In this document: positions 1-64,000 of the stretch, one piece after another
Numbering within the stretch: position 1 is the first letter of the stretch
Layout of the letters: each line of letters opens with the position of its first letter
NCBI GenBank assembly: GCA_963708135.1
Contig: OY970192.1
Location: forward strand, 3,954,529-4,018,528
Direction: 5' to 3'
DNA from: an uncultured Gemmatimonadales bacterium
GTDB lineage: Bacteria; Gemmatimonadota; Gemmatimonadetes; Longimicrobiales; RSA9
DNA length: 64,000 nt
Program-made: the position numbers and the translations under genes
The notes under the pieces: generated by a model
What the model saw: only the letters and a program-made list of their open reading frames with translations
Database searches by the model: none
Told to the model about the DNA's origin: nothing

Positions 1-303
1 GGGTCGGTCATGTGGATCACGGGCTCCGTCTGGCCGTGCTTCCTCATCCACGCCCTGCACAATGCCATGGCCGTCATTCCCGACTCGATCGGCTCCGGAG
101 CCTCGCGCGCGCTCGAGCCGCTGCTCGGTCCCGGGGCAGGCCCCGCGCGCCAGGCCATCTCCCTCGTGGTATTGACGATCGCGCTCGGCGTCCTGCTTGC
201 GCCGATCGTGCGCCTGTGCCGCGCCATTCCGGCGGAGCCGCACGTGCGGCCGGAGCTGCCAAGCCGCCTGGACCGCGCGAACGCACCCCCCGCGCAAGCC
301 TGA
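1..303 (+). CDS. CPBP family intramembrane protease, C-terminal fragment (gene continues upstream of the window)
   Basis: The frame is open from base 1. The hydrophobic tail WITGSVWPCFLIHALHNAMAVI carries the H-x-x-x-N motif typical of CPBP/Abi proteases. The TGA stop lies at 301-303, 3 nt before the HlyD start. Confidence 0.5.
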   Translation, partial: GSVMWITGSVWPCFLIHALHNAMAVIPDSIGSGASRALEPLLGPGAGPARQAISLVVLTIALGVLLAPIVRLCRAIPAEPHVRPELPSRLDRANAPPAQA

Positions 304-306
304 CCA

Positions 307-1509
307 ATGGACGCCGGGTTGGCCGCGCCGGAGCTTCCCACGCTTGACCTCGACGGCTCCGTGGACTTCTACCTCGCGCGCACCGCGCCCCGGTCGCGCC
401 CAGCGTTCCTGCCCCTCCTTCTCGCCATCGGCCTCGCGCTGGCGTTGCTCCCGGTCGTGCAGGTGACGGTGACCGTCTCCGCACCAGGCGTACTGCGCCC
501 GCAGACGGAGCGGCACGACGTGCTGGCGGGCGTGGCCGGCGTCGTCGCGGCGGTGCCGGTCCGGGACGGTCGGGCCGTGACGGCGGGCGAGCTCCTCGTG
601 GCGCTCGCACCCGGCGCCCTCGAGGCGCGCAGCCGGGCGGCCGCGGCCGAGCTCGATGCGGCCCACGTACGCGCCGCGGACCTCCAGGCGCTCGTGACCG
701 CCGGCCCCGAGCACGCCTCGCTCCGGACAGGCGAGCTCGTCGAGTCGGCGCTGCGGGCCTCCCGCGAGCGTGCGGACCGTCGTCTCGCGGCCGCGAGCGC
801 CGAGCGCGCTCTGGGGCGCTTGCGCCGCCTCGATGCCCGGGGTCTCGCGGCGCCCGCCGAACTCGAGGACGCCACCACGCGGGCGGCCCAAGCGCGCGCC
901 ACGGTGGATGCGCTCGTCGCCAGCCAGACCGCCGATTGGCAGGCCGAGCTCGCGCGCTCGAGCGAGCAGGTCCGCTCCGCGCTGGCCAATGTGGCCGCGG
1001 TGCAGGAGGAACGGGCCGGGCAGCTGATCCGCGCGCCGATCGGCGGGACGATCGAGATCCTGACGCCGCTCTCGCCGGGAAGCTTTGTGGCGGCCGGTCA
1101 GCGCATCGCGGTGGTTTCCCCGGCGGGGCCGGTGATCGCGGAGGCGTACGTCTCTCCCAGCGACGTCGGACTGCTCGAGCCGGGCGCGCCCGTCCGGCTC
1201 CTGGTGGACGCCTTCGACCACACGCGCTGGGGGGCGCTCGCGGGCCGGGTCTCCACCATCGCGGATGATGCCGCCATCGTGGATGGTCGCGCCAAGTTCC
1301 GCATTCGCTGCGTTCTCGACCATCAGCGGCTGCGCCGTCCCGGCGGCGGCGTCGGCATCCTGCGGAAGGGAATGACGTTCCAGGCCCGCTTCCCCGTCGG
1401 CCGCCGCTCGCTGTTCTCGCTGCTCCAGGGCCGCCTCGATCGCTGGATCGATCGCCGCGAAGGCGACGCGCTGCCCCGAGCAGCCGACGAGCAGCAACCC
1501 GGAACCTGA
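307..1509 (+). CDS. HlyD family secretion (membrane fusion) protein
   Basis: 400 aa. It has an N-terminal TM segment (PAFLPLLLAIGLALALLPVV), a long Ala/Arg/Glu coiled-coil middle, and a C-terminal beta-barrel segment (IRAPIGGTIEILTP...). It abuts the ABC exporter, whose start is 1 nt after this stop. Confidence 0.8.
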   Translation: MDAGLAAPELPTLDLDGSVDFYLARTAPRSRPAFLPLLLAIGLALALLPVVQVTVTVSAPGVLRPQTERHDVLAGVAGVVAAVPVRDGRAVTAGELLVALAPGALEARSRAAAAELDAAHVRAADLQALVTAGPEHASLRTGELVESALRASRERADRRLAAASAERALGRLRRLDARGLAAPAELEDATTRAAQARATVDALVASQTADWQAELARSSEQVRSALANVAAVQEERAGQLIRAPIGGTIEILTPLSPGSFVAAGQRIAVVSPAGPVIAEAYVSPSDVGLLEPGAPVRLLVDAFDHTRWGALAGRVSTIADDAAIVDGRAKFRIRCVLDHQRLRRPGGGVGILRKGMTFQARFPVGRRSLFSLLQGRLDRWIDRREGDALPRAADEQQPGT

Positions 1510-1510
1510 C

Positions 1511-3715
1511 ATGCGACGCCGCGCCGTTCGCGTCCGCCAGCGCGACAGCTCCGACTGTGCCGCCGCATGCTTGGCCTCGGTCGCCGCATGGCACGGGCTG
1601 CGGCTTCCCGTCGCCCGCATCCGTCAACTCGCCGGCACCGACGCGCGCGGCACCACCGCGCTCGGACTGGTCCGCGCCGCAGAGGCGCTCGGGTTCCGCG
1701 CCAGGGGGGTCCGCGCGGCGCCGGAGGCCATTGCGGACGTGCCCCTCCCCGCGATCGCACACGTAACAAAGCCCGGAGGACGGCTTCACTTCGTCGTGCT
1801 GCACGACGTGCTCCACCGCGGCATCGCGGTCATGGACCCCGCCTCCGGCCGGATCGAGCGGATCCGCCACGAGGAGTGGGCCTCGCGCTGGACGGGCGTG
1901 CTTGTCCTCCTGGTGCCCGGAGACGACTTCCGGCCCGGCGGCGTCCCGGGATCCCCCACCCGCCGGTTCTGGCAGCTCGTCCGCCCGCACCGGACGGTCC
2001 TGGCGCAGGCCCTCCTCGGCGCGGCCGTCTACACGGTGCTGGGCCTGTCCACTGCGGTGTTCGTCCAGAACATCGTGGACCGCGTGCTTCTCGATGGGGA
2101 CCGGCGCCTCCTCGACCTCATGGGCATCGCCATGCTGGCGCTACTGGCCCTGCAGACCCGCATCGGCGTGGTCAAGGGGGTGCTCACTCTGGGAACGGGC
2201 CAGCGCATCGATGCGGCGCTCGTCCTCGGCTATTACCGCCACCTGCTCCGCCTGCCGCAACGCTTCTTCGACACCATGAGAGTCGGCGAGATCATCAGCC
2301 GCGTGAACGACGCCGTGAAGATCCGGGCGTTCGTGAATGACGTCGCGCTCGAGCTGACGGTGGACATGCTCATCGTGAGCTCGGCTTTCACGCTGATGTT
2401 CCTCTACTCGCCACAGCTGGCCGGCCTCGTGCTGCTCGCGCTGCCGACGTATGGGATCGTCTACGCCGTCGCCAACCGTCTTAACCGGTCCGGGCAGCGG
2501 GGGCTGATGGAGAGGGGCGCCGAGCTGGAGGCCCAGCTTGTGGAGTCCCTCGGCGCTGCGGGCACCATCAAGCGGTTCGCCATCGAGGACCACGTCGCCG
2601 TGGAGAACGAGCGCCGCTTCGTCGCCGTCCTCGGCGCCGTCCGTCGTTCGGCTCTGACCACCATCGGCGCCGGTGCGGCCGCTCAGGGGGTGAGCCGCCT
2701 CTTCACGATCCTCCTGCTCTGGTGCGGCGCCGCGCTCGCTCTCCAGGGCCGCCTCACCACCGGTCAGCTCCTCTCCTGCTACACCCTGCTCGGCTATCTC
2801 ACCGGACCCGTGGCCGCGCTGGTCGGCATGAACCGGACGCTGCAGGACGCGCTCATCGCCGCCGACCGCCTCTTCGAGATCCTGGACCTCGAAATCGAGC
2901 CCGTTCCGGAGCATCCCGCCGCGTTCGACGCCGGCTCCCCCTGCCGCGTCCACCTCCGGCATGTGACCTTCCGCTACGGCGCGCGGCCGCCGCTGCTCGA
3001 GGGCCTTGATCTGGTCCTCGAGCCCGGCCGGCTCACGGCACTCGTCGGCGAGAGCGGCTCCGGCAAGAGCACCATCGCCGCGCTCATCCTCGGGCTGCAC
3101 CCCGTCGATGCGGGGTGCATCGAGCTCGCGGGAATCGACCTGCGCCACCTGGCCCCCGACGGACTGCGTCGCGTGATCGGAACCGTGCCGCAACAGATCG
3201 ATCTGTTCGCGGGCAGCGTCGTGGACAACGTCGCCCTCGGCGACCCGGCGCCTGACGTGGCGCGCGTCATCGAGCTGTGCCGGCGCCTCGGCCTCGACGC
3301 GCTCGTCCGCACGCTTCCGCTCGCCTACGACACCCCCATCGGCGAGCGCGGTGTGGCGCTGTCGGGCGGCGAGCGCCAGCGCCTGGCCATCGCACGCGCG
3401 CTCTACCGCGATCCACCTGTGCTCCTCTTCGACGAGGCGACCTCCTCCCTCGACTCCATCGCGGAGAGCCTGGTCCGGACCGAGCTGCTGCGCCTGCGGG
3501 ACGAGGGCCGTACCCTCCTCGTGATCGCGCACCGCCTCGCCAGCGTGCGGGATGCCGACCGGATCATCGTGCTCGCCGCCGGCCGCGTCGCCGAGGAGGG
3601 CAGGCACGCCGAGCTCCTCGCCCGCGGGGGCGCCTACGCACGTCTCTGGGCTTCTCAGCACGGAGGGCCCGCCCCCAACCTGCTGGGCGAGCCCTCTCCC
3701 GCGCGATCGGCCTGA
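1511..3715 (+). CDS. Peptidase C39 domain-containing ABC transporter (bacteriocin-type processing exporter, PCAT)
   Basis: 734 aa. The N-terminal C39 motifs are RQRDSSDCAAACLASVAAWHG (catalytic Cys), HFVVLHDV and VMDPASG. A six-TM core follows. Walker A is GESGSGKST, the ABC signature is LSGGERQRLAIARAL, and Walker B is LLFDEATSSLD. Confidence 0.9.
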   Translation: MRRRAVRVRQRDSSDCAAACLASVAAWHGLRLPVARIRQLAGTDARGTTALGLVRAAEALGFRARGVRAAPEAIADVPLPAIAHVTKPGGRLHFVVLHDVLHRGIAVMDPASGRIERIRHEEWASRWTGVLVLLVPGDDFRPGGVPGSPTRRFWQLVRPHRTVLAQALLGAAVYTVLGLSTAVFVQNIVDRVLLDGDRRLLDLMGIAMLALLALQTRIGVVKGVLTLGTGQRIDAALVLGYYRHLLRLPQRFFDTMRVGEIISRVNDAVKIRAFVNDVALELTVDMLIVSSAFTLMFLYSPQLAGLVLLALPTYGIVYAVANRLNRSGQRGLMERGAELEAQLVESLGAAGTIKRFAIEDHVAVENERRFVAVLGAVRRSALTTIGAGAAAQGVSRLFTILLLWCGAALALQGRLTTGQLLSCYTLLGYLTGPVAALVGMNRTLQDALIAADRLFEILDLEIEPVPEHPAAFDAGSPCRVHLRHVTFRYGARPPLLEGLDLVLEPGRLTALVGESGSGKSTIAALILGLHPVDAGCIELAGIDLRHLAPDGLRRVIGTVPQQIDLFAGSVVDNVALGDPAPDVARVIELCRRLGLDALVRTLPLAYDTPIGERGVALSGGERQRLAIARALYRDPPVLLFDEATSSLDSIAESLVRTELLRLRDEGRTLLVIAHRLASVRDADRIIVLAAGRVAEEGRHAELLARGGAYARLWASQHGGPAPNLLGEPSPARSA

Positions 3716-3768
3716 GCCGCCCCTCACGGGCGGGGCGCGCCGCCGGCGCGCTCAGCGCCGTCCCGGCG

Positions 3769-4333
3769 CTACCACCATTCGCCGGCCGCCGGTCGGTACG
3801 GAGCGTCGTAGCCCGCCTGCTCCGCCCAGCTTCCACGCTCCCACCGGCCGATGCGCTCACCACCCCGGGCCGCGCCCCGGCCATTGCCCGCTGCGGCCGC
3901 CGTACGCCCCATGCCCGCCACCGAGAAGCGCGGCCCCAGAGGCTCCGCGCTATACCGGCCGTGCAGGTCGGCCTCCTGCCGGCCTCCGAAGTCCCTCCCG
4001 TAGCCGCCGCGCAGCTCCTCGCCGTACCCGCCGCCGCGCGAATCGGGGGAGAGTCGGCCGCCCCACCCGTGCTCGCGCCAGCCGCCGTGCATGACCCGGA
4101 AAGGGGTATGTCGGGCGCGGTCGTCGAACGGGTCCGCCGCGCAATGTCTCGAGGTCGTCGGCGCCGTACGCCGCGTCGTAGGTGTCGTAGGGAAGGGTGG
4201 ACGACGCAAGCTCGCCCCGGGGGCCCTCGCGGTGGCGGCCCGCGCCCCGGCGCCGCGCGCGGAGCGGACGGTGGGGGCCGAAGCCGGGAGAGAAGCTGCG
4301 CGGAGGATCGTACCCGAAGTCGTAGCGGGCCAT
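3769..4333 (-). CDS. Arg/Gly/Tyr-rich low-complexity protein, apparently frameshifted
   Basis: The ATG at 4333 is preceded by AGGAGAACGACC. The N-terminal frame reads MARYDFGYDPPRSFSPGFG...DDLETLRGG. A second frame continues DPFDDRARHTPFRVMHGGWREHGWGG...RGGGYGEELRGGYGRDFGG...SWAEQAGYDAPYRPAAGEWW to a stop at 3769. The junction is near the G-run at 4130-4132. Confidence 0.35.
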
Positions 4334-4488
4334 GGTCGTTCTCCTGTGCCGGCGGAAGCACCGCGCGCCAAGGCTCCCGGCGAGCGGTCCACCCCGCGGC
4401 ATCCACTGGACAAATGCCGTGTGGGGTGTCAGCATTGGAGGCGCGAAATCCCGTCCGGGAAAGCACTTGCACCGATCGCGAGCTGGAC

Positions 4489-6462
4489 ATGGAACCTACC
4501 GGTACCACGGCGGACCTGTTGCGCGGCCACGTCCTGATGCGCGGCCTCTCCGAGGAGGAATGCGCGATCCTGGCGAGCATCGCCCGCCCGATCTGCTATC
4601 TCCCCGGCAGCTACATCTTCCACGAGAGCCAGCCCCGCCGCGCGTTCGGCATCATCACACGGGGCTCGATCGAGATCCGGAAGGGCCGTCGCGGGCGCCC
4701 CGAGGTGCTCCACATCCTCGGCGCCGGCGATTCCTTCGGCGAGGGCAGCCTGCTGGACGACTACCCGCACTCGACCTCCGGCTACGTGGCCAGCCCGACC
4801 GAGCTGCTCCTCATCGCGCGCGAGGACGTCAGCCGCATCGGGAGCGAGAATCCCGGCCTCTACGCCCATCTCGTCGCGAACGCCGCCGGCACGATCGCGA
4901 GCCGCCTCAGGGCCGTGAACGCCCGCCTGGCGGGCCGCGGCGAGACCTACCTCTCCGGCGCGCTGCGGAGGGAGAAGGACCTGCTCGGCGAGCGCGAGGT
5001 CCCCGACCACTACTACTACGGCATCCAGACGCTGCGCGCGGTCGAGAACTTCCCGATCACCGGTATCCCACTCGCTCAATACCCGCACCTCGTCAAGGCG
5101 CTGGCCGCGGTGAAGGAGGCGGCCGCCGCCGCCAACCTCGAGCTCGGGCTGCTCGATGAGCCGGTCGCCAGCGCGATCATCCGCGCCGCCCGCGAGATCC
5201 GCGCGGGCGGCCTGCACAACCAGTTCGTCGTCGACGTGATCCAGGGCGGCGCCGGCACGTCCACGAACATGAACGCCAACGAGGTAATCGCGAATCGCGC
5301 CCTCGAGCTGCTGGGCAGGCGCCGCGGCGAGTACGCCGTCGTCCACCCCAACAACCACGTCAACCTCTCGCAGTCCACCAACGACGTGTACCCGACGGCC
5401 GTGAAGATCGCCGGCAACTGGGCGCTCCGTGAGCTCGAGCAGGCGCTGGCCGCCCTGCGCGACGCCTTTCTCGCCAGGGCCGACGAGTTCGCCGACATCG
5501 TGAAGATGGGACGCACCCAGCTCCAGGACGCCGTCCCCATGACGCTCGGCCAGGAGTTCCACGCCTACGGCGTCACCATCGGCGAGGACATCGAGCGGCT
5601 GCGCGAGGCCGCCGCGCTCATCCGCGAGATCAACATGGGCGCCACCGCCATCGGCACCGGCATCAACACCGACCCGCGCTACGCCGCCGTGGTCCGCCGC
5701 GAGCTCTCCACCATCACCGGCCTCGAGCTGATCACGAGCCCCGATCTGGTCGAGGCCACCTCCGACACCGGCGCCTTCGTCCTGCTCTCCGGCGTCCTCA
5801 AGCGCGTGGCCGTGAAGCTCTCCAAGATCTGCAACGACCTGCGGCTGCTCTCGAGCGGCCCGCGCGCCGGCCTCGGCGAGATCAACCTGCCGCCCATGCA
5901 GCCCGGCTCGAGCATCATGCCGGGCAAGGTCAACCCGGTGATCCCCGAGGTCGTCAACCAGGTCTGCTTCCAGGTTCTCGGCAACGACCTCACTGTCGCG
6001 CTCGCCGCCGAGGGCGGCCAGCTCCAGCTCAACGTCTTCGAGCCGGTCATCGCCTTCAACATCTTCCAGTCCGTGGACATGCTGACGCAGGCCTGCATCG
6101 TGCTCCGCGAGCGCTGCGTCCTCGGGATCACCGCCAACCGAGACCGCATCCGGCACATCCTCGAGAACAGCATCGGCGTGGTCACCGCGCTCGTCCCCTA
6201 CATCGGCTACGAGCGCGCCGGCGCCGTGGCCGGCGAGGCGCTCGAGACCGACCGCGGCGTCTACGACCTCGTCCTCGAGAAGGGCTTGCTCACGCGCGGC
6301 GAGCTGGACGAGATCCTCTCCCCCGACGCCATGACCCGCCCCCGTCCGATGCCCGCAACCGCCATCCGCCCCGGCGCCCCCGCCGCCGACCCTGGCCCCG
6401 AGGCACCGCCCCCCGCCGGGAACAACCGCTCCGCCGCCGCGCGCCCGGAGCGCGGACCGTGA
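4489..6462 (+). CDS. aspA: Cyclic-nucleotide-binding-like domain fused to aspartate ammonia-lyase
   Basis: 658 aa counted from the ATG at 4489. Residues ~10-140 form a CAP-effector-type fold (LMRGLSEEECAILA...GDSFGEGSLL). The remainder is class II fumarase/aspartase, with GTSTNMNANEVIANRA and the signature GSSIMPGKVNP. The 1061-aa ORF in the track is a shadow extension upstream of this start. Confidence 0.85.
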   Translation: MEPTGTTADLLRGHVLMRGLSEEECAILASIARPICYLPGSYIFHESQPRRAFGIITRGSIEIRKGRRGRPEVLHILGAGDSFGEGSLLDDYPHSTSGYVASPTELLLIAREDVSRIGSENPGLYAHLVANAAGTIASRLRAVNARLAGRGETYLSGALRREKDLLGEREVPDHYYYGIQTLRAVENFPITGIPLAQYPHLVKALAAVKEAAAAANLELGLLDEPVASAIIRAAREIRAGGLHNQFVVDVIQGGAGTSTNMNANEVIANRALELLGRRRGEYAVVHPNNHVNLSQSTNDVYPTAVKIAGNWALRELEQALAALRDAFLARADEFADIVKMGRTQLQDAVPMTLGQEFHAYGVTIGEDIERLREAAALIREINMGATAIGTGINTDPRYAAVVRRELSTITGLELITSPDLVEATSDTGAFVLLSGVLKRVAVKLSKICNDLRLLSSGPRAGLGEINLPPMQPGSSIMPGKVNPVIPEVVNQVCFQVLGNDLTVALAAEGGQLQLNVFEPVIAFNIFQSVDMLTQACIVLRERCVLGITANRDRIRHILENSIGVVTALVPYIGYERAGAVAGEALETDRGVYDLVLEKGLLTRGELDEILSPDAMTRPRPMPATAIRPGAPAADPGPEAPPPAGNNRSAAARPERGP

Positions 6463-7335
6463 GCGCCCCGGCGCCATACACCGCCCCGGCCGGCCTCCGC
6501 ACCGGACCCGTACACCTCGCCGTCCTCGATCTGCCCCGGATGGAGGCGTTCCACCGCGAGCTGCTCGGCCTCGAGCGCCTGCCCCACCCGCTGCCCGCCC
6601 AACGCGACGAAGCCGCCGCAGCCCCCGTCGCCTTCGGGCCCCCGGGAGGGCCGCCGCTGCTGCTCCTCTCCTCCGGTCCCGGGCTACGCCCCCGCCCGCC
6701 CCACACCACCGGCCTCTTCCACGTGGCGCTGCGCGTGCCCGACCGCCCCGCCCTCGCCCGCGTGCTGCTCCGCCTCCACCGCCGCCGCGTGCCGCTGGGC
6801 GCCTCCGACCACCGCGTCAGCGAGGCGCTCTACCTCGAGGATCCGGAGGGCAACGGGATCGAGATCTACGCCGACCGGCCGCGCGAGAGCTGGCCCGCGG
6901 ATGATGGCACGCTCGTCATGACGACCGAGCCGCTGGATGTGGAGGAGCTGCTCAGGACGGTCGGTGGACCGGGCGCCGAGGACGCCACCCTCCCGCCAGG
7001 CACCCGCGTCGGCCACATCCACCTGCAGGTCTCCGACATCCCGCCTGCCGTGCGGTTCTATCAGGAGGCGCTCGGGCTCGAGCTGCAGGCGCGCTACGGC
7101 CAGGACGCCGCGTTCCTCTCCGCCGGCGGATACCACCACCACATCGGGGTGAACGTCTGGGCGAGCCGCGGCGCGCCGGCGCCGCCGCCGGACGCCGCCG
7201 GCCTGCGCTGGGCCACGATCGAGCTGCCCTCTGCGGCCGACGTCGCCGCGCTCGGGGAGCATCTGGGGGGGAGTGACTGGGGCTTCGAGCGGGAGGGTGC
7301 CGGGCTCGCGCTGCGCGACCCGGCGGGAAACGCGC

Positions 7336-8688
<1,353 letters not shown>

Positions 8689-8762
8689 GATGGTGTGTTT
8701 CGCGGTGTCGATCTGCCTCGCCCGCGTGCCCGAAAATCGGCGCTCCGTCGCGCAGAACTCCC

Positions 8763-8791
8763 TTGACGATCCAAAGTGCGAGGCCTACTGT
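8763..8791 (+). promoter_or_regulatory. Candidate sigma-70-type promoter upstream of hup
   Basis: TTGACG (8763-8768), a 17-nt spacer, then TACTGT (8786-8791). It sits about 210 nt upstream of the hup ATG. Confidence 0.3.
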
Positions 8792-9004
8792 ATCGGAGCC
8801 TTTTGCGGCATGGCTCCGCGCCGGTCGGGGGTGTCTGGCCGGCGCGAGCGTCGGGCCAGCAAGTTGGTCCCGCGCACGGGGTCGCGCAAGGGCAGGAACC
8901 TTGCGTGACGGCGGGACTCCCGACAGGGCTCGGCACCGCGCTTACGCCGGCGGACTCCATGTCCGCGGTCGCCCCGACGATTCACCCTCAGCGAGGAGCA
9001 CGCC

Positions 9005-9301
9005 ATGAACAAGTCGGAACTGATCCAGGCTCTTTCCGAAAAGACGAAGATGACGAAGGCCGATGCATCGCGTGCCGTGGACGCGATCTTCAGCCCCAAT
9101 GGCGGGGTTATCACGCGGGCCCTCAAGAAGGGCGACAAGGTGCAGATCACCGGCTTCGGCACCTTCGAGACCCGCCAGCGGAAGGCCCGCACCGGCCGCA
9201 ATCCGCGTACGGGGAAGGAGATCAAGATCGGTCCGACGACAAGCGCTTCCTTCCGTCCGGGCAAGGCGCTGAAGGACACCGTCAAGTCGCGGGGCCGCTG
9301 A
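9005..9301 (+). CDS. hup: HU family DNA-binding protein
   Basis: 98 aa: MNKSELIQALSEKTKMTKADASRAVDAIF...GFGTFETRQRKARTGRNPRTGKEIKI. This is the canonical HU/IHF arm sequence. Confidence 0.9.
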   Translation: MNKSELIQALSEKTKMTKADASRAVDAIFSPNGGVITRALKKGDKVQITGFGTFETRQRKARTGRNPRTGKEIKIGPTTSASFRPGKALKDTVKSRGR

Positions 9302-9333
9302 GCTACGGCGTCCGGCCGCGGACGCGGAGCACC

Positions 9334-9367
9334 GAGGGGCCGCGCCTCCCGAGGCGCGGCCCCTCGT
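9334..9367. terminator. GC-rich hairpin between convergent hup and the helicase-like gene
   Basis: CGAGGGGCCGCGCCTC (9334-9349) is the perfect reverse complement of GAGGCGCGGCCCCTCG (9352-9367). There is no U-tract on either side. Confidence 0.5.
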
Positions 9368-9432
9368 CCACCCCGATGATGTGATTCCTTCTCACCCGCC
9401 ACGCCCGCCGCCGCGCCCGCCGCCAGCGCGCG

Positions 9433-11109
9433 TCAGCCTTCTCCGTCCCCACCCCGGCGCGCCGGGCGCTGCCGCGGCCGGCCTGGGCCCGAGGTCCCGC
9501 GCGGCTTCCCGGCGCTCGCCTGCTTCCGGTCGTAGTCCACCCGGACGCTCCGCCCCTTGAGCGTCGTGCCGTTCAGCCCGCGGATCACGCGCTGCGCCGC
9601 GTCGCTCGGCACCTCGACGATCGAGAACGTGTCGCGCACCTCGATCTTCCCTACCTCACCGCCCGGGATCCCCGCCTCGCCGGCGATGGCGCCGACCAGG
9701 TCGCCCGGTCGGATCCGGTCCCGCTCGCCCAGGCTCACGAACAGCCGGACGAACGCGCGCGGCGGCGGCGCCCCCCGCGGCTCCCCACCGCCCGCCGAGG
9801 CGGCGCTCAGGCCGCGCGAGCCCTGCGCCTCTCCGGAAGCCGCCGGCTCCCCGGGCAGCGCGCCTCGGCGCCGGAGCAGCGCGCTCGCGGCCGCGGCCAG
9901 GTCCAGCGGCGAGAGCTCGTCCACGAGCGGCCCGAGCACCAGCAGCTGCGCCTCGAGGTCCTCCTCCTCCGCCGCCTGACGGAGCTGCTCGCGGTACGCG
10001 GCCAGCGGACCCGCGGCGCGCCGCTCGGCCGCGGCCGCGCCGCGGAACGGGCGCGGCGTCATGCCGGCCTCGCGCGCGATCCGCCGCAGGTGCGGAAGCT
10101 CCCTGGCGCCGAGCAGGACCACGCCGCCCGCCCGCCCGTGGCGCGCCACCAGCTGCTCCGTGTCGAACGGCACGTCGTAGCTGACCGGCGTCCCATCCCC
10201 GACCGCCGAGGGATCCGCATCCGCTGCGGCAACGACGGCCTGGATCCCCGTCTCGCCCGCCGCGCCGATCCGGAAGCCCCGCACGGCCAGCATCTGCGCG
10301 ACCTCGGCAGCCCGTTCATCCGTCCGGCAGAACACCACGATCGGGCCGGCCAGCGTCTCCTCGTCCAGCAGCGCGGCCAGCCGCACCGGCTTCTCCTCCT
10401 CGCGCACCGTCGCGAACCCGACCGCCGCCTGGCTCTGCGCCTCCGGTGCTCCGCGCTCCGTCGGACGGGGTGGCACCCAGAGCGCCCTGCGCACGTGCCG
10501 CTCGACGAGGTCCTCCACGGCCCCGTTCACCTCACCGGTCGTGACCAGCCGCTGCGCATCCCGCGGAAGCGATTGCGTCAGCGGCTCCAGCGCGTCCAGG
10601 CCCACGAGCGCGAGCAGCGCCGACGCGCCCACCAGCACCATTGCCTCCACCCGCTCCAGCTTCAGCCCCGACACCCGCACCCGCTCGAGCGCGCCGTCCA
10701 CCGATGCGACCAGCACGTCCACCGACGGCGTCGGCGCCGCCCACCCGGGGACCAGCGCCCCGAGATCCAGGCCCGCCGCCATCGCGAACGCCGCGACCGT
10801 CTCCGCCAGCCGAGCCGCGTGCTCCTCGGTCGCGGCCACCACCAGCGCGCGCGGCGCCGGCGCCGGCCCCTCGGCACCCTCACCCTCTGCCGCTCGCTCG
10901 CCCACGGACTCCGCCAGCCGATCCAGCAGCGGCAGCGCCCATGCCGCCGTGACCCCCGAGCCCGACGACGCCTGCACCACCGCGTTGCCGCCCCGGCGGA
11001 TCACCGGCACGGCGGCGCGCTGCAGCGTCGTGGGCGCGGCGAACCCCGCAGCCTCCACCGCCCGTACCAGCTCCGGCCTGAGCCCGAGCTCCGAGAACCC
11101 CTCTGCCAT
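9433..11109 (-). CDS. DEAD-box-like protein with degenerate catalytic motifs and a DbpA-type C-terminal RNA-binding domain
   Basis: 558 aa from the ATG at 11109. The Q-motif region is kept (FAAPTTLQRAAVP). Motif I reads ASSGSGVT (no Lys) and the DEAD position reads VGAS. The PTRELA position reads ATEEHA, and the HRIGRTGR position reads ARHGRAGG. The C-terminus FVRLFVSLGERDRIRPGDLVGAIAGEAGIPGGEVGKIEVRDTFSIVEVP is DbpA-like. Confidence 0.75.
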   Translation of the reverse strand: MAEGFSELGLRPELVRAVEAAGFAAPTTLQRAAVPVIRRGGNAVVQASSGSGVTAAWALPLLDRLAESVGERAAEGEGAEGPAPAPRALVVAATEEHAARLAETVAAFAMAAGLDLGALVPGWAAPTPSVDVLVASVDGALERVRVSGLKLERVEAMVLVGASALLALVGLDALEPLTQSLPRDAQRLVTTGEVNGAVEDLVERHVRRALWVPPRPTERGAPEAQSQAAVGFATVREEEKPVRLAALLDEETLAGPIVVFCRTDERAAEVAQMLAVRGFRIGAAGETGIQAVVAAADADPSAVGDGTPVSYDVPFDTEQLVARHGRAGGVVLLGARELPHLRRIAREAGMTPRPFRGAAAAERRAAGPLAAYREQLRQAAEEEDLEAQLLVLGPLVDELSPLDLAAAASALLRRRGALPGEPAASGEAQGSRGLSAASAGGGEPRGAPPPRAFVRLFVSLGERDRIRPGDLVGAIAGEAGIPGGEVGKIEVRDTFSIVEVPSDAAQRVIRGLNGTTLKGRSVRVDYDRKQASAGKPRGTSGPGRPRQRPARRGGDGEG

Positions 11110-11291
11110 GTCCCGCTCCCCGTGGTGTCTTCCCGCTCGCTGCCCGCCCGGAAAGATAACGGCAGCGTGCGCGGACCGCCCACCCACCGCCCAAACATCC
11201 GCGCCCCCAACGTCTTGCCCCCTCGCCGGTGCGGCCCTAAGCTTCCGCCGCTACCCACCCGCCCTCAATCGACAACCAAGGCATTCCGGCG

Positions 11292-12719
11292 ATGGAACAG
11301 CTCCAGCTCTGGCTCGGGAAGGCGAGCGGCCTCATCTGGGGCCTGCCGATGATCATCCTCCTCATCGGCACCGGCATCTATCTCACCATTCTGCTCCGCG
11401 GCATCCAGTTCCGACAGCTCAAGTACTCCCTCTGGCTCGCGCTCGTGAAGCGCAAGGAGGAGGGTGCCGAGGGCGACATCTCCCACTTCGCCGCGCTCAT
11501 GACTGCCCTGGCCGCCACCGTCGGGGTCGGCAACATCGCCGGCGTCGCCACCGCCATCGCCGCGGGCGGGCCGGGTGCCCTCTTCTGGATGTGGATCACC
11601 GGCCTCTTCGGCATGGCCACCAAGTACTCCGAGGCCGTGCTGGGCGTCCGCTACCGCGAGGTCGATGCGCGCGGCAACATGGCCGGCGGCCCGATGTACT
11701 ACCTGTCGCGTGGCGTGGGCGGCCGCCTCGGCCGCACGCTCGGCATCCTCTTCGCCCTCTTCGCCTCGATCGCCGCCTTCGGCATCGGCGACATGGTGCA
11801 GTCCAACTCCGTTGCCGATGCGCTCCGCTCCTCCTTCGGCATCCGACCGCTCTACACCGGCATCATCATCGCCGTCCTCGCCGGCCTCGTGATCCTCGGC
11901 GGCATCAAGAGCATCGGCCGCGTCACGGAGTTCTTCGTGCCGATGATGATCCTCTTCTACGTCCTCGGCGGCCTCATCGTCCTCGCCATCAACTGGCGCG
12001 GCCTCCCCGACATCGCCATCTACGTCTTCCGCAACGCCTTCACACCCACCGCGCCGCTCGGCGGCTTCCTCGGCGCCACCGTCCGCGACGGCATGCGATG
12101 GGGCTTTGCCCGCGGCATCTTCTCCAACGAATCCGGCCTCGGCACCGGCGGCATCGCCGCGGCCGCCGCCCAGACCAAACATCCGGCCAGTCAGGCCCTC
12201 GTCTCCATGACGCAGACGTTCATCGACACCATCGTCGTCTGCAGCATCACCGGCTTCGTCATCATCGCCACCCACAGCTGGACCATGCTCGACCCCGGCA
12301 CCGGCACCGCGCTCACCGGCGCACCGCTCACCATGCGCGCCTTCAGCATTGGCCTGCCCGGGAACTGGGGCCACTACATTGTCTCGCTCGGCCTCGCCTT
12401 CTTCGCCTTCTCGACCGTGCTCGGCTGGGCCTACTACGGCGAGCGCGCCATTGAATTCCTCCTCGGCGCCCGCGCCATACCGATCTACCGCATCGTCTAC
12501 ATTATCGCCGCCTTCCTCGGCTGCTATGCCCTCGAGCTCCAGCACACCGCCGGCTTCCAGGCGGTCTGGTCCTTCAGCGATGTCATGAACGGCGCCATGG
12601 CCATCCCCAACCTCATCGGGCTGCTGCTCCTCTCCGGCGTCGTCGCCCGCGAGACGCGCTCATTCCTTGCCGAGGGCAGGCTCGCCCACAAGCCCGAGCC
12701 TGCCCCGGCCGGAGACTGA
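11292..12719 (+). CDS. Alanine/glycine:cation symporter (AGCS family)
   Basis: 475 aa. The N-terminal pattern is typical: [25 protein letters not shown]...[41 protein letters not shown]. It is multi-TM throughout. Confidence 0.9.
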
Positions 12720-12739
12720 GCCCGCTCCCGCCCGCTCGG

Positions 12740-12763
12740 GGCGGCCGGGCAGCCCCGGCCGCC
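12740..12763 (+). terminator. GC hairpin after the symporter gene
   Basis: GGCGGCCGGG, loop cagc, CCCGGCCGCC: a perfect 10-bp stem. No U-tract follows. Confidence 0.4.
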
Positions 12764-12824
12764 TCCGATCAGCACGGATATTGCACTCCCGGCCGGCCTC
12801 ACGAGCCGGCCAGGAGCAACAAGC

Positions 12825-13127
12825 GTGGCGCCCTACATCCTGAAGCTCTTCGTGACGGGCACGACCCCGCGCGCGGACGTCGCGATCGCGAACCTCCGTC
12901 GAATCTGCGACGAGGAGCTCAGCGGCCAATACGATCTCATCATCATTGATGTGCTGAAGGACCCCCAGGCGGCCGAGGACGAGAAGGTCCTCGCCACGCC
13001 CACGCTCATCAAGCAGCTCCCCCCGCCCCTGCGCCGCGTCATCGGTGACCTCTCCGACAAGGAAAAGGTCCTGCTCGGCCTGAACCTCCGTCCCACACGC
13101 CCCCGCACCGCGGAGCAGGGCCCATGA
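12825..13127 (+). CDS. kaiB: Circadian clock protein KaiB
   Basis: 100 aa with a GTG start 8 nt after AGGAG. The sequence [31 protein letters not shown]...[25 protein letters not shown] is a thioredoxin-like KaiB pattern. Confidence 0.9.
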
Positions 13128-14671
13128 CCGACCCGGCACAGGATGGAATCAGCGTCGAGAAGCTGCCGACCGGCATCTCCAGCTTCGACATGATCGCCGA
13201 GGGCGGGCTCCCGAAGCGCCGCACGACCCTCGTCTCGGGCACTGCCGGGAGCGGCAAGACGGTCTTCGCCATGCAGTTCCTCGCCGCCGGCATCAACGCT
13301 GCCGGCGAGGCCGGCGTGTTCGTGACCTTCGAGGAGTCGCCCGACGACATCCGCAAGAACGTCCGCGGCTTCGGCTGGGACGTCCAGGCGTGGGAGGAGC
13401 GGGGCCTCTTCGCCTTCGTCGACGCCTCCCCCTCGCCCGAGACCGAGGTGATCCAGACCGGCGGCTACGATCTAGGCGGACTCCTCGCCCGCGTCGAGCA
13501 CGCCGTCCACCGCGTAGGCGCCAGCCGCGTATCCGTCAACTCGCTGGGCGCCGTCTTCTCCCAGTTCTCCGACCAGTCGATCATCCGCAGCGAGCTGTTC
13601 CGCTTCGCCTCCGCGCTCAAGCGTATGGGCGTCACCGCCATCATGACCGCCGAGCGGACCGCCGACTACGGCGGCATCGCGCGCTTCGGCATCGAGGAGT
13701 TCATCGCCGACAACGTCATGGTCCTGCGCAACGTGCTGGAGGACGAGAAGCGCCGCCGCACCATCGAGATCCTCAAGTTCCGCGGCACCAACCACCAGAA
13801 GGGCGAGTTCCCCTTCACCATCACCAGCCGGCAGGGCGTCGTCGTCATCCCGCTCTCGGCCATCCAGCTCCGGCAGAAGTCCTCCAACATCCGCATCTCT
13901 TCCGGCAGCCCCGAGCTGGATGAGATGTGCGGCGGCGGCTTCTTCCGCGATTCCGTGATCCTCCTCTCCGGTGCCACCGGCACGGGCAAGACGCTCACCG
14001 TCACGCAGTTCCTCCAGGGCGGCGCCTCGCAGGGCGAGCGCTGCCTCCTGCTCGCCTTCGAGGAGAGCCGCGAGCAGCTGATCCGCAACGCCAGTGGCTG
14101 GGGCTTCGACTTCGAGAAGATGGAAGACGAGGGGCTGCTCCGCGTCGTCTGCGACTACCCCGAGGTCGCCGGCCTCGAGGACTGGCTGATCGAGATCAAG
14201 GCCATCGTCCAGAGCTTCCGCCCCGCCCGCATCGCCCTCGACAGCCTCTCCGCCCTCGAGCGAATGGGCACGCCAAAGGCGTTCCGCGAGTTCGTCATCG
14301 GCCTCACCTCCTTCATCAAGCACGAGGAGATCACCGGCCTCTTCACCTCCACTTCCGCCGCACTCATGGGCGGCACATCGATCACTGACGGCCACATCTC
14401 CACCCTCACCGACTCGATCGTCCTGCTCCGCTATGTCGAGATGTACGGCGAGATGAAGCGCGGCATCACGGTGCTGAAGATGCGCGGCTCGATCCACGAC
14501 AAGGACATCCGCGAGTTCACGATCGACGGCGAGGGCATGCACATCGGCCGCCCCTTCCGCCACGTCACCGGCATCCTTGCCGGCTCACCCGTGCACCTCT
14601 CCCCCACCGACCTCGAGCGCGTCTGGACCCAGTTCGACTCTGACCTCGAGCGCCTCCCGCCACGCGCCTGA
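13124..14671 (+). CDS. kaiC: Circadian clock protein KaiC (double RecA-like ATPase)
   Basis: 515 aa. The ATG overlaps the kaiB stop (ATGA). CI has Walker A GTAGSGKT and FVTFEES. CII has Walker A GATGTGKT and LLAFEES. A Ser-Thr pair lies at the phosphosite position ([19 protein letters not shown]). Confidence 0.95.
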
Positions 14672-14782
14672 GCCGCACGGCGCAACCGCTGATCCCACAG
14701 GCACATGCCATGCAGAAGGGAATGGCTGTCCGAGCCGTCGAACCGCTGTATTCCACGCAGGCGAAGGGACCGGACGGACCAG

Positions 14783-16942
14783 ATGAGAGAAGGCGCTGCG
14801 GCGCACCGGGTGTTGATCCTCGGCCCCGGCGACGCCGCCCGGAAGATCGAGCGAAGATTGCGCCACGCGACCTCGTCGAGCACCGAGATCACCAGCGTCG
14901 CGGCGGTGTCGGATGCGCTCGACCACCTCCGGCGCACCGGCGCCGAGCTCGCCCTGGTTCACCTCTCCGCCGCCCGCGATGGCGGCGACGTCGTCGCCGC
15001 GCTCCACGACGTGGATCCCGACCTCCCCGTGATTGCTCTCGGCCGGCGCGCCGAGGAGCAACGCCTGCGCCGCATCACTCGCGACGGTGCGGCCGAGTTC
15101 CTGCTCGATGAGGAGCTCGATGGCGACGGCGCCGCGCGCACCCTCGGCGGCGCCCTCGAGCGCTGCCGGCTGCGCCGGATCATCCAGGAGCAGGAGGCCG
15201 CCCTCGCCGTGGCCGAGGCCCGCTTCCACGCCATCATCGAGCGGACCGCCGATGGGATCGTGATCGTCGACGGCAACGGGATCACGCGTTTCGTCAACGC
15301 CGCCGCCGAGGCCCTGTTCGGGCGTGCCGCCGCGGAGGTCCTGGGCCACGATTTCGGCTTCCCCATCGTCGCCGGTGCCACGACGGAGATCGACCTCGTC
15401 CGCCGCGGCGGCGGCACCACCGTGGCCGAGCTACGCGTGGTCGAGACCACCTGGGAGGGGCAGTCCGCCGCGCTCGTCTCGCTCCGCGACATCACCGACC
15501 GCCGCCACGCCGAGGAGCGCGCCCGCCGCCTCGCCACCGAGCGTGCCGCCCGCGCCGCCGCGGAGGCGGCAGAGCGCCGCGCGCGCTTCCTGTCCGAGGC
15601 GAGCAGCGCGCTGGCCAACTCCCTCGACTACGATGCCACCCTGGGCACGCTCGTCCGACTCGGCGTGCCGTTCCTGGGGGACTGGTGCGTCATCGACGTG
15701 CTCGAGGGCGGCGGGCTGCGCAGGGTGGCGAGCGCGCACGTGGACGCCGCGGGCGAGAGTGTGCTGCAGAAGCTGGAGTCGGCGCCCCGACTCGGAGCGG
15801 ACGACAACGACACCCCCGTCGCGCAAGCGATCCGCACCGGCGAGCCCGTCCTCATCCCCGAGGTCTCGACCGAATGGCTGCTCGGGCTGGCAAAGACCGA
15901 CGCGCAGCGGGACGCGCTAGAGCGCCTCGCGCCGGGCTCGCTCCTCGTCGTCCCTCTGGTCGCCCGCGAGCGGCTGCTCGGCGCCCTGACGCTCGCCACC
16001 GGCGGCAGCCGGCGTCTCGGCCAGGCCGACCTCGAGCTGGCCCGCGAGCTCGCCCGCCGCGCCGCGCTCTCCGTGGACAACGCGCGCCTCTACCGCGAGG
16101 CCCAGGCCGCGAACCAGGCCAAGGCCGACTTCCTCGCCGTCATGTCCCACGAGCTCCGCACCCCGCTCAACGCCATCCTCGGATATGGCGACCTGATGCT
16201 CATGGGCATCCCGGACACGCTGCCCTCGCCCCTGAAGCGCCACGTCGAGCGCATCGGCCTCGCCGCCAACCACCTGCTCCAGGTCATCGACGAGATCCTC
16301 AGCTTCGCCCGGATGGAGGCGGGCCGCGAGGAGGTGCGCTTCCAGCCCGTCCCGCTCGCCCGCGTCCTCGAGGCGGTCGTCGCCGTGATCGAGCCCCTCG
16401 CCATGGACAAGGCGCTCGACTTCGAGGTACGCCTCCCCGACCGCGGCGTCGAGATCGAGACCGACACCTCCAAGCTGCGGCAGATCCTGCTCAACCTGCT
16501 GTCGAACGCGGTGAAGTTCACGGGCGCGGGACGTGTCTCGCTGCACGCTCGCGTGAAGGGGGACCACCTGGAGATGGAGGTGGCCGACACCGGGATCGGC
16601 ATCCCGGCCGAACATCACCAGAGGGTCTTCGAGCCTTTCTGGCAGGTCGAGCACGCCGCCACCCGGCGGGCCGGAGGCACGGGCCTGGGGCTGACCGTGT
16701 GTCGTCGCCTGTCCAGGTTGCTCGGTGGTGAGCTCACGCTCGAGAGCCGCGAGGGCGCCGGCTCGATGTTCCTGCTGCGCCTGCCGCTCCGCTCCTCCCG
16801 ACACGCGGACACGGCGGCGGAGGCCGCTCCCGATCCGGCCCCCGGCTTCCGCTCCCGCTCCGACCGGCCCTGGCCGCTGCGCGCCGCCGCCCGCCCCCCC
16901 GTCGCGACGCAGGCGCCGGAGGAGCCGCCGGCGCCTGCCTAG
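14783..16942 (+). CDS. Pseudo-receiver / PAS / GAF / HisKA-HATPase sensor histidine kinase
   Basis: 719 aa from the ATG at 14783. The N-terminal REC-like fold lacks the acidic pocket (VLILGPGD; ELALVHLS where D is expected). PAS region: FHAIIERTADGIVIVDGNGITRFVN. GAF-like region: FLSEASSALANSLDYDATL...WCVIDVL. H-box: FLAVMSHELRTPLNAILGYGD. G-boxes: DTGIGI, GGTGLGLTV. Confidence 0.85.
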   Translation: MREGAAAHRVLILGPGDAARKIERRLRHATSSSTEITSVAAVSDALDHLRRTGAELALVHLSAARDGGDVVAALHDVDPDLPVIALGRRAEEQRLRRITRDGAAEFLLDEELDGDGAARTLGGALERCRLRRIIQEQEAALAVAEARFHAIIERTADGIVIVDGNGITRFVNAAAEALFGRAAAEVLGHDFGFPIVAGATTEIDLVRRGGGTTVAELRVVETTWEGQSAALVSLRDITDRRHAEERARRLATERAARAAAEAAERRARFLSEASSALANSLDYDATLGTLVRLGVPFLGDWCVIDVLEGGGLRRVASAHVDAAGESVLQKLESAPRLGADDNDTPVAQAIRTGEPVLIPEVSTEWLLGLAKTDAQRDALERLAPGSLLVVPLVARERLLGALTLATGGSRRLGQADLELARELARRAALSVDNARLYREAQAANQAKADFLAVMSHELRTPLNAILGYGDLMLMGIPDTLPSPLKRHVERIGLAANHLLQVIDEILSFARMEAGREEVRFQPVPLARVLEAVVAVIEPLAMDKALDFEVRLPDRGVEIETDTSKLRQILLNLLSNAVKFTGAGRVSLHARVKGDHLEMEVADTGIGIPAEHHQRVFEPFWQVEHAATRRAGGTGLGLTVCRRLSRLLGGELTLESREGAGSMFLLRLPLRSSRHADTAAEAAPDPAPGFRSRSDRPWPLRAAARPPVATQAPEEPPAPA

Positions 16943-16949
16943 GCTAAGG

Positions 16950-17240
16950 CTAGAACACCTTGCCGCCCACGTCCTCGGGCTCGTACGGCAGCAGCGTCAT
17001 GTAGTACTGCACGTCCAGATCGAGCCGCGATGTGCGCAGCTGGTCCGTCGACGCGTGCACCAGGTTCTCCAGCCCGTGGGGGTGCACCGAGATCTTCACG
17101 GTGCCGTCGCCGCCCCGCAGCATGATGGAGTGGCGGTCCTCCGCCACCTTCTCGAGCGGGAGCCGGCCCGTGAGCACCGTCTCCGCCTTGCGCAGCGCCT
17201 CCGCGATCCCGGCGGCGGTCCTCCGTTCGTAGCTCGCCAT
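16950..17240 (-). CDS. Hypothetical protein (96 aa)
   Basis: The ATG at 17240 is preceded by GAGGACGAGGA. The sequence MASYERRTAAGIAEALRKAETVLTGRLPLEKVAEDRHSIMLRGGDGTVKISVHPHG... is of normal composition. I recognise no family. Confidence 0.5.
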   Translation of the reverse strand: MASYERRTAAGIAEALRKAETVLTGRLPLEKVAEDRHSIMLRGGDGTVKISVHPHGLENLVHASTDQLRTSRLDLDVQYYMTLLPYEPEDVGGKVF

Positions 17241-17275
17241 TCCTCGTCCTCGTCCGGCGCGGCCCCGGGAGCGCT

Positions 17276-17869
17276 TCACGCCCCTCCACCACGCTCCGAT
17301 CCCAGCACCCAGGCGCGCAGCACGCCGTACGGCTGCAGCCCCACGAGCGCCTCGTCATCCACCAGGAAGGTCGGCACACCGCCGATCTCCCGCTCCAGCG
17401 CCTCCCGCTCCTCTTCCACAACCCGCTCGGCCCACCGGTCCACGCCGAGCCCCACCCCGAGCTCCTCCCGGTCCAGCCCCGCCTCCACCCCGATCTCCAC
17501 CAGCACGTCGATCCGGCCAATGTCGCGGCCCTCCGCGAAGAACGCCCTGAACAGCGCGTCGTGCACCGGCTGGAAGCGGCCGTGCTCCGCTGCGAGCTTC
17601 GCCATCTCGTGCGCCTTCCTGGAGCGCGGCTGGACCTCCGGCTGCCGCATCCCCACGCCGAGCGCGGCCGCCAGCGGCAGGATCGTGTCGCGCCAGTGCC
17701 GCGCCAGCCACGGCGCGGCTGGATCGGGAAGCGGTACCGGCGCCGGCCTGAGCTCGTACGCCCGGTACTCCGTCTCCACCTCACCCTCCGCCCTCAGCCG
17801 CGTCAGCGCGGCCTCCGCCAGGCAGCTGAACGGGCACACGTAGTCGCTGTAGACCACCAGGCGCCGCAT
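17276..17869 (-). CDS. DsbA/FrnE-like thiol oxidoreductase family protein
   Basis: 197 aa from the ATG at 17869. The pattern MRRLVVYSDYVCPFSCLAE...GVPTFLVDDEALVGLQPYGVL is DsbA-family. The rest of the 507-aa track ORF is shadow frame. Confidence 0.8.
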   Translation of the reverse strand: MRRLVVYSDYVCPFSCLAEAALTRLRAEGEVETEYRAYELRPAPVPLPDPAAPWLARHWRDTILPLAAALGVGMRQPEVQPRSRKAHEMAKLAAEHGRFQPVHDALFRAFFAEGRDIGRIDVLVEIGVEAGLDREELGVGLGVDRWAERVVEEEREALEREIGGVPTFLVDDEALVGLQPYGVLRAWVLGSERGGGA

Positions 17870-18004
17870 CTTTGAAATCTGGCCGCCCGCCCGGGCGCCG
17901 GCAACCCGATCCGCTTGCCCGCTCCACCGCGCGCGCCGATATTCCGCCCCTGGACCCGCGGCCGAGGCCGCCGTCGCGCCGATCCCCGCATCCCCCCGAG
18001 TCCA

Positions 18005-19219
18005 ATGCATCTCAGCCAGAACGTCCGCGAACTCCAGCCCTCCGCCACGCTCACGATCTCGAACCTCGCGCGCGAGCTGCGCGCCCGCGGCCGCGACATC
18101 GTGGACCTCAGCGCCGGCGAGCCCGATCTGCCCACGCCCCGCTTCGTCCGCAACGCCGGCATCGAGGCGATCGAGCAGGGGCACACCCGCTATACCGCCG
18201 TGGCGGGAGTGCCGGCGCTTCGCGAGGCGATCGCCCTTTCGCTCTCCCGCCGCTCCCGCGCCAGGATCGATCCCGCCGGCATCGTCGTGAGCACCGGTGC
18301 CAAGCAGGCCCTCTTCAACGCCTGCTTCTCGCTCTTCGGGCCCGGAGACCGCGTGCTGCTCCCGGCTCCATACTGGACGAGCTACCCGGCGTTGATCGGC
18401 CTCTCGCGTGCCGAGCCCGTGATCGTTCCAGGCGACGAGGCTCGCTCGTTCCGCGTCTCCACCAACGACCTCGACGCCGCCTACACCCCCGCGGTCCGCG
18501 GCCTCATCCTCAACTCGCCCGCGAACCCCACCGGCGCCGTGTACTCCCAGGACGAGATCCGCGCCATCGTGGCCTGGGCCGCCGAGCACGACGTCTGGGT
18601 GCTGAGCGATGAGATCTACGGCCCCCTCTGCTACACCGGCCCGCGCGCGCCCGGCGTGCTCGACCTCGAGCCCGGCCTGCTCTCCCGCGTCGTCCTCATC
18701 GACGGCGCCTCCAAGGCCTTCGCCATGACCGGCTGGCGCATCGGCTTCTCCTATTGCGCGCCCGAGCTCGCCGCCCGCTTCGCCGCGCTCCAGAGCCATG
18801 TGACTTCCAACCCCGCCTCGCCCTCCCAGTACGCCGCCCTTGCCGCCTTTTCGGCCGATGGCCGTCGCGCCGACGCCATCGATGAGATCACCGACGCGTT
18901 CCGGCGCCGCCGCGAGCTCGTCATCCGCCTCCTCGACGAGAACCTGCCCGACATCCCCTATGTACGCCCCGATGGCGCGTTCTACGCCTTCCTGCGCATC
19001 GACGGCTTCTTCGATGAGCGCGCCGCCAGCTCCACCGCTCTCTGCGAGCGGCTCATCGAGGAAGCCGGTGTCGTCCTGATCCCCGGCGCCGCCTTCGGAG
19101 AGGACCGGTATGCCCGGCTCTCCTTCGCGGTCTCCGACGAGACGCTCCGCGAGGGCGTCAGCCGCCTCGCCCGTGCCCTCGCGGGTGCCGGCTCGCCGTC
19201 CGGCGCCGCCTCCGCCTGA
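18005..19219 (+). CDS. Pyridoxal-phosphate-dependent aminotransferase (aspartate aminotransferase class I)
   Basis: 404 aa from the ATG at 18005. Motifs: LSAGEPDLPTPRFV, ILNSPANPTGAVY, DEIY, and SKAFAMTGWRIGF (PLP lysine context). Confidence 0.9.
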   Translation: MHLSQNVRELQPSATLTISNLARELRARGRDIVDLSAGEPDLPTPRFVRNAGIEAIEQGHTRYTAVAGVPALREAIALSLSRRSRARIDPAGIVVSTGAKQALFNACFSLFGPGDRVLLPAPYWTSYPALIGLSRAEPVIVPGDEARSFRVSTNDLDAAYTPAVRGLILNSPANPTGAVYSQDEIRAIVAWAAEHDVWVLSDEIYGPLCYTGPRAPGVLDLEPGLLSRVVLIDGASKAFAMTGWRIGFSYCAPELAARFAALQSHVTSNPASPSQYAALAAFSADGRRADAIDEITDAFRRRRELVIRLLDENLPDIPYVRPDGAFYAFLRIDGFFDERAASSTALCERLIEEAGVVLIPGAAFGEDRYARLSFAVSDETLREGVSRLARALAGAGSPSGAASA

Positions 19220-19230
19220 GCGCCCACACC

Positions 19231-19920
19231 ATGGCCGGAGCCTCGCCCGATCCCGCCGCCCTCGGCGCCTACACCGAGCGCCTCTTCGCCCACGAGGACG
19301 CGCTCCTCCTCGAGCTCCGCGCCGAGATGGAGCGGCGCGGCTTCCCGCCCATCCAGGTCTCCGCCGAGGAGGGGCGCCTGCTCCAGCTCCTGCTGACCAC
19401 CGTCGGCGCCACCCGCGTCCTCGAGATCGGCACCCTCGGCGGCTACAGCGCGCTGTGGATGGCCCGCGCGCTTCCCGAGGATGGGCGCCTCGTGACCCTC
19501 GAGATCGAGCCGGAGCACGCCGCCCTCGCCCGCGAGTTCGCCGACCGCGCCGGGCTGGCCGACCGCATCGACGTCCGCCTCGGCCCGGCCGCCGATTCCC
19601 TCGCCGCGCTCGAGGCCGCGGGCGCCGGCTTCGACGCGTGCTTCATCGATGCCGACAAGGAGCCGTACCCGGACTACCTGGCCGCCGTCCGCCGCATGGT
19701 CCGCGTCGGTGGGCTGATCATGGGGGACAACGCGTTCCGCGATGGGGATGTGCTGGAGCAGGAGCGTGACGCCGGCGCCGAGGGGGTACACCGCTTCAAC
19801 GAGGCGCTCGCCGCGGACCCGGGCCTGCTGTCCACCATCATCCCCGTCCGCGATGGCCTGGCCGTGGCGGTCGTGCTTCAGCCCACCCGCGCCACCGCCG
19901 CCCGCGCGCCGGCCACGTAG
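19231..19920 (+). CDS. Class I SAM-dependent O-methyltransferase (caffeoyl-CoA OMT-like, family 3)
   Basis: 229 aa. Motifs: VLEIGTLGGYSALWMA, LVTLEIEPEHAALAREF, FDACFIDADKEPYPDY. Confidence 0.85.
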   Translation: MAGASPDPAALGAYTERLFAHEDALLLELRAEMERRGFPPIQVSAEEGRLLQLLLTTVGATRVLEIGTLGGYSALWMARALPEDGRLVTLEIEPEHAALAREFADRAGLADRIDVRLGPAADSLAALEAAGAGFDACFIDADKEPYPDYLAAVRRMVRVGGLIMGDNAFRDGDVLEQERDAGAEGVHRFNEALAADPGLLSTIIPVRDGLAVAVVLQPTRATAARAPAT

Positions 19921-20750
19921 CTTCCGCCGAACAGGTTGACGTGCACCAGCAGGTAGTACAGCTGGTAGACCGCGCGGCGCGCCTCCACGTACCCGGGCCG
20001 GAGCGGCCACGCCTCCCTGTACGCCGCGTGGAACTCCGCCCGAAATCCGCCGAATAGCTCGCTCATCGCCAGGTCTACCTCGCGGTGACCGTAGTAGATC
20101 GAGGGATCCACGAGCGCCGGCGCATCCGTCGTCATGTGGACGTTGCCGCCCCACAGGTCGCCGTGCAGGAGCGACGGTCCATCCGCGGCGGCTGCCTCCC
20201 CGAGCAGCCCGTCCAGCCGGTCGAGCAGCGCGGCGAAAGCGCGCCGGTCCGCGCCCGAGAAGTGCCCGCTCGCATAGGCCCGGCGCAGCTGCGGCAGCAG
20301 CCGCCGCTCGCGCCAGAAGGCCGGCCACCGCGCCATCCAGCCGTTCTCCTGCGGCAGCGAGCCGATGAAGTTGTCGGCCGGCCAGCCCCACGCCTCCGCC
20401 GTCGCGCGGTGCAGCGCCGCGAGACCCGCACCCAGCCGCCGCCAGGCCGCCGCGCCGCCGTCGCCAGGCTCCATCCACTCGAGCAGCAGCCACGCGGGAG
20501 CCTCCGCCGCGCTGCCCAGCACCTCCGGGACCCGCACCGCACCCGCGGCCGCCAGCGCCTCGAGCGCCTCCGCCTCCGCCGCGAACATCCGCGAGGCCCC
20601 GTCCGCCCACTTCAGGAAGGCGACGTCCCCCGACTCCGACTCCACTCGCGCCGTAGGGCTCACGCACCCCCCGCCGACCGGCGCGCCGCTCGCGATCCGT
20701 ACGATCCGGCCGAGGCGGGCCGACCACGCCGCCTCGGCGCCCCCGCGCAC
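19878..20750 (-). CDS. Fructosamine/ketosamine kinase family protein
   Basis: The C-terminal pattern PSLLHGDLWGGNV...DPSIYYGHREVDLAMSELFGGF...YQLYYLLVHVNLFGGSY is typical. The start is uncertain. I chose the GTG at 20750, 14 nt after the upstream phosphatase stop. The track ORF starts at an ATG at 20810, which would overlap that gene. Confidence 0.8.
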   Translation of the reverse strand: MRGGAEAAWSARLGRIVRIASGAPVGGGCVSPTARVESESGDVAFLKWADGASRMFAAEAEALEALAAAGAVRVPEVLGSAAEAPAWLLLEWMEPGDGGAAAWRRLGAGLAALHRATAEAWGWPADNFIGSLPQENGWMARWPAFWRERRLLPQLRRAYASGHFSGADRRAFAALLDRLDGLLGEAAAADGPSLLHGDLWGGNVHMTTDAPALVDPSIYYGHREVDLAMSELFGGFRAEFHAAYREAWPLRPGYVEARRAVYQLYYLLVHVNLFGGSYVAGARAAVARVG

Positions 20751-20764
20751 GCCGGGCGGAACCC

Positions 20765-21259
20765 TCAAATCCCCCGCTCCTTCCGGATGTGCGCGAGCAG
20801 CCCCCGGCACGCGCGCTCGATCATCTCGTACACGTCGTCGAAGCCGCCCGGCCCGCCGAAGTACGGGTCCGGCACTTCCGCCTCGGAGCCGCCCTGCGCG
20901 TCGAAGGCGCGCAGCAACTGCACCTCCGCACCCTTCGCCGCCGCCTCGAGCGGCCGGAGCCGCGCCAGGTTCTCGGCGTCCATCGCCAGCACGTAGTCGA
21001 ACGTCGCGAGATCCGATGCCGCGACCTGCCTCGCCCGGCTCGTCAGCTCCACCCCCCGCCGTACCGCAACGGCGCTCGCCCGCTCATCCGGCGGCTCCCC
21101 CGTGTGCCAGGACGAGGTCCCCGCGGAGTCAACCTCGAAGCGGTCCGCGAGCCCCGCCCGCCGCACCACCTCCCGGAATACCCCCTCCGCCATCGGCGAC
21201 CGGCAGATGTTGCCAAGGCAGACGAAGAGCACCCGGATCCGTCCATCCTCGGTGCCCAT
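20765..21259 (-). CDS. Low-molecular-weight protein-tyrosine phosphatase
   Basis: 164 aa from the ATG at 21259. It carries the P-loop VLFVCLGNICRSPMAEG and the DPYFG motif. Confidence 0.9.
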   Translation of the reverse strand: MGTEDGRIRVLFVCLGNICRSPMAEGVFREVVRRAGLADRFEVDSAGTSSWHTGEPPDERASAVAVRRGVELTSRARQVAASDLATFDYVLAMDAENLARLRPLEAAAKGAEVQLLRAFDAQGGSEAEVPDPYFGGPGGFDDVYEMIERACRGLLAHIRKERGI

Positions 21260-21289
21260 CCTGGCCGGCTCCTTGCTCAAGCCGCCCCC

Positions 21290-21901
21290 ATGTTCGACTG
21301 GATCACCGGCTGGGTCGGCTCGCTCGGCGTCTTCGGCATTGCCCTGCTGATGCTGCTCGAGAACATCATCCTTTTCCTCCCCTCCGAGCTCATCATGCCG
21401 CTCGGTGGCTTCCTGGCCGCGCGCGGCGACTTCAACTTCTGGCTCATGCTCCTCGCGGGCTTCATCGGCTCCCTGATCGGCTCGCTCCCCTGGTACATCG
21501 TCGCACGCTCGATCGGCAGGGAGCGCACCACCGCATGGCTGACCCGCCACGGCCGCTGGCTCGGACTGCGCCGCCGCGAGATCGACCGCGCCGACCGCTG
21601 GTTCGACCGCCACGCCACGGGCGCCGTCTTCCTGGCTCGCGTGACGCCGGGCATCCGCCCCCTGATCGGCCTCCCCGCCGGCTTCGCCCGCATGCCCTGG
21701 CACTCCTTCGTCCTCTTCACCGCTCTCGGCACCGCCCTCTGGGTCGCCGCCCTCGCCTGGGCCGGCCGCCTGCTCGGCCGCCGCTGGAAGCAGGTCGCCG
21801 ACACCGCGCGCCCCATCATCTGGATCACCCTCGCCCTCCTCCTCCTCGCCACCCTGATCTGGCTCGCGCGCCGCGCCCTCCGCCACCACCACACCCCCTG
21901 A
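21290..21901 (+). CDS. DedA family membrane protein
   Basis: 203 aa from the ATG at 21290. Motifs: LLMLLENIILFLPSELIMPLGGF and FLARVTPGIRPLIGLPAG. It diverges from the phosphatase gene across a 30-nt spacer. Confidence 0.85.
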   Translation: MFDWITGWVGSLGVFGIALLMLLENIILFLPSELIMPLGGFLAARGDFNFWLMLLAGFIGSLIGSLPWYIVARSIGRERTTAWLTRHGRWLGLRRREIDRADRWFDRHATGAVFLARVTPGIRPLIGLPAGFARMPWHSFVLFTALGTALWVAALAWAGRLLGRRWKQVADTARPIIWITLALLLLATLIWLARRALRHHHTP

Positions 21902-21962
21902 CCCCACCCCTCACCCTCACCCTCCCTCACCCCAATCCCAATCCCCACCCTCACCCCCACCC
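21902..21962. repeat. C-rich (minus-strand G-tract) low-complexity tract between convergent genes
   Basis: The plus strand reads ccccacccctcaccctcaccctccctcaccccaatcccaatccccaccctcacccccaccc. The minus strand therefore has about 11 runs of at least three G separated by 1-4 nt. Confidence 0.7.
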
Positions 21963-22799
21963 TCACCCTCCCTCTCCCTCTCCCTCTCCCTCTCCCTCTC
22001 GAAGCACCCCCAACGCCCACCTCCCCTCCGCCGTCCCCCCGAACCGCTCCGCCAGCCGATCGAGCTCCGGTCGGGCCGCCGCCGGCTCGTGCAGCCGCTC
22101 GATGCACAGCTCCGCGATGCTCCGCAGCACCATCGCCTCCGTCCCCGGCCCGAGATGCGCTCGCCTGAGCGCCCGGCGGTACCAGCCTACGGCCTCGCCA
22201 AAATTGCCCCGCCTGCGCAGCAGCATCGCCGCCCGCAGGTACGGTTCCGGCTCCGCCGGCCGGCGCTCCGCCGCCGCCGCGTAGGCGACCAGCGCCGCTT
22301 CGGTCTGCCCCCGGCCCGCCAGCGCATCCGCCGCCGAGTAGTCGCTCCGCGCGCGCCCCGCGCCCCCCGAGAGCAGGAAGCCGACGGCGGCGTCGATCGC
22401 GCCGCCACAGAAGATCTCGCCCAACAGAAACGAGTACGCCGCCCACCCCGCCGCCCCGGCCGCCATGCTCGACCACGCCTGCGTGTGCGCCGCCGCGGCC
22501 GTAAGCGCACCGAACGCCGCGCCTACCGCGGTGTCCCGGACGAGCAGCGTGAGGGTCGAGCCCGCCTGCGCGCCCCCCGAGAGCAGCCCCCGCACGAGCG
22601 GCTCCAGCCGCTCGGCCGAGTGCAGCACCAGCAGGAACGCGCCCCCACCCAGCACCGCGGCCAATGCGCCCGGGACGTCCCACGCCCCCGCTCCCGCGGC
22701 GCCGTACAGCACGCCGGCAAAGAGCGCAATCGGGTACGTGAACGCTCGCCGGCAGCGGCGGTCCGCACCGGCTCCATCCTGGTCCAGTTGCCCGCTCAC
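21963..22799 (-). CDS. Hypothetical membrane protein with TPR-like C-terminal region and (EG)n tail
   Basis: 278 aa. Several Gly/Ala-rich hydrophobic segments are followed by GQTEAALVAYAAAAERRPAEPEPYLRAAMLLRRRGNFGEAVGWYRRAL. The protein ends REGEGEGEGEGG. Confidence 0.5.
   Translation of the reverse strand: MSGQLDQDGAGADRRCRRAFTYPIALFAGVLYGAAGAGAWDVPGALAAVLGGGAFLLVLHSAERLEPLVRGLLSGGAQAGSTLTLLVRDTAVGAAFGALTAAAAHTQAWSSMAAGAAGWAAYSFLLGEIFCGGAIDAAVGFLLSGGAGRARSDYSAADALAGRGQTEAALVAYAAAAERRPAEPEPYLRAAMLLRRRGNFGEAVGWYRRALRRAHLGPGTEAMVLRSIAELCIERLHEPAAARPELDRLAERFGGTAEGRWALGVLREGEGEGEGEGG
21971..22000. repeat. Perfect hexanucleotide tandem repeat (CCTCTC)x5
   Basis: Read directly from the sequence. 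It encodes the (Glu-Gly)n C-terminal tail of the minus-strand gene 21963-22799. Confidence 0.9.
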
Positions 22800-22905
22800 G
22801 AGGCAGTCCGCTCCTGTCGAGGCGCGTCCGCTTGACGCCCGCCGGGGCGCCGCTCATCCTACCCGCCCACGTCCCTGGTCCGCCCTGTCCGGAAGGAGCC
22901 TCTGC

Positions 22906-23895
22906 ATGCGGCCTCGCGCGATGCCGCCATCCGCCCTGGCCGCCTGCGCCCTCGCCCTCTTCGCCGCGAGCCTCGCCGGCTGCGGCTCGCCCCGCGCCGG
23001 GCGCGGCCCGCCGTCCGGCGATTCCGTGGCCGGCGCTGCGACGCCCGGCGCCGCAGCCCGCACCGCTCCACCCCTCGGCGCCCCCTCGAGTGACGGCGTC
23101 GCGTGCCCGGTGGTGCTCGACACCGCCGCGCTGCCGGCCTCCCTCCACGAGTCCAGCGGCGTGGCCGCCAGCCGGCGCCATCCCGGCGTCTTCTGGACGC
23201 ACAACGACTCCGGCGGGCGCCCCGTCGTCTACGCCGTGGACGCCACGGGTCGGTTGCTCGGCTCGGTGACGATCCTCGGCGCGGCCAACATCGACTGGGA
23301 AGACATCGCCCTCGCCCCCTGCCCGGACGGGGCCGGAGACTGCCTCACCATCGCCGACACGGGCGACAACGCCGAGCGACGCCAGGACATCGTGCTCTAC
23401 CGTGTCCCGGAGCCGGAACCGTCCGCCACCGAAACCCCGCCCGCCGTCCGGATCCCGCTCCGCTACCCCGATCACCCGCGCGACACCGAGGCGCTCTACG
23501 TCCTCCCCGATCGGGCCGCGTATCTCGTGAGCAAGGGCCGGAGCGGCCCCATCGAGCTGTACCGCGTTCCGCCCGCGGGCGGCGTGCTCGAGCCGGTCGA
23601 GCGGATTGCGCCCCGGCCCGCCGAGCTCGGCGACGAGGTCACCGCCGCCGCCGCCCGTCCCGACGGCCGCGTCGTGGCCGTCCGCACCTACGCCGCGCTC
23701 TACTTCTTCCGCGTGGGCCCCGACGGCCACCTAACGCCCATGCCGCCGCGCGCCGGCATCGACTTGGCCAGCGTGGCGCAGGTCCAGGGGGAAGGTCTCG
23801 ATCTGCTCCAGGATGGCACGGCCGTGCTCACCAGCGAGGCGGGACCCGGCGGCACCCGCGGCGCCATCGCCCGGATCCGCTGCACCATCCCCTGA
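22906..23895 (+). CDS. Hypothetical lipoprotein
   Basis: 329 aa from the ATG at 22906, 6 nt after GGAAGGAG. The signal peptide and lipobox read ALALFAASLAGC. The conserved-looking segment LHESSGVAASRRHPGVFWTHNDSGG suggests a beta-propeller-type secreted protein. Confidence 0.6.
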   Translation: MRPRAMPPSALAACALALFAASLAGCGSPRAGRGPPSGDSVAGAATPGAAARTAPPLGAPSSDGVACPVVLDTAALPASLHESSGVAASRRHPGVFWTHNDSGGRPVVYAVDATGRLLGSVTILGAANIDWEDIALAPCPDGAGDCLTIADTGDNAERRQDIVLYRVPEPEPSATETPPAVRIPLRYPDHPRDTEALYVLPDRAAYLVSKGRSGPIELYRVPPAGGVLEPVERIAPRPAELGDEVTAAAARPDGRVVAVRTYAALYFFRVGPDGHLTPMPPRAGIDLASVAQVQGEGLDLLQDGTAVLTSEAGPGGTRGAIARIRCTIP

Positions 23896-23914
23896 CTGCC
23901 GCCCGCCCGGCGGC

Positions 23915-24268
23915 TCAGCGCTGCTCCAGGTACCGCTTCAGCGCCAGCGCCGAGTTGTGCTCCACGTCCGCCGCCGCATAGACCAGCGTCACGTTCCCGC
24001 GCTCCAGCTCCTTCCGCAGCATGCCGACCACGCTCCGATGCTCGCTCAGCTCCGCCCAGTAGCGCCGCACGAATTCCTCCCAGCGTGCCGGCTCGTGGTC
24101 GTACCAGCGCCGCAGCGCGGGGCTCGGCGCCACCTCCCGCAGCCACAGGTCCAGCGAAGCCCGCCGCTTTGTCACGCCCCGCGGCCATAGCCGCTCCACC
24201 AGCACCCGCGTACCGTCCCCCGGGGACGGCGCCTCGTAGATGCGCTTCAGTCGCAGCTCACCGGCCAT
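23915..24268 (-). CDS. DUF488 (YeaO-like) family protein
   Basis: 117 aa: LKRIYEAPSPGDGTRVLVERLWPRGVTK...WLREVAPSPALRRWYDHEPARWEEFVRRY. Confidence 0.8.
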   Translation of the reverse strand: MAGELRLKRIYEAPSPGDGTRVLVERLWPRGVTKRRASLDLWLREVAPSPALRRWYDHEPARWEEFVRRYWAELSEHRSVVGMLRKELERGNVTLVYAAADVEHNSALALKRYLEQR

Positions 24269-24545
24269 TCGAGTCGTTCCCTCGCGAGGGCATTGCCGCG
24301 CCGCCGCGCGCGCTCGGCGCCCCTACACTAGGACCCCCGCGAAGCCGGGGTCAAGCAATGGTGCCCGGAACCGCCTCGATGCCCTCCGTCGGCTATCCCA
24401 TAAGATGCGCAGGCACAATGGTTTGTGGCGAACGAAACACGCGCCGCCGGCACGGATGCTGCACCGTTTTGACCCTGCCGGAGACCGCAACCGGGGCCCG
24501 CGGACCGTCGAATCGACCTCAGGCTAACCAGGCGTCAGGAGCCTC

Positions 24546-25496
24546 ATGATCAGCAGCGACCGAACCGCGACCGCCCGCCGTCGGACCCGCTCCGGCGGAT
24601 ACACCGTGCGTGCCCGCCGCTGGCCGGGCCGGCCTCCGTTCGACGGCGCCGGCCGGCCGTATGGCGGCTGGGCACGGGCGTTCGACGCGGCCGTTCCGGA
24701 GGATGCCGAAAACCCCTTCCTTCGCCGTCGCCACGGCGAGGTCGAGTGGCACGACCACGAGAGGCGTGCGCATGACCGCCGCGCCGGGATCGACCGCCGC
24801 GACGACGGAGATCGCCGCCGCACCGACCGCCGCACGAGCCTGCTCCAGCGAGGTCGCGACTTCGCCCAGCGCTTCCGCGAGCCGATCATCGGCCTCACGA
24901 TCGCGGGCGCGGCCGCGCCTCTGATCCGGGCCGGCAGCCGCTCGGCGGCCGCCTCCGCGGCGCCGGCGCCGGCGCGCCAGCCCGGGCCCGCCTCCGCCGC
25001 CACCGCGCGCGGGACGGATCCTGACGCCGCCGTAGGGGCGCGTTGGGCCAACGCCGAGCGCGACTCGGTGATCAGCCGCGCCACGGGCGCATACAACATC
25101 TCGCCCCAGCTGGCCGCGTCGATCTACGACCATGCCCGACAGGAGGGCATCAAGCCCGAGCTCGCCTTCGGCCTCGTCCGCACCGAGAGCGCGTTCGACC
25201 CGCGCGCCATCAGCAGCGTCGGTGCCCGTGGCCTCACGCAGCTCATGCCGCGCACCGCCCGGTGGCTCCAGCCCGGCACGCGCGCGACGGACCTGTACCA
25301 CCCCCAGACCAGCCTGCAGCTCGGGTTCCGCTATCTGCGCCACCTGCTCGACAACTACAACGGCAACGAGCATCTCGCGCTGCTCGCCTACAACCGCGGC
25401 CCCGGGACGGTGAACCGCATCCTGCGGCAGGGCCGCAACCCCGCCAACGGGTACGCGCAGAAGGTGCTGGGCTTCGCCAGCCGCGTCGCCCCCTGA
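24546..25496 (+). CDS. Lytic transglycosylase (SLT domain) protein
   Basis: SLT catalytic region: PELAFGLVRTESAFDPRAISSVGARGLTQLMP...LLAYNRGPG. One TM-like segment (IIGLTIAGAAAPLI) is present. The N-terminal ~100 aa are Arg/Asp-rich, so the start is uncertain. Confidence 0.75.
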   Translation: MISSDRTATARRRTRSGGYTVRARRWPGRPPFDGAGRPYGGWARAFDAAVPEDAENPFLRRRHGEVEWHDHERRAHDRRAGIDRRDDGDRRRTDRRTSLLQRGRDFAQRFREPIIGLTIAGAAAPLIRAGSRSAAASAAPAPARQPGPASAATARGTDPDAAVGARWANAERDSVISRATGAYNISPQLAASIYDHARQEGIKPELAFGLVRTESAFDPRAISSVGARGLTQLMPRTARWLQPGTRATDLYHPQTSLQLGFRYLRHLLDNYNGNEHLALLAYNRGPGTVNRILRQGRNPANGYAQKVLGFASRVAP

Positions 25497-25568
25497 GCCC
25501 GCGGCGCGCGCCGGCACCTCCGCCCCCCGGCCGGTGTAGCCGAGAGAACTCGAGACCCGGGGGACGAA

Positions 25569-27086
25569 GTGCAGCGCGGATTCCGTAATGTCGTGCCGGC
25601 GGCGCTTCTGGCGCTTGCCGGGCTGGCCGCTCCGGCCGCCGCCCAGCACATCGATACGCTGGGCATGCGTGCCCACACCTATTTCCTGTCGAGTGACCTG
25701 CTCCAGGGTCGCGGAACCGGGACCCGCGGCGCTCATCTCGCCGCCGCCTACCTGGCCTCCGAGCTCCGTCGGCTGGGGCTCCAGGGAGTGGGCCCCGGGG
25801 GTGCCTACCTTCTGCCCGTCCCGCTCCAGGCCGCCGATGTGAACGACGCCACCACCACCCTCTCCGTCGCCGTGGGCGCCGACACCCTCGTCTTCCACTC
25901 GGGAATCAACTTCGTCCTGAATACCGGCGCACGCGCCGCGTTCCACGACATTGCCGGCCCCGCCCTCTTCGTCGGAACCGCCGCCCAGGCCGACGGGGCG
26001 CTCGAGGGCCGCAGCGACGTCGCCGGCAGCGTGCTGGTCGTGGCCGGAACCCTCGGCGCCGATGCCGCCACGCTCATCCCGGACTGGATCCGCCGCGGCG
26101 TGGCCGGCGTCATATTGGTCGTCCCCGACGCCGACCGCTTCCGCCTCCTCGCCGACTCCCGCGGCGGCGCCCGCATGTTCCTCGACGGCGCTGGCATGGA
26201 CGATCCGGTCTGGCAGCCCGCGCTCCCCGAGATGGTGGCCGGCCCCGATGTCGCTCGCGCCCTGCTCGCCGGCGCACCCCTGGACGAGACCATGGTGGAT
26301 GGCCATTCGCGGATCCGGGCGCTCCCGCTCGCGCGCTCCGTGACCACCCACGTGGTCGTGTCCTTCCGCCGTGTCGATGCCGCCAACGTCGCCGCCCTGC
26401 TCCCCGGCCGCGACCCCGCGCTCAGCCACCAGGTCGTCGTCTACACCGCGCACTACGACCACCTCGGCATCGGCGCGCCCGACCAGTCCGGTGACTCCAT
26501 CTTCAACGGGTTCTCCGACAACGCCGCCGGCGACGCCATGCTCCTCGCCATCGCGGAGGCCATGAAGACAAGCCCGCCGGCCAGGTCCGTCCTGTTCCTG
26601 TTCCCGACCGGCGAGGAGCGAGGCCTGCTCGGATCCACGGCGTACGCCGCCGCGCCCGCCATCCCGCTCGCCCGCACCGTCGCCGTGATCAACCTCGACG
26701 CCGGCGCCCCGCCCGCCCCCCCGCTCGACTGGCGGATCGCCGGCGGCACCGCCTCTAGCCTCGGCGCCGAGGCCGTCCGCATCGCGAAAGCGCACGGCTG
26801 GACCGCCACATCCTCTCCGCCGTCGCCCAACTCCGACTACTGGCCGTTCCTGGCCCGCGGCGTCCCGTCCGCGTTCATCATCCCCGGGCCCGACTGGGAG
26901 GGCGTGGGCGCCGCTGAGAAGGCGCGCCTGGATGCCCGCTGGGAGCACTACCACCAGCGAGGCGACGAGTGGAAGCCCGACTTCCCTTTCGTCGGCCTCG
27001 CCCGCTACGCCCGCCTCGCGCTCGAGCTCGGAATGCACGTCGCCGACGCCCCTGCACGCCCCAAGCTCCTCTCGGCCGGCCGCTGA
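25569..27086 (+). CDS. M28 family metallopeptidase with signal peptide
   Basis: 505 aa from a GTG start. Signal: VVPAALLALAGLAAPAAAQ. Motifs: RGTGTRGAHLAAAYLASE, VVVYTAHYDHLG, and FLFPTGEERGLLGS, a Zn-ligand context typical of M28. Confidence 0.8.
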   Translation: MQRGFRNVVPAALLALAGLAAPAAAQHIDTLGMRAHTYFLSSDLLQGRGTGTRGAHLAAAYLASELRRLGLQGVGPGGAYLLPVPLQAADVNDATTTLSVAVGADTLVFHSGINFVLNTGARAAFHDIAGPALFVGTAAQADGALEGRSDVAGSVLVVAGTLGADAATLIPDWIRRGVAGVILVVPDADRFRLLADSRGGARMFLDGAGMDDPVWQPALPEMVAGPDVARALLAGAPLDETMVDGHSRIRALPLARSVTTHVVVSFRRVDAANVAALLPGRDPALSHQVVVYTAHYDHLGIGAPDQSGDSIFNGFSDNAAGDAMLLAIAEAMKTSPPARSVLFLFPTGEERGLLGSTAYAAAPAIPLARTVAVINLDAGAPPAPPLDWRIAGGTASSLGAEAVRIAKAHGWTATSSPPSPNSDYWPFLARGVPSAFIIPGPDWEGVGAAEKARLDARWEHYHQRGDEWKPDFPFVGLARYARLALELGMHVADAPARPKLLSAGR

Positions 27087-27243
27087 CCCGGATAGTGCCG
27101 CGTCACAGCCCCCACCCGCCTTCCCGCCGTTTGACGGCCGCCCCCACTTGCAGCGCTCCCCGTCCAGTCCCAGTTTGCCGGTGCGGAATCATGCGGCGAC
27201 GCCCGAGCGGGCGCCGCCGCTTCTCACTTCGAGGGAGGTCTCG

Positions 27244-27687
27244 ATGCCGAAAGCCGAGCGCAGCGCCAGCGTCGTATGGCAGGGGAAGCTCGCGGACGGG
27301 AGCGGACGCGTGCGGCTGGCCAGCGGCGCCCTGGATGAGTTCCCCGTCACCTGGGCCTCCCGCGTGGAGAGCTCCGATGGCCGCACCAGCCCGGAGGAGC
27401 TCCTCGCCGCCGCGCACGCCGCCTGCTTCTCCATGGCGCTCTCGCACGCCCTGACTGGCAAGGGACATCCGCCCGCCGAGCTCCACGTCGCCGCGACCTG
27501 CACGATCGAGAAGCTCGACGCCGGCTTCACCATTACCAGCATGCGGCTCCGCGTCGAGGGTGACGTGCCCGGGATCACGGAGGCCGGATTCCAGGAGGCC
27601 GCGAACGGCGCGAAGGCCGGCTGCCCCGTCTCCCGCGCCCTCCAGGGCAACGTGGACGTGAGCCTCGAGGCCGCCCTCCGCGTCTGA
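27244..27687 (+). CDS. osmC: OsmC family peroxiredoxin
   Basis: 147 aa from the ATG at 27244 after GAGGGAGG. Motifs: TSPEELLAAAHAACFSMAL and AKAGCPVSRAL (the two conserved Cys). Confidence 0.9.
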   Translation: MPKAERSASVVWQGKLADGSGRVRLASGALDEFPVTWASRVESSDGRTSPEELLAAAHAACFSMALSHALTGKGHPPAELHVAATCTIEKLDAGFTITSMRLRVEGDVPGITEAGFQEAANGAKAGCPVSRALQGNVDVSLEAALRV

Positions 27688-27889
27688 GACAGTGCACGTC
27701 CTGGTCGATCGTTTCCGGAGTACGGTCAGCACCGAGCCGGGTCCGTCGTCGGGCTCTCTCGCGCGGAGGCGCGGGAGGTCCGCGGCGGCGCGGAGGATGC
27801 CATGAGTTCACCGCGACTCCGCGGGCCTCCGCGTCCCTGTGAGAGACAGGCACCCCGGCGGTCTCGGGAACGCGCGTCGTCGGACCCTC

Positions 27890-28916
27890 TCATCTCGCGG
27901 CGGGGTTTGCCCGCCCGCCCCGCCCCGCCGCCCACGCGTCCGCCGCAGCCGCGAACCGCCGTACGATCGCGCCTGCCGCCTCCACCGCGTGGATCCCGTC
28001 CACGCTCCTGCCCGCCTGGAAGTAGTCCGCGTACGCCGAGCCCCGCAGCGAGGACCGCTTGAGCTTCCACGCGGCCTGGAGCTGGTACAGGAGCCGCATC
28101 GCGTGTTTCGTGCGCCGCCCCCTGAGCATCCGTCGCGCCAGCCACCCCGCCTTCGTGCCCACCCGCTCGATGTACGGCGTCCGAATCACCGCCAACGGCA
28201 CTCCCGTCACCTTCTCCGTGATCGCAATGTCATCGGCGTTCGCCTCCAGGATCGCCCTCTGGTAGTCCGGATGCACCCGGCACTCCGTCGTCGCGATGAA
28301 GCGGGTGCCCATCTGCACCCCGGCATAGCCGAGCGCGAGCGCCCCGACGAATCCCGCCTCGTCGCCGACGCCGCCCGCGCACACCACCGGAACACCCAGG
28401 TCGCCCAGCTCGTCCATGAGCTGCTCCGGCGTCCTCGGGCCCGCGTGTCCGCCCGCTCGGCTGTTCACCGCGATCAGTCCCCGCACCCCGTTGTCCAGCG
28501 CCTTCAGCGCCCACTTCCGCTCCGTCACGTCGTGGTACACGATCCCGCCAGCCCGCCCCACCCGCTCCACTACCCAGCGCGGGTTGCCCAGCGACGTCAC
28601 ATAGAAGCGCACCCCCTCCTCCAGCGCCACCTCCAGCCATCCCCTCCATCCGCCGCCGATACGCCTTCTGCGACCGCTCCACGATGACGTTCATCCCGAT
28701 CGGCTTCGTCGTCAGCCGTCGGATGAGACGCACCCCCTCCCGAAACTCGTGGCCGTGCACGTACACCAGCGACATCGGCTGCAGGATCCCCAGCGCCCCC
28801 GCCTTCGAGGCCGCCGCCACCAGCTCCGGGTTGCTGCACGGGTACATCGCGCCGCACAGGATCGGAACCCCTACTCCCGCATCGCGCGTCAGCGCCGTCT
28901 CGATTCCCACGCTCAT
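27890..28916 (-). pseudogene. Nitronate monooxygenase (NMO family), reading frame broken by one extra base
   Basis: The N-terminal frame (from the ATG at 28916) reads MSVGIETALTRDAGVGVPILCGAMYPCSNPELVAAASKAGALGILQP...AYRRRMEG. The C-terminal frame reads (W)LEVALEEGVRFYVTSLGNPRW...AGGHAGP...GVQMGTRF. Deleting one C from the run at 28641-28644 joins them as RRRMEGWLEVALEEG. Confidence 0.8.
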
Positions 28917-29395
28917 CTCGCCTCCCGCGGCCCGATCCGCCACCGCACACGCGCCCGCGCCACCACTTCCCCCGCCTCGTCCCGGATCTCGGCCGGGAAC
29001 GTGTGCTCGCCCTCCACCCGCCAGTCCGGAATCGCCGTGTCGCACAAGCCCGTCATCCGCCCTCGCCCCTTCTTCACGTAGTCCACCTCCAGGCCCACCG
29101 GGATGCCCCGCGCCTCCGCCGGCAAGCCGTACGTCACCGCCAGCCCCGACACCAGCTCCGCCAGGTTCGCCAGCGCGATCGCGTGCACCGAGCCCAGATG
29201 GTTCCGCACCCGCCGCCGGCCCGCCATCAGGATCCGGCAGTGGCCCGCCCTCAGTTCCACCACCCGAGGCCGGATCGTGCCGGAGTACGGCACCACCAGC
29301 GAGATCACCCGGCTGAACGTCCAGCGGCCGCCCGGAATCCCCGACAGCCGGTCCCAGCTCGTCCGCACGAACCCCTCCGGCGACGCCAGTCGCAT
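28913..29395 (-). CDS. Hotdog-fold thioesterase, DUF4442-like
   Basis: 160 aa from the ATG at 29395. Motif region: PYSGTIRPRVVELRAGHCRILM...NHLGSVHAIALANLAELVSG...VDYVKKGRG. Its stop overlaps the NMO start (ATGA). Confidence 0.65.
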   Translation of the reverse strand: MRLASPEGFVRTSWDRLSGIPGGRWTFSRVISLVVPYSGTIRPRVVELRAGHCRILMAGRRRVRNHLGSVHAIALANLAELVSGLAVTYGLPAEARGIPVGLEVDYVKKGRGRMTGLCDTAIPDWRVEGEHTFPAEIRDEAGEVVARARVRWRIGPREAR

Positions 29396-29575
29396 CCCGC
29401 CCCCTTTCCCGCTCGGCCTTGATCCCCCAGCCCCTGGCCCCATCCCCTGAAACGGCTGTTTTCCACCACCCCGTCCTGTTCCCACTCCCCACCGCAACCC
29501 CCTGCCCGCGGCCCCCTTCCACCCCCTCACCACTCCTACAACCACCGTTTGACCCACCCCACTTCGACAGAATTC
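29396..29575. repeat. Strand-asymmetric C-rich tract (G-runs on minus strand) upstream of the thioesterase/NMO pair
   Basis: About 180 nt of the plus strand have very few G and many CCC/CCCC/CCCCC runs, for example cccctttccc...gatcccccagcccctggccccatcccc...cccactccccaccgcaaccccctgccc. Confidence 0.5.
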
Positions 29576-29774
29576 CAATGGGGATTGGAAACACCGATTC
29601 CCCACCCGCCGTGCCCCTTGAGCTTGGAGGCGCAATTGCTTATGTTTAGACCCGGTTCCGAGCGAACTGCCCGACCCGGGAACTCAGGCGGAAAATAGAG
29701 GATTTTGAGCTTGTGGGCGGATCGCCGCGAGGTCGCGTGTGGTCCGATTGATGGCATTGAAAGGAGACCCGCGC

Positions 29775-30398
29775 TTGGCTACGACGATGTTGAAGGGCAC
29801 GCCGCGCAGGCGGGTGCAGCTCGGAGAGATGGCGGACAACGCGCTCGTGGCGGCGCACCTCGAGGGCCACCCCGGGGCGTTCAACGAGCTCTACGGGCGC
29901 TATCATGACAAGCTGGTCCATTTCATTGCGCGCAAGACCGGCGACCGCGATCGCGCCGAGGATCTGGTCCAGGAGGCGTTCATCCGGGTCACCCGGCATC
30001 TGCACCGCTTCGACCAGTCGAAGAAGTTCTCGACCTGGATCTACACCATCGCGGGCAACCTGTCCAAGAACGAGCTGCGCAATCGCTCGCGGAGTCCGCT
30101 GGTCCTGTTCCAGAAGCTGACCACGCACTGGGACCCGGACCACCGGCCCCTCCAGTTCGAGGACCTGAGCAACCGGCCGGACGATCTGTACCGCAAGCGC
30201 TTCCTCCAGGACCTGGTGGAGCGTACGGTCGAGCAGCTGCCCGAGCACCACCAGCTCGTCTTCCGGCTCCGCGAGCTCGAGGGCAAGAGCTACGAGGAGA
30301 TCGCCGAGATCACCGGCGTGAACCTCGGCACGGTGAAGAGCCGGCTGCACCGCGCCCGGACCAGCTTTGCGGAGCGGATCGAGCCGCACCTGAACTAG
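29775..30398 (+). CDS. ECF-type RNA polymerase sigma-70 family factor
   Basis: Region 2: DRAEDLVQEAFIRVTRHLHRFD...FSTWIYTIAGNLSKNE. Region 4: LPEHHQLVFRLRELEGKSYEEIAEITGVNLGTVKSRLHRAR. I chose the TTG start at 29775, 7 nt after AAGGAGA. The track ORF starts at a GTG at 29739, and ATGs at 29751 and 29787 are alternatives. Confidence 0.85.
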   Translation: MATTMLKGTPRRRVQLGEMADNALVAAHLEGHPGAFNELYGRYHDKLVHFIARKTGDRDRAEDLVQEAFIRVTRHLHRFDQSKKFSTWIYTIAGNLSKNELRNRSRSPLVLFQKLTTHWDPDHRPLQFEDLSNRPDDLYRKRFLQDLVERTVEQLPEHHQLVFRLRELEGKSYEEIAEITGVNLGTVKSRLHRARTSFAERIEPHLN

Positions 30399-30473
30399 GC
30401 GATGTTTCCCGTCCGCCAAAAGGCGCCGCGCCCACTCCCGGGCGCGGCGCCTTTCGCATCCCCGCCCGTCCGC

Positions 30474-31325
30474 TCACCGCCCGCACGTCACCCCGTCGGG
30501 ACCCGCCGAGAACGTGAACCAGCGTCGCCCCCCGCTCAGCGTCTGCTCGACCACGGAGCCGCATGGCACGCGCGCCCGGCCGGCGTCGATCACCAGCGCG
30601 GGCCGGCCCTGGATCTCCAGCCGGAACTCGCGCGCGTCGCGCGGCAACACGATCGCGAGCGAGGTCGGCCCCTCGAGCGGCGGCAGCGCCAGCCGTCCAG
30701 CGCTGGGCCTGGGGACCGAGATCGGCCGGCTGCCCAGGATGCGGAAGCTGTTGCCTTCCCAGCGGACCGTCAGGGCCCGCAGGCTGGAGGCATCGGGAAG
30801 GGAGACGACGGCCGGCGGCATCCCGGCAAGGTAGGCGGGCTGGAGCATCGCCTCCCCCGAGCTCGGCGCGGGCGGCGCCGGCAGCGCCTCGGCCGCACGC
30901 TCGCCGTACGGCCGCGGCGGCTTCCACGAGTAGGACGCGCTTCGCTCGAGCGTGCCGAACGTCTGGGCCGCGCCAGCACCGGGCAGCCGCACGCGCACGG
31001 CAGCCTGCTCGGGCACGACGACGAGATAGTCCACCCGTGTTGCCCCGGCGGAGGTGAGCGTCAGGCGCTCGCGCGTGTCCGAGATCCCGAACCCGGCGAA
31101 GCCGTTCGCCGCCCGGGCGGTCACCTCGACCTGTCCCCGCTGTCCGTGGATCACGTGCACGGTGCCCGGCGCGTCCGACTGTACGTCCACCGTCAGACTC
31201 GAGCCGAGGAACGTGAACAGGCGGTGCTCCGTCGGCTGCAGCACCACCGCCTGCTGTGCGCGGGCCACGCGCGGAAGTGCCGCCCCGGCGGCGAGCGCGG
31301 CCACCACCATCGTAAGCGCTTTCAT
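30474..31325 (-). CDS. Hypothetical secreted protein
   Basis: 283 aa from the ATG at 31325 after AAGGAGAG. The signal peptide reads MKALTMVVAALAAGAALPRVARAQ. I recognise no family. Confidence 0.55.
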   Translation of the reverse strand: MKALTMVVAALAAGAALPRVARAQQAVVLQPTEHRLFTFLGSSLTVDVQSDAPGTVHVIHGQRGQVEVTARAANGFAGFGISDTRERLTLTSAGATRVDYLVVVPEQAAVRVRLPGAGAAQTFGTLERSASYSWKPPRPYGERAAEALPAPPAPSSGEAMLQPAYLAGMPPAVVSLPDASSLRALTVRWEGNSFRILGSRPISVPRPSAGRLALPPLEGPTSLAIVLPRDAREFRLEIQGRPALVIDAGRARVPCGSVVEQTLSGGRRWFTFSAGPDGVTCGR

Positions 31326-31428
31326 GATCTCTCCTTTCCGCTGCACCGGCCGACCCGGGCGAGGGGCACCGTCGGCTTTCCCATGGTACCCGTCCGGGCC
31401 GGCAAGGGTCGGCGAGCGGCCTGCGGCC

Positions 31429-31986
31429 TCAGCCGCCGCTCGTATCGGGCGGCGGCGAGGGCGACGTCGTGCCCGCGGCGGGCTCCACGTTGAGGTACAG
31501 TGTCTTCTGCAACGTCCACCCGGACTCCGGCTGGAGGGCCGCTTCCTGGACGCGTTGCGAGGACTCCGCGGGCGTCGCCTGCTCCAGCGTGCCCGTCAGC
31601 CCCGTCAGCTGCTGGCCGGGCTGCGCCTTCGCCCCCGACTCCACCCACAGGACGTCGTTGCCGGAGCGCAGCCAGAAACCGGTCCCCGTGGGCTTCCCCA
31701 CCACCACCCCGCGCGCGCTCACGCGCTGCCCCACGTCCTCGGGCCCGAGCGGCAGGAGGCTGGAAAGCTCCACCGCCGTCCCCTCCGGCGCCCCGGGCGC
31801 AGGCATCGCCGCGGGTGCGGCCGGCGTCTCCGGCTGCGTTCCCGGGGGCGCCTCGGCCGCCCGCGTCGTCTTGCGCGTGTTGACCAGCGCGGCAATGCCC
31901 CAGATGAGCAAGGCGAGCACCACCAGCCCCACGAGCCAGGGAATGACCGACGGCCCCTGACGCTTCTCGAGATTGATGTCCACCAT
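31429..31986 (-). CDS. Hypothetical single-pass membrane protein
   Basis: 185 aa from the ATG at 31986 after AAGGAGA. It has an N-terminal TM (IPWLVGLVVLALLIWGIAALV), a Pro/Ala linker and a C-terminal globular part. Confidence 0.55.
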   Translation of the reverse strand: MVDINLEKRQGPSVIPWLVGLVVLALLIWGIAALVNTRKTTRAAEAPPGTQPETPAAPAAMPAPGAPEGTAVELSSLLPLGPEDVGQRVSARGVVVGKPTGTGFWLRSGNDVLWVESGAKAQPGQQLTGLTGTLEQATPAESSQRVQEAALQPESGWTLQKTLYLNVEPAAGTTSPSPPPDTSGG

Positions 31987-32159
31987 GGTTCATATCTCCT
32001 TGTGCCGCAACTATTTCGCGCTCTAGTGGCGCACCCTTGTCCGGCACCCAGCAGCAGCAAGTTGTGTTCCCCATCCGGGACGACCGGCACTCGCGGATGC
32101 GCCACGGGGCGAGGTCGCTTCCGCGCCCCCGCCCCGACCCAGCGTGAAGCCCCCGAGGG

Positions 32160-33311
32160 CTACACGATCTGCTTCTTGATCCGGATCCCGCGTCGCTCCA
32201 GCTGCCGCACGTATTCCTCGGCCGGCACCACCTCGTCCGGCGTGGCCACGCCCGCGCCGCCCGTCTTCCCCTCCGCCTGCAGCTGCCCGGTGATGGAGAG
32301 CGAGTAGCCGGTCGTCCGCTCCATCGAGCTGATGCCGTTCTTCTCGTCGAAGTAGTCGAGCATGTCGTAGACGATCCGGCGCGGCTCCCCGTCCTTCCGC
32401 CCATCCACCTCCACCCGCATCGCGACCAGGTCCTTCCCGCCGGTGCGCCTGAGCCGCGGCTCCACCACGGCGATGAACAGGTCCCGCGGCACCACCTCCT
32501 GCCCGTCCACGGCCACCGGTTCGAGCCCGAGCAGACCCAGCTCCCGCACCGCGCGCATGATCGAGGCGTGCCCGGGGTAGCGGAGCGTCTTGTACTGCAT
32601 CTCGCGCACCCGCCCCTCGTAGCGCCAGGGCAGCGTGGACAGGCCGCCGCCCGTCTGGAACGCCTCGAGGATCCCGACCGGCGCGGGAAAATCCACCGGC
32701 TCGAGCTCGGAGAGAGCGTCCACCTGCTTCGGCTTCCCCTCGCGCAGCACCCACGCCGGCGTGGTGTAGTAGTCGAGCACGCCGTGAAGCGAGTAGACGA
32801 TCTGGTAGTTCAGCGGCGGCTCCGGGTGCTGCGGCAGCCCGCCGACGCGGATCTTGACGGAATCCGTCGCCTCCAGCTCGCGGATCCCCTGCGCGGCCAG
32901 GATGTTCACCATCCCGGGCGCCAGCCCGCAGTCGGGGATGACGCTCGCGCCCCTCTCCTTCGCGCGCCCATCCAGCTCCAGCTGCTGGAAGACGATCTGC
33001 GTGTTGCCGCCCAGGTCACAGTAGTGGACGCCCGCGTCCACCGCCGCCACCGTCGCGTCCAGGTTGAAGTAGTACGGCAATGCGTTCATGCACACCCGCC
33101 GCCCCTCCATGACCCTGCGCAGCGCCGCGGTGTCGCGCGCGTCCAGGGTGACCAGCTCCAGCCGCGCGTCCCCGCGGTACGTCGCCAGGAACGGCGGGAT
33201 CGCGTTAACATCAATGTCCGCCAGCGTCACCCGCTCCACCGCTTCGTTCTGAAGCAGGTCGTACGCGCACGCCGAGCCCTGTAGCCCGGCCCCCAGCACC
33301 AGCATCCGCAT
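32160..33311 (-). CDS. Saccharopine dehydrogenase family NAD(P)-binding protein
   Basis: 383 aa from the ATG at 33311 after GGAGGG. Rossmann start: MRMLVLGAGLQGSACAYDL. Motifs: HYCDLGGN and IPDCGLAPGMVNILA. Confidence 0.85.
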   Translation of the reverse strand: MRMLVLGAGLQGSACAYDLLQNEAVERVTLADIDVNAIPPFLATYRGDARLELVTLDARDTAALRRVMEGRRVCMNALPYYFNLDATVAAVDAGVHYCDLGGNTQIVFQQLELDGRAKERGASVIPDCGLAPGMVNILAAQGIRELEATDSVKIRVGGLPQHPEPPLNYQIVYSLHGVLDYYTTPAWVLREGKPKQVDALSELEPVDFPAPVGILEAFQTGGGLSTLPWRYEGRVREMQYKTLRYPGHASIMRAVRELGLLGLEPVAVDGQEVVPRDLFIAVVEPRLRRTGGKDLVAMRVEVDGRKDGEPRRIVYDMLDYFDEKNGISSMERTTGYSLSITGQLQAEGKTGGAGVATPDEVVPAEEYVRQLERRGIRIKKQIV

Positions 33312-33437
33312 GTACCCTCCGAGATGAGATCGAGCGGGAAGGATCCGCCTGCGCATTCCCTCCGTTGTGTGCCATCCGCCGGACCCGTCGTCGGGCTCCG
33401 GTCCAGCCTTCCACAGTGCGTTCCCCCGCCCCTGGTG

Positions 33438-35195
33438 TCAACTCGGCGGCGCAGGCTCCACGACGGCCAGCACCCAACCGTCCGGGTCCGCCACCACGCC
33501 CGTGGGCCGCGCCGGCAGCGGCACCGCCGCGGTCGTGGTCCGGCCGCGTAGCTCGATGCTGCGCCGCACGTCCCCGCCTCGGGTGTGCACCAGCAGCGTG
33601 AGCGGCATCCGGAACGCCGGCCACGACGCGGGCTGCACCTGCTCGACCGTGACAGCGGCGCGGCGGCTCGCCGCATCCCATTGCCAGGCGACGCGCAGCC
33701 GCGGGTACCCCGGCTGGCGCAGCCACTCGTCGAAGAACCACCCCAGGTCCTTCCCGGAGGCCGTCTCCATCGCGGACCGCAGGTCCGAGGTGAGGGCCGT
33801 TCCGTTCACGTGGGCCCGATAGTAGCCCCGGATCCCGCGGAAGAACGCGCTGTCTCCCAGCACGCCCCGGAGCATGTGGAGCACCCACGCGCCCTTCTGG
33901 TAGTTGTTCGCGTTCAGGAGCGCGAACAGGTCGTGCTGCGCCGTGTCGATTACCGGCCGGTCCACCACGTCCGAGCGCAGGTACGCCGCGCGGTTCTCCG
34001 CCATCATCGCCCGGAACGCCGCCTCGCCGTCCTCCTGCTCGTAGAACAGCGCCGCGAAGTACGTCGCGAATCCCTCCGAGAGCCAGAGATGGTGCCAGTC
34101 CGCCTCCGTCACCGCATCACCGAACCACTGGTGCGCCGTCTCGTGCGCCGCGGTCCGCTCGATGTCGTGGCCACTCGCCAGGGCGCGCTCGTCGTAGAAG
34201 ATGGCGCTCGCGTTCTCCATGCCGCCGAAACGCGTCGACGACTCCACGTGCGCCAGCTTCCCGTACTGGAAAGGACCGACCAGCCGGCTGTAGACCGCGA
34301 CCATGCTGTCCGCCCGCCGGAACGAGCGCGCCGCCGCAGCCGTGTCCTGCGGGAACGCCCACCAGCTCACGACCGGGCAGCGCTCGCCCTCACGCCCGCA
34401 CACCGCGCCCACGAGCCCGATGCGGAACTCGGCCGCGCCGATCACCATCGTGTACGTCGGGATCGACACCGCCGTCGCCCACCGCCATACCGCGCGGGGC
34501 ACCGATGCGCCGCCCGCCGGCACCAGCGGGGGGGGGCCGCCGCTGTCCGCGCGGACGCCGTTCGCCACCACCGACCACGCGGCCGGCGCGCTCACGGTGA
34601 ACGCCACCGTCGCCTTGTCGCTCGGATGGTCGATCGACGGGAACCAGAAGCGCGCCCGGTTCGGCCAGTCGTCGGCGAATGCCGCACGCACGCCGTGCGC
34701 GTTCGGCCTGATGATCAGCCCGTCGTCCGGGTGACCGTGGTACAGGACCGCCACCGCGAGCGTGTCCGCCCCGCCGGCCGTGCCGGGGCCCGGCGGCAGC
34801 GCCACGCGCAACTTCCCGTCGGCATAGCGGTAGCCGGCCGGGGACCCGTCCACGGCCACCGAGTTGACCAGCAGCCCCGTCAGGTCCAGCGCCAGTGTGT
34901 CCAGCGCCTCATCCGTGCGCGCCACCCGCGCCGCAGCGCGCCCGCGGATCAGCGAGCCGGTGTCGGGAAGCGCGAGCGAGATGTCGTAGTGGAGCGCGTC
35001 GAATCCCGGCTCGTACGCGCCCGGCGGCGGCGCCATGCCGGCCTGAATCGGCGGCGGCTCCGGGGCCTCGGCCGCCACCGGCAGCGGCGGCTCCCGGGGC
35101 TCGGTGCGGGGCGGAGGATAGCGCGTCCCGCTCCCGGCCCGGGTGCAGCCCGCCGCGAGCGCGAGCAGGAAGGTCACAGCGGCGCGGCATCGCAT
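33438..35195 (-). CDS. M1 family aminopeptidase (lipoprotein signal)
   Basis: 585 aa. Signal and lipobox: FLLALAAGC. GxMEN-type motif: RFGGMENAS. Zinc motif: HETAHQWFGDAVTEADWHHLWLSEGFATYF. Confidence 0.9.
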   Translation of the reverse strand: MRCRAAVTFLLALAAGCTRAGSGTRYPPPRTEPREPPLPVAAEAPEPPPIQAGMAPPPGAYEPGFDALHYDISLALPDTGSLIRGRAAARVARTDEALDTLALDLTGLLVNSVAVDGSPAGYRYADGKLRVALPPGPGTAGGADTLAVAVLYHGHPDDGLIIRPNAHGVRAAFADDWPNRARFWFPSIDHPSDKATVAFTVSAPAAWSVVANGVRADSGGPPPLVPAGGASVPRAVWRWATAVSIPTYTMVIGAAEFRIGLVGAVCGREGERCPVVSWWAFPQDTAAAARSFRRADSMVAVYSRLVGPFQYGKLAHVESSTRFGGMENASAIFYDERALASGHDIERTAAHETAHQWFGDAVTEADWHHLWLSEGFATYFAALFYEQEDGEAAFRAMMAENRAAYLRSDVVDRPVIDTAQHDLFALLNANNYQKGAWVLHMLRGVLGDSAFFRGIRGYYRAHVNGTALTSDLRSAMETASGKDLGWFFDEWLRQPGYPRLRVAWQWDAASRRAAVTVEQVQPASWPAFRMPLTLLVHTRGGDVRRSIELRGRTTTAAVPLPARPTGVVADPDGWVLAVVEPAPPS

Positions 35196-35289
35196 CGGCC
35201 CGGCCTCCTCCTATGACGGTATTCTCGTTCCCGGCCGCGCGCGCCGGCCGGGCCGCCCCACGCCCGGCGGAACCGCCGGCGCCGGGCCG

Positions 35290-37797
35290 CTACCTCGGCG
35301 GGGACCGGACGATGTCTCTCCCGATGGGCATGCTGCCCCGCGGCGGCGGCGGCGGCGTGCTGTCCCGCGCCGCCCGTGTGGTGTCCCGCGCCGGCGCCGT
35401 GCTGTCCGGCGGAGCCGGCTTCTCCTTCCCCGCCTTCGGCGGCGGGGGCTGCTTCCCCGGCGCGGGCTTCGACGGACTCCCCTTCTTCACGCTGTCGGCA
35501 CGGATGGAGTCCGGCGACGTGCGCGGAAGGGGCGGGAGCGTATCCACGCGCGGGGGGATCCGCTGCACGCGCGCCGTCGTATCCACGGGGACCCGGCCCG
35601 GCATCGGCACTCGCTGCCTGGTCGTGTCCATCTCCTCGGCCGCCGCCGGCACCGTGTCGGAGCCGGGGTCACTGAAGATGCGCGCCTTCAGCCGGTCCCA
35701 CCAGCTACGGTCCCCGGCCGCCACCCCACCCAGCGTGTCGTACGGCTGCTCCGCCGCGTAGCCCGGCGGCACGCCGTAGCAGGCCGCCATCGGCGCCGTC
35801 CCCTGGATGAAGTACTCGGTCTGGGTCGGCCCCATCGGCGGGCATTCCGGAGAGCTGATGTCCCCGTTCGCGTCCACGACCATCGCCTCTACGCCCGCCG
35901 GCATGCCCCACCCCCCGCCGTTCGTGCCCACCCGCGCCATCACCCGGCCCCACACCGGCGCCGCCAGCGTCCCGCCCTGCCCACCCCGGACGATCGTCTG
36001 CGGTTTGTCCAGGCCGACCCACACCCCCATCACCAGCTGCGGCGTGTAGCCGACGAACCACGCGTCCGCGCCGTCCTGCGTCGTGCCCGTCTTGCCCGCC
36101 GCCACGCCGTGGAAGCCGACGGCCCGGACCGCCGTCCCCGTTCCCTCGTCCACCACGTCCCGCAGGATGCTCGTCAGCACGAACGCGGTGGCCGGATCCA
36201 GCACCTGCTGCGTCTGGACCGGCTGCGCCCATATCGTCCGCCCATCCCGATCCTCCACCTCCGTCACCAGACGCGGCGTCGGCCGCGTCCCCAGCGTCGC
36301 GAACGCCGCATAGGCATCCGTCAGCTCCAGCGGCGTGACCGAGACCACCCCCAGCGCCACCGAAGGTACATCCGGGATCGTCTCGTCGATCCCGATCTGG
36401 TGCGCCTCGTCGATGATCCGGCCATACCCGACCGCCTGCGCCAGCCGCACCGTCGGAATGTTCAGCGAGTGCACCAACGCATCGTGCAGCGTGACCTCGC
36501 CCGTCTGCTCACCCTCGAAGTTCTGCGGCGCCCATACCTTCCCGCCGCTCGCCGCCAGCCGCAGCGGAGACCCCGACAGCCGGTACGTCGGCGGATACCC
36601 CGCCTGCAGCGCCGCCGCGTATACGAACGGCTTGAACGCGCTCCCCGGCTGCCGCTTCGCCAGCAGCACCCGGTCGAACTTCGACTGGTCGAAGTCGCGC
36701 CCCCCGACCCACGCCCGCACATCCCCCGTCCGCGCATCCAGCATCACAAGCGCGCCCTGCAGATATTTCGTCCCTTCCTGCGACGTGTCCTGCGATGCCG
36801 GGTCGTAGCGCGGATGCCCGTACCCCCCGTACGCCCCGTGCTCGATCGATTCCAGCTGCCGCTCCAGCTCGGCCTTCGCCACCCGCTGCGCGTCGAGATC
36901 CAGCGTCGTGTGGATCCGTAGCCCCCCGGTGTACAGCTCATCACCCAGCTGATCCTCCAGCGTCTGCCGCACCGCCTCGATGAAGTACGGCGCCTGGTTC
37001 TCCTCTCCCTTCGAGCGGCCATGCGCCAGCCGCAGCCGCGCCGATTCCGCCGCGCGCTTCTGCGCCCCCGTGATCAGCCCCTGCTCCGCCATCTTGTCCA
37101 GCACCACGTTCCGCCGCGCCAGCGCCGCCTCCCGGTCCGAGCGCGGGTTGTTCCGCGACGGCGCCTGCGGCAGACCCGCCAGCGTCGCCGCCTCCGAAAG
37201 GCTCAGCCGGCGCGCCGGCTTGCCGAAGTACTCCTGCGCCGCCGCGTCGATGCCCCATGCACCATGACCAAAGTAGATCTGGTTCAGGTACAGCTGCAGG
37301 ATGTCCTGCTTCGTGAACCGGTCCTCGATCTTCTCCGCCACCCGCATCTCCGACAACTTCCGCCACGGCGTCTTCTCCTGCGCCGGCAGCCGGTTCGGAA
37401 ACAGGTTGCGCGCCAGCTGCATCGTGATCGTGCTGAACCCCTCCCGGAAGTCCATCGCCTTCGCATCCGCCAGCACCGCCCCTGGCACCCGCCGCCAGTC
37501 CACCCCGTGATGCTCCCAGAACCGCTGGTCCTCCACCGCCACGAACGCCTCGCCCACATACTTCGGCAGCGAGTCCAGCGGCACGATCTCCCGGTTCACC
37601 CGGAACAGCTTCCCCACTTCCTGGCCCCGCCGGTCCAGCACCACCGACGCCTCATCCGGGATATAGGCCCGCAGCCCCTTCACGTCCGGACACCCCTCGA
37701 ACCCGCACGTGTAGTAGGTCGCCACGCCCGCCAGCAGCGCGAGCGCGCCAACCACCAGCAGAATCGCCAGTGCCACACCCGCCTTCGTTCGCTTCAT
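35290..37797 (-). CDS. Penicillin-binding protein 1A (bifunctional glycosyltransferase/transpeptidase)
   Basis: 835 aa from the ATG at 37797. GT51 motifs: AFVAVEDQRFWEHHGVD and RKLSEMRVA. Transpeptidase motifs: SAFKP, SLN and KTGTT. The C-terminal tail is Pro-rich. Confidence 0.9.
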   Translation of the reverse strand: MKRTKAGVALAILLVVGALALLAGVATYYTCGFEGCPDVKGLRAYIPDEASVVLDRRGQEVGKLFRVNREIVPLDSLPKYVGEAFVAVEDQRFWEHHGVDWRRVPGAVLADAKAMDFREGFSTITMQLARNLFPNRLPAQEKTPWRKLSEMRVAEKIEDRFTKQDILQLYLNQIYFGHGAWGIDAAAQEYFGKPARRLSLSEAATLAGLPQAPSRNNPRSDREAALARRNVVLDKMAEQGLITGAQKRAAESARLRLAHGRSKGEENQAPYFIEAVRQTLEDQLGDELYTGGLRIHTTLDLDAQRVAKAELERQLESIEHGAYGGYGHPRYDPASQDTSQEGTKYLQGALVMLDARTGDVRAWVGGRDFDQSKFDRVLLAKRQPGSAFKPFVYAAALQAGYPPTYRLSGSPLRLAASGGKVWAPQNFEGEQTGEVTLHDALVHSLNIPTVRLAQAVGYGRIIDEAHQIGIDETIPDVPSVALGVVSVTPLELTDAYAAFATLGTRPTPRLVTEVEDRDGRTIWAQPVQTQQVLDPATAFVLTSILRDVVDEGTGTAVRAVGFHGVAAGKTGTTQDGADAWFVGYTPQLVMGVWVGLDKPQTIVRGGQGGTLAAPVWGRVMARVGTNGGGWGMPAGVEAMVVDANGDISSPECPPMGPTQTEYFIQGTAPMAACYGVPPGYAAEQPYDTLGGVAAGDRSWWDRLKARIFSDPGSDTVPAAAEEMDTTRQRVPMPGRVPVDTTARVQRIPPRVDTLPPLPRTSPDSIRADSVKKGSPSKPAPGKQPPPPKAGKEKPAPPDSTAPARDTTRAARDSTPPPPPRGSMPIGRDIVRSPPR

Positions 37798-37966
37798 GCA
37801 CCCGTTCCCTTTGGATTGGTCCACCTCTCCTATCGGCAAGTACCAGACCAGGATAGCCCCCCTGCCCCCACCTGGCCGCCACCCTCGACGCCCCCGTTGT
37901 CCCCCACCCGCCGTCCCCCGGGGGATTGACGCTCCCCCCGCCCGTGTCCCATCTTTCCACGTCTAC

Positions 37967-37988
37967 CGAACGAGCGTTCGAACGAGCG
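37967..37988. promoter_or_regulatory. Candidate operator (pseudopalindrome plus overlapping half-site repeat) just upstream of paaA
   Basis: CGAACGAGCGTTCG (37967-37980) has 6-bp inverted arms around a 2-nt centre. CGAACGAGCG recurs at 37979-37988. The element ends 7 nt before the paaA ATG. Confidence 0.45.
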
Positions 37989-37995
37989 GAGGACC

Positions 37996-38940
37996 ATGGC
38001 ACGACTCTCCGAGGAGCAGCTCAAGCAGAAGGTCCAGGATGGCTACATCCTCGAGTCGCCGGACGAGATGACGGACGGCTACCGCAAGGCGCTCATCGTA
38101 CAGCTCCTCGTCCAGGGCGACACGGAGCTCATCAGCGCGCCCGCCTACTGGATGGCCGCGCAGGATGCGCCGTCCACGAACACCCAGGTCTCCGCCGTCG
38201 CGATCATCCAGGATGAGCTGGCGCACGCCAACATCGCCTATCGGATCCTCGAGGACCTCGGGCTGGACAAGGAGCAGCTCGTCTACGGCCGCGAGCCGCA
38301 CGAGTTCAAGCACCCCTACGGTTTCGACCAGCCCCTGGAGAGCTGGGTGGAGCTCGTCACGGCCAACGGCTTCTTCGATCGCGCGGGCATCACGCTGCTC
38401 TCGGACGTGTACAAGAACACCTCCTACGGGCCGCTCAAGCGGGCCCTCGTCAAGGTGGACCTCGAGGAGACGTTCCACCTGCGCCACGGCGAGGTATGGA
38501 TGAAGCGGCTCGCGCAGGCGGGAGGTGAGGCGCGCGAGAAGCTGCAGCGGGCGGTCGATTGGATGTTCCCGATGACGATCGAGTGGTTCGGCCTGCCGGA
38601 CGAGATGAAACGTCACAGCGGGCAGCTCGAGTACCGGCTGAAGGGACTCACGAACGACCAGCTCCGGCAGGTCTGGATGTCCTCCACCGTGCCGCTCTGC
38701 GAGTCGCTCGATCTGGATGTCCCCGCTCACTGGGATGAGGAGGAGCAGCGGTACGTGCTCGACTATCCCTTCCCCTGCCGCTACGACGCGTCGGAGAAGC
38801 GCTGGCTCTTCGAGCAGGGCCAGATCACGTGGGACCAGGTCTTCGAGCGCTGGAGGGCGCGCGGCCCGATGAACGAGCGCTACGTCGAGAGCGTCCGCCG
38901 CAGCCACGCGCCGATGAACCGGATGCTGAACGCCGCGTGA
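37996..38940 (+). CDS. paaA: 1,2-phenylacetyl-CoA epoxidase subunit A
   Basis: 314 aa. Di-iron ferritin-like motifs (IIQDELAHANIAY, DLEETFHLRHGEVW) and the overall PaaA-like sequence DGYRKALIVQLLVQGDTELISAPAYW. Confidence 0.9.
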   Translation: MARLSEEQLKQKVQDGYILESPDEMTDGYRKALIVQLLVQGDTELISAPAYWMAAQDAPSTNTQVSAVAIIQDELAHANIAYRILEDLGLDKEQLVYGREPHEFKHPYGFDQPLESWVELVTANGFFDRAGITLLSDVYKNTSYGPLKRALVKVDLEETFHLRHGEVWMKRLAQAGGEAREKLQRAVDWMFPMTIEWFGLPDEMKRHSGQLEYRLKGLTNDQLRQVWMSSTVPLCESLDLDVPAHWDEEEQRYVLDYPFPCRYDASEKRWLFEQGQITWDQVFERWRARGPMNERYVESVRRSHAPMNRMLNAA

Positions 38941-39332
38941 GCGCTCCGGGCGAGGTTTCCCGCTCCAACTCCGCGGGCGTGAGCGAGGCCGCGGGAGCCC
39001 GGCCCGCCACCGGCGCCATCGAGCCGGGCTCGGAGGCGCTCTGGCAGGCGCTGCGGGAGGTGAACGATCCCGAGTTTCCGATCAGCCTCGTGGACCTCGG
39101 CCTGGTCTACGGTATCCGCCGCGCCGGCCCGCTCGTGGAGGTGGACCTCACCTTCACGGCCACGGCCTGTCCCTGCATGGACTTCATCGAGGAGGACGTG
39201 CGAAATCGGCTGCTCGAGGAGCCCGGCGTCGAACGGGTCGAGATCCGCCAGGTGTGGGATCCGCCCTGGACGCGCGAGCGGATGACTGAAGAAGGAAGGG
39301 CCGCGCTGCGCCGCTGCGGCGTCGCCGCCTAG
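38937..39332 (+). CDS. paaD: PaaD-like N-terminal (DUF59/MIP18-type) domain protein
   Basis: 131 aa. The GTG start overlaps the paaA stop (GTGA). The sequence LWQALREVNDPEFPISLVDLGLVYGI...FTATACPCMDFIEEDVRNRL...VWDPPWTRERMTEEGRAAL aligns by eye with the first ~115 aa of E. coli PaaD. Confidence 0.75.
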   Translation: MSAPGEVSRSNSAGVSEAAGARPATGAIEPGSEALWQALREVNDPEFPISLVDLGLVYGIRRAGPLVEVDLTFTATACPCMDFIEEDVRNRLLEEPGVERVEIRQVWDPPWTRERMTEEGRAALRRCGVAA

Positions 39333-39362
39333 CCCCGCGCCCCGAAACCCGAGCCCCGAGCC

Positions 39363-39566
39363 ATGGTCTACGAGGTCTTCGCACGCAAGAGCCGCGGCGA
39401 GCCGCTGCGCCACATCGGCAACCTCAACGCGCCCGACGACGAGCTCGCGCGCGTGTACGCCTACAACACCTACGACGAGGAGAAGTGGTTCGACATGTGG
39501 ATCGCGCCGCGTGACCGCTTCCTCGAGGTGTTCAACGTCGACCGCGCCGCCGGGACGCCTTTCTGA
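39363..39566 (+). CDS. paaB: 1,2-phenylacetyl-CoA epoxidase subunit B
   Basis: 67 aa: MVYEVFARKSRGEPLRHIGNLNAPDDELARVYAYNTYDEEKWFDMWIAPRD. Confidence 0.9.
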   Translation: MVYEVFARKSRGEPLRHIGNLNAPDDELARVYAYNTYDEEKWFDMWIAPRDRFLEVFNVDRAAGTPF

Positions 39567-40369
39567 TGGCGACGACGCCGACCGCCGACGCCGCGTCGGA
39601 CCTCCAGCCGCCGGTGCGTGAGGCGCTCCGCGACCTTATCCTCGTCCTCGCCGACAGCAAGCGCCTCCTCGGCACCCGGTACGCCGAGTGGATCCTGGGT
39701 GCGCCCGAGCTCGAGACCGGCATCGCCTGCGCTTCGATGGCCCAGGACGAGTGGGGGCACGGCCGTCTCTTCTACGCCATGCTCAAGGACTTCGGCGAGG
39801 ATCCCGGACCGCTGGAGCACGACCGGGAGCCGGCGGACTATCGCAGCCTCGAGCCGCTCGACCGCGAGCCGGACGGCTGGCCCGACGTCGTCGCCCTTTT
39901 CGCGCTCGCCGATGCCGCCCTCTCCGCCCAGATCGAGGCGCTCCGCGGCTCGGCCTACGCGCCGCTCCGCCAGCGCGTGGAGAAGCTGCTGGTCGAGGAG
40001 CGCTTCCACGCCGCCCATGGCGCCGCCTGGGTCCACCGCCTGGCCGGCACGGAGGACGCCCGCGCTGCCCTCGCGGCGTCCTGCCGCGCCATGCTGCCCT
40101 CCCTCGCACGCTGGTTCGGGCCCGACTCCGAGCGCGCCCGCGCGCTCGTCCAGGCCGGCATTGCCGATGCCGCGGGTGGGGCACTCCGTGCCCGCTTTTA
40201 CGAACGCGTCGCCCCGCTGCTCGCCGCGGTCGGCGTCGAGACCACGACCGCCGAACCCGACTTCGACGGCTTCGATGAGGGCGCCCGTCGCGGCCATGCC
40301 GGCGCCCCCGATGCCGCGACCATCGCCCACGTGCGCGGCGACCTGAACCGCGCTTTCCTGATGGACTGA
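39566..40369 (+). CDS. paaC: 1,2-phenylacetyl-CoA epoxidase subunit C
   Basis: 267 aa. The ATG overlaps the paaB stop (TGATG). Motifs: LILVLADSKRLLGTRYAEWILGAPELETGIACASMAQDEWGH and EERFHAAHG. Confidence 0.85.
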   Translation: MATTPTADAASDLQPPVREALRDLILVLADSKRLLGTRYAEWILGAPELETGIACASMAQDEWGHGRLFYAMLKDFGEDPGPLEHDREPADYRSLEPLDREPDGWPDVVALFALADAALSAQIEALRGSAYAPLRQRVEKLLVEERFHAAHGAAWVHRLAGTEDARAALAASCRAMLPSLARWFGPDSERARALVQAGIADAAGGALRARFYERVAPLLAAVGVETTTAEPDFDGFDEGARRGHAGAPDAATIAHVRGDLNRAFLMD

Positions 40370-40371
40370 CC

Positions 40372-40572
40372 GTGGCCGACCTGCACGACCCCGCCGACAC
40401 CGCCGCCCGCATGGGCCTGCCCGTCGCCGTCCGCTGCCCCTTCTGCGAGCGCGACGATACCGAGCTCCATTCCCCGTTCGGCTCCGCGCTGTCCGTCGCC
40501 ACCTACTGGTGCCGTCGCTGCCACACCGCCTTCGAGTGGTTCAAGTGGGGCGCCGAAGCCGGAAATAAGTAG
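40372..40572 (+). CDS. Zinc-ribbon protein corresponding to the C-terminal part of PaaD
   Basis: 66 aa with a GTG start 2 nt after the paaC stop. VRCPFCERDDTELHSPFGSALSVATYWCRRCHTAFEWFKW parallels the E. coli PaaD tail VRCPRCASVHTTLISEFGSTACKALYRCDSCREPFDYFKC. Confidence 0.7.
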   Translation: MADLHDPADTAARMGLPVAVRCPFCERDDTELHSPFGSALSVATYWCRRCHTAFEWFKWGAEAGNK

Positions 40573-40944
40573 CGAGCCTCGCAACAAAGATCCCGCCCTT
40601 TCGGGTATCTTCGGGATCCCCGGCGCGCTCCCCGACAAGCCTGCAAGCTACTTCCAGTCCACGATTTGAGCCTCCGTTCCATCACCTCCCCGGCACCGGG
40701 AACGTGCCTTGCCCCACCGCCGGGCCGGGAGTGACGAAGCTCCCTGACAGTGCGGAAGCGACGCAGCTTCGCAACAAGACATGGACGCTGCTCAGAGCAA
40801 AGCCGCCGAAAGGCGGTGGCGCAGAGCCACGGGGCTACAGCGGTTCAGGCCGCCATGTCCGCCGGGCCGCCAGCGATTCGACACCATCGTCGAGGCTGGT
40901 GGCCCGTTGCGTTACCGGCCCGACCGCACCCGGAGGAGTGATCC

Positions 40945-41091
40945 ATGGGCAGTGCAGTCGGAATCCTCCTGATGTTGTGCCTGCCCCTGATGGTGAGCTT
41001 CATCGTCATCTGCCTCACGGCCGCGAAGGCGCTCTACAACGAGCAGGAGCGCCTGGTCACGCTCTCACGGAGCGAGGCAACGACGAGCTGA
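40945..41091 (+). CDS. Small hydrophobic protein (48 aa), below the ORF-track cutoff
   Basis: The ATG at 40945 lies 7 nt after GGAGGAG. It encodes MGSAVGILLMLCLPLMVSFIVICLTAAKALYNEQERLVTLSRSEATTS, one TM helix plus a polar tail. Third codon positions are GC-rich like the host genes. Confidence 0.4.
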   Translation: MGSAVGILLMLCLPLMVSFIVICLTAAKALYNEQERLVTLSRSEATTS

Positions 41092-41267
41092 TCCGGCCGC
41101 CTCACGAGCACCGGGGGTACGCCCCTCCAAAGTTGGCCGCCGCGCCGGGTCGACGAGGAAAAGCGACGACTCCCACCGGCCGTAACTCCGCGGGCCTCGC
41201 AAACCCGCGCTCGCCCCACCACCGACTCTACCGGACTGCTTGCTCCCGGTGCCGGGGCCCGGATCTC

Positions 41268-41300
41268 GCGGCGGCTCTCGATTCCTTCGAGGGCCGCCGC
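41268..41300. terminator. GC hairpin between the convergent small ORF and the epimerase gene
   Basis: GCGGCGGCTCTCGA, loop ttcc, TTCGAGGGCCGCCGC. The stem has one mismatch and there is no U-tract. Confidence 0.35.
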
Positions 41301-41349
41301 TCGCTCATCCGCCTCCCACCATCCTCTGCTCTGCTCACCGCGATCCCAA

Positions 41350-42346
41350 TCAGGCGCGGCCGCGCCGGTCCTGGAACCAGCGAACGGTCGGGGGCAGCCC
41401 TTCGTCCAGGCAGCGGGGCGTCCAGCCGAGTTCGCGCGTCGCCTTGTCGTGGGAGTGGAGCCAGCGCAGCCCGGCCGCGGTGGCGGCGTTCTCGCGCGAG
41501 ATCGGAAACCGAAGGCCGGTGGCGCGGGAGAGCACGTCCAGCAGGACGCCGGTCCAGCGGACGAGTGGAGCCGGAAAGCGCAGGCGCGGCGGCCGCTTCC
41601 CGGCGAGTGCCACCACGCGGCCCGCGAAGTCGTCCAGCCTGGCGGGCTCGCCCGAGAGGACGTAGGTCTCCCCAGCCACACCGCGCTCGCCCGCCGCGAG
41701 GAGTCCATCCACCACGTCATCCACGTGGACGTACGAGAACCAGGAGGGGATGGAGCGGGAATCCGGGGATCCGTCCCGCCAGCAGGTCCTTCACGAAGCG
41801 GCCGTTCGGCCCCTCGTCTCCGGGCCCGTACACGTTGGCCGGCGCCACGATCACGACCGGAAGCCCCCGGCGCTGGGCTGCCACCGCGAGCCGGTGCGCC
41901 GCCGTCTTCGTCCGCTCGTATTCGGAGGTGAAGCGCGGGCCGTGCTCGGAGCCCTCATCTCCCTCGCCCGCGGCCACAGGTCCGAGCGCCACGGTAGTCG
42001 AGACGTGGACCACGCGCGCGGTGCCGGCGCCCTCGATGGCCGCCAGGAAGACGCGCGTTCCCTCGACGTTCGTGCGCCGCATCGCCGCCGCGTCCACCAC
42101 GCCGATGTCGTAGTACCCGGCCAGATGGTACGCCAGCTCCGCGCCGGCGAGGCCCCGCGCCACGGCCGCCTCGTCCCATGTCTCCCCGACGAACAGCTCG
42201 GCGCCCAGGCGCTCCAACTCGCCGGTCCGCGAGGTGGGCCTCACCAGACAGCGCAGCCCGGCCCCTCCCTCCGCCAACCGGCGGGCCAGCCGCGTGCCGA
42301 TGAACCCCGTCGCCCCCGTCAGAAACACCAGCCGCCGGTCCGCCAT
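41350..42346 (-). pseudogene. NAD-dependent epimerase/dehydratase (SDR) family, frame broken by one extra base
   Basis: The N-terminal frame reads MADRRLVFLTGATGFIGTRLARRL...YERTK...GRIPGFPLHP. The C-terminal frame reads SWFSYVHVDDVVDGLLAAGERG...TRELGWTP. Removing one G from the run at 41746-41749 gives GFPLHPSWFSYVHVDD. Confidence 0.8.
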
Positions 42347-42355
42347 CGCTGCCGC

Positions 42356-42694
42356 TCAGTCCCCGACCGCGAACCACCCGATGCCGACCGGCCGCCCCTC
42401 GTCCGTGGCATCCGCCTCCGAGATCACCACGTCCAGCTCTCGCTTCTTCTCCAGCGACGCCTGCGTCGCTCGCCCGCCCGTCACCGACAGCGCCCGAACC
42501 TCCACCTCTCGCGGCGTGCCGTCCGGCGCCAGGAGGCGCAGCCGCTTGCCCGGCTCGAGCACACCCAGCTGCGGCCGCCCCTGCAGCAGCCGCAGCCGCA
42601 GCAGATACCCTCGCAGCGGGACCGGCAGCACATCCGATACCCGGAACCGAAAGCCCCCGGCCTCGCCGCCGTCCGTGCCTGTTGTCATGATCAT
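42356..42694 (-). CDS. Hypothetical protein (112 aa)
   Basis: From the ATG at 42694: MIMTTGTDGGEAGGFRFRVSDVLPVPLRGYLLRLRLLQGRPQLGVLEPGKRLRLLAPDGTPREVEV... Composition is beta-rich. I recognise no family. Confidence 0.45.
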   Translation of the reverse strand: MIMTTGTDGGEAGGFRFRVSDVLPVPLRGYLLRLRLLQGRPQLGVLEPGKRLRLLAPDGTPREVEVRALSVTGGRATQASLEKKRELDVVISEADATDEGRPVGIGWFAVGD

Positions 42695-42804
42695 CCATCG
42701 CCTGGATCGGGTCCGCTCCCGCCTCCCGCGGCGGGGCGAGTGGAGGGTAGCGCGGGCGGGCGGCCGCGTCAATCGACGACGCGGCTGCCCCCGTCCCGGC
42801 GCTC

Positions 42805-42833
42805 TTGACTTGGCGCGGGGCCGCGTCTAACGT
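42805..42833 (+). promoter_or_regulatory. Candidate sigma-70-type promoter
   Basis: TTGACT (42805-42810), a 17-nt spacer, then TAACGT (42828-42833). No plus-strand gene lies upstream. A terminator follows about 65 nt downstream. Confidence 0.4.
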
Positions 42834-42898
42834 TGTGCGCGGGGTTGGCCGAAGTCGGTCCCACCATGCATCGCGGGGAGTCGTCCTTCGGGAAAGCC

Positions 42899-42928
42899 GG
42901 ACCTGCGTAACGACGCAGGTCCTTTTTT
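42899..42928 (+). terminator. Canonical intrinsic terminator (or attenuator) upstream of csp
   Basis: GGACCTGCGT, loop aacg, ACGCAGGTCC: a perfect 10-bp stem followed directly by TTTTTT. It lies 110 nt upstream of the csp ATG. Confidence 0.8.
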
Positions 42929-43037
42929 CATGCGTGGGCCGCCGACGCGGACGGGCGGTGGATCGGTCCGAGGGTACGGGACATCGCACCGTCCCCGTGA
43001 CAGGTTTCCAGTCCAGTTCTACTCAGGAGCAAGGGCG

Positions 43038-43340
43038 ATGGCTCGCACCACAGGCACCGTGAAATGGTTCTCGCAGGAGAAGGGCTACGGGTTTCTCCAG
43101 CGGGAGGGCGGACCGGACGTGTTCGTGCACTACAGCGCGATCGAGGGCTCCGGCTTCAAGGTCCTCTACGAGGGGGAGGAGGTGGAGTTCGACGTCGTCG
43201 AGGAGGCCAAGGGCCCCAAGGCCGCGAACGTCGTCCGCCTGAACCCGCCCGCCGAGGCCCCGCGCCGCGGTGGCGAGAGCCGGCCCGGCGGCACGGGCCG
43301 CGGCGACTACAGTGCCGGGCGCGGCGAGCCCCGCTACTAG
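43038..43340 (+). CDS. Cold-shock domain protein with C-terminal Arg/Gly-rich extension
   Basis: 100 aa from the ATG at 43038 after [35 protein letters not shown] carries the RNP1 and RNP2 motifs. The tail reads [26 protein letters not shown]. Confidence 0.9.
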
Positions 43341-43504
43341 TGGACCGCATCTGAAGTTCGGTGAGCACCGAGCCGGCGGAGCGGGCGCGAAGCGCAAGGC
43401 GCGAGGAGGAAGGAATAGCAGCGCTATTTCGACGACGAGCAACGCGGCGGGTCGCGTCCGATCCGCCGGCGAATGCCATCGCTACTTCGGATACGGTCCA
43501 CTAG
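43337..43504 (+). other. 168-nt element closed by a 21-bp long-range inverted repeat with nested helices (structured RNA or MITE-like element)
   Basis: CTAGTGGACCGCATCTGAAGT (43337-43357) pairs with ACTTCGGATACGGTCCACTAG (43484-43504), with 1 mismatch and 1 G-U. Nested inside are TCGGTG-ag-CACCGA (43358-43371), GCCGGCGGA (43372-43380) with TCCGCCGGC (43462-43470), GGGCGCGA (43383-43390) with TCGCGTCC (43452-43459), and AATAGC-agc-GCTATT (43414-43428). Confidence 0.4.
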
Positions 43505-43549
43505 GGCGCCCCCGCAGCGACCACCGTCTTTCGTCCAGCGCGCGGACAG

Positions 43550-43586
43550 GCGCCCGCGAGGCCACGCCTCGCGGGCGCTTCGTCTT
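43550..43586 (+). terminator. Intrinsic terminator candidate downstream of csp and the structured element
   Basis: GCGCCCGCGAGGC, loop cac, GCCTCGCGGGCGC: 13 complementary positions. TTCGTCTT follows. Confidence 0.6.
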
Positions 43587-43619
43587 GCGCGCACGGCCCC
43601 GGTCCGCTCCTTTGCGCCC

Positions 43620-45059
43620 ATGGATGACGACGCTGCCTCCCGGCGCCCTGGCGCGCCCCTCGAGATCGACCCCGAGCGAATGCGCCGCATGGGCTACGAG
43701 GTCGTGGACTACTTGGTCGAGCGCGTTGCCGGACTGGACGCCGACCGCGCGTGGAGCCGGCGCGACCGCGCCGCCCTGGCACCCCACCTCTCCGGCCCGG
43801 CACCCGAAGGGCCGACCGGGTTCGAGACCCTGCTCCGACAGTTGCGCGATGACGTGCTCGCCTTCACTGCGCGCATCGACCATCCCCGCTTCATGGCTTT
43901 CGTCCCCGGCGCCGGCACCTGGCCGGGGATCCTCGCGGACTTTCTGGCGGCCGGGCACAACGTCTTCCAGGGGACCTGGCTTGCGTCCTCCGGTCCCAGC
44001 GCCGTCGAGTTGGTCGTCCTCGACTGGTTCCGCACCTGGCTCGGCTGCCCCGAACAGGCCGCTGGTCTCCTCGTCAGCGGAGGCTCCGCCGCCAACCTGA
44101 CCGCCCTCGCCTGCGCCCGCGACAGCCGCCTCGGCGGCCACGATCCCGACGCCGTGATCTACGCCTCCGACCAGGTCCACTCCTCCGCACTGCGAGCCGC
44201 GCGCATCCTCGGCTTCAGGCCAGAGCAGCTGCGCGTCCTCCCCGCCGACCAGGCGTTCCGCCTCCCCGTCGCCGCCCTCGAGGCCGCGATCGCCGCCGAC
44301 CGGGGCGCCGGCCGCCGGCCGTTCCTCGTCATTGCGAGCGCGGGCACCACCAGCACTGGCGCCGTGGACCCGCTCCCCGAGCTCCGGCGACTCTGCGATG
44401 CACAGGATCTCTGGCTGCACGTGGACGCAGCCTACGGCGGCTTCGCGGTCCTCACGGAGCGAGGCCGCGCCGCGCTGCCTGGCATCGGTGCCGCCGACTC
44501 CATCACTCTCGATCCACACAAGTGGCTGTACCAGCCGTTCGAGGCCGGCTGCCTCCTCGTCCGCGACGGGGCCGCCCTCGTCCAGACCTTCCACGTCATG
44601 CCCGACTATCTCCAGGACACCGCCGTGGGCGGGCGGGAGGTCAATTTCGCCGACCGCGGCCTGCAGCTGACCCGCGCCGCTCGCGCGCTGAAGATCTGGA
44701 CCTCCATCCGCCACTTCGGTCTGGATGCCTTCCGACGCACCATCGATGGCTGCATCGATCTCGCGCTGCACGCCGAGGAGGTCATCCGCCGGACCCCCTC
44801 GCTCGAGCTGCTCGCCCCCGCCGCCCTCGGCGTGGTCTGCTTCCGCCGGCGCGGCGCGCCGGGCCAGGATGAAGCGGAGGTCGAGGCTGCCAATGCGGCG
44901 CTGCTCCGCCGCATCCTCGACAGCGGCCTCGCGATGGCCTCCTCCACCCGGCTCCGCGGAATCTACGCGCTGCGTCTCTGCATCCTGAACTTCCGGACGA
45001 CCGAGGCCAATGTGGACCGCGTCCTGCATTGGTTCGCCGGGGCGGCGCTGGAGGAGTGA
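43620..45059 (+). CDS. Pyridoxal-dependent (group II, aromatic-L-amino-acid type) decarboxylase
   Basis: 479 aa from the ATG at 43620. Motifs: HPRFMAFVPG, SGGSAANLTALACAR, LHVDAAYGG, and ITLDPHKWLYQP (PLP lysine). Confidence 0.9.
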   Translation: MDDDAASRRPGAPLEIDPERMRRMGYEVVDYLVERVAGLDADRAWSRRDRAALAPHLSGPAPEGPTGFETLLRQLRDDVLAFTARIDHPRFMAFVPGAGTWPGILADFLAAGHNVFQGTWLASSGPSAVELVVLDWFRTWLGCPEQAAGLLVSGGSAANLTALACARDSRLGGHDPDAVIYASDQVHSSALRAARILGFRPEQLRVLPADQAFRLPVAALEAAIAADRGAGRRPFLVIASAGTTSTGAVDPLPELRRLCDAQDLWLHVDAAYGGFAVLTERGRAALPGIGAADSITLDPHKWLYQPFEAGCLLVRDGAALVQTFHVMPDYLQDTAVGGREVNFADRGLQLTRAARALKIWTSIRHFGLDAFRRTIDGCIDLALHAEEVIRRTPSLELLAPAALGVVCFRRRGAPGQDEAEVEAANAALLRRILDSGLAMASSTRLRGIYALRLCILNFRTTEANVDRVLHWFAGAALEE

Positions 45060-45117
45060 CCCCGCGCGCGGGCGGGTTGACTTCCGCGCCTGCCGCTTCC
45101 CTGTTGGAGGAGAGATC

Positions 45118-45399
45118 ATGCCGGACATCACATGCGTCCGCTGCGGCGAGACCGCGCCCCAGCTCCCCAGGCCACCTCTTCGCAACGAGCTCGGCCAGCG
45201 CATCTTCGAGTCCATCGGCGAGCGCTGCTGGGGCGAGTGGCTCCGCTACCAGACCGCCCTCATCAATCATCACGGGCTGGATGTCCGCGACGCGGACGCC
45301 AAGGAGTTCCTCACCGCCAACATGGAGGGGTTCCTCTTCAAGAAGGGCGGGGAGACCGAGGACATCGACACCTCCCAGCAGGGGAACGTTACATGGTGA
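45118..45399 (+). CDS. yggX: YggX-like Fe(2+)-trafficking / oxidative-damage protection protein
   Basis: 93 aa from the ATG at 45118 after GGAGGAGAG. ELGQRIFESIGERCWGEWLRYQTALINHHGLDVRDADAKEFLTANMEGFLF parallels E. coli YggX. Confidence 0.8.
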   Translation: MPDITCVRCGETAPQLPRPPLRNELGQRIFESIGERCWGEWLRYQTALINHHGLDVRDADAKEFLTANMEGFLFKKGGETEDIDTSQQGNVTW

Positions 45400-46484
45400 C
45401 CCGCTCCCCGGCGGAGCGAGCGCTCCGCGAGATCCCCGGCATCGGCCCGAGCCTCGCCCACGACCTCTACGACCTCGGAATGCGTGCCGTGCCCGACCTC
45501 ACCGGCCGGGATCCTAGGGCCTTGTACGAGCGGCTCTCCGACATCCGCGGCGCGCGCATGGACCCTTGCGTCCTCTACACGTTCCGCTGCGCCGTATACT
45601 ACGCCTCCACGCCGGACCCCGACCCCGAGCTCCTCGCCTGGTGGCGCTGGAAGAACCGGCGCGGCGCGACCGAATCCCCACCGGAAAGCGTCCCTGCACC
45701 AGGCGCGACGCCGCGGTTCGCCGCGCGTGAGCCCGGGGAAGATCCCGAGTCCACGATGACGCCGGCAACCGCTGATCGATCGGGTGCCATGCCGGCCGCG
45801 GCATGGGACGCCATCCTCTTCGATCTCGACGGCACCCTCGCCAATACCGTCGAGCTCATCCTCCGCTGCTACCGCCATACCATGCGCGCACACCTCGGCG
45901 CCGAGCGCCCTGACGCGGAGTGGCTCGCCACCATGGGCACTCCCCTCGCCGAGCAGATGCGCGCGTTCGCCCGCTCGGACGAGGAGGGCGCCGCGATGGT
46001 CGGCACCTACGTCGCCTTCCAGAAGCAGGTACACGACACCCTCGTCCGGCCGTACCCCGGTGTCCCGTCGGCGCTGGACGCGCTCGCCGACGCGGCGGTA
46101 CCCATGGCGCTCGTCACCAGCAAGCGGCTCGGAATGACCCGCCGGACCCTCGACGTGTGCGGCATCCTCCACCACTTCGCCGTCATCGTCACTCCCGACG
46201 AGGTCGCCCGCCCCAAGCCCCACCCCGAGTCTGTCCTCGCCGCGCTCGAGCGCCTCGACGCCGGCTCGCCCGAGCGCGTGCTCTTCGTCGGCGACTCCCC
46301 CTTCGATCTTGCGGCGGGCCGCGCCGCCGGGACGCGCACCGCCGCCGCCACCTGGGGCCCCTTCTCACGCGACACCCTTCTCGGGCACGCGCCGGACTTC
46401 GTCCTCGACCGCATCGAGGACCTCATGGCCACCTCGCCGGCGAGCGCATCGCGACCCCCGCCACTACGGAGGCACCCACGCTGA
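45393..46484 (+). CDS. Helix-hairpin-helix domain fused (single ORF) to an HAD-superfamily phosphatase
   Basis: The ATG at 45393 overlaps the yggX stop. N-terminal region: ALREIPGIGPSLAHDLYDLGMRAVPDLTGRDPRALYERL. A Pro/Glu-rich linker follows. HAD motifs: ILFDLDGTLANT, VTSK, VGDSPFDLAAG. Internal ATGs at 45756 and 45789 could start a separate HAD protein. Confidence 0.65.
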   Translation: MVTRSPAERALREIPGIGPSLAHDLYDLGMRAVPDLTGRDPRALYERLSDIRGARMDPCVLYTFRCAVYYASTPDPDPELLAWWRWKNRRGATESPPESVPAPGATPRFAAREPGEDPESTMTPATADRSGAMPAAAWDAILFDLDGTLANTVELILRCYRHTMRAHLGAERPDAEWLATMGTPLAEQMRAFARSDEEGAAMVGTYVAFQKQVHDTLVRPYPGVPSALDALADAAVPMALVTSKRLGMTRRTLDVCGILHHFAVIVTPDEVARPKPHPESVLAALERLDAGSPERVLFVGDSPFDLAAGRAAGTRTAAATWGPFSRDTLLGHAPDFVLDRIEDLMATSPASASRPPPLRRHPR

Positions 46485-46532
46485 CGGCGCCCGCCGGGAC
46501 GCGAAATGTCGCGCCGGCTCCGCCCTTGCGGC

Positions 46533-47777
46533 TCATTCGTAGCGCAGCGACTCCACCGGGTCCACCGACGCCGCGCGCCGCGCGGGAAACACTCCTGCCG
46601 CGAGGCCGATCATCGTGAGGATCCCCACCGTCGTAAGCGCGATCGGCCACGACAGCTTCGGGTTCGCGATGAACTCCATGGCCATGTTCGTCCTGGGCAA
46701 CGAGCCGACGATCGCCACGATCCCCGACGCCAGCGCGAGCCCCGCCAGGCCCCCAATGAACGCCAGCAGCAGCGCCTCGAAGACGAACTGCGCCACGATG
46801 TGGCGCCGCCGCGCGCCGATCGCCAGCTTCACCCCGATCTCCCGCGTCCGCTCGCGCACCACCACGTACATGATGTTGGCCACCCCCACCCCCGCCACCA
46901 GCAGCGTGAACGCGCCCACCACACCCAGGAAGATCTGGATGCCCGCGCCAATCAGCCGCGTCATCCGCTCATCCTCGAAGAAGTCCCAGATCGCGAGCGC
47001 CCGCTCGTCCTTCGGGTCGAAGCGGTATTGGCGCCCGAGGACCTCATAAAGCCGCTGCTTCACCAGCCGGGCGTCCGCCTCCGTCCGCGGCGCCACCAGC
47101 AGCGAACTCACGTGCCGCGTGCCGAAGATCGTGGCGAACGTCGTCGCCGGAATCACTATCCTGTCCGCGTCGGGCCCGTTGTTCATGCTTGTCTGCAGCT
47201 TCTTCTCCATCGTCCCGACGACCGTGAACGGCAGCCCATCCAGAACCAGACGCCGCCCCACCGGGTCCGCCCCGCCGAAGAGCTGCTTCGCGATCGAGTC
47301 GCCCAGGAAGACTACCCGCCGGCGCTGCTCGAGATCACGCTCGTTCAGGAAGCGGCCGCCCGCCACCGGGTACATGTGCCGCAGCAGTTCGAACTGCGGC
47401 GACACCCCCTCCATGTACCCCGTCGTCCGCACCCGCCCCACCTGCACCGCCACGTTGTCCCGACCGTACGATGGGCTCACGAGCCCGATCTCCGGGATCG
47501 AGCGCACGAGCAGATCCAGGTCATCCGCCGTTAACCGGATGCTGCGCCCCTTCGGCAGGCCCTCCCATACCCGGCTCGTCTCCCCGCCCCACACCATGAA
47601 CATCTTCTCGCCCGCGTTCAGCAATCCCTCCACCACCGCCTGCTTCAGCCCCTCACCGAACGAAAGCAGCAGCACCACCGCCAGCGTCCCCCACAGCACC
47701 GCCAGCGTCGTGAGGGCCGCGCGCAGCTTCTGCGTCCGGAGATCGCCCCAGAACTCCTCGAGAAGGATCCTCCACAT
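46533..47777 (-). CDS. ABC transporter permease, FtsX/MacB-type
   Basis: 414 aa. N-terminal TM: LRAALTTLAVLWGTLAVVLLLSFG. A large periplasmic domain is followed by the C-terminal FtsX region ANIMYVVVRERTREIGVKLAIGARRRHI. Confidence 0.85.
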   Translation of the reverse strand: MWRILLEEFWGDLRTQKLRAALTTLAVLWGTLAVVLLLSFGEGLKQAVVEGLLNAGEKMFMVWGGETSRVWEGLPKGRSIRLTADDLDLLVRSIPEIGLVSPSYGRDNVAVQVGRVRTTGYMEGVSPQFELLRHMYPVAGGRFLNERDLEQRRRVVFLGDSIAKQLFGGADPVGRRLVLDGLPFTVVGTMEKKLQTSMNNGPDADRIVIPATTFATIFGTRHVSSLLVAPRTEADARLVKQRLYEVLGRQYRFDPKDERALAIWDFFEDERMTRLIGAGIQIFLGVVGAFTLLVAGVGVANIMYVVVRERTREIGVKLAIGARRRHIVAQFVFEALLLAFIGGLAGLALASGIVAIVGSLPRTNMAMEFIANPKLSWPIALTTVGILTMIGLAAGVFPARRAASVDPVESLRYE

Positions 47778-47781
47778 GCGC

Positions 47782-49015
47782 CTACCCCCGCATGCACTCG
47801 ACTGGATCCAGCGCCGCGGCCTTGCGCGCCGGAAACAGCCCCGCCAGGAACGCTACTCCGCCCAGCAGCGCTACGGTGCCCGCCAGCGCCACCGGCGAAA
47901 GCATCGGAACCCCCACGCTGTCCTGCAGCGGCAGCCGCGCCGCAATCTTCACCACACCTACGCTGAACGCCAGCCCGAGCACGGCGCCGACTCCCACGAT
48001 CAGGAACGTCTCGCCGATGAACTGCCCCAGGATGTCCCGACGCGTCGCGCCCAGCGAGCGCTTGATCCCGATCTCGTGCCGCCGCTCCCGCACCACCACG
48101 TACATGATGTTCGCGACCCCGATCCCGCCCACCAGCAGCGTGAAGCTGCCTACGATGGCGAGGAAGAGGTTGAAGCCGCCGAACAGGTAACGGAACATCT
48201 TCATCTGCTCCGTCGTGTCCCACACGCCGAGCGCGTCCTCGTCCGTCGGATTGAACTTGTCCCGCCGCCCCAGCACCCGGTACATCCCGCGTCTGGCTGG
48301 CCTTCGACACCCGCGGATCTACCGGCTTGTAGACGATGTTGTGCAGCGTGCGTGCGCCGAACACCGCCCGGAAAGTGCTCGCCGGCATGAACAGGCGGCT
48401 TTGGTCCCGCGCGCTGTAGGAGCTGTTCTGCGTCTTGTGACGCATGACGCCCACCACCGTGAACGGCACGCCACCGACCTCGATCTGCCTCCCGACGGCC
48501 GCGCCATCTCCGAACAGCAGCCGCTTCACCTCGTCCCCCAGCACCGCCACGCGGCGCCGCTCCTGCAGGTCGATCGCATCGAGGAACCGCCCGCCCGCGT
48601 CCACGTTGATGTTGCGCATCTGCCCGTACACCGGCGTCACGCCCGTCACATACGGGCTCGTCGTCGCCTTTCCCCACCGCACCGGCGTGCCCCACCGGCC
48701 GTACTCGGGGCTGATCTGCCCGATCTCCGGCACATCGCGCTGGAGCGCTCCCACGTCCTCCTCGCGCAGCTGGATCGAGCGGCCGTCGGGGAAGCCCTGG
48801 AACGGCTTCGTCGTCTTCCCGCCGAACACGATCACGATGCCGTCGCCGAGCCCGCGCGCGTTGCGTGTCATCTGCACCTGCAGCCCGACCCCGAACGCTA
48901 GCAGCACCACCACCGCCACGGTGCCCCAGGTGATCCCGAGTACCGTCAGCGCCGTGCGCAGCCGCTGCGTGCGTACGTCGTCCACGAACTGGTCCAGCAG
49001 AGCCCGCATGCGCAT
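47782..49015 (-). pseudogene. ABC transporter permease, FtsX/MacB-type paralog, frame broken by one extra base
   Basis: The N-terminal frame (from the ATG at 49015) reads MRMRALLDQFVDDVRTQRLRTALTVLGITWGTVAVVVLLAFG...KPVDPRVSKASQTR. The C-terminal frame reads MYRVLGRRDKFNPTDEDALGVWD...ANIMYVVVRERRHEIGIKRSLGATRRDI. Removing one C from the run at 48286-48288 gives SQTRMYRVLG. Confidence 0.8.
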
Positions 49016-49017
49016 GG

Positions 49018-50112
49018 CTACTTGACGTCCATGACCGGCTTCTCCAGCACCTTCTCGCCCGCCTTCAGCCCCGACAGCACCTCGATGTTGATCGCATCGC
49101 TCAGCCCGGTCCGGATCACCCGCTTCTGCTCCTTGCCGTCCGGCCCCGGCACCTTCACCCACGCCGTGTCGCCGTCGAACGTCACCACCCGCTCCGGGAT
49201 CTGCAGGACGGCTTCCTTGCGCTGGATGATGATCTCCGCGTTCGCCGAGTAGCCCGCGCGCAGCATCGCACCGCCCGTCAACGTCAGCCGGATCTCCACC
49301 GGGAACGTCGTCGCCGTCTCGTCCTTCTTGGCCTTCAGGCTGATCTTCGCGAGCACGCCCCGGATCTTCTCGTCCGGCAGCGCGCCCACCTTGATCTCGA
49401 CGGGCATCCCCTCGCGCAGCCGCCCCACGTCGATCTCGTCCACGTCGCCCCGGAAGATCAGGTGCTTCATGTCCGCCATGGTCATGAGCACGGTGCCTTC
49501 CTGGTAGGTGCTCAGCGGCACCACCGGGTCGCCCACCTCCACCTTCTTCTCCAGGATGTAGCCGGAGATCGGCGCCCGGACGAGGCTCTCGATCTCGCTG
49601 TTCGAGATCGTGACCTTCCCCTTCTCCATTAGCGCCAGCTTCTCTCTCGCCATCTCCACCTGCACCGCCGCCTGGTCGTACGCCTGCTTTGTCGCGTCGA
49701 ACGCCTGCGGAGCCACCAGCCCCTGCTTGCGAAGGTCCTCCTGCCGACCCAGGTCCCGCTTCTGCGCCTCCAGGTCCAGCTGCCGCAGCTCCAGCTGACG
49801 GCGCGCCTCCGCCAGCTCCAGCGGAGTCGGGTCCGGCTTGATCTCCAGCAGCGGCGCCCCAGCCTCCACATAGTCGCCGGGATCCGCGAAGCGACGCTTC
49901 ACCACGCCCGAGATCTTCGACTTGACGCTGACCTCCACGTCCGGCTGGATCGTGCCCACCGCCAGCGCCCGGTCCACCAGCGTGCCGCGCGTGACGGTCA
50001 CCGTCCGACCGCCGTCCTTGGGCGCGCCCTCGGCGCTCTTCAACGCGATGCCGCCCCCGAACAGCACCACCGGCAGGCCTACGCCGAGGGCGATCTTCCA
50101 TCGTCTCTTCAT
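49018..50112 (-). CDS. Efflux transporter periplasmic adaptor subunit (MacA/HlyD family)
   Basis: 364 aa from the ATG at 50112. It has a TM anchor (IALGVGLPVVLFGGGIAL), a lipoyl-like segment (GDYVEAGAPLLEIKPD), a coiled coil and beta-barrel segments (VRAPISGYILEKKVEVGD). Confidence 0.85.
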   Translation of the reverse strand: MKRRWKIALGVGLPVVLFGGGIALKSAEGAPKDGGRTVTVTRGTLVDRALAVGTIQPDVEVSVKSKISGVVKRRFADPGDYVEAGAPLLEIKPDPTPLELAEARRQLELRQLDLEAQKRDLGRQEDLRKQGLVAPQAFDATKQAYDQAAVQVEMAREKLALMEKGKVTISNSEIESLVRAPISGYILEKKVEVGDPVVPLSTYQEGTVLMTMADMKHLIFRGDVDEIDVGRLREGMPVEIKVGALPDEKIRGVLAKISLKAKKDETATTFPVEIRLTLTGGAMLRAGYSANAEIIIQRKEAVLQIPERVVTFDGDTAWVKVPGPDGKEQKRVIRTGLSDAINIEVLSGLKAGEKVLEKPVMDVK

Positions 50113-50356
50113 GGCTGGAGCTCCGTTCCGATCAGGCGCGAGGCCGGCGCCCCCCCCACGCCGGCCCACTCCCGTACGCCACGGTCCGGCGACCGGTTTC
50201 AGAGCCGCTCCCGCTCGGGACCACGCGCCGGCTCCGCCTTCCTCGCCGGCCGGCGCCCCGCGTGCCCCTTGCGCAGCCCCCACGCCGTTGACCCGCCCTC
50301 CCGCCGCATCTAGCTTCCTCCTTTCACCCACGGCCCCCTGATCCCGACCGCCAGAA

Positions 50357-51409
50357 ATGAAGCCCGTCTCCTTTCTTGCAGCCGCGCTCCTCGCGGCCGC
50401 GGCCGGACCGCTGCGGGCCCAGCGCCCGGAGGCGCTCTGGTACGCGACGGCTGGGGAGGAGAGCGTCCGCAGCTTCCTCGAGCACGCCGACCAGGTCTCC
50501 ATCGTTGCGCCCCAGACCTACAAGCTCGACGAGAGCGGCACCGTCTGGGGCTCGGTCGATCCTCGGCTCCTCGACGCCGCCCGCGAGCATCACGTGAAGG
50601 TCGTGCCCCTCATCGTGAACCCCGGCTTCGACCAGCCTCTGATCCATCACGTCCTGACCACGCCGGACGCCCGCGACCGCGCCGTCATGGCCATCGCCGA
50701 CCTGTGCCGCAACGAGCACTTCGACGGCATCCAGTTCGACTTCGAGAACATCAACGCCGCGGATCGCGACGCCTTCACCGACTTCTTCCGCCGCACCGCG
50801 GACGCGCTCCACGCCGTGAGCTGCACCGCCAGCGTCGCCGTCGTGCCACGGGCCGCCGAGTTCCCCGGCCCGACCTCGTATCACCACTGGATCTACGAGA
50901 ACTGGCGGGCCGCGTACGACTACGCGAAGCTCGCCCAGGCGGCCGATTTCCTCTCGCTCATGACGTACGATCAGCATACCGGGAACACGCCGCCCGGACC
51001 CGTCGCCGGCGTGCCCTGGATGGAGAGCGTCGTGGACTTCCTGCTCGCGCAGGGCGTGCCGCCGGCAAAGATCTCCCTCGGCATCCCCTCGTATTCCGTC
51101 CACTGGTTCCCCTCCTGGGACGCGCGGGGCGGCGCCCGCGTGGCGGCCCGCCAGCTGCCGTGGAGAACGGCCGATGGGCTCCTGCAGGCCAACCACGCCA
51201 AGCCGGTCTGGGATGACACGGCCCGCGTCTTCCACGCCCGCTGGATGAACGACGGCGTGGACGAGTACCTCTACCTCGAGGACGCTGCCTCCTTCCGCGC
51301 CAAGCGCAGCATCGTGGCGGCGCGCCATCTGCGCGGCTACTCCGTCTGGGTGCTCGGCTCCGAGGACCCCGCCGTCTGGACCATGCTTCGCGGGCTCGGC
51401 GGGCGCTGA
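50357..51409 (+). CDS. Glycoside hydrolase family 18-like secreted protein
   Basis: 350 aa. Signal: FLAAALLAAAAGPLRAQ. Catalytic-region motif: FDGIQFDFE. Also LMTYDQH and SLGIPSY. Confidence 0.8.
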   Translation: MKPVSFLAAALLAAAAGPLRAQRPEALWYATAGEESVRSFLEHADQVSIVAPQTYKLDESGTVWGSVDPRLLDAAREHHVKVVPLIVNPGFDQPLIHHVLTTPDARDRAVMAIADLCRNEHFDGIQFDFENINAADRDAFTDFFRRTADALHAVSCTASVAVVPRAAEFPGPTSYHHWIYENWRAAYDYAKLAQAADFLSLMTYDQHTGNTPPGPVAGVPWMESVVDFLLAQGVPPAKISLGIPSYSVHWFPSWDARGGARVAARQLPWRTADGLLQANHAKPVWDDTARVFHARWMNDGVDEYLYLEDAASFRAKRSIVAARHLRGYSVWVLGSEDPAVWTMLRGLGGR

Positions 51410-52122
51410 TGGCCCGCGGCATCGCCCTCGTCCTGGTGGATTTCGACGACACCCTCGTCGAAACCGCGCCCCGGTTCCTCGGCGCCCGGCGCGCCCTCTT
51501 CGCCCGTCTCGCCGAGCTCGGCTTCTCCGAGGAGGGGGCGAGCGAAGTGCACCATGAGCGGGTGGAGCGGGACATGATGCGGCGCTATGGCCTGGGGCCG
51601 GCCCGGCTCGAGCATTCCTTCCGGGAGACTTACATGGTTCTCTGCGAGGAGGCCGGGTCTCGGCCGGATGGCGACGTCGCCGCCGCGCTCGCCGGGCTCG
51701 GCCGCACCGTCGCGGGCACCCCGCCCGCCATCGACGGCGCGATCGACGCCCTGCGCGCCCTCGCCGCCGAGGTGCCGACGGTCCTCTACACGCAGGCCGG
51801 CGACGCCGACTACCAGCTCGGCTGCGTGCGCGAGACCGGCGTGCTCGAGGTGCTCCCTGCCGAGCACGTCCGCATCTGCCCGCGCAAGACCGCCGAGGCG
51901 TTCCGCGAGGCGGTCGGCCACTACGGCGTGCCTGCCGAGGAGGCCTGGATGGTGGGAAACAGCATCCGCAGCGACGTGAATCCCGCCCTCGCCGCCGGCG
52001 CCAACGCGATTCTCATCGAGCTCGACGACCCCTGGGAGTTCGACCTCGTCGAGCCGCTCTCGGACGGCTTCGTGCGCGTCCGCTCCTTCCCCGAGGCCGT
52101 CCGTTTCCTGCTGGAGCGATGA
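51409..52122 (+). CDS. HAD superfamily hydrolase
   Basis: 237 aa. The ATG overlaps the upstream stop (TGATG). Motif I: LVLVDFDDTLVET. C-terminal motif: VGNSIRSDV. Confidence 0.8.
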   Translation: MARGIALVLVDFDDTLVETAPRFLGARRALFARLAELGFSEEGASEVHHERVERDMMRRYGLGPARLEHSFRETYMVLCEEAGSRPDGDVAAALAGLGRTVAGTPPAIDGAIDALRALAAEVPTVLYTQAGDADYQLGCVRETGVLEVLPAEHVRICPRKTAEAFREAVGHYGVPAEEAWMVGNSIRSDVNPALAAGANAILIELDDPWEFDLVEPLSDGFVRVRSFPEAVRFLLER

Positions 52123-52123
52123 C

Positions 52124-52555
52124 ATGCACGTGAAGCTCGCCGTGGTCGCCGATTACGCCAATGTCAGCACCGACGGAAAGCTCAACATCCTGGGCATCTT
52201 CGAGCGCATCCACGTGACGGAGCTGCCGGCCGTGCATCCACAGATGCACCTCGTGCTCCGCCTCGAGGCGCACCCCGCCGAGCGCGACCGGCCGCACGGC
52301 GTGGAGATCCGCCTCCAGGACCCGGACGGCCAGACCATCTTCCAGCTCGGCGGCGAGATCGTACCGCGCGGGCCCGCCGGCCAGACGATCCTCAACAATC
52401 AGATCCTGACCATCAACAACCTCGCAATCGGCAAGGTCGGTGAGTACAATTTCGTCATCTTCGTCGACAATGACCTGAAGGCGGAGACGCCGCTCTCCGT
52501 CGCCTTCGCCGCGGAGCCGCCCGCCGTCGGGGAGGGTGCCGGTCCGATCATGTGA
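52124..52555 (+). CDS. Hypothetical conserved protein (143 aa)
   Basis: The ATG is 1 nt after the HAD stop. The sequence MHVKLAVVADYANVSTDGKLNILGIFERIHVTELPAVHPQMHLVLRLE... is of normal composition. I cannot name a family with confidence. Confidence 0.55.
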   Translation: MHVKLAVVADYANVSTDGKLNILGIFERIHVTELPAVHPQMHLVLRLEAHPAERDRPHGVEIRLQDPDGQTIFQLGGEIVPRGPAGQTILNNQILTINNLAIGKVGEYNFVIFVDNDLKAETPLSVAFAAEPPAVGEGAGPIM

Positions 52556-52623
52556 CGCGCCGCCGCGCGACACCCGCGCGGCCCTCGCGGGTATGAACGC
52601 CTTCACCACGACCCGGGGATCCA

Positions 52624-53097
52624 ATGCTCGACGAGATCAAGACGAAAATCGCCGACGAGATCGACCGCCTGCAGTACGAGCTCACGGTGACGCTTCCCGC
52701 TGCCATCCAGAAGGCGGTGGAGCTCGGCGACCTGCGCGAGAACGCCGACTACAAGTCGTCGCTCGAGCGCCAGCAGTTCGTGCAGGCGCGCATCGGCCAC
52801 CTGAGCCAGCGCCTCTCCGAGCTCTCCAAGATCGACCTCGCCGCCATCCCCGACGACCGCGTGGGCTTCGGTTCCAGGGTCACGCTCCGCGATCTACGCA
52901 GCGGCGAGGAGATGACCTACACCATCGCCGCCGGCGACTACATCGACCTCGACGCCGGCCACATCTCGATGGCCTCCCCCGTGGGCCGCGGCCTCATGGG
53001 CCACCGCACGGGCGATGAGGTCGCCATCGACCTCCCCGCCGGCACCCGGACCTACAGGGTCCTCGACCTCGTGACCCTCCCCCAGATGGTCAAGTAG
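52624..53097 (+). CDS. greA: Transcription elongation factor GreA
   Basis: 157 aa. Motifs: AVELGDLRENADYKSSLERQQFVQARIGHL and ISMASPVGRGLMGHRTGDEV. Confidence 0.9.
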   Translation: MLDEIKTKIADEIDRLQYELTVTLPAAIQKAVELGDLRENADYKSSLERQQFVQARIGHLSQRLSELSKIDLAAIPDDRVGFGSRVTLRDLRSGEEMTYTIAAGDYIDLDAGHISMASPVGRGLMGHRTGDEVAIDLPAGTRTYRVLDLVTLPQMVK

Positions 53098-53128
53098 GCG
53101 GTCCGACCTCCGGAAGCCGACAGCCCAC

Positions 53129-53870
53129 TCAACCCACCTCGTCCCGGATACCCTCCACCACCCGGTCGGCGAGCGCCATGACGGTCAGGTACGGGTTGAT
53201 CTCCACGGAGTCCGGGAACAGGCTGGCGTCCGCCACCCGCAGCCACCCCATCCCGTGCACCCGGCCCCACGCATCCGTCACCGAATCGGCCGCGCTCCGC
53301 CCCATGCCGCAGCCGCCCATGAGGTGCGCCGCGGATACGCTCGTCTTTCCCGGCCTGAAGTGCCGCGCCTGGATGAGCGCTTCGACCTCGGCCGCGTCGC
53401 GCCGCTCGATCAGGGGTGGATCAGCCGACCGGGCATGGACGCGCCGGGCACCTGCGCCGAAGAAGATCCGTGCAGAGGCCCGCGTCGCCCTGACCATGGA
53501 CTCGATCACGGGGCGCGTGAGCCGGTAGTGGACGACCGGCCGGCCGGACCGGTCCACCGTCACCCGATTCCTCTGCACGGCGCGGTCGCACGCGAGCGCA
53601 CCCCTCGACGAAGAGCCGGTTGTTGTCGTTGATCTCGGCATCCGATAGCAGGTGCACGTGGTTCTGCTCCATGTACCTTCCCGAGCGACGCACCACGTCG
53701 GCATGCTCGAGGCCCTCGACCGCCCACTTCGAGGTCACCCGCTCCGGCGCCACGAGCGACGTCCCGGTGTACACGACCGTGGAGCCGCCGTACGCCCGCC
53801 CGAAGGCCAGCCTCATCGCCCCGTCCGCCGTGAGGAACCCACCCCCGTCCGCATAGAGCGCGGCCGCCAT
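53129..53870 (-). pseudogene. GMC-family oxidoreductase remnant (5'-truncated and frameshifted)
   Basis: The C-terminal frame reads ...ARIFFGAGARRVH...SAAHLMGGCGMG...VDAWGRVHGMGWLRVADASLFPDSVEINPYLTVMALA. The upstream frame reads ...GRAYGGSTVVYTG...SDAEINDNNRLFVEG. Removing one C from 53600-53603 joins them as FVEGALACDR. No N-terminal FAD (GxGxxG) region or start codon exists before the neighbouring gene's terminator. Confidence 0.65.
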
Positions 53871-53939
53871 CTCCAGCTCGCGCCCCGTGAACTCGCCAGC
53901 CCCACGCTCGCCCGCGGTTGCATTTGCCGTTGAACAAGA

Positions 53940-53967
53940 AGAGGCCCTGTCTCGCGACAGGGCCTCT
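53940..53967 (-). terminator. Intrinsic terminator of the Big_2 lipoprotein gene
   Basis: AGAGGCCCTGTC, loop tcgc, GACAGGGCCTCT: a perfect 12-bp stem. On the minus strand it is followed by TTCTTGTTC. Confidence 0.7.
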
Positions 53968-54009
53968 CCCCTCCTGCGTGCTACCGGTGTTGCTTCAGGC
54001 GGCTATGGC

Positions 54010-56784
54010 TCAGTCCGCCGTCAGCGTAACAGCCACCGGCTGCGTGATCAGCGCGTGACCGTTACTGTCCACGCCCACTGCGTACACCGTGATCGCCTGC
54101 GGCGCCAGCGAGGCCGGCGGAGCCCAGTTCGCGAACGTGTACGTCCACGTCCGGAAACCAGCGTCGACCACGCCAACCGTCCCCGGGCCGATCAGGATCA
54201 GCCGCGTCGGGTCTGCCGCGGTGGCATAGTAGAAGTTCACCGCCGCGAACGGATTGGCGAAGGTGGCCGTCGTGCCCGCCGCGCTCGCCTGCAGCGTGGT
54301 GGACGTCTTGCTGGCGGCATCGCAGCCGTTCGCGTCGGAGTCGTTGCAGACCGTCGTGTTCGAGGCGGTTGCCGCGAACGTGTTGAAATCGCTCGCCGGA
54401 GCGAACTGCGACACGGCCCCGACGTTGGTGCTGATGTCCTGCAACACCGTCGTCGAGTTGCCGGCGACATCCGTCGTCGTCGTGATCGCGTTCGTCGCCA
54501 GGAACTTGATGACGGTGTCCGGCTGGTTCGAGCCGTTCACCTGCGACAGGCTGACCAGGAAGTTGTTCACCGGAACCGAGGCGTTCACGCTCGTCGTGAA
54601 CACATCGTAGCCAAACGACCCGAGAGTCGTCAACGGGAAGCCAAGCACGAACCCGGCCGTGGCCGTGTCACCGTACTCGATCGCCGGCGTCGACTTGGCG
54701 AGATCGATGTTGTCGTTCACCGACTGCGTGAACGTCACCGTGCTGCCGCCGGAGATGGTCGACGGAGAAACGATGCCACCGGCCGTCGGCGCTTCATTGT
54801 CGATCAGAACGGTCCGCTGGGCCACCGTGTCACTCTGGTTGCCCGCGGCGTCCTCGACGAACGCGCTGAACGTGAAGTACCCCTCGTTCCCCGTCGCGTT
54901 GTCCACCAGCTGCGAGAAGGTCGGCGGACTCGACGCCACGCCCTTGAAGGCGCAGTCCGTACCGCCCACCACACACGTGGTGGAGCTGGGCAGGTACTGA
55001 TACATGTGCTCGTGAACCGGTGTCCCGTCGAACCCGCTGGGCCCGGCCGGCGGCACCGCGGTGTCACTGAACTGCACGATGTAGGACGTGCCCGGAGACG
55101 TGGTCATGTACGTCGTCTTGTCCTTCACGCTGCCGCTCGTGTACGAGATCGTCGGCAGCGTCTTGTTGACGCCGAACGTCGCGATGACCGTGGCGCACGA
55201 CGGAACGGTCGTGGCCGAGCTCGATACGCAGGTCGCCACGTCGGTGCCGAACACCGTGCGGGCGTTGCCGAGCGCGTCGGTCGTCGTGACCTGGAGCAGG
55301 TAGTCGTGATTCGTGGCCGTCTCCGCCAGGTCGGCGCCCGTCGTGACCGCCGTCAGGCTGGACGCATCCGCGCCCGCCGCGAACGTCTCCGTCTGGCTGT
55401 CGACGCCGTAATCCACCGTCGTCACGTTGTCGGCGAAGCTGTAGTCGGCATTGACGTAGCCGTTCGTGTTACTGACCGTGAGGCTCACCACGCGCGGCGC
55501 CAGATTGTCCACACGCACCTGGCCGGCCGCGAGGCCGTTGCCGCACCCGGCGTTCTGCGGATTCGTCGTCGGGTCGGGGTTGATGCAGACCGGCCCGGCC
55601 TGGCCGCCGGCCGTCACGCTGTTGACCACCACGCTGGCGAGGACGTCCTCCATCCCCTTGACGCCAGGCGCGCCCGCCTTGTCGATCGCGTTCGCGGCCG
55701 GGAATGTCACCGACAGGCCGTCGGACGCATCCGCATCCGTCCGCGTCGCGCTCTTCGCCGCGCAGCTCGGGGTGGTCGCGCCACCGGCGCCGCCGTCTGC
55801 CGCGGCCACCGTGGGATCGGCCGCCACATTACTGGTCGGCTGGCAACCCGTGGCACCCGTTACGCCCGTGGCCGCCGTCGTGAGCGACACCGAGATGCTG
55901 GCCGGGGCGTTGGCGCTGCCGCTGTAGATCACCGGCATGGCCGCGAAGGTCAGGTCGCCCGCGCCCCACAGCGAGCCGGCCGGCGCAAGCGCGCCCGTGC
56001 CGCTCGTCGCCGTTCCGTTCGAGAACGTCGGCTTGACCTTGATGAAGTCCGTGTTGTTGAAGATCAGCGTCTGGCTGACCGACGCCTGCGTGTTGCCGTT
56101 CGGCCCGATCAGCTGCGCCGACAGCGTGTGCGGCCCGTTCAGATACGTCACCGTCCCCGTCGTCGTGTCGTACGCCTGCGTCGGGATCGGGCAGGTGATC
56201 GTCAGCACGTCCTGCGAGGCCTCCGCCGACGTGCTCGACGAGAACGCCTGCGAGCACACCTGCGTGCCGTCCAGCAGCACCTGAGCGCTGCTCACCGTCA
56301 CGCCCTGCGGAATGCTGACGTTGAGGGCCACGTTGATCTGATCCTTGGTGTTCGTCACGTCCACCGGCTGACCGGCCAGGTTCGTGATCGAGCTGATCGT
56401 GATCGTCGGCGTGCCCTCGCCGCCCGTGCCCGTCACCGTCACGCTGCCCGCCGCCTTCGCGTTCGGGTCGGCCGTCGACGTCGCGATGATCGACGCCTGC
56501 CCGGATGCGACCGCGGTCACGTTGCCGTTCGCGTCCACCGTGGCGACGCTCGAATTCGACGACGACCACGTCACCGTCCGCGCCGTGGTCTGGTCGCCGC
56601 CCGTCACCGTCGCGACGAACGAGCCGGTGCCACCGACCGGCAGCGTCAGCGCGGCAGGCGTCACCGTCACCTGGATCGACTCCGGCGGTATCACCAGATT
56701 CGACTTGCTCTCGCACGCGGCGAGCGCAATGGCCGACAGTGCGGCGATCGCCAGCCCCTTCATTACGTACGTTCGAGAACTCAT
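54010..56784 (-). CDS. Large surface/secreted lipoprotein with bacterial Ig-like (Big_2) domain
   Basis: 924 aa from the ATG at 56784 after GGAGGAGGG. Signal and lipobox: MKGLAIAALSAIALAAC. Big_2-like module: VTVTPAALTLPVGGTGSFVATVTGGD...VTWSSSNSSVATVDANGNVTAVASGQASIIATS. The rest is Thr/Ser/Val/Ala/Gly/Asn-rich beta-type sequence. Confidence 0.8.
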   Translation of the reverse strand: MSSRTYVMKGLAIAALSAIALAACESKSNLVIPPESIQVTVTPAALTLPVGGTGSFVATVTGGDQTTARTVTWSSSNSSVATVDANGNVTAVASGQASIIATSTADPNAKAAGSVTVTGTGGEGTPTITISSITNLAGQPVDVTNTKDQINVALNVSIPQGVTVSSAQVLLDGTQVCSQAFSSSTSAEASQDVLTITCPIPTQAYDTTTGTVTYLNGPHTLSAQLIGPNGNTQASVSQTLIFNNTDFIKVKPTFSNGTATSGTGALAPAGSLWGAGDLTFAAMPVIYSGSANAPASISVSLTTAATGVTGATGCQPTSNVAADPTVAAADGGAGGATTPSCAAKSATRTDADASDGLSVTFPAANAIDKAGAPGVKGMEDVLASVVVNSVTAGGQAGPVCINPDPTTNPQNAGCGNGLAAGQVRVDNLAPRVVSLTVSNTNGYVNADYSFADNVTTVDYGVDSQTETFAAGADASSLTAVTTGADLAETATNHDYLLQVTTTDALGNARTVFGTDVATCVSSSATTVPSCATVIATFGVNKTLPTISYTSGSVKDKTTYMTTSPGTSYIVQFSDTAVPPAGPSGFDGTPVHEHMYQYLPSSTTCVVGGTDCAFKGVASSPPTFSQLVDNATGNEGYFTFSAFVEDAAGNQSDTVAQRTVLIDNEAPTAGGIVSPSTISGGSTVTFTQSVNDNIDLAKSTPAIEYGDTATAGFVLGFPLTTLGSFGYDVFTTSVNASVPVNNFLVSLSQVNGSNQPDTVIKFLATNAITTTTDVAGNSTTVLQDISTNVGAVSQFAPASDFNTFAATASNTTVCNDSDANGCDAASKTSTTLQASAAGTTATFANPFAAVNFYYATAADPTRLILIGPGTVGVVDAGFRTWTYTFANWAPPASLAPQAITVYAVGVDSNGHALITQPVAVTLTAD

Positions 56785-57340
56785 TTCCCTCCTCCGTATC
56801 GGAGCGAGTGTCATTTGACTTCGTCCTGCGTTAGTACTGCCGTGCTGCAATCCTGCGGTCCTGCAGTGCTGCGTAATGCGCCTTCGTCTCAGACGCACCG
56901 GACTGAGAGCATCGCACCTCCTTGCATGCCGGTCCATCGACGGAACAAGGGGGCAACGGTCCCCCGCTCGGGCGGACCGCAAACCCCGGATCGCATCTAC
57001 ATTTCCGTTGCTCCCGCCATAACCTGTTCCCCGTGGAAGTCCTTCCCGGGAACCGGGCGGCCGACAACGTACCGCCGCGTCGCGGGTCCCGTCAAGGATA
57101 CATGCGCTTGGGAACGACTTCGCCGGGGGAACGGCGGTTCGTGCCGGGGGAAAGCCGGCACTGCGGGAGCTAAAGTAACACTTGAGGTGCGCACGTCAAG
57201 CCTCTTGTTTTCGGAACGGTCTCGCACCATGCCCATGGCTCCCCTATTTTCGCCGCCGAGCACCCGGCTCCGGCCGCACCACCGCCGCTGCGGCCGCGGC
57301 CGCCAGTAGCGTCCCTGCACCCCCGGACCTGGAGGCGAAG

Positions 57341-59401
57341 TTGCCTTTTCCCCGCTCGATTCCGAACGCGCTCCTCCTCGGCCTGCTTCCCCTCGCCTGC
57401 GCCCACTCCGGACGCGTCCCGGCCAAGCCCCCACCTGCAGTGTCGCCCGCCGTTTCTCCATCCTCACCCTCACCCTCAACTGCCTTCGAAGTCTTCACGA
57501 CACCGAAGCCCTTCGAGCGCCCACGCCCCTATCCGGTGTTCGAGACGCCCGGTTTCCGGCGCGCCGTCGAGCACGGCACGCGCACGCGGACAGGGCGGCC
57601 CGGGCCTCGCTACTGGACGCAGCGGGCGGAATATCGGCTGGAGGCGACATTCGACCCTTCGCACGCGCGCGTGACGGGCGCGGGCACCGTGCGCTACCAC
57701 AACCGCTCGCCCGACACGCTCCGTGTGGTGGCCGTCGAGCTCTATCAGAACGCGAACGCGCCGGGAGCCATGCGGGTCCGCTTTCAGCCGGTCACCGGCG
57801 GCATCCACCTGACGCGCGTATCCGCCGGCGGTCGGGTCCTGCGGGAAGCGCCGCGTGGCGCCGGACCGGGCTACCAGGTGGTGGGCACGATCGCGTGGGT
57901 CACGCTGCCGCAGCCCGTCGTCCCCGGCGGCACGGCCGAGCTGGCGTTCGACTGGAGCTTCGTCATCCCGCCGAAGGAGAATTCGCGGATGGGGCAGGAT
58001 GGCGTGGTCTACTTCGTGGGCTACTGGTATCCGCAGATCGCGGTCTACGACGACGTGAACGGCTGGCAGGCCGACCAGTTCATGACCAACGCCGAGTTCT
58101 ACATGGACTACGCGGACTACGACGTCACCCTGCACGTCCCGCAGGGCTGGCTCGTCTCCGCCACCGGCGTGCTGCAGGATCCGGCGGCGGTGCTCGCGCC
58201 GCGCACCCGTGCCCGCCTGGCGGCGGCCCGCGTGGGCGCCGTGACCGCGGTGGTGGCCGCGGACGATCGCGCGCCGGGGCGCTCGACGGCCACGTCGCCC
58301 GACGGGATCCTGAGCTGGCACTTCGCGGCGACGAACGTGCGCGACTTCGCCTGGGCCAGCTCGGACCGCTACCTCTGGGACGCCACCCGTGTGGTGGTCG
58401 GCGATGCGGACGGCGACGCGCGTCCCGATACCACGGTGATCAACGCCTTCTACCGCCCCAAGGGTCCACCGTACACGGACTGGGCGCGCTACGCGGCCGC
58501 GTCCATCGACTTCCTGTCGCGCTATCTCTGGCCCTACCCGTGGCCCCACATGGATGTGGTGGACGGCACCGTGGGCGGGATGGAGTACCCGATGCTCGTC
58601 AACATCACGGGTGCCCGCGACAGCGTCTCGCTCTACGGCGTGACGCTCCACGAGATCGGCCACATGTGGTTCCCGATGATGGTCGGCAGCGACGAGAAGC
58701 GGCACTCCTGGCAGGACGAGGGCGTGAACACGTACGTGGACCAGCAGGGCGAGAAGGAGTTCTTCCACGGCCACGTCGATGCGGAAGGGCAGGCGCGCCG
58801 GGCCTACACCGACTTCGCCCGCCGCGGCAGCGGCGGCGAGTGGATCGGCGGCGAGGTCGAGCTCATGCGCCACGGCGACCTCTACCCGCCGCTCTCCCGT
58901 GCCTTCTCCATGGCGAGCTACACCAAGATGTCCGTGATCCTCCAGATGCTGCGCGGCCTCCTGGGCGATGACCTCGTGCACCGGGCGTTGCGCGAATACG
59001 GCCAGCGCTGGCTGTACAGGCACCCGGACGCCTACGACTTCTTCAACACTTTCAATGACGTCTCGGGGCGGGACCTCGGCTGGTTCTGGCGCACCTGGTT
59101 CTTCGAGACCTGGTCGCTCGACCAGGCGGTGGCCGGTGTCTCGGCCGTGGGCGACTCCGCCACCATCGCGATCGAGGACCGCGGCCTCGCCCCCATGCCC
59201 GTCGAGCTCGCCGTGACCCGCGCGGACGGCTCGGTCCAGCGGCTCGAGCTGCCGGTCAACGTCTGGCTCGCCGGCACTCGCCACGCCTCGGTCCGCCTCC
59301 TGGCCCGCCCGGAGATCGTGCGGGTGGAGATCGACCCCGATTCGCTCTTCGCCGACATCGACCGCACGAACCAGGTCTGGACCGCACCGGGCGGCGCTTG
59401 A
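57341..59401 (+). CDS. M1 family metallopeptidase
   Basis: Zinc motif: LHEIGHMWFPMMVGSDEKRHSWQDEGVNTY. Also GGMEYPML. The start is uncertain. I chose the TTG at 57341, 5 nt after GGAGG, which gives a signal-like N-terminus PFPRSIPNALLLGLLPLACA. The track ORF starts at 57182. Confidence 0.8.
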   Translation: MPFPRSIPNALLLGLLPLACAHSGRVPAKPPPAVSPAVSPSSPSPSTAFEVFTTPKPFERPRPYPVFETPGFRRAVEHGTRTRTGRPGPRYWTQRAEYRLEATFDPSHARVTGAGTVRYHNRSPDTLRVVAVELYQNANAPGAMRVRFQPVTGGIHLTRVSAGGRVLREAPRGAGPGYQVVGTIAWVTLPQPVVPGGTAELAFDWSFVIPPKENSRMGQDGVVYFVGYWYPQIAVYDDVNGWQADQFMTNAEFYMDYADYDVTLHVPQGWLVSATGVLQDPAAVLAPRTRARLAAARVGAVTAVVAADDRAPGRSTATSPDGILSWHFAATNVRDFAWASSDRYLWDATRVVVGDADGDARPDTTVINAFYRPKGPPYTDWARYAAASIDFLSRYLWPYPWPHMDVVDGTVGGMEYPMLVNITGARDSVSLYGVTLHEIGHMWFPMMVGSDEKRHSWQDEGVNTYVDQQGEKEFFHGHVDAEGQARRAYTDFARRGSGGEWIGGEVELMRHGDLYPPLSRAFSMASYTKMSVILQMLRGLLGDDLVHRALREYGQRWLYRHPDAYDFFNTFNDVSGRDLGWFWRTWFFETWSLDQAVAGVSAVGDSATIAIEDRGLAPMPVELAVTRADGSVQRLELPVNVWLAGTRHASVRLLARPEIVRVEIDPDSLFADIDRTNQVWTAPGGA

Positions 59402-59440
59402 CGTCGGCCCGCCCGGGACTGGCCAGGAGGATCGCCGGCG

Positions 59441-60115
59441 TCAGTGCAGCACATCGACGACCAGGCGGGCCGGGGACCGCAGCGTGAGAACGCGGTAGCG
59501 GCTCGGTCGCGCCAAGCCGAGCACCCAGCTCACGTCGGCCTCGAAGTCGCAAGTCAGCACGAGAGCCTCGAGGTTGGGCAGCCCCGGGCTCTGCCGTCGG
59601 GCCTGGATCGTCGGACGGCCTGCATCGTCGTGCGCCTGCGCCGGGGCGAGCCGCACCTCGAGCCACGCATCGCCCGCAAGCGGAACCGGCTCGCCCGAGC
59701 CGCACGCGCGCACCGGACGGTCAACGTACTCAATGTGGTAGCCCGGCACGCGCTCGGCGAAGCGGAAGACCACCCGGTCGTAGCCTTCGTGGCGCCCCGT
59801 CTCGACCGCCTCGAGCAGCACCGGCATCCCGCTGCCACTTCGCTCCGACACGCCCGCCGTCCCCGAGAACGGCGGCGCGGCGGATTGACCTGCTCGGTTC
59901 GTGTCCGTCGCGGCACCGGCTGCCGCTGTATCCGTGCGCGCGGTATCCGTGCGCCTGGGAGCCGGCGCGACGGTATCGGCGGGATCGACGGGCGCGCCAC
60001 GGTCGGCACGTCCCCCGCACGCCGCTGCCACGATCACGCTGACGGCAGCCAGGGCAACCTGCCGGGCGCCGGCCTGGAGGGACGACGGGTGGAGCGGGGC
60101 AGCACGGTGGGGCAC
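59441..60115 (-). CDS. Hypothetical lipoprotein
   Basis: A GTG at 60115 after GGAG is the proposed start. Lipobox: VSVIVAAAC. The C-terminal domain reads LLEAVETGRHEGYDRVVFRFAERVPGYHIEYVDRPVRACGSGEPVPLAGDAWLEVRL. The start is uncertain. Confidence 0.5.
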   Translation of the reverse strand: MPHRAAPLHPSSLQAGARQVALAAVSVIVAAACGGRADRGAPVDPADTVAPAPRRTDTARTDTAAAGAATDTNRAGQSAAPPFSGTAGVSERSGSGMPVLLEAVETGRHEGYDRVVFRFAERVPGYHIEYVDRPVRACGSGEPVPLAGDAWLEVRLAPAQAHDDAGRPTIQARRQSPGLPNLEALVLTCDFEADVSWVLGLARPSRYRVLTLRSPARLVVDVLH

Positions 60116-60179
60116 GGGAGCTCCGGAGCTCGGGAGAAACGGGGCGGAATCGCGCGGGTAGGCGCGGCGGATGCGTCGC

Positions 60180-60788
60180 CTACTCGAGCAGCCGCATCTG
60201 CGCCCGCGTGACCGCGGGCACGACGTGGCAGGCGCGGCAGCGCGCCTCGTAACTCTCGAGGCCGCCCACCTGGATTGTGGGGCCCTCGGCCGGTGCCGGC
60301 TTGCCATCCACCAGCCGCTGGTTGCGGGTGGCCGGGCTGCCGCACACCACGCAGATCGCCGTCAGCTTGTCCACCTGCTCCGCGATCGCCAGCAGCTCCG
60401 CCATTGGCCCGAAGGGATCGCCCCGGAAGTCCATGTCCGTGCCCGCGACCACCACCCGCACGCCGCGATTGGCGAGCGTGTTGACCACGCGCACGATTCC
60501 AGCATCGAGGAACTGCGCCTCATCGATCGCGATCACCTCCGCCCGCGGGTCCAGGTGCTCCGTCACCTCCATCGAGGATTGCACCGGGATCGCCTCGATC
60601 CTGCCGCCGTCGTGCGAGCTCACCACCTGGAGTCCGCCGTACCGGTCGTCCAGCTGCGACTTGAAGACCTGCACCTTCTTGCGCGCGATCGTCGCGCGTC
60701 GGACCCGCCGGATCAGCTCCTCGGACTTGCCGCTGAACATGACCCCGCTGATCACCTCGATCCAGCCGTGTCGGGGGGAGTAGTCCAT
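60180..60788 (-). CDS. tdk: Thymidine kinase
   Basis: 202 aa. P-loop: [14 protein letters not shown]. Also IAIDEAQF, and the zinc-finger cysteines CVVCG...CRAC. Confidence 0.9.
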
Positions 60789-61056
60789 GGCGACGAGTTT
60801 ACCCCCGACCCGTTCGCCTTGTCCAGATCGCCCGATCCCCCGCCCGCCACAGGCCAGCGCTCCCCCGCCGATTCAGGCGCAAATGCACGGCTCCACTTGA
60901 CATACGCTGCCGGTAAAGGCAAACTACTTCTTACCCCTCTGGCACATCCATATCGGGAGTGGGCGCGTGCGGTCGCGCCTGGCCGCATGGACCACCACCT
61001 GCGTCGCCGCGGACGCAATCGCGGCTTCGCGCCGCCCAAGAAGGGGACCAGGAGAG

Positions 61057-61971
61057 ATGAGCCAATCACGGGAACAGCCCACCGATCCGGGCGAAACCCG
61101 CGCGGCGCGCGCGGAGGCACTTCTGCGCTCTCTCACCGGCATCCTCGATGCCCGCGTCGAGACCGACGCCGGCGGCGGGATCCGGCGCATCGCCCTCCTG
61201 GCGCAGCACGGCCTGGCCGCTCGCGACGCCGTGCGCAACGCGCAGTCCGCGCTCCTCGCCTCGCTCGGCCTCGCCATCGACTCCGATCGCGTCGCCATCG
61301 ACTTCGGTGAGCCCGCCACTTCCCCGCCCTGGCGCGCCCACGCCGCGCACGTGCCCGCGCCCCGAGATCCGGCAGCCGCCGCAGGCTTCGTCACGTCAGT
61401 GCCGACCGGCCGCAACGGTAGCGCGGCGCCGCCGCAGAACGGGAAGGCTCACGCCCACGGCAACGGCGGCGCGCCGACACCAGAAACCACCCTGGGCAGC
61501 CGCGGCCGGGGCGCCTCCGTCGGCGCACCCCGCGCGCCCGGCCCAACGCATCGGACGGCGGAGCTCGCCGAGAGCGTCGATGCGGCGGAGACCGAAGTCG
61601 CGCCGGCCCATACCCGGCCCGCGCCCGGGCTCGTCCGTGTCGACATCGAGCCCGCCCCCCCGGACCGCGTGCGCGTCCGCGTCGTCCTCGCCTTCGAGGA
61701 CCGCATCAACGTCGGTGAGGCCGATGGCATCGACACGCCCACGGCCCGCCTCGAGCTCGCCGCCCGCGCCCTGCTGCGCGCCGTCCCCGCGCGCCACGAC
61801 CGCGACCTCGACGGCGTCCGTACCCTCGACATCGCCGGCCGCACCTACATCGTCGTCGCCGTCCGCTCGATCCGCGGCCGCACCGTTCAATACCACGCCG
61901 ACGCCATTGCCGCCGACGGCCCGCTCGAGCACGCCGCGGCCCTGGCAACCCTCGGCGCCGTAATCCGATAG
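61057..61971 (+). CDS. Hypothetical protein (304 aa)
   Basis: The ATG at 61057 follows AGGAGAG. Structured-looking N- and C-terminal segments are separated by a Pro/Ala/Gly-rich linker. I recognise no family. Confidence 0.45.
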   Translation: MSQSREQPTDPGETRAARAEALLRSLTGILDARVETDAGGGIRRIALLAQHGLAARDAVRNAQSALLASLGLAIDSDRVAIDFGEPATSPPWRAHAAHVPAPRDPAAAAGFVTSVPTGRNGSAAPPQNGKAHAHGNGGAPTPETTLGSRGRGASVGAPRAPGPTHRTAELAESVDAAETEVAPAHTRPAPGLVRVDIEPAPPDRVRVRVVLAFEDRINVGEADGIDTPTARLELAARALLRAVPARHDRDLDGVRTLDIAGRTYIVVAVRSIRGRTVQYHADAIAADGPLEHAAALATLGAVIR

Positions 61972-62221
61972 CACGTCCCGATACACCAACAAGGACCTGC
62001 AACCCGAACAAGGAGCCCCCGTCCCGCACAGCGGAGCCCAGCATAGCGAAGTAGCGGAGTGACCGCGACCTATGTCCTAGCCGAGGTCGACGTGATCTCC
62101 GAAGGGAGGTGAGCTGGGTGTTCCTTCAGGCGCTATTTGAGCTCATCGGCGCACTAGTTGCGCTTCTTGGCGGCGGTATCACCATCGCAAACTAGCGTCG
62201 GGCGGGGGCTCCTCCTTCTGT

Positions 62222-63544
62222 ATGAACCGAAAAGGTCAATTCTTCTTCTGGGCGGTTTTGGTGGCAGCAGCAGCTTTGCTGCTGCCCCTGCCGTGGCGTG
62301 CGTTTTGGCTCTCGACTCCGCGCGAGATCCTCGGTCTCGCCACATTTGTAGGGCTTGCTGTGCTGTCGGAAGCCATGGCCATCGGCTTCACGTTCGGTGC
62401 GTCAAAGTCCAACGCATCCATTTCGTTCGTTCCGTTGCTGGCAGCGGTCGTGGTATTCCCGCCAGTGTTTTCGGTATCGGCTGCGGCCGTTACGGTATTT
62501 GTGGCAGAGGCCTTCTTGCGGCGCCGCCCTGCGTGGCTAACAGCATTCAACACCGGCCAGTACATATTAGGGTATGGAACCGCGGCGCTCATCTACTCTT
62601 GGCTTGCGCCCGGAGGCGGCGGAGACATCAGTCTGATAGCGTTCTTACCCGCCGCGCTGGCGTTTTTCTCGGCCAACCTTTTTATTGTTTCGGGATTTGT
62701 CTCCGTTCGGCGCGGTGAGAGTCTCATTGAAACCGCCCGCCAATTCGCAGGGCCGTCCGGCGCGAATCTGTTTTATGACTTTCTTGCCACACCAACAGCG
62801 CTTTTTGCGGCCTATTTGTACACCAAGTTCTATGTGGCCGGATTATTCCTGTTCATCTTGCCATTTCTGTTAATCCGCTATTCGTTTATCTCGAAGATTC
62901 GACTGGAACAGGCCAACCGGGACCTAATTCGGGTCCTGATTAAGGCCATCGAGACCAGGGACCCCTATACATCTGGGCATTCGGTTCGGGTTTCGACGTT
63001 GGCGAAGATGATAGCGGAGGACCTTCATCTCTCGAAACGAAGGATTTACGATATCGAGACAGCGGCGCTACTACACGACATCGGTAAAATTGAGGCGCTC
63101 TACGCGGACGTGATAAGTAAGCCGTATTCGCTATCTGATACTGAACGGGCATTAATCCGGACCCATGCGACCAAGGGCGCTGACCTGCTGCACGGCCTCA
63201 GCGCCTTTGGCCCTGAGATCATCAAGGCGGTCCGTCATCATCACGAGCGATTTGACGGACAGGGTTACCCCGACGGCATCTCGGGCGCCGCGATACCGCT
63301 TGCCGCAAGAATTATCATGTTATGCGATTCCATAGACGCAATGCTGTCGGATCGCCCCTACCGATCCGCTCTAACCGTTAACGCTACTTACAACGAGATA
63401 GTGCGATGTTCTGGCACTCAGTTTGACCCCGACATAGTCGAGGTGATCTTACGCAGAGATACGCTCAGGCGTGCGGCAGGCTTGGCTGAGGCGGAACCAA
63501 CTAGACAGGCGTCCCTTACGGCAGCCGCCGCTGAGCCAGTCTAG
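62222..63544 (+). CDS. Membrane-anchored HD-GYP domain protein (putative cyclic-di-GMP phosphodiesterase)
   Basis: 440 aa. The N-terminal ~230 aa are multi-TM. HD-GYP motifs: DPYTSGHSVRVS, LLHDIGK and HHHERFDGQGYPDG. Composition is about 50% G+C with many A/T-ending codons, unlike the rest of the window. Confidence 0.85.
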   Translation: MNRKGQFFFWAVLVAAAALLLPLPWRAFWLSTPREILGLATFVGLAVLSEAMAIGFTFGASKSNASISFVPLLAAVVVFPPVFSVSAAAVTVFVAEAFLRRRPAWLTAFNTGQYILGYGTAALIYSWLAPGGGGDISLIAFLPAALAFFSANLFIVSGFVSVRRGESLIETARQFAGPSGANLFYDFLATPTALFAAYLYTKFYVAGLFLFILPFLLIRYSFISKIRLEQANRDLIRVLIKAIETRDPYTSGHSVRVSTLAKMIAEDLHLSKRRIYDIETAALLHDIGKIEALYADVISKPYSLSDTERALIRTHATKGADLLHGLSAFGPEIIKAVRHHHERFDGQGYPDGISGAAIPLAARIIMLCDSIDAMLSDRPYRSALTVNATYNEIVRCSGTQFDPDIVEVILRRDTLRRAAGLAEAEPTRQASLTAAAAEPV

Positions 63545-63593
63545 AGGCGGCGACAGCGAGCTCTACATCTGGGAGGATAGCGGAAATTGCGGA

Positions 63594-63902
63594 ATGGACA
63601 TCAGCGACTTTGAAGCATACGCCGCCCTTAAGGGCGACGAAACCCTCCGCGTGCGGCCTGATCGCACCGCCTTGCTTGTTGTCGACATGCAGCGGTATTT
63701 CGTGGAACCTGAGTTCCCGTTCGGCCAAGTCTTAGCCAAGTTTCAGCCTGACGCAGCGGCTGCGTATTTCGACCGTGTCAAAACTACCGTAGTTCCAAAT
63801 GTCCAGGAATTGCTCAAGCCCATCTTGAACAGTTTGGAAGGGGTACGCGTCCGAAAGCCGTTGTGCCGCAACAATCCGACCGCCGCCGCCGCCGATCTGT
63901 AG
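63594..63902 (+). CDS. Isochorismatase-family (cysteine hydrolase) N-terminal fragment or short homolog
   Basis: 102 aa. RPDRTALLVVDMQRYFVEPE is the typical N-terminal strand and motif. The ORF stops after a GCC-repeat, far short of the usual ~180-200 aa. It may be truncated or frameshifted. Confidence 0.4.
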   Translation: MDISDFEAYAALKGDETLRVRPDRTALLVVDMQRYFVEPEFPFGQVLAKFQPDAAAAYFDRVKTTVVPNVQELLKPILNSLEGVRVRKPLCRNNPTAAAADL

Positions 63903-64000
63903 TGCCACAGAGTGCACCCCTAGACTCGCCCGTAAAGCAGGCTAACAACATTGCATCAGCGCCGGTCCACGCGTAGCTTGCCGTAGTGCTCCAACCGGCG

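Follow-up and report, generated by a model that had tools for sequence, protein, structure and literature searches.

Which proteins make up a phenylacetyl-CoA epoxidase (Paa), which partner would supply it with electrons and on which substrate it would act are the questions raised by a gene cluster of an uncultured Longimicrobiales bacterium, in which PaaD appears as two genes and no PaaE reductase gene lies alongside. We analysed this cluster within the window, that is, the whole 64,000-nucleotide stretch of contig OY970192.1 that contains it. Five open reading frames, in the order paaA-DUF59-paaB-paaC-ribbon on the forward strand (37996-40572), were found exactly where a preliminary description, made from the letters alone, had placed them.

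37996..38940, + strand: paaA-like gene, catalytic di-iron oxygenase subunit (314 aa; PF05138)
38937..39332, + strand: DUF59 protein, counterpart of the PaaD N-terminal half (131 aa, putative GTG start; PF01883)
39363..39566, + strand: paaB-like gene, bridging subunit (67 aa; PF06243)
39566..40369, + strand: paaC-like gene, partner subunit (267 aa; PF05138)
40372..40572, + strand: stand-alone four-Cys zinc ribbon, counterpart of the PaaD C-terminal domain (66 aa; PF23451)

The tight packing reported for these genes was borne out by their junctions, which read from the sequence as overlaps or gaps of 2-30 nt: the paaA stop overlaps the DUF59 start (GTGA), paaB starts 30 nt after the DUF59 stop, the paaB stop overlaps the paaC start (TGATG), and the GTG start of the ribbon gene follows the paaC stop after 2 nt. 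The same products of 131, 67, 267 and 66 aa already appear in database records. We conclude that the five genes form a real operon, coding for a PaaABC-type di-iron ring oxygenase whose PaaD is divided between two small genes.

Domain organisation and distribution of the split PaaD

The two small proteins match separate halves of PaaD in profile searches. The DUF59 protein was recognised by FeS_assembly_P/DUF59 (PF01883, E=1.7e-16) and the ribbon by Zn_ribbon_PaaD (PF23451, E=3.2e-15, 55.9 bits against a gathering threshold of 27). On the 146 positions of the PaaD model TIGR02159, the DUF59 protein covers 1-89 (score 67.7) and the ribbon 101-144 (score 33.7), without overlap and each below the cutoff of 108.15. 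The alignment made by eye between the ribbon and the C-terminus of E. coli PaaD was therefore right, as was the observation that paaB and paaC separate the genes for the two PaaD domains (38937-39332 and 40372-40572).

The split is no peculiarity of this genome; it is the fixed architecture of a clade of PaaA relatives. Surveying related genomes, we found the same split and the order A-DUF59-B-C-ribbon in all 77 Longimicrobiales loci of sufficient length, with the ribbon gene following paaC in each of the 77 related loci that reach that far, and a paaB-like gene likewise placed in 80 related loci. The identical order, likewise with no PaaE, occurs in Bacillus sp. M6-12, in a Dormibacteraeota-like contig and in two unassigned metagenome contigs (L087 and L089), whose PaaA proteins share 39-49% identity with that of the window. 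In a rough neighbour-joining tree, the PaaAs of these same-order loci group with that of the window and separately from PaaA of the E. coli and canonical haloarchaeal types. The split layout is the normal state of a whole branch of the family, a variant rather than an anomaly.

Judged by its presence in 77 of 77 loci, by the retention of four Cys in all 78 copies (CPFC-x21-CxxC being invariant) and by variation across codon positions of 0.31/0.26/0.46, with third positions the most variable, the ribbon is a real gene under selection. The reading of the split as an assembly or frameshift artefact, or as the decaying pseudogene of a once-fused paaD, could draw on an epimerase elsewhere in the window that is read in two ORFs, a possible frameshift. 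It is refuted by the comparative data, and we give it practically no credence: paaB and paaC lie between the two parts, which a frameshift could not create, 77 independent assemblies show the identical arrangement, which recurs in other phyla too, and both parts are under purifying selection.

A comparable organisation is found in haloarchaeal Paa systems (NF041867 PaaB; NF041868 PaaD, 127 aa; NF041869 'PaaE', 56 aa), which, like the window, have a DUF59-only PaaD and a stand-alone ribbon. Their NCBIfam models are the best-scoring ones for the DUF59 protein (NF041868, 102.9 bits, cutoff 180), PaaB (NF041867, 35.5 against 150) and ribbon (NF041869, 34.7 bits against 100) of the window, yet these scores lie far under the cutoffs. 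The haloarchaeal systems differ from the window in gene order and in a canonical PaaA that groups with the E. coli type in the neighbour-joining tree and keeps the lysine bridge considered below. By these comparisons the split PaaD of the window has the same domain organisation as the haloarchaeal one and belongs to another orthologous group. The stand-alone ribbon is already catalogued in Pfam (PF23451), in NCBI/PGAP annotation ('PaaD-like zinc ribbon domain-containing protein') and in NCBIfam (NF041869), so that databases know the parts of the split already; what is labelled 'PaaE' in haloarchaea is a zinc ribbon, not a reductase. As to origin, a fission in the window-type lineage and a fusion giving rise to E. 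coli PaaD are both possible.

To our knowledge, PaaD is the sole phenylacetate epoxidase component without an assigned function. In E. coli it is required in vivo and dispensable for catalysis in vitro, where PaaE is present. In this clade the PaaD domains are always separate, the DUF59 gene invariably coming after paaA and the ribbon gene after paaC, so that each half can be deleted, tagged and metal-analysed alone.

Oxygenase subunits and the route of electrons

We compared the operon with the PaaABC(D)E systems of E. coli and Pseudomonas (PDB 3PW1, 4IIT). Both comprise a ferritin-like PaaA/PaaC pair with PaaB, the same six di-iron ligands together with Lys103 and Phe108, and both PaaD modules, DUF59 and four-Cys ribbon. 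In contrast, the gene order there is A-B-C-D-E rather than A-D(N)-B-C-ribbon, PaaD is one polypeptide rather than the product of two genes, a class IA reductase PaaE (FAD/NAD(P)H and 2Fe-2S) is present there and absent from the window, and the lysine bridge residues K68/E49 are replaced in the window by I/Y. Identity is only about 30%, and the window proteins fall below the equivalog cutoffs of TIGR02156-02159. PaaA (PF05138, E=9e-59; E=4e-29 and ~30% identity to E. coli PaaA 3pvr_A) scores 125.5 bits on TIGR02156 against a cutoff of 280; PaaB (PF06243, E=2.6e-8, 34.4 bits, above the gathering score of 27) scores 32.7 on TIGR02157 against 85.45; and PaaC (PF05138, E=9e-41) scores 98.5 bits on TIGR02158 against 133.35, which is higher than its score on TIGR02156. 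Because every subunit lies below its NCBIfam equivalog cutoff, orthology of function is not assured, and the presence of PaaA and PaaC does not by itself imply a canonical paaABCDE system in annotation.

The active site of PaaA is retained. Taking Glu42, Glu72, His75, Asp126, Glu155 and His158 of canonical PaaA as the reference, the window protein has all six di-iron ligands (E-E-H-D-E-H), and these are kept in all clade representatives but three, which have conservative D/E or E/Q substitutions. The lysine bridge of PaaA, formed by Lys68 with Glu49, Glu72 and Asp126 and proposed in a review to have a role in the electron path (PMC4498308), is replaced in the window (Lys68 by Ile70, Glu49 by Tyr51), and the replacements are invariant in 82 Longimicrobiales copies. 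Across the clade, Bacillus sp. M6-12, the Dormibacteraeota-like contig, L087 and L089 included, these positions hold Y or hydrophobic residues, whereas representatives of E. coli-type and canonical haloarchaeal PaaA retain K and E.

PaaC also departs from its E. coli counterpart, which is metal-free and structural, has C-L-Q-D-A-H at the positions of the PaaA metal ligands, and has lost E72, H75 and E155. The window PaaC has K-E-H-D-E-H, keeping five of the six ligand positions, with Lys at the first. In an alignment of 87 rows, distant loci included, E62, D116, E145 and H148 are invariant, while H65 is found in 86 rows and K32 in 84, the exceptions being non-Longimicrobiales rows where checked. 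The absence of PaaE, the absence of the lysine bridge and the retention of metal-ligand positions in PaaC co-occur in this clade, a testable link to electron delivery.

The preliminary description had noted that paaE, paaK and ring-opening genes are absent from the 64 kb, and our Pfam scans agree: no FAD/NAD/2Fe-2S reductase, AMP-ligase, crotonase or ALDH/MaoC was detected among ~65 other ORFs, which make up the window apart from a few short or unassigned stretches. Similarly, no PaaE-type reductase appears in the Pfam-labelled gene lists of the related locus L001 and of the distant relatives; in the 81 Longimicrobiales loci, the Pfam scans covered the recurrent neighbour families. The lack of a clustered paaE is no oddity, since the Thermus thermophilus operon also lacks it and a 2009 survey found paaE clustered in only 19 of 23 cases. 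The question of the electron donor stands, and the clade-wide loss of the lysine bridge makes it sharper.

We consider it reasonably probable that the operon is repressor-controlled and encodes a PaaABC-type aryl-CoA oxygenase of a distinct clade, served by small proteins in the role of PaaD, acting on a phenylacetyl-CoA-like substrate and supplied by an external electron donor. PaaA would be the catalytic di-iron subunit, PaaC its pseudo-symmetric partner and PaaB the bridge between two heterodimers. The work of PaaD may be shared by the DUF59 protein and the ribbon, as maturation or metal-delivery accessories. Electrons would come from a redox partner encoded outside the cluster, for example a general ferredoxin and its reductase, rather than from a dedicated PaaE. 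In Haloarchaeobius, a 2Fe-2S ferredoxin gene lies beside the DUF59 gene.

It is also conceivable, if quite unlikely, that the ribbon binds iron in the manner of a rubredoxin and stands in for the Fe-S domain of PaaE as a dedicated electron-transfer subunit, with a general NAD(P)H:rubredoxin or ferredoxin reductase supplying it, which would make the clade PaaE-independent. Consistent with this, no PaaE-type gene was seen in the window or in the inspected relative loci, the ribbon is always the last gene of the operon and has four invariant Cys, NCBIfam names the haloarchaeal stand-alone ribbon 'PaaE' (NF041869), and the lysine bridge proposed for PaaE-dependent electron entry is absent from the clade. 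However, E. coli PaaD fuses the same ribbon to DUF59 and is dispensable in vitro with PaaE, and the CPFC/CxxC knuckles of the window ribbon are of the usual zinc-ribbon kind, unlike the CxxCG/CPxCG of rubredoxins. An AlphaFold2 model of the ribbon (pLDDT 81.6) predicts a three-stranded ribbon, for which the nearest solved structures in Foldseek were the zinc ribbons of Elf1, NrdR, Rpb9 and VdcD and included no rubredoxin, a weak indication as all matches had E>0.1 and none was significant.

Alternatively, the operon might encode a second, paralogous oxygenase, with a canonical paaABCDE (fused paaD, paaE) elsewhere in the genome providing reductase and pathway. Haloarchaeobius, which has a PaaA of this clade besides the canonical haloarchaeal type known from NCBIfam, offers a precedent, but the best 120 PaaA homologues named Longimicrobiales or Gemmatimonadota and the best 80 genome loci are all of the present type, and we judge this arrangement improbable.

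Regulation, gene neighbourhood and predicted substrate

Upstream of paaA, we identified the following elements:

37926..37931, + strand: candidate -35 element TTGACG of a paaA promoter, inferred by reading the sequence
37967..37980, + strand: 14-bp palindromic putative operator CGAACGAGCGTTCG, 16 nt before the paaA ATG
37988..37993, + strand: Shine-Dalgarno-like GGAGGA before paaA, read from the sequence

Related loci contain TTGAC(N17)TAnnnT with the palindrome within a few nt after it; in the window the -10 element is weak, and a promoter scan gave no match. The pattern CNAACGNNCGTTNG has a single match in the 64 kb, at 37967-37980 (0.02 expected), and each of the 25 perfect matches across 1.5 Mb of related DNA, one of them that of the window, lies upstream of paaA. 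The box is present in only ~28 of 82 lineages.

The palindrome CGAACGAGCGTTCG matches the published PaaR box of T. thermophilus at 10 of 10 specified positions. The HB8 operon paaR-paaA-paaB-paaC-paaD-paaZ thus resembles that of the window in the TetR-family PaaR operator CNAACGNNCGTTNG matched directly upstream of paaA, and differs in gene order, in the state of PaaD and in its adjoining paaR and paaZ, which the window operon lacks. The window operator is a candidate PaaR site; its sequence also agrees with CGAAC-N4-GTTCG, the LexA box of Gram-positive bacteria and actinobacteria (SOS box of the M. tuberculosis/Bacillus type). We found no TetR gene in the window or in 81 Longimicrobiales loci. 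The effector of T. thermophilus PaaR is reported to be phenylacetyl-CoA.

In the 81 Longimicrobiales loci the operon sits alone among housekeeping genes, with no ligase, crotonase, ALDH/MaoC, thioesterase, ferredoxin or TetR gene within 10 kb. In contrast to this isolation, the operons of Bacillus sp. M6-12, the Dormibacteraeota-like contig, L087 and L089 lie in catabolic islands, flanked by genes for a PaaK-type ligase (AMP-binding_C_2), ECH and a 4HBT thioesterase, and by ALDH and MaoC (a PaaZ-like pair). In Longimicrobiales, ring-opening enzymes would be encoded elsewhere in the genome.

Two residues of PaaA bear on the substrate, Lys103 acting as a door and Phe108 orienting the phenylacetyl ring (PMC4498308). 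Their equivalents in the window (K105 and F110) are invariant in 82 Longimicrobiales PaaA copies. In remoter members of the clade the Phe108 position varies, with M in Bacillus and Paenibacillus and A (as in L087), T or E elsewhere, and substrates within the clade therefore probably differ. For the window, phenylacetyl-CoA is our best guess from these residues; the substrate would most likely be this or a very close aryl-acetyl-CoA, arising for example from the breakdown of phenylalanine. Longimicrobiales hosts are peptide-degrading bacteria. The doubt previously raised over the substrate is weakened by the retention of Lys103 and Phe108, by the paa-like contexts of relatives and by the PaaR-type operator match.

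The conservation of PaaA points in another direction. Its mean identity over 81 related loci is 79%, against 50-60% for the neighbouring PBP1A, M1 peptidase, PLP decarboxylase and saccharopine dehydrogenase, with 65% for an ECF sigma factor and 81% for a cold-shock protein. This is unusually high for a catabolic enzyme and counts against a plain phenylacetate role. The Longimicrobiales operon may have left phenylacetate catabolism for another CoA thioester or for a core or stress role, possibly within a LexA (SOS) regulon, a reading that we hold to be unlikely. It would accommodate the orphaned position of the operon, at least 537 relatives confirmed in species-representative genomes, an additional SUF-type DUF59 gene upstream in at least 27 loci, the resemblance to an SOS box, and a few boxes with non-G..C centres, which are compatible with LexA and incompatible with PaaR. 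The invariance of K103 and F108 speaks against it, as does the palindrome centre G-N-N-C, which PaaR requires and which is found in ~85% of sites. Within the 28 loci bearing a box at paaA (~0.55 Mb) no second box was found, as would be expected of a local rather than a global regulator. The remaining boxes, confined to L053 and L054, lie within unrelated genes or at their ends.

A broader proposal would treat the whole A-DUF59-B-C-ribbon clade as a PaaE-independent class of aryl-CoA epoxidases, with another route of electron entry suggested by the missing lysine bridge, the ribbon or DUF59 protein as a redox or assembly subunit, a metal-binding PaaC, and a core, order-wide function in Longimicrobiales under a PaaR- or LexA-type operator; taken as a whole, it has in our view a small chance of being correct. 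Longimicrobiales are an abundant, little-studied soil order, and our data flag a highly conserved oxygenase operon within it.

Near the operon, an epimerase that is a single 335-aa gene in L001 falls into two ORFs (41350-41724 and 41717-42346), a possible sign of frameshifts in the assembly outside the paa operon.

A five-gene operon with PaaD divided between two genes

We identified five genes in the window (G+C ~72%), all scoring over the Pfam gathering thresholds, in which the DUF59 and four-Cys ribbon proteins correspond to the N- and C-terminal halves of Escherichia coli PaaD.

Genes of the operon
37996-38940, +, PaaA-like, 314 aa (Pfam PaaA_PaaC, 9e-59)
38937-39332, +, DUF59, 131 aa (Pfam FeS_assembly_P/DUF59, 1.7e-16)
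39363-39566, +, PaaB-like, 67 aa (Pfam PaaB, 2.6e-8)
39566-40369, +, PaaC-like, 267 aa (Pfam PaaA_PaaC, 9e-41)
40372-40572, +, four-Cys ribbon, 66 aa (Pfam Zn_ribbon_PaaD, 3.2e-15)

The gene paaA overlaps the DUF59 gene in GTGA, and paaB overlaps paaC in TGATG; 30 nt lie between the DUF59 gene and paaB, and 2 nt between paaC and the ribbon gene. No terminator was detected 3' of the ribbon gene. The preliminary description had read this order (37996-40572, +) as a cluster with PaaD encoded in two pieces. A profile search placed both small ORFs on the PaaD model TIGR02159 (NCBIfam), the DUF59 ORF at positions 1-89 and the ribbon ORF at 101-144; given the coordinates, the Pfam assignments and this coverage, the observation is correct, and its interpretation is supported in part. 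None of the five subunits reached the NCBIfam equivalog cutoffs, and for the three small proteins NCBIfam scored highest with its haloarchaeal entries NF041867, NF041868 and NF041869, the last a 56-position ribbon model that NCBI labels 'PaaE'. The PaaB-like protein (39363-39566) also matched TIGR04031, 'Htur_1727 family rSAM-partnered candidate RiPP' (3.8e-7, under cutoff), which reveals an overlap between the PaaB fold family and a family of candidate peptide precursors.

The nearest protein relatives of the window's PaaA carry the names Longimicrobiales or Gemmatimonadota. A scan of species-representative genomes with a six-sequence alignment confirmed at least 537 relatives and returned only Longimicrobiales loci; the loci of the best 80 of these are all from Longimicrobiales or Gemmatimonadota, with PaaA identities of 74-85%. 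The order PaaA-DUF59-PaaB-PaaC-ribbon was found on one strand in all loci long enough (77/77), a count that leaves aside four further Longimicrobiales loci ending at contig ends. Thus the split and order first noted in a single genome recur in the relatives surveyed, and are a conserved architecture, not a local one. Mean identity to the window is 79% for PaaA, 66% for PaaB, 61% for DUF59, 59% for the ribbon and 49% for PaaC; the ribbon motif CPFC-x21-CxxC is invariant among related loci, and variation is greatest at third codon positions. The fixed order, together with the ribbon's conservation and codon pattern, rules out an origin of the split by frameshift or pseudogene formation.

The neighbours in Longimicrobiales are housekeeping genes (among them PBP1A, M1 peptidase, saccharopine dehydrogenase, PFK, gyrA, PLP decarboxylase and an ECF sigma factor). 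In 31 loci the ribbon is followed by a 252-aa gene that belongs to no Pfam family and has no equivalent in the window; it was taken as unrelated. We additionally identified, in at least 27 of 81 Longimicrobiales loci, an extra, highly conserved DUF59 gene of 99 aa that lies 5' of paaA in the same orientation (for example L019:9668-9967, and in L031, L035, L069 and L076) and ends ~17-365 nt, mostly <200 nt, before paaA; this gene is nearer the SUF-associated type (TIGR02945, 91.5 bits) than PaaD, and is missing from the window.

Searching with a profile built from six diverse ribbons gave 220 proteins, of which the best 120 are all stand-alone, 44-95 aa long and contain PF23451 only. These are named 'PaaD-like zinc ribbon domain-containing protein' by NCBI and 'PaaD zinc beta ribbon domain-containing protein' in UniRef. 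Our literature search turned up no publication that discusses the PaaD split or mentions PaaD together with 'zinc ribbon', nor any that deals with phenylacetate genes of Longimicrobiales. Thus, the parts of this variant already carry database names, and the split is known to annotators but not studied. AF2 predicts a three-stranded zinc ribbon for the window's ribbon protein (pLDDT 81.6); the model's closest solved folds, none significant, are the zinc ribbons of Elf1, NrdR, Rpb9 and VdcD, not rubredoxin, and the ribbon sequence had no match in the PDB.

Distant relatives, active-site residues and electron supply

Only 886 PaaA/C relatives came out of an exhaustive search across 1.84 billion cluster representatives. 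Full-length PaaA relatives are graded in identity (76, 57, 49, 45, 45, 41, 40, 39, 36 and 33%, with the E. coli type at ~30%), and named members include Dormibacteraeota, Bacillus sp. M6-12, Paenibacillus and Haloarchaeobius.

Loci of distant relatives (A, PaaA; C, PaaC)
L082, Bacillus sp. M6-12: CoA-transferase, then A-DUF59-72aa-C-ribbon (48 aa), then SDR, ECH, MBL, PaaK-type ligase, second ligase, 4HBT
L083, Paenibacillus sp. UMB4589-SE434, 6141-12073: A-DUF59-64aa-C; ribbon gene not called
L085, Haloarchaeobius: A-86aa-C-ribbon; DUF59 gene 1.5 kb off, adjoining a 2Fe-2S ferredoxin
L086, Dormibacteraeota-like: A-DUF59-two small ORFs-C-ribbon (44 aa), then TetR, ECH, PaaK-type ligase
L087, metagenome: ALDH, then A-DUF59-PaaB-C-ribbon, then MaoC, thioesterases, ECH, ligase
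L088, metagenome: A-DUF59-small ORF-C; ribbon gene not called
L089, metagenome: A-DUF59-68aa-C-ribbon-4HBT

In a rough NJ tree, the PaaAs of L082, L083 and L085-L089 group with that of the window, and E. coli-like and canonical haloarchaeal PaaAs are separate. The Paenibacillus operon lies directly 3' of genes for an adenylation enzyme, a carrier protein and a PabB-like aminodeoxychorismate synthase, so that the gene context of this PaaA-type oxygenase is biosynthetic, not catabolic.

The absence of PaaE, ligase and ring-opening genes from the 64 kb, as originally described, was upheld by Pfam scans of ~65 further ORFs, which found no reductase, AMP-ligase, crotonase, ALDH/MaoC or TetR. In 1.5 Mb of related DNA, tblastn with ligase, ECH, MaoC, ALDH, 4HBT, ferredoxin and TetR sequences taken from the distant loci gave no match close to the operon, and the gene lists of the inspected relative loci contain no PaaE-type gene. 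A paaE-less cluster is not new, as the Thermus paaR-paaABCD-paaZ operon lacks paaE, and a 2009 survey placed only 19/23 paaE genes in clusters.

We mapped the window's PaaA onto 3PVR by HMMER alignment, with residue roles (E. coli numbering) from the review of Grishin and Cygler (PMC4498308). All six di-iron ligands are kept. All 82 Longimicrobiales PaaAs have Lys at the position of the substrate-door residue Lys103 and Phe at that of Phe108, the residue that sets the orientation of the phenylacetyl ring above the irons. The lysine bridge pairs Lys68 with Glu49, and the same review suggests that it has a part in electron transfer close to the face where PaaE docks. In 82/82 these two residues are Ile and Tyr, respectively, and in the rest of the clade they are hydrophobic or other residues; representatives of E. 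coli-type and canonical haloarchaeal PaaA retain both bridge residues. With no PaaE in the inspected loci, these replacements suggest that the clade couples the loss of PaaE with that of the bridge. The value of the system lies in this correlated loss, and in the natural separation of PaaD's two domains.

The six ligand positions read C-L-Q-D-A-H in E. coli PaaC, whereas the window's PaaC has K-E-H-D-E-H, which retains five of the six PaaA metal ligands and has a conserved Lys in place of the first. This pattern is common to six other representative clusters; across an 87-row alignment E62, D116, E145 and H148 are invariant, with H65 in 86/87 and K32 in 84/87, despite the mean PaaC identity of only 49%. 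Such a pattern might reflect metal binding, or the Lys may merely neutralise the carboxylates.

Judged from these sequences, the most economical reading is a distinct-clade PaaABC-type aryl-CoA epoxidase, in which PaaD function would be split over two polypeptides and electrons would come from a partner encoded apart from the operon.

Candidate operator and substrate

A palindrome precedes paaA.

37967-37980, CGAACGAGCGTTCG, 16 nt 5' of the paaA ATG

It is the window's only match (0.02 expected) to CNAACGNNCGTTNG, the consensus operator reported for Thermus thermophilus PaaR, a TetR-family repressor of paa operons whose effector, according to the title of the reference, is phenylacetyl-CoA. 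In 1.5 Mb of related DNA we found 25 perfect matches including the window's, every one upstream of paaA: 22 lie within ~150 nt of it, and three at about -790, before an intervening PilZ/YcgR gene. In several loci the palindrome is immediately 3' of a TTGAC-N17-TAnnnT promoter. The box is present in only about one third of lineages, and the distant loci showed no PaaR-like palindrome in common. The intervening gene, seen in Longimicrobiaceae (L038:9275-9934, also L045 and L078), encodes a YcgR-like PilZ protein, a c-di-GMP receptor.

The palindrome also fits a Gram-positive/actinobacterial LexA box, agreeing with (T)CGAAC-N4-GTTCG(A), and LexA-type control stays a candidate reading because the DNA of the related loci contains no lexA or recA with which to define a local SOS box. 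We favour a putative local PaaR-type repressor, since the sites mostly have G-N-N-C at the centre, each of the 28 loci with the box contains it only once, and there is precedent at a paaA promoter; no TetR gene was found near the operon.

Phenylacetyl-CoA is the likeliest predicted substrate in Longimicrobiales, given Lys103 and Phe108, the paa-like context of the relatives and the PaaR-type operator. The operon's orphan position and unusually high PaaA conservation are compatible with another or a wider role in this lineage.

Other features of the window

We additionally identified the following features.

12825-13127, +, KaiB
13124-14671, +, KaiC
14705-16942, +, PAS-GAF histidine kinase, 3' of KaiB-KaiC
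27890-28630, nitronate monooxygenase ORF, profile positions 110-274 of 331 only
40786-40874, +, full-length c-di-GMP-I riboswitch (RF01051, 57.6 bits against gathering 35), ~210 nt after the ribbon gene
40945-41091, +, 48-aa hydrophobic ORF (MGSAVGILLMLCLPLMVSFIVICL...), ~70 nt past the riboswitch
41350-41724 and 41717-42346, -, NAD-dependent epimerase/dehydratase, two overlapping ORFs
47782-48285, FtsX-only ORF, which looks truncated
62222-63544, HD-GYP-type (HD_5) protein

The riboswitch appears unrelated to the paa operon, as it is missing from the seven closest loci. Together with the 48-aa ORF, it lies within a ~780 bp stretch missing from the related locus L001, in which the epimerase and ribbon genes adjoin; there the epimerase is a single 335-aa gene, and the two-ORF form in the window may be a frameshift or assembly error. 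KaiB, KaiC and the kinase (12825-16942, +) form a clock-protein-like cassette in a Gemmatimonadota-type genome. At 62000-64000, where no rRNA or other Rfam match was found, G+C falls from ~72% to 57%, and this segment, which contains the HD-GYP-type gene, may be foreign DNA.

Follow-up and report, generated by a model that had tools for sequence, protein, structure and literature searches.

The locus examined here lies within a stretch of 64 kb (64,000 nt, hereafter the window) that has a G+C content of 71% and whose closest named protein homologues belong to Gemmatimonadota, mainly to Longimicrobiales MAGs. A cold-shock protein gene (csp) occupies positions 43038–43340 on the plus strand and encodes 100 amino acids, comprising a cold-shock domain (Pfam CSD, E = 7e-27) and an Arg/Gly-rich tail. 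It is followed in plus-strand order by a 168-bp imperfect palindrome at 43337–43504 (hereafter the element), by the intrinsic terminator of csp at ~43549–43590, situated 45 nt 3' of the element, and by a gene for a PLP-dependent decarboxylase beginning at 43620. Further neighbours are of a housekeeping type, including an epimerase, PaaA/C-like proteins, an ABC/FtsX permease, an HlyD-type protein, a YggX-like protein and a HAD hydrolase. In the partly annotated window, no transposase, reverse transcriptase or integrase was seen among the genes scanned at csp and at an osmC-like gene considered below.

Several other features of the window were recorded. The csp leader contains a terminator-like hairpin at 42899–42931 (GGACCTGCG...CGCAGGTCC followed by a T-run), ~115 nt 5' of the start codon, which is kept in six of six aligned loci (the window, L041 at ~8420–8460, L042, L009, L010 and L011) and resembles an attenuator of csp. 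A c-di-GMP-I riboswitch was identified at 40786–40874 on the plus strand by a whole-window Rfam scan at gathering scores (57.6 bits, E = 1e-8); the only reading frame 3' of it encodes 48 amino acids (40945–41091), has no Pfam match, is convergent with the epimerase gene and was called as a gene in a Logan contig. Towards the end of the window (~62000–64000) the G+C content drops abruptly from ~71% to 57%. This region holds six of the 20 CTAG sites of the window and encodes a 440-aa membrane protein whose C-terminal half resembles an HD-GYP-type domain by eye, and it may be a horizontally acquired island.

The element is bounded on the plus strand by a left terminal inverted repeat (CTAGTGGACCGCATCTGAAGT, 43337–43357) and a right terminal inverted repeat (ACTTCGGATACGGTCCACTAG, 43484–43504), each 21 nt long. 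The initial annotation had described these arms as standing 126 nt apart with one mismatch and one G-U, and they proved real: 19 of the 21 positions are Watson-Crick pairs, the other two being a C/A mismatch and a G-U. With up to three mismatches allowed, the 21-mer arm occurs at just two sites in the window, which are the arms themselves, against an expectation of 0 by chance. Folded as RNA, the 168 nt reach −102.8 kcal/mol compared with −64.7 ± 4.4 kcal/mol for dinucleotide shuffles (z = −8.67), none of the 200 shuffles being as good, and the corresponding DNA fold is −57.1 kcal/mol (z = −7.25). The predicted structure is a near-continuous rod of 62 base pairs with a mean pair probability of 0.98. 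In a larger context (43300–43600) the rod and the terminator fold independently, and the separate terminator reported earlier downstream of the element is borne out.

Parts of the fold proposed in the initial annotation were recovered in the MFE structure, namely a 9-bp helix, an 8/9-bp helix and the apical AAUAGC/GCUAUU hairpin. The last of these is an 8-bp hairpin at 43412–43430 on the plus strand (GGAAUAGC-AGC-GCUAUUUC), beneath which ~20 nt on each side are poorly paired, being purine-rich on the 5' side, where they include GAGGAGGAAGG, and mixed on the 3' side. Other parts were not recovered. The perfect 6-bp hairpin placed at 43358–43371 would have a loop of 2 nt and has a pair probability of ~1e-4, and the 13 nt on the 3' side that had been taken as unpaired are mostly paired with this same 5' segment. 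Nor does the element start inside the stop codon, as had been proposed; it begins at the last base of the preceding Tyr codon, and the stop codon TAG (43338–43340) forms bases 2–4 of the element, which are paired with CUA at 43501–43503 in the predicted fold. The asymmetric-bubble layout as a whole comes to −81.0 kcal/mol versus −102.8 kcal/mol for the rod.

This difference of 21.8 kcal/mol bears on the resemblance to 6S RNA that had been pointed out on the basis of this layout. The element is indeed similar to 6S RNA (Rfam RF00013 and relatives) in its length of ~170 nt (168 nt here) and its long closing helix, and in these respects only; unlike 6S RNA, it is matched by no covariance model, lacks both a central bubble and a promoter-like site of its own, and is not conserved. 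The pairs that define the bubble have probabilities of ~1e-4. At gathering scores the Rfam scan of the whole window gave nothing on the element, and at E ≤ 10 no 6S or other family overlapped it in the interval 43000–43700, where only cspA-thermoregulator and terminator-like matches were found elsewhere, in keeping with the earlier remark that sequence evidence for the 6S family was lacking. The cspA thermoregulator match (RF01766) is sub-threshold (26.8 bits versus a threshold of 78) and covers the 5' UTR and coding sequence at 43000–43246. Furthermore, the element is absent from the five syntenic csp loci of relatives described below, although 6S RNA is broadly conserved. Each 6S feature that was tested speaks against the analogy, and we consider a 6S RNA, or a 6S-like RNA that binds RNA polymerase, to be a most improbable identity for the element.

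Other known classes were likewise rejected. The element is followed by GGGCGCCCCC and not by a U-tract, and the actual terminator is the one at 43549–43590, so the element is not itself an intrinsic terminator. Its ends read CTAGTGG...CCACTAG and lack the R''/R' core sites of an integron attC (RYYYAAC ... GTTRRRY), and its neighbours are housekeeping genes, with no integrase among those scanned. A retron msr-msd RNA was discounted, as the downstream gene encodes a PLP-dependent decarboxylase and no reverse transcriptase was present among the neighbours scanned. The candidate small-protein gene, a 47-aa ORF with a GTG start at 43361–43504, has no homologues.

The element was compared with csp loci on three metagenomic contigs (L009, L010 and L011) and two Longimicrobiales MAG contigs (L041 and L042). 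The gene order epimerase / small hypothetical gene / csp / (decarboxylase) is kept in all five. In each of these loci the csp stop codon is followed by a corresponding terminator within ~20–60 nt, whose homology to 43549–43590 is plain to see in L041 and L042 (GGGCGCCCGCGGGG...CCCCGCGGGCGCC TTCGT...). The 168-nt element is absent from every one of the five, which indicates a lineage-specific insertion in the csp 3' UTR; the conservation in relatives that the initial annotation had associated with a functional RNA is not seen at these loci. Excision of 43341–43504 from the window leaves ...CGC TAC TAG GGCG... (TACTAGGGCG), an intact gene end. The nearest decarboxylase homologue is merely 66–67% identical and the relatives with an empty site are accordingly distant, so that absence dates the gain only loosely and both the time and the mode of origin are loosely constrained.

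The same comparison yielded some additional observations on this region. In L041 (9006–9746) and L042 (9012–9752), csp and the decarboxylase are separated by an extra gene for a 246-aa membrane protein that matches no Pfam family; its absence from the window marks the csp–decarboxylase intergenic region as a site of recurrent gain or loss. In both of these MAG records csp is uncalled, although it is found by tblastn. The element contains an ATG (43473–43475) that is in frame with the decarboxylase and gives an ORF of 528 aa; the decarboxylase on record for the source contig has 456 aa and a far later start, and the insertion could mislead start-codon prediction.

Logan contigs of run ERR11718636 are 99.8–99.9% identical to the window. 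One of these (L001), from a near-identical strain, carries the same csp followed by 40 nt of the element before the contig ends. Given that the csp/element junction is present in this independent short-read contig, and that the palindrome is imperfect, an assembly artefact is excluded. For the 3' half in the near-identical strain, no exact records were found for the decarboxylase or the YggX-like protein. L001 has TC in place of CT at 43351–43352 (TCTGAA to TTCGAA), and the GG opposite is paired in either version, through C-G plus U-G or through U-G plus C-G. The other three substitutions between the window and the Logan contigs (41152, 42104 and 28295) are all G in the window versus A in Logan within a C[G/A]AYG context, a pattern more suggestive of bases miscalled systematically in one of the assemblies, for example in connection with methylation, than of true polymorphism. 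We therefore give little weight to the CT/TC difference. The window also has one extra G in a G-run at 41746 relative to L001, within the epimerase gene (41350–42346, minus strand), which splits a 331-aa epimerase into ORFs of 124 and 209 aa and reflects either a pseudogene or an assembly error.

The composition and the ends of the element offer further indications of its origin. Its G+C content is 65%, falling to 53–59% in the terminal 34 nt, versus 71% in the window. The tips are CTAGTGG...CCACTAG, an end type that can be written GTGGACCGCAT... or (CTA)GTGGACCGCATYYGAAGT, with TA inside CTAG at both. The left CTAG (43337–43340) contains the csp stop codon TAG, and it and the right CTAG (43501–43504) are candidate copies of a target-site duplication of either TA or CTAG. 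CTAG is its own reverse complement, and the flanking CTAGs may therefore represent the outermost 4 bp of the inverted repeat instead of a duplication. The tetramer is rare in this DNA, with 20 sites in the window compared with 167 expected from base composition (an eight-fold depletion), and several of these sites coincide with TAG stop codons. No other CTAG-bounded palindrome was found in the window or in the relatives.

These ends, together with the internal structure, can be set against the idea that the palindrome was made in place, by an inverted duplication of the csp 3' UTR through template switching or hairpin-mediated repair, and is immobile and functionless. Such an event would agree with the single full copy, with the lack of a family in any collection searched and with the exact centre of symmetry at AATAGC-AGC-GCTATT. 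Complementarity is unevenly distributed, however: the outer 54 nt are ~90% paired, the next ~20 nt per side are essentially unpaired, and a perfect apical hairpin follows, which is not what a single duplication and neutral decay would predict. Moreover, neither arm has a counterpart in the 3' UTRs of the relatives, arm sequence is present elsewhere in the window (see below), and the rare CTAG is found exactly at the ends. We judge formation in place to be improbable.

The search for further copies revealed a solo fragment at 27701–27740 on the plus strand, 13 nt after the stop codon of the osmC-like gene. Detected by blastn, it aligns without gaps and in the same orientation to bases 1–40 of the element, with an exact 17-mer core (GGTSAGCACCGAGCCGG); similarity begins at the element boundary and ends after base 40. 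Its Smith-Waterman score is 22, compared with 14.2 ± 1.3 (maximum 20) for dinucleotide shuffles of the query, none of 200 of which scored as high, and nhmmer gave weaker values (E = 0.04–0.15). No inverted partner was found for the fragment, and it does not fold comparably (z = −1.9). We read it as a probable decayed fragment of a related element; a 3'-UTR motif shared by the two genes is a possible alternative. The earlier statement that the window holds no second copy thus stands for full copies: a single-sequence covariance model run over the 64-kb window with filters off returned no other copy, only generic terminator hairpins below 18 bits. It fails for partial ones, and the tally is one full copy and one 40-nt fragment in 64 kb.

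Beyond the window, we searched with a 22-nt core pattern (AGTWCGGTSAGCACCGAGCCGG) that fits all three known instances and needs 20 exact bases. Its seven matches in 185,579 species genomes were all due to chance, located in unrelated coding sequences with no extended similarity, as were four matches in JGI metagenomes, again within coding sequences. Viral contigs gave no match to the tip pattern, 24 chance matches to the core pattern and none to a two-tip gapped pattern, and blastn against plasmids produced two short spurious matches only. A chimeric six-frame translation, aimed at copies hidden under called ORFs, found nothing at E ≤ 0.1 among 5.8 billion proteins. Neither the window nor the genome and metagenome pattern scans contained an insertion sequence with matching ends. 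As the scans depend on 20 exact bases, they would miss a low-copy family that has diverged by 10–15%.

The explanation that we favour, and to which we give about half of our confidence, is that the element is a non-coding, MITE-like palindrome, orphan or low-copy, that inserted at the stop codon of csp and now forms part of the 3' UTR. The alternatives listed in the initial annotation included a MITE with 21-bp terminal inverted repeats, and this is the part of its interpretation that fits best, the likeness to 6S RNA having fallen away. The element is short (168 bp) and non-coding, with no protein resembling any of its reading frames; its terminal inverted repeats are 21-nt arms identical in complement at 19 of 21 positions; and an empty site is present in all five comparison loci, distant as these are. 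Both the structure and the inverted repeats are far beyond chance. The low-G+C ends, the TA/CTAG tips, the insertion relative to orthologues and the degenerate fragment elsewhere in the window are best accommodated by an origin of this kind. Against it, the several dispersed copies that define a MITE family were not seen, with no other full copy in 64 kb and no family in the collections searched, and there was no transposase among the neighbouring genes scanned.

Under the MITE-like interpretation, a short non-autonomous transposable element, or the remnant of an internally deleted insertion sequence, would have integrated at the TA of a CTAG composed of the csp TAG stop and the final base of the Tyr codon before it. 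Since CTAG/TA sites are scarce in this DNA and several are located at TAG stops, a transposase targeting TA or CTAG would tend to be directed towards gene ends. Duplication of the target would have restored the stop codon, so that the csp reading frame stayed intact. Some IS5/IS701-type elements duplicate a 4-bp CTAG. IS630 is described as inserting at TA within CTAG (Tenzen & Ohtsubo 1991, as cited in PMC2170065). The two types fit equally well as the parent. Duplication of either TA or CTAG would regenerate the stop codon, as seen.

The properties of the element are comparable with those of several bacterial repeat families. Bacterial MITEs are typically <200 bp, with terminal inverted repeats and terminal TA, and their long RNA stem-loops affect neighbouring mRNAs (PMC2229807). 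The Correia/NEMIS elements of Neisseria are co-transcribed with adjacent genes and fold into long hairpins that are cleaved by RNase III, altering the stability of neighbouring mRNAs (PMC2229807). They resemble the element in size (100–160 bp), long terminal inverted repeats, TA tips and intergenic location near genes. The left tip TAGTGGA also occurs in the Correia repeat, although a 7-mer may be shared by chance. The Correia elements differ in being A+T-rich and present in hundreds of copies, as opposed to one full copy and one fragment in 64 kb here and none in the other public collections searched, and in showing no extended sequence similarity to the element, for which RNase III cleavage is putative. 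RUP, Nezha and other MITEs derived from IS630/Tc1-mariner insert at TA and have TA at both ends, and the TA-in-CTAG target of IS630 is the context of the element; they differ in that the genes and scans searched yielded neither an IS630-family transposase nor an inverted repeat matching that of the element. ERIC and YPAL (RU-2) of enterobacteria, which are read into mRNA along with the adjoining genes and influence its stability (PMC2229807), are likewise imperfect palindromes over their whole length, 127–168 bp in size and not A+T-rich. They belong to a different phylum, have no sequence similarity to the element and are multi-copy families. A text search of the literature for MITE and Gemmatimonadota, limited to these two words, found no description of such elements in the phylum, and we know of none.

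Regardless of its origin, the element is located upstream of the conserved csp terminator, and we infer that it is transcribed within the csp mRNA. There it would form the 62-bp rod with the stop codon buried at its base. By analogy with Correia/NEMIS and ERIC, which are described as affecting adjacent transcripts through RNase III or through transcript stability (PMC2229807), this double-stranded RNA may act as an RNase III substrate or as a block to 3' exonucleases, and could as a result change the half-life of csp mRNA. The effect would be stronger in the cold, where the rod is predicted to be more stable (−144 kcal/mol at 15 °C versus −103 kcal/mol at 37 °C). A role in 3'-UTR stability may be seen as a present-day consequence of a MITE-like insertion, with which it is compatible.

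A stronger claim is that the rod is a lineage-specific functional RNA of the csp 3' UTR kept by selection because it governs how stable csp mRNA is or how it is processed, for instance as an RNase III site or as a barrier to PNPase/RNase R that varies with temperature, whatever its origin, an exapted insertion included. This and the MITE-like insertion are not mutually exclusive. Besides the location within the transcribed 3' UTR ahead of the conserved terminator and the predicted gain in stability at low temperature, it would account for the plus strand folding 12.5 kcal/mol better than the minus strand. However, this asymmetry is small, and the G-U counts of the two strands are similar (4 and 5), so that selection on the RNA cannot be clearly read from the sequence alone. 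The sole inter-strain polymorphism within the element, CT to TC at 43351–43352, maintains pairing with GG, but may be a base-calling artefact. A second stress-type gene (OsmC family) is likewise followed, in the same orientation, by the 40-nt relative, but this lacks a comparable structure. With no conservation at the five orthologous loci and no matching Rfam family, we regard selection on the rod as rather unlikely. A more specific version is more doubtful still. In it, the rod, which pairs the stop codon and is predicted to gain stability steeply in the cold, would be a selected thermosensitive switch that sets csp mRNA decay through an exonuclease block or RNase III, and a small 3'-UTR regulon of stress genes would be marked by the 40-nt motif shared with the osmC-like locus.

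Also considered was a small RNA derived from the 3' UTR that would be released from the csp mRNA as the element plus terminator (~250 nt) and act in trans. Its position between the stop codon and the terminator would suit such an RNA, as would an unpaired purine-rich segment (GGAGGAAGG) near the apex. The remainder is almost fully double-stranded and leaves little seed sequence, the element is not conserved, and it has no promoter-like site of its own, which together make a trans-acting small RNA very unlikely.

If the MITE-like interpretation is correct, its practical use is to keep the element from being labelled a conserved RNA, 6S-like or otherwise. The element would also represent a clean case of a very G+C-rich genome steering a TA/CTAG-targeting element to a TAG stop codon, by which a highly expressed stress gene gained a new and extremely stable 3'-UTR hairpin. 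As MITE-type elements are, as far as we are aware, undescribed in Gemmatimonadota, a confirmed family would be a small addition to knowledge of this phylum; the finding would be of greater importance only if the hairpin alters the fate of csp mRNA with temperature.
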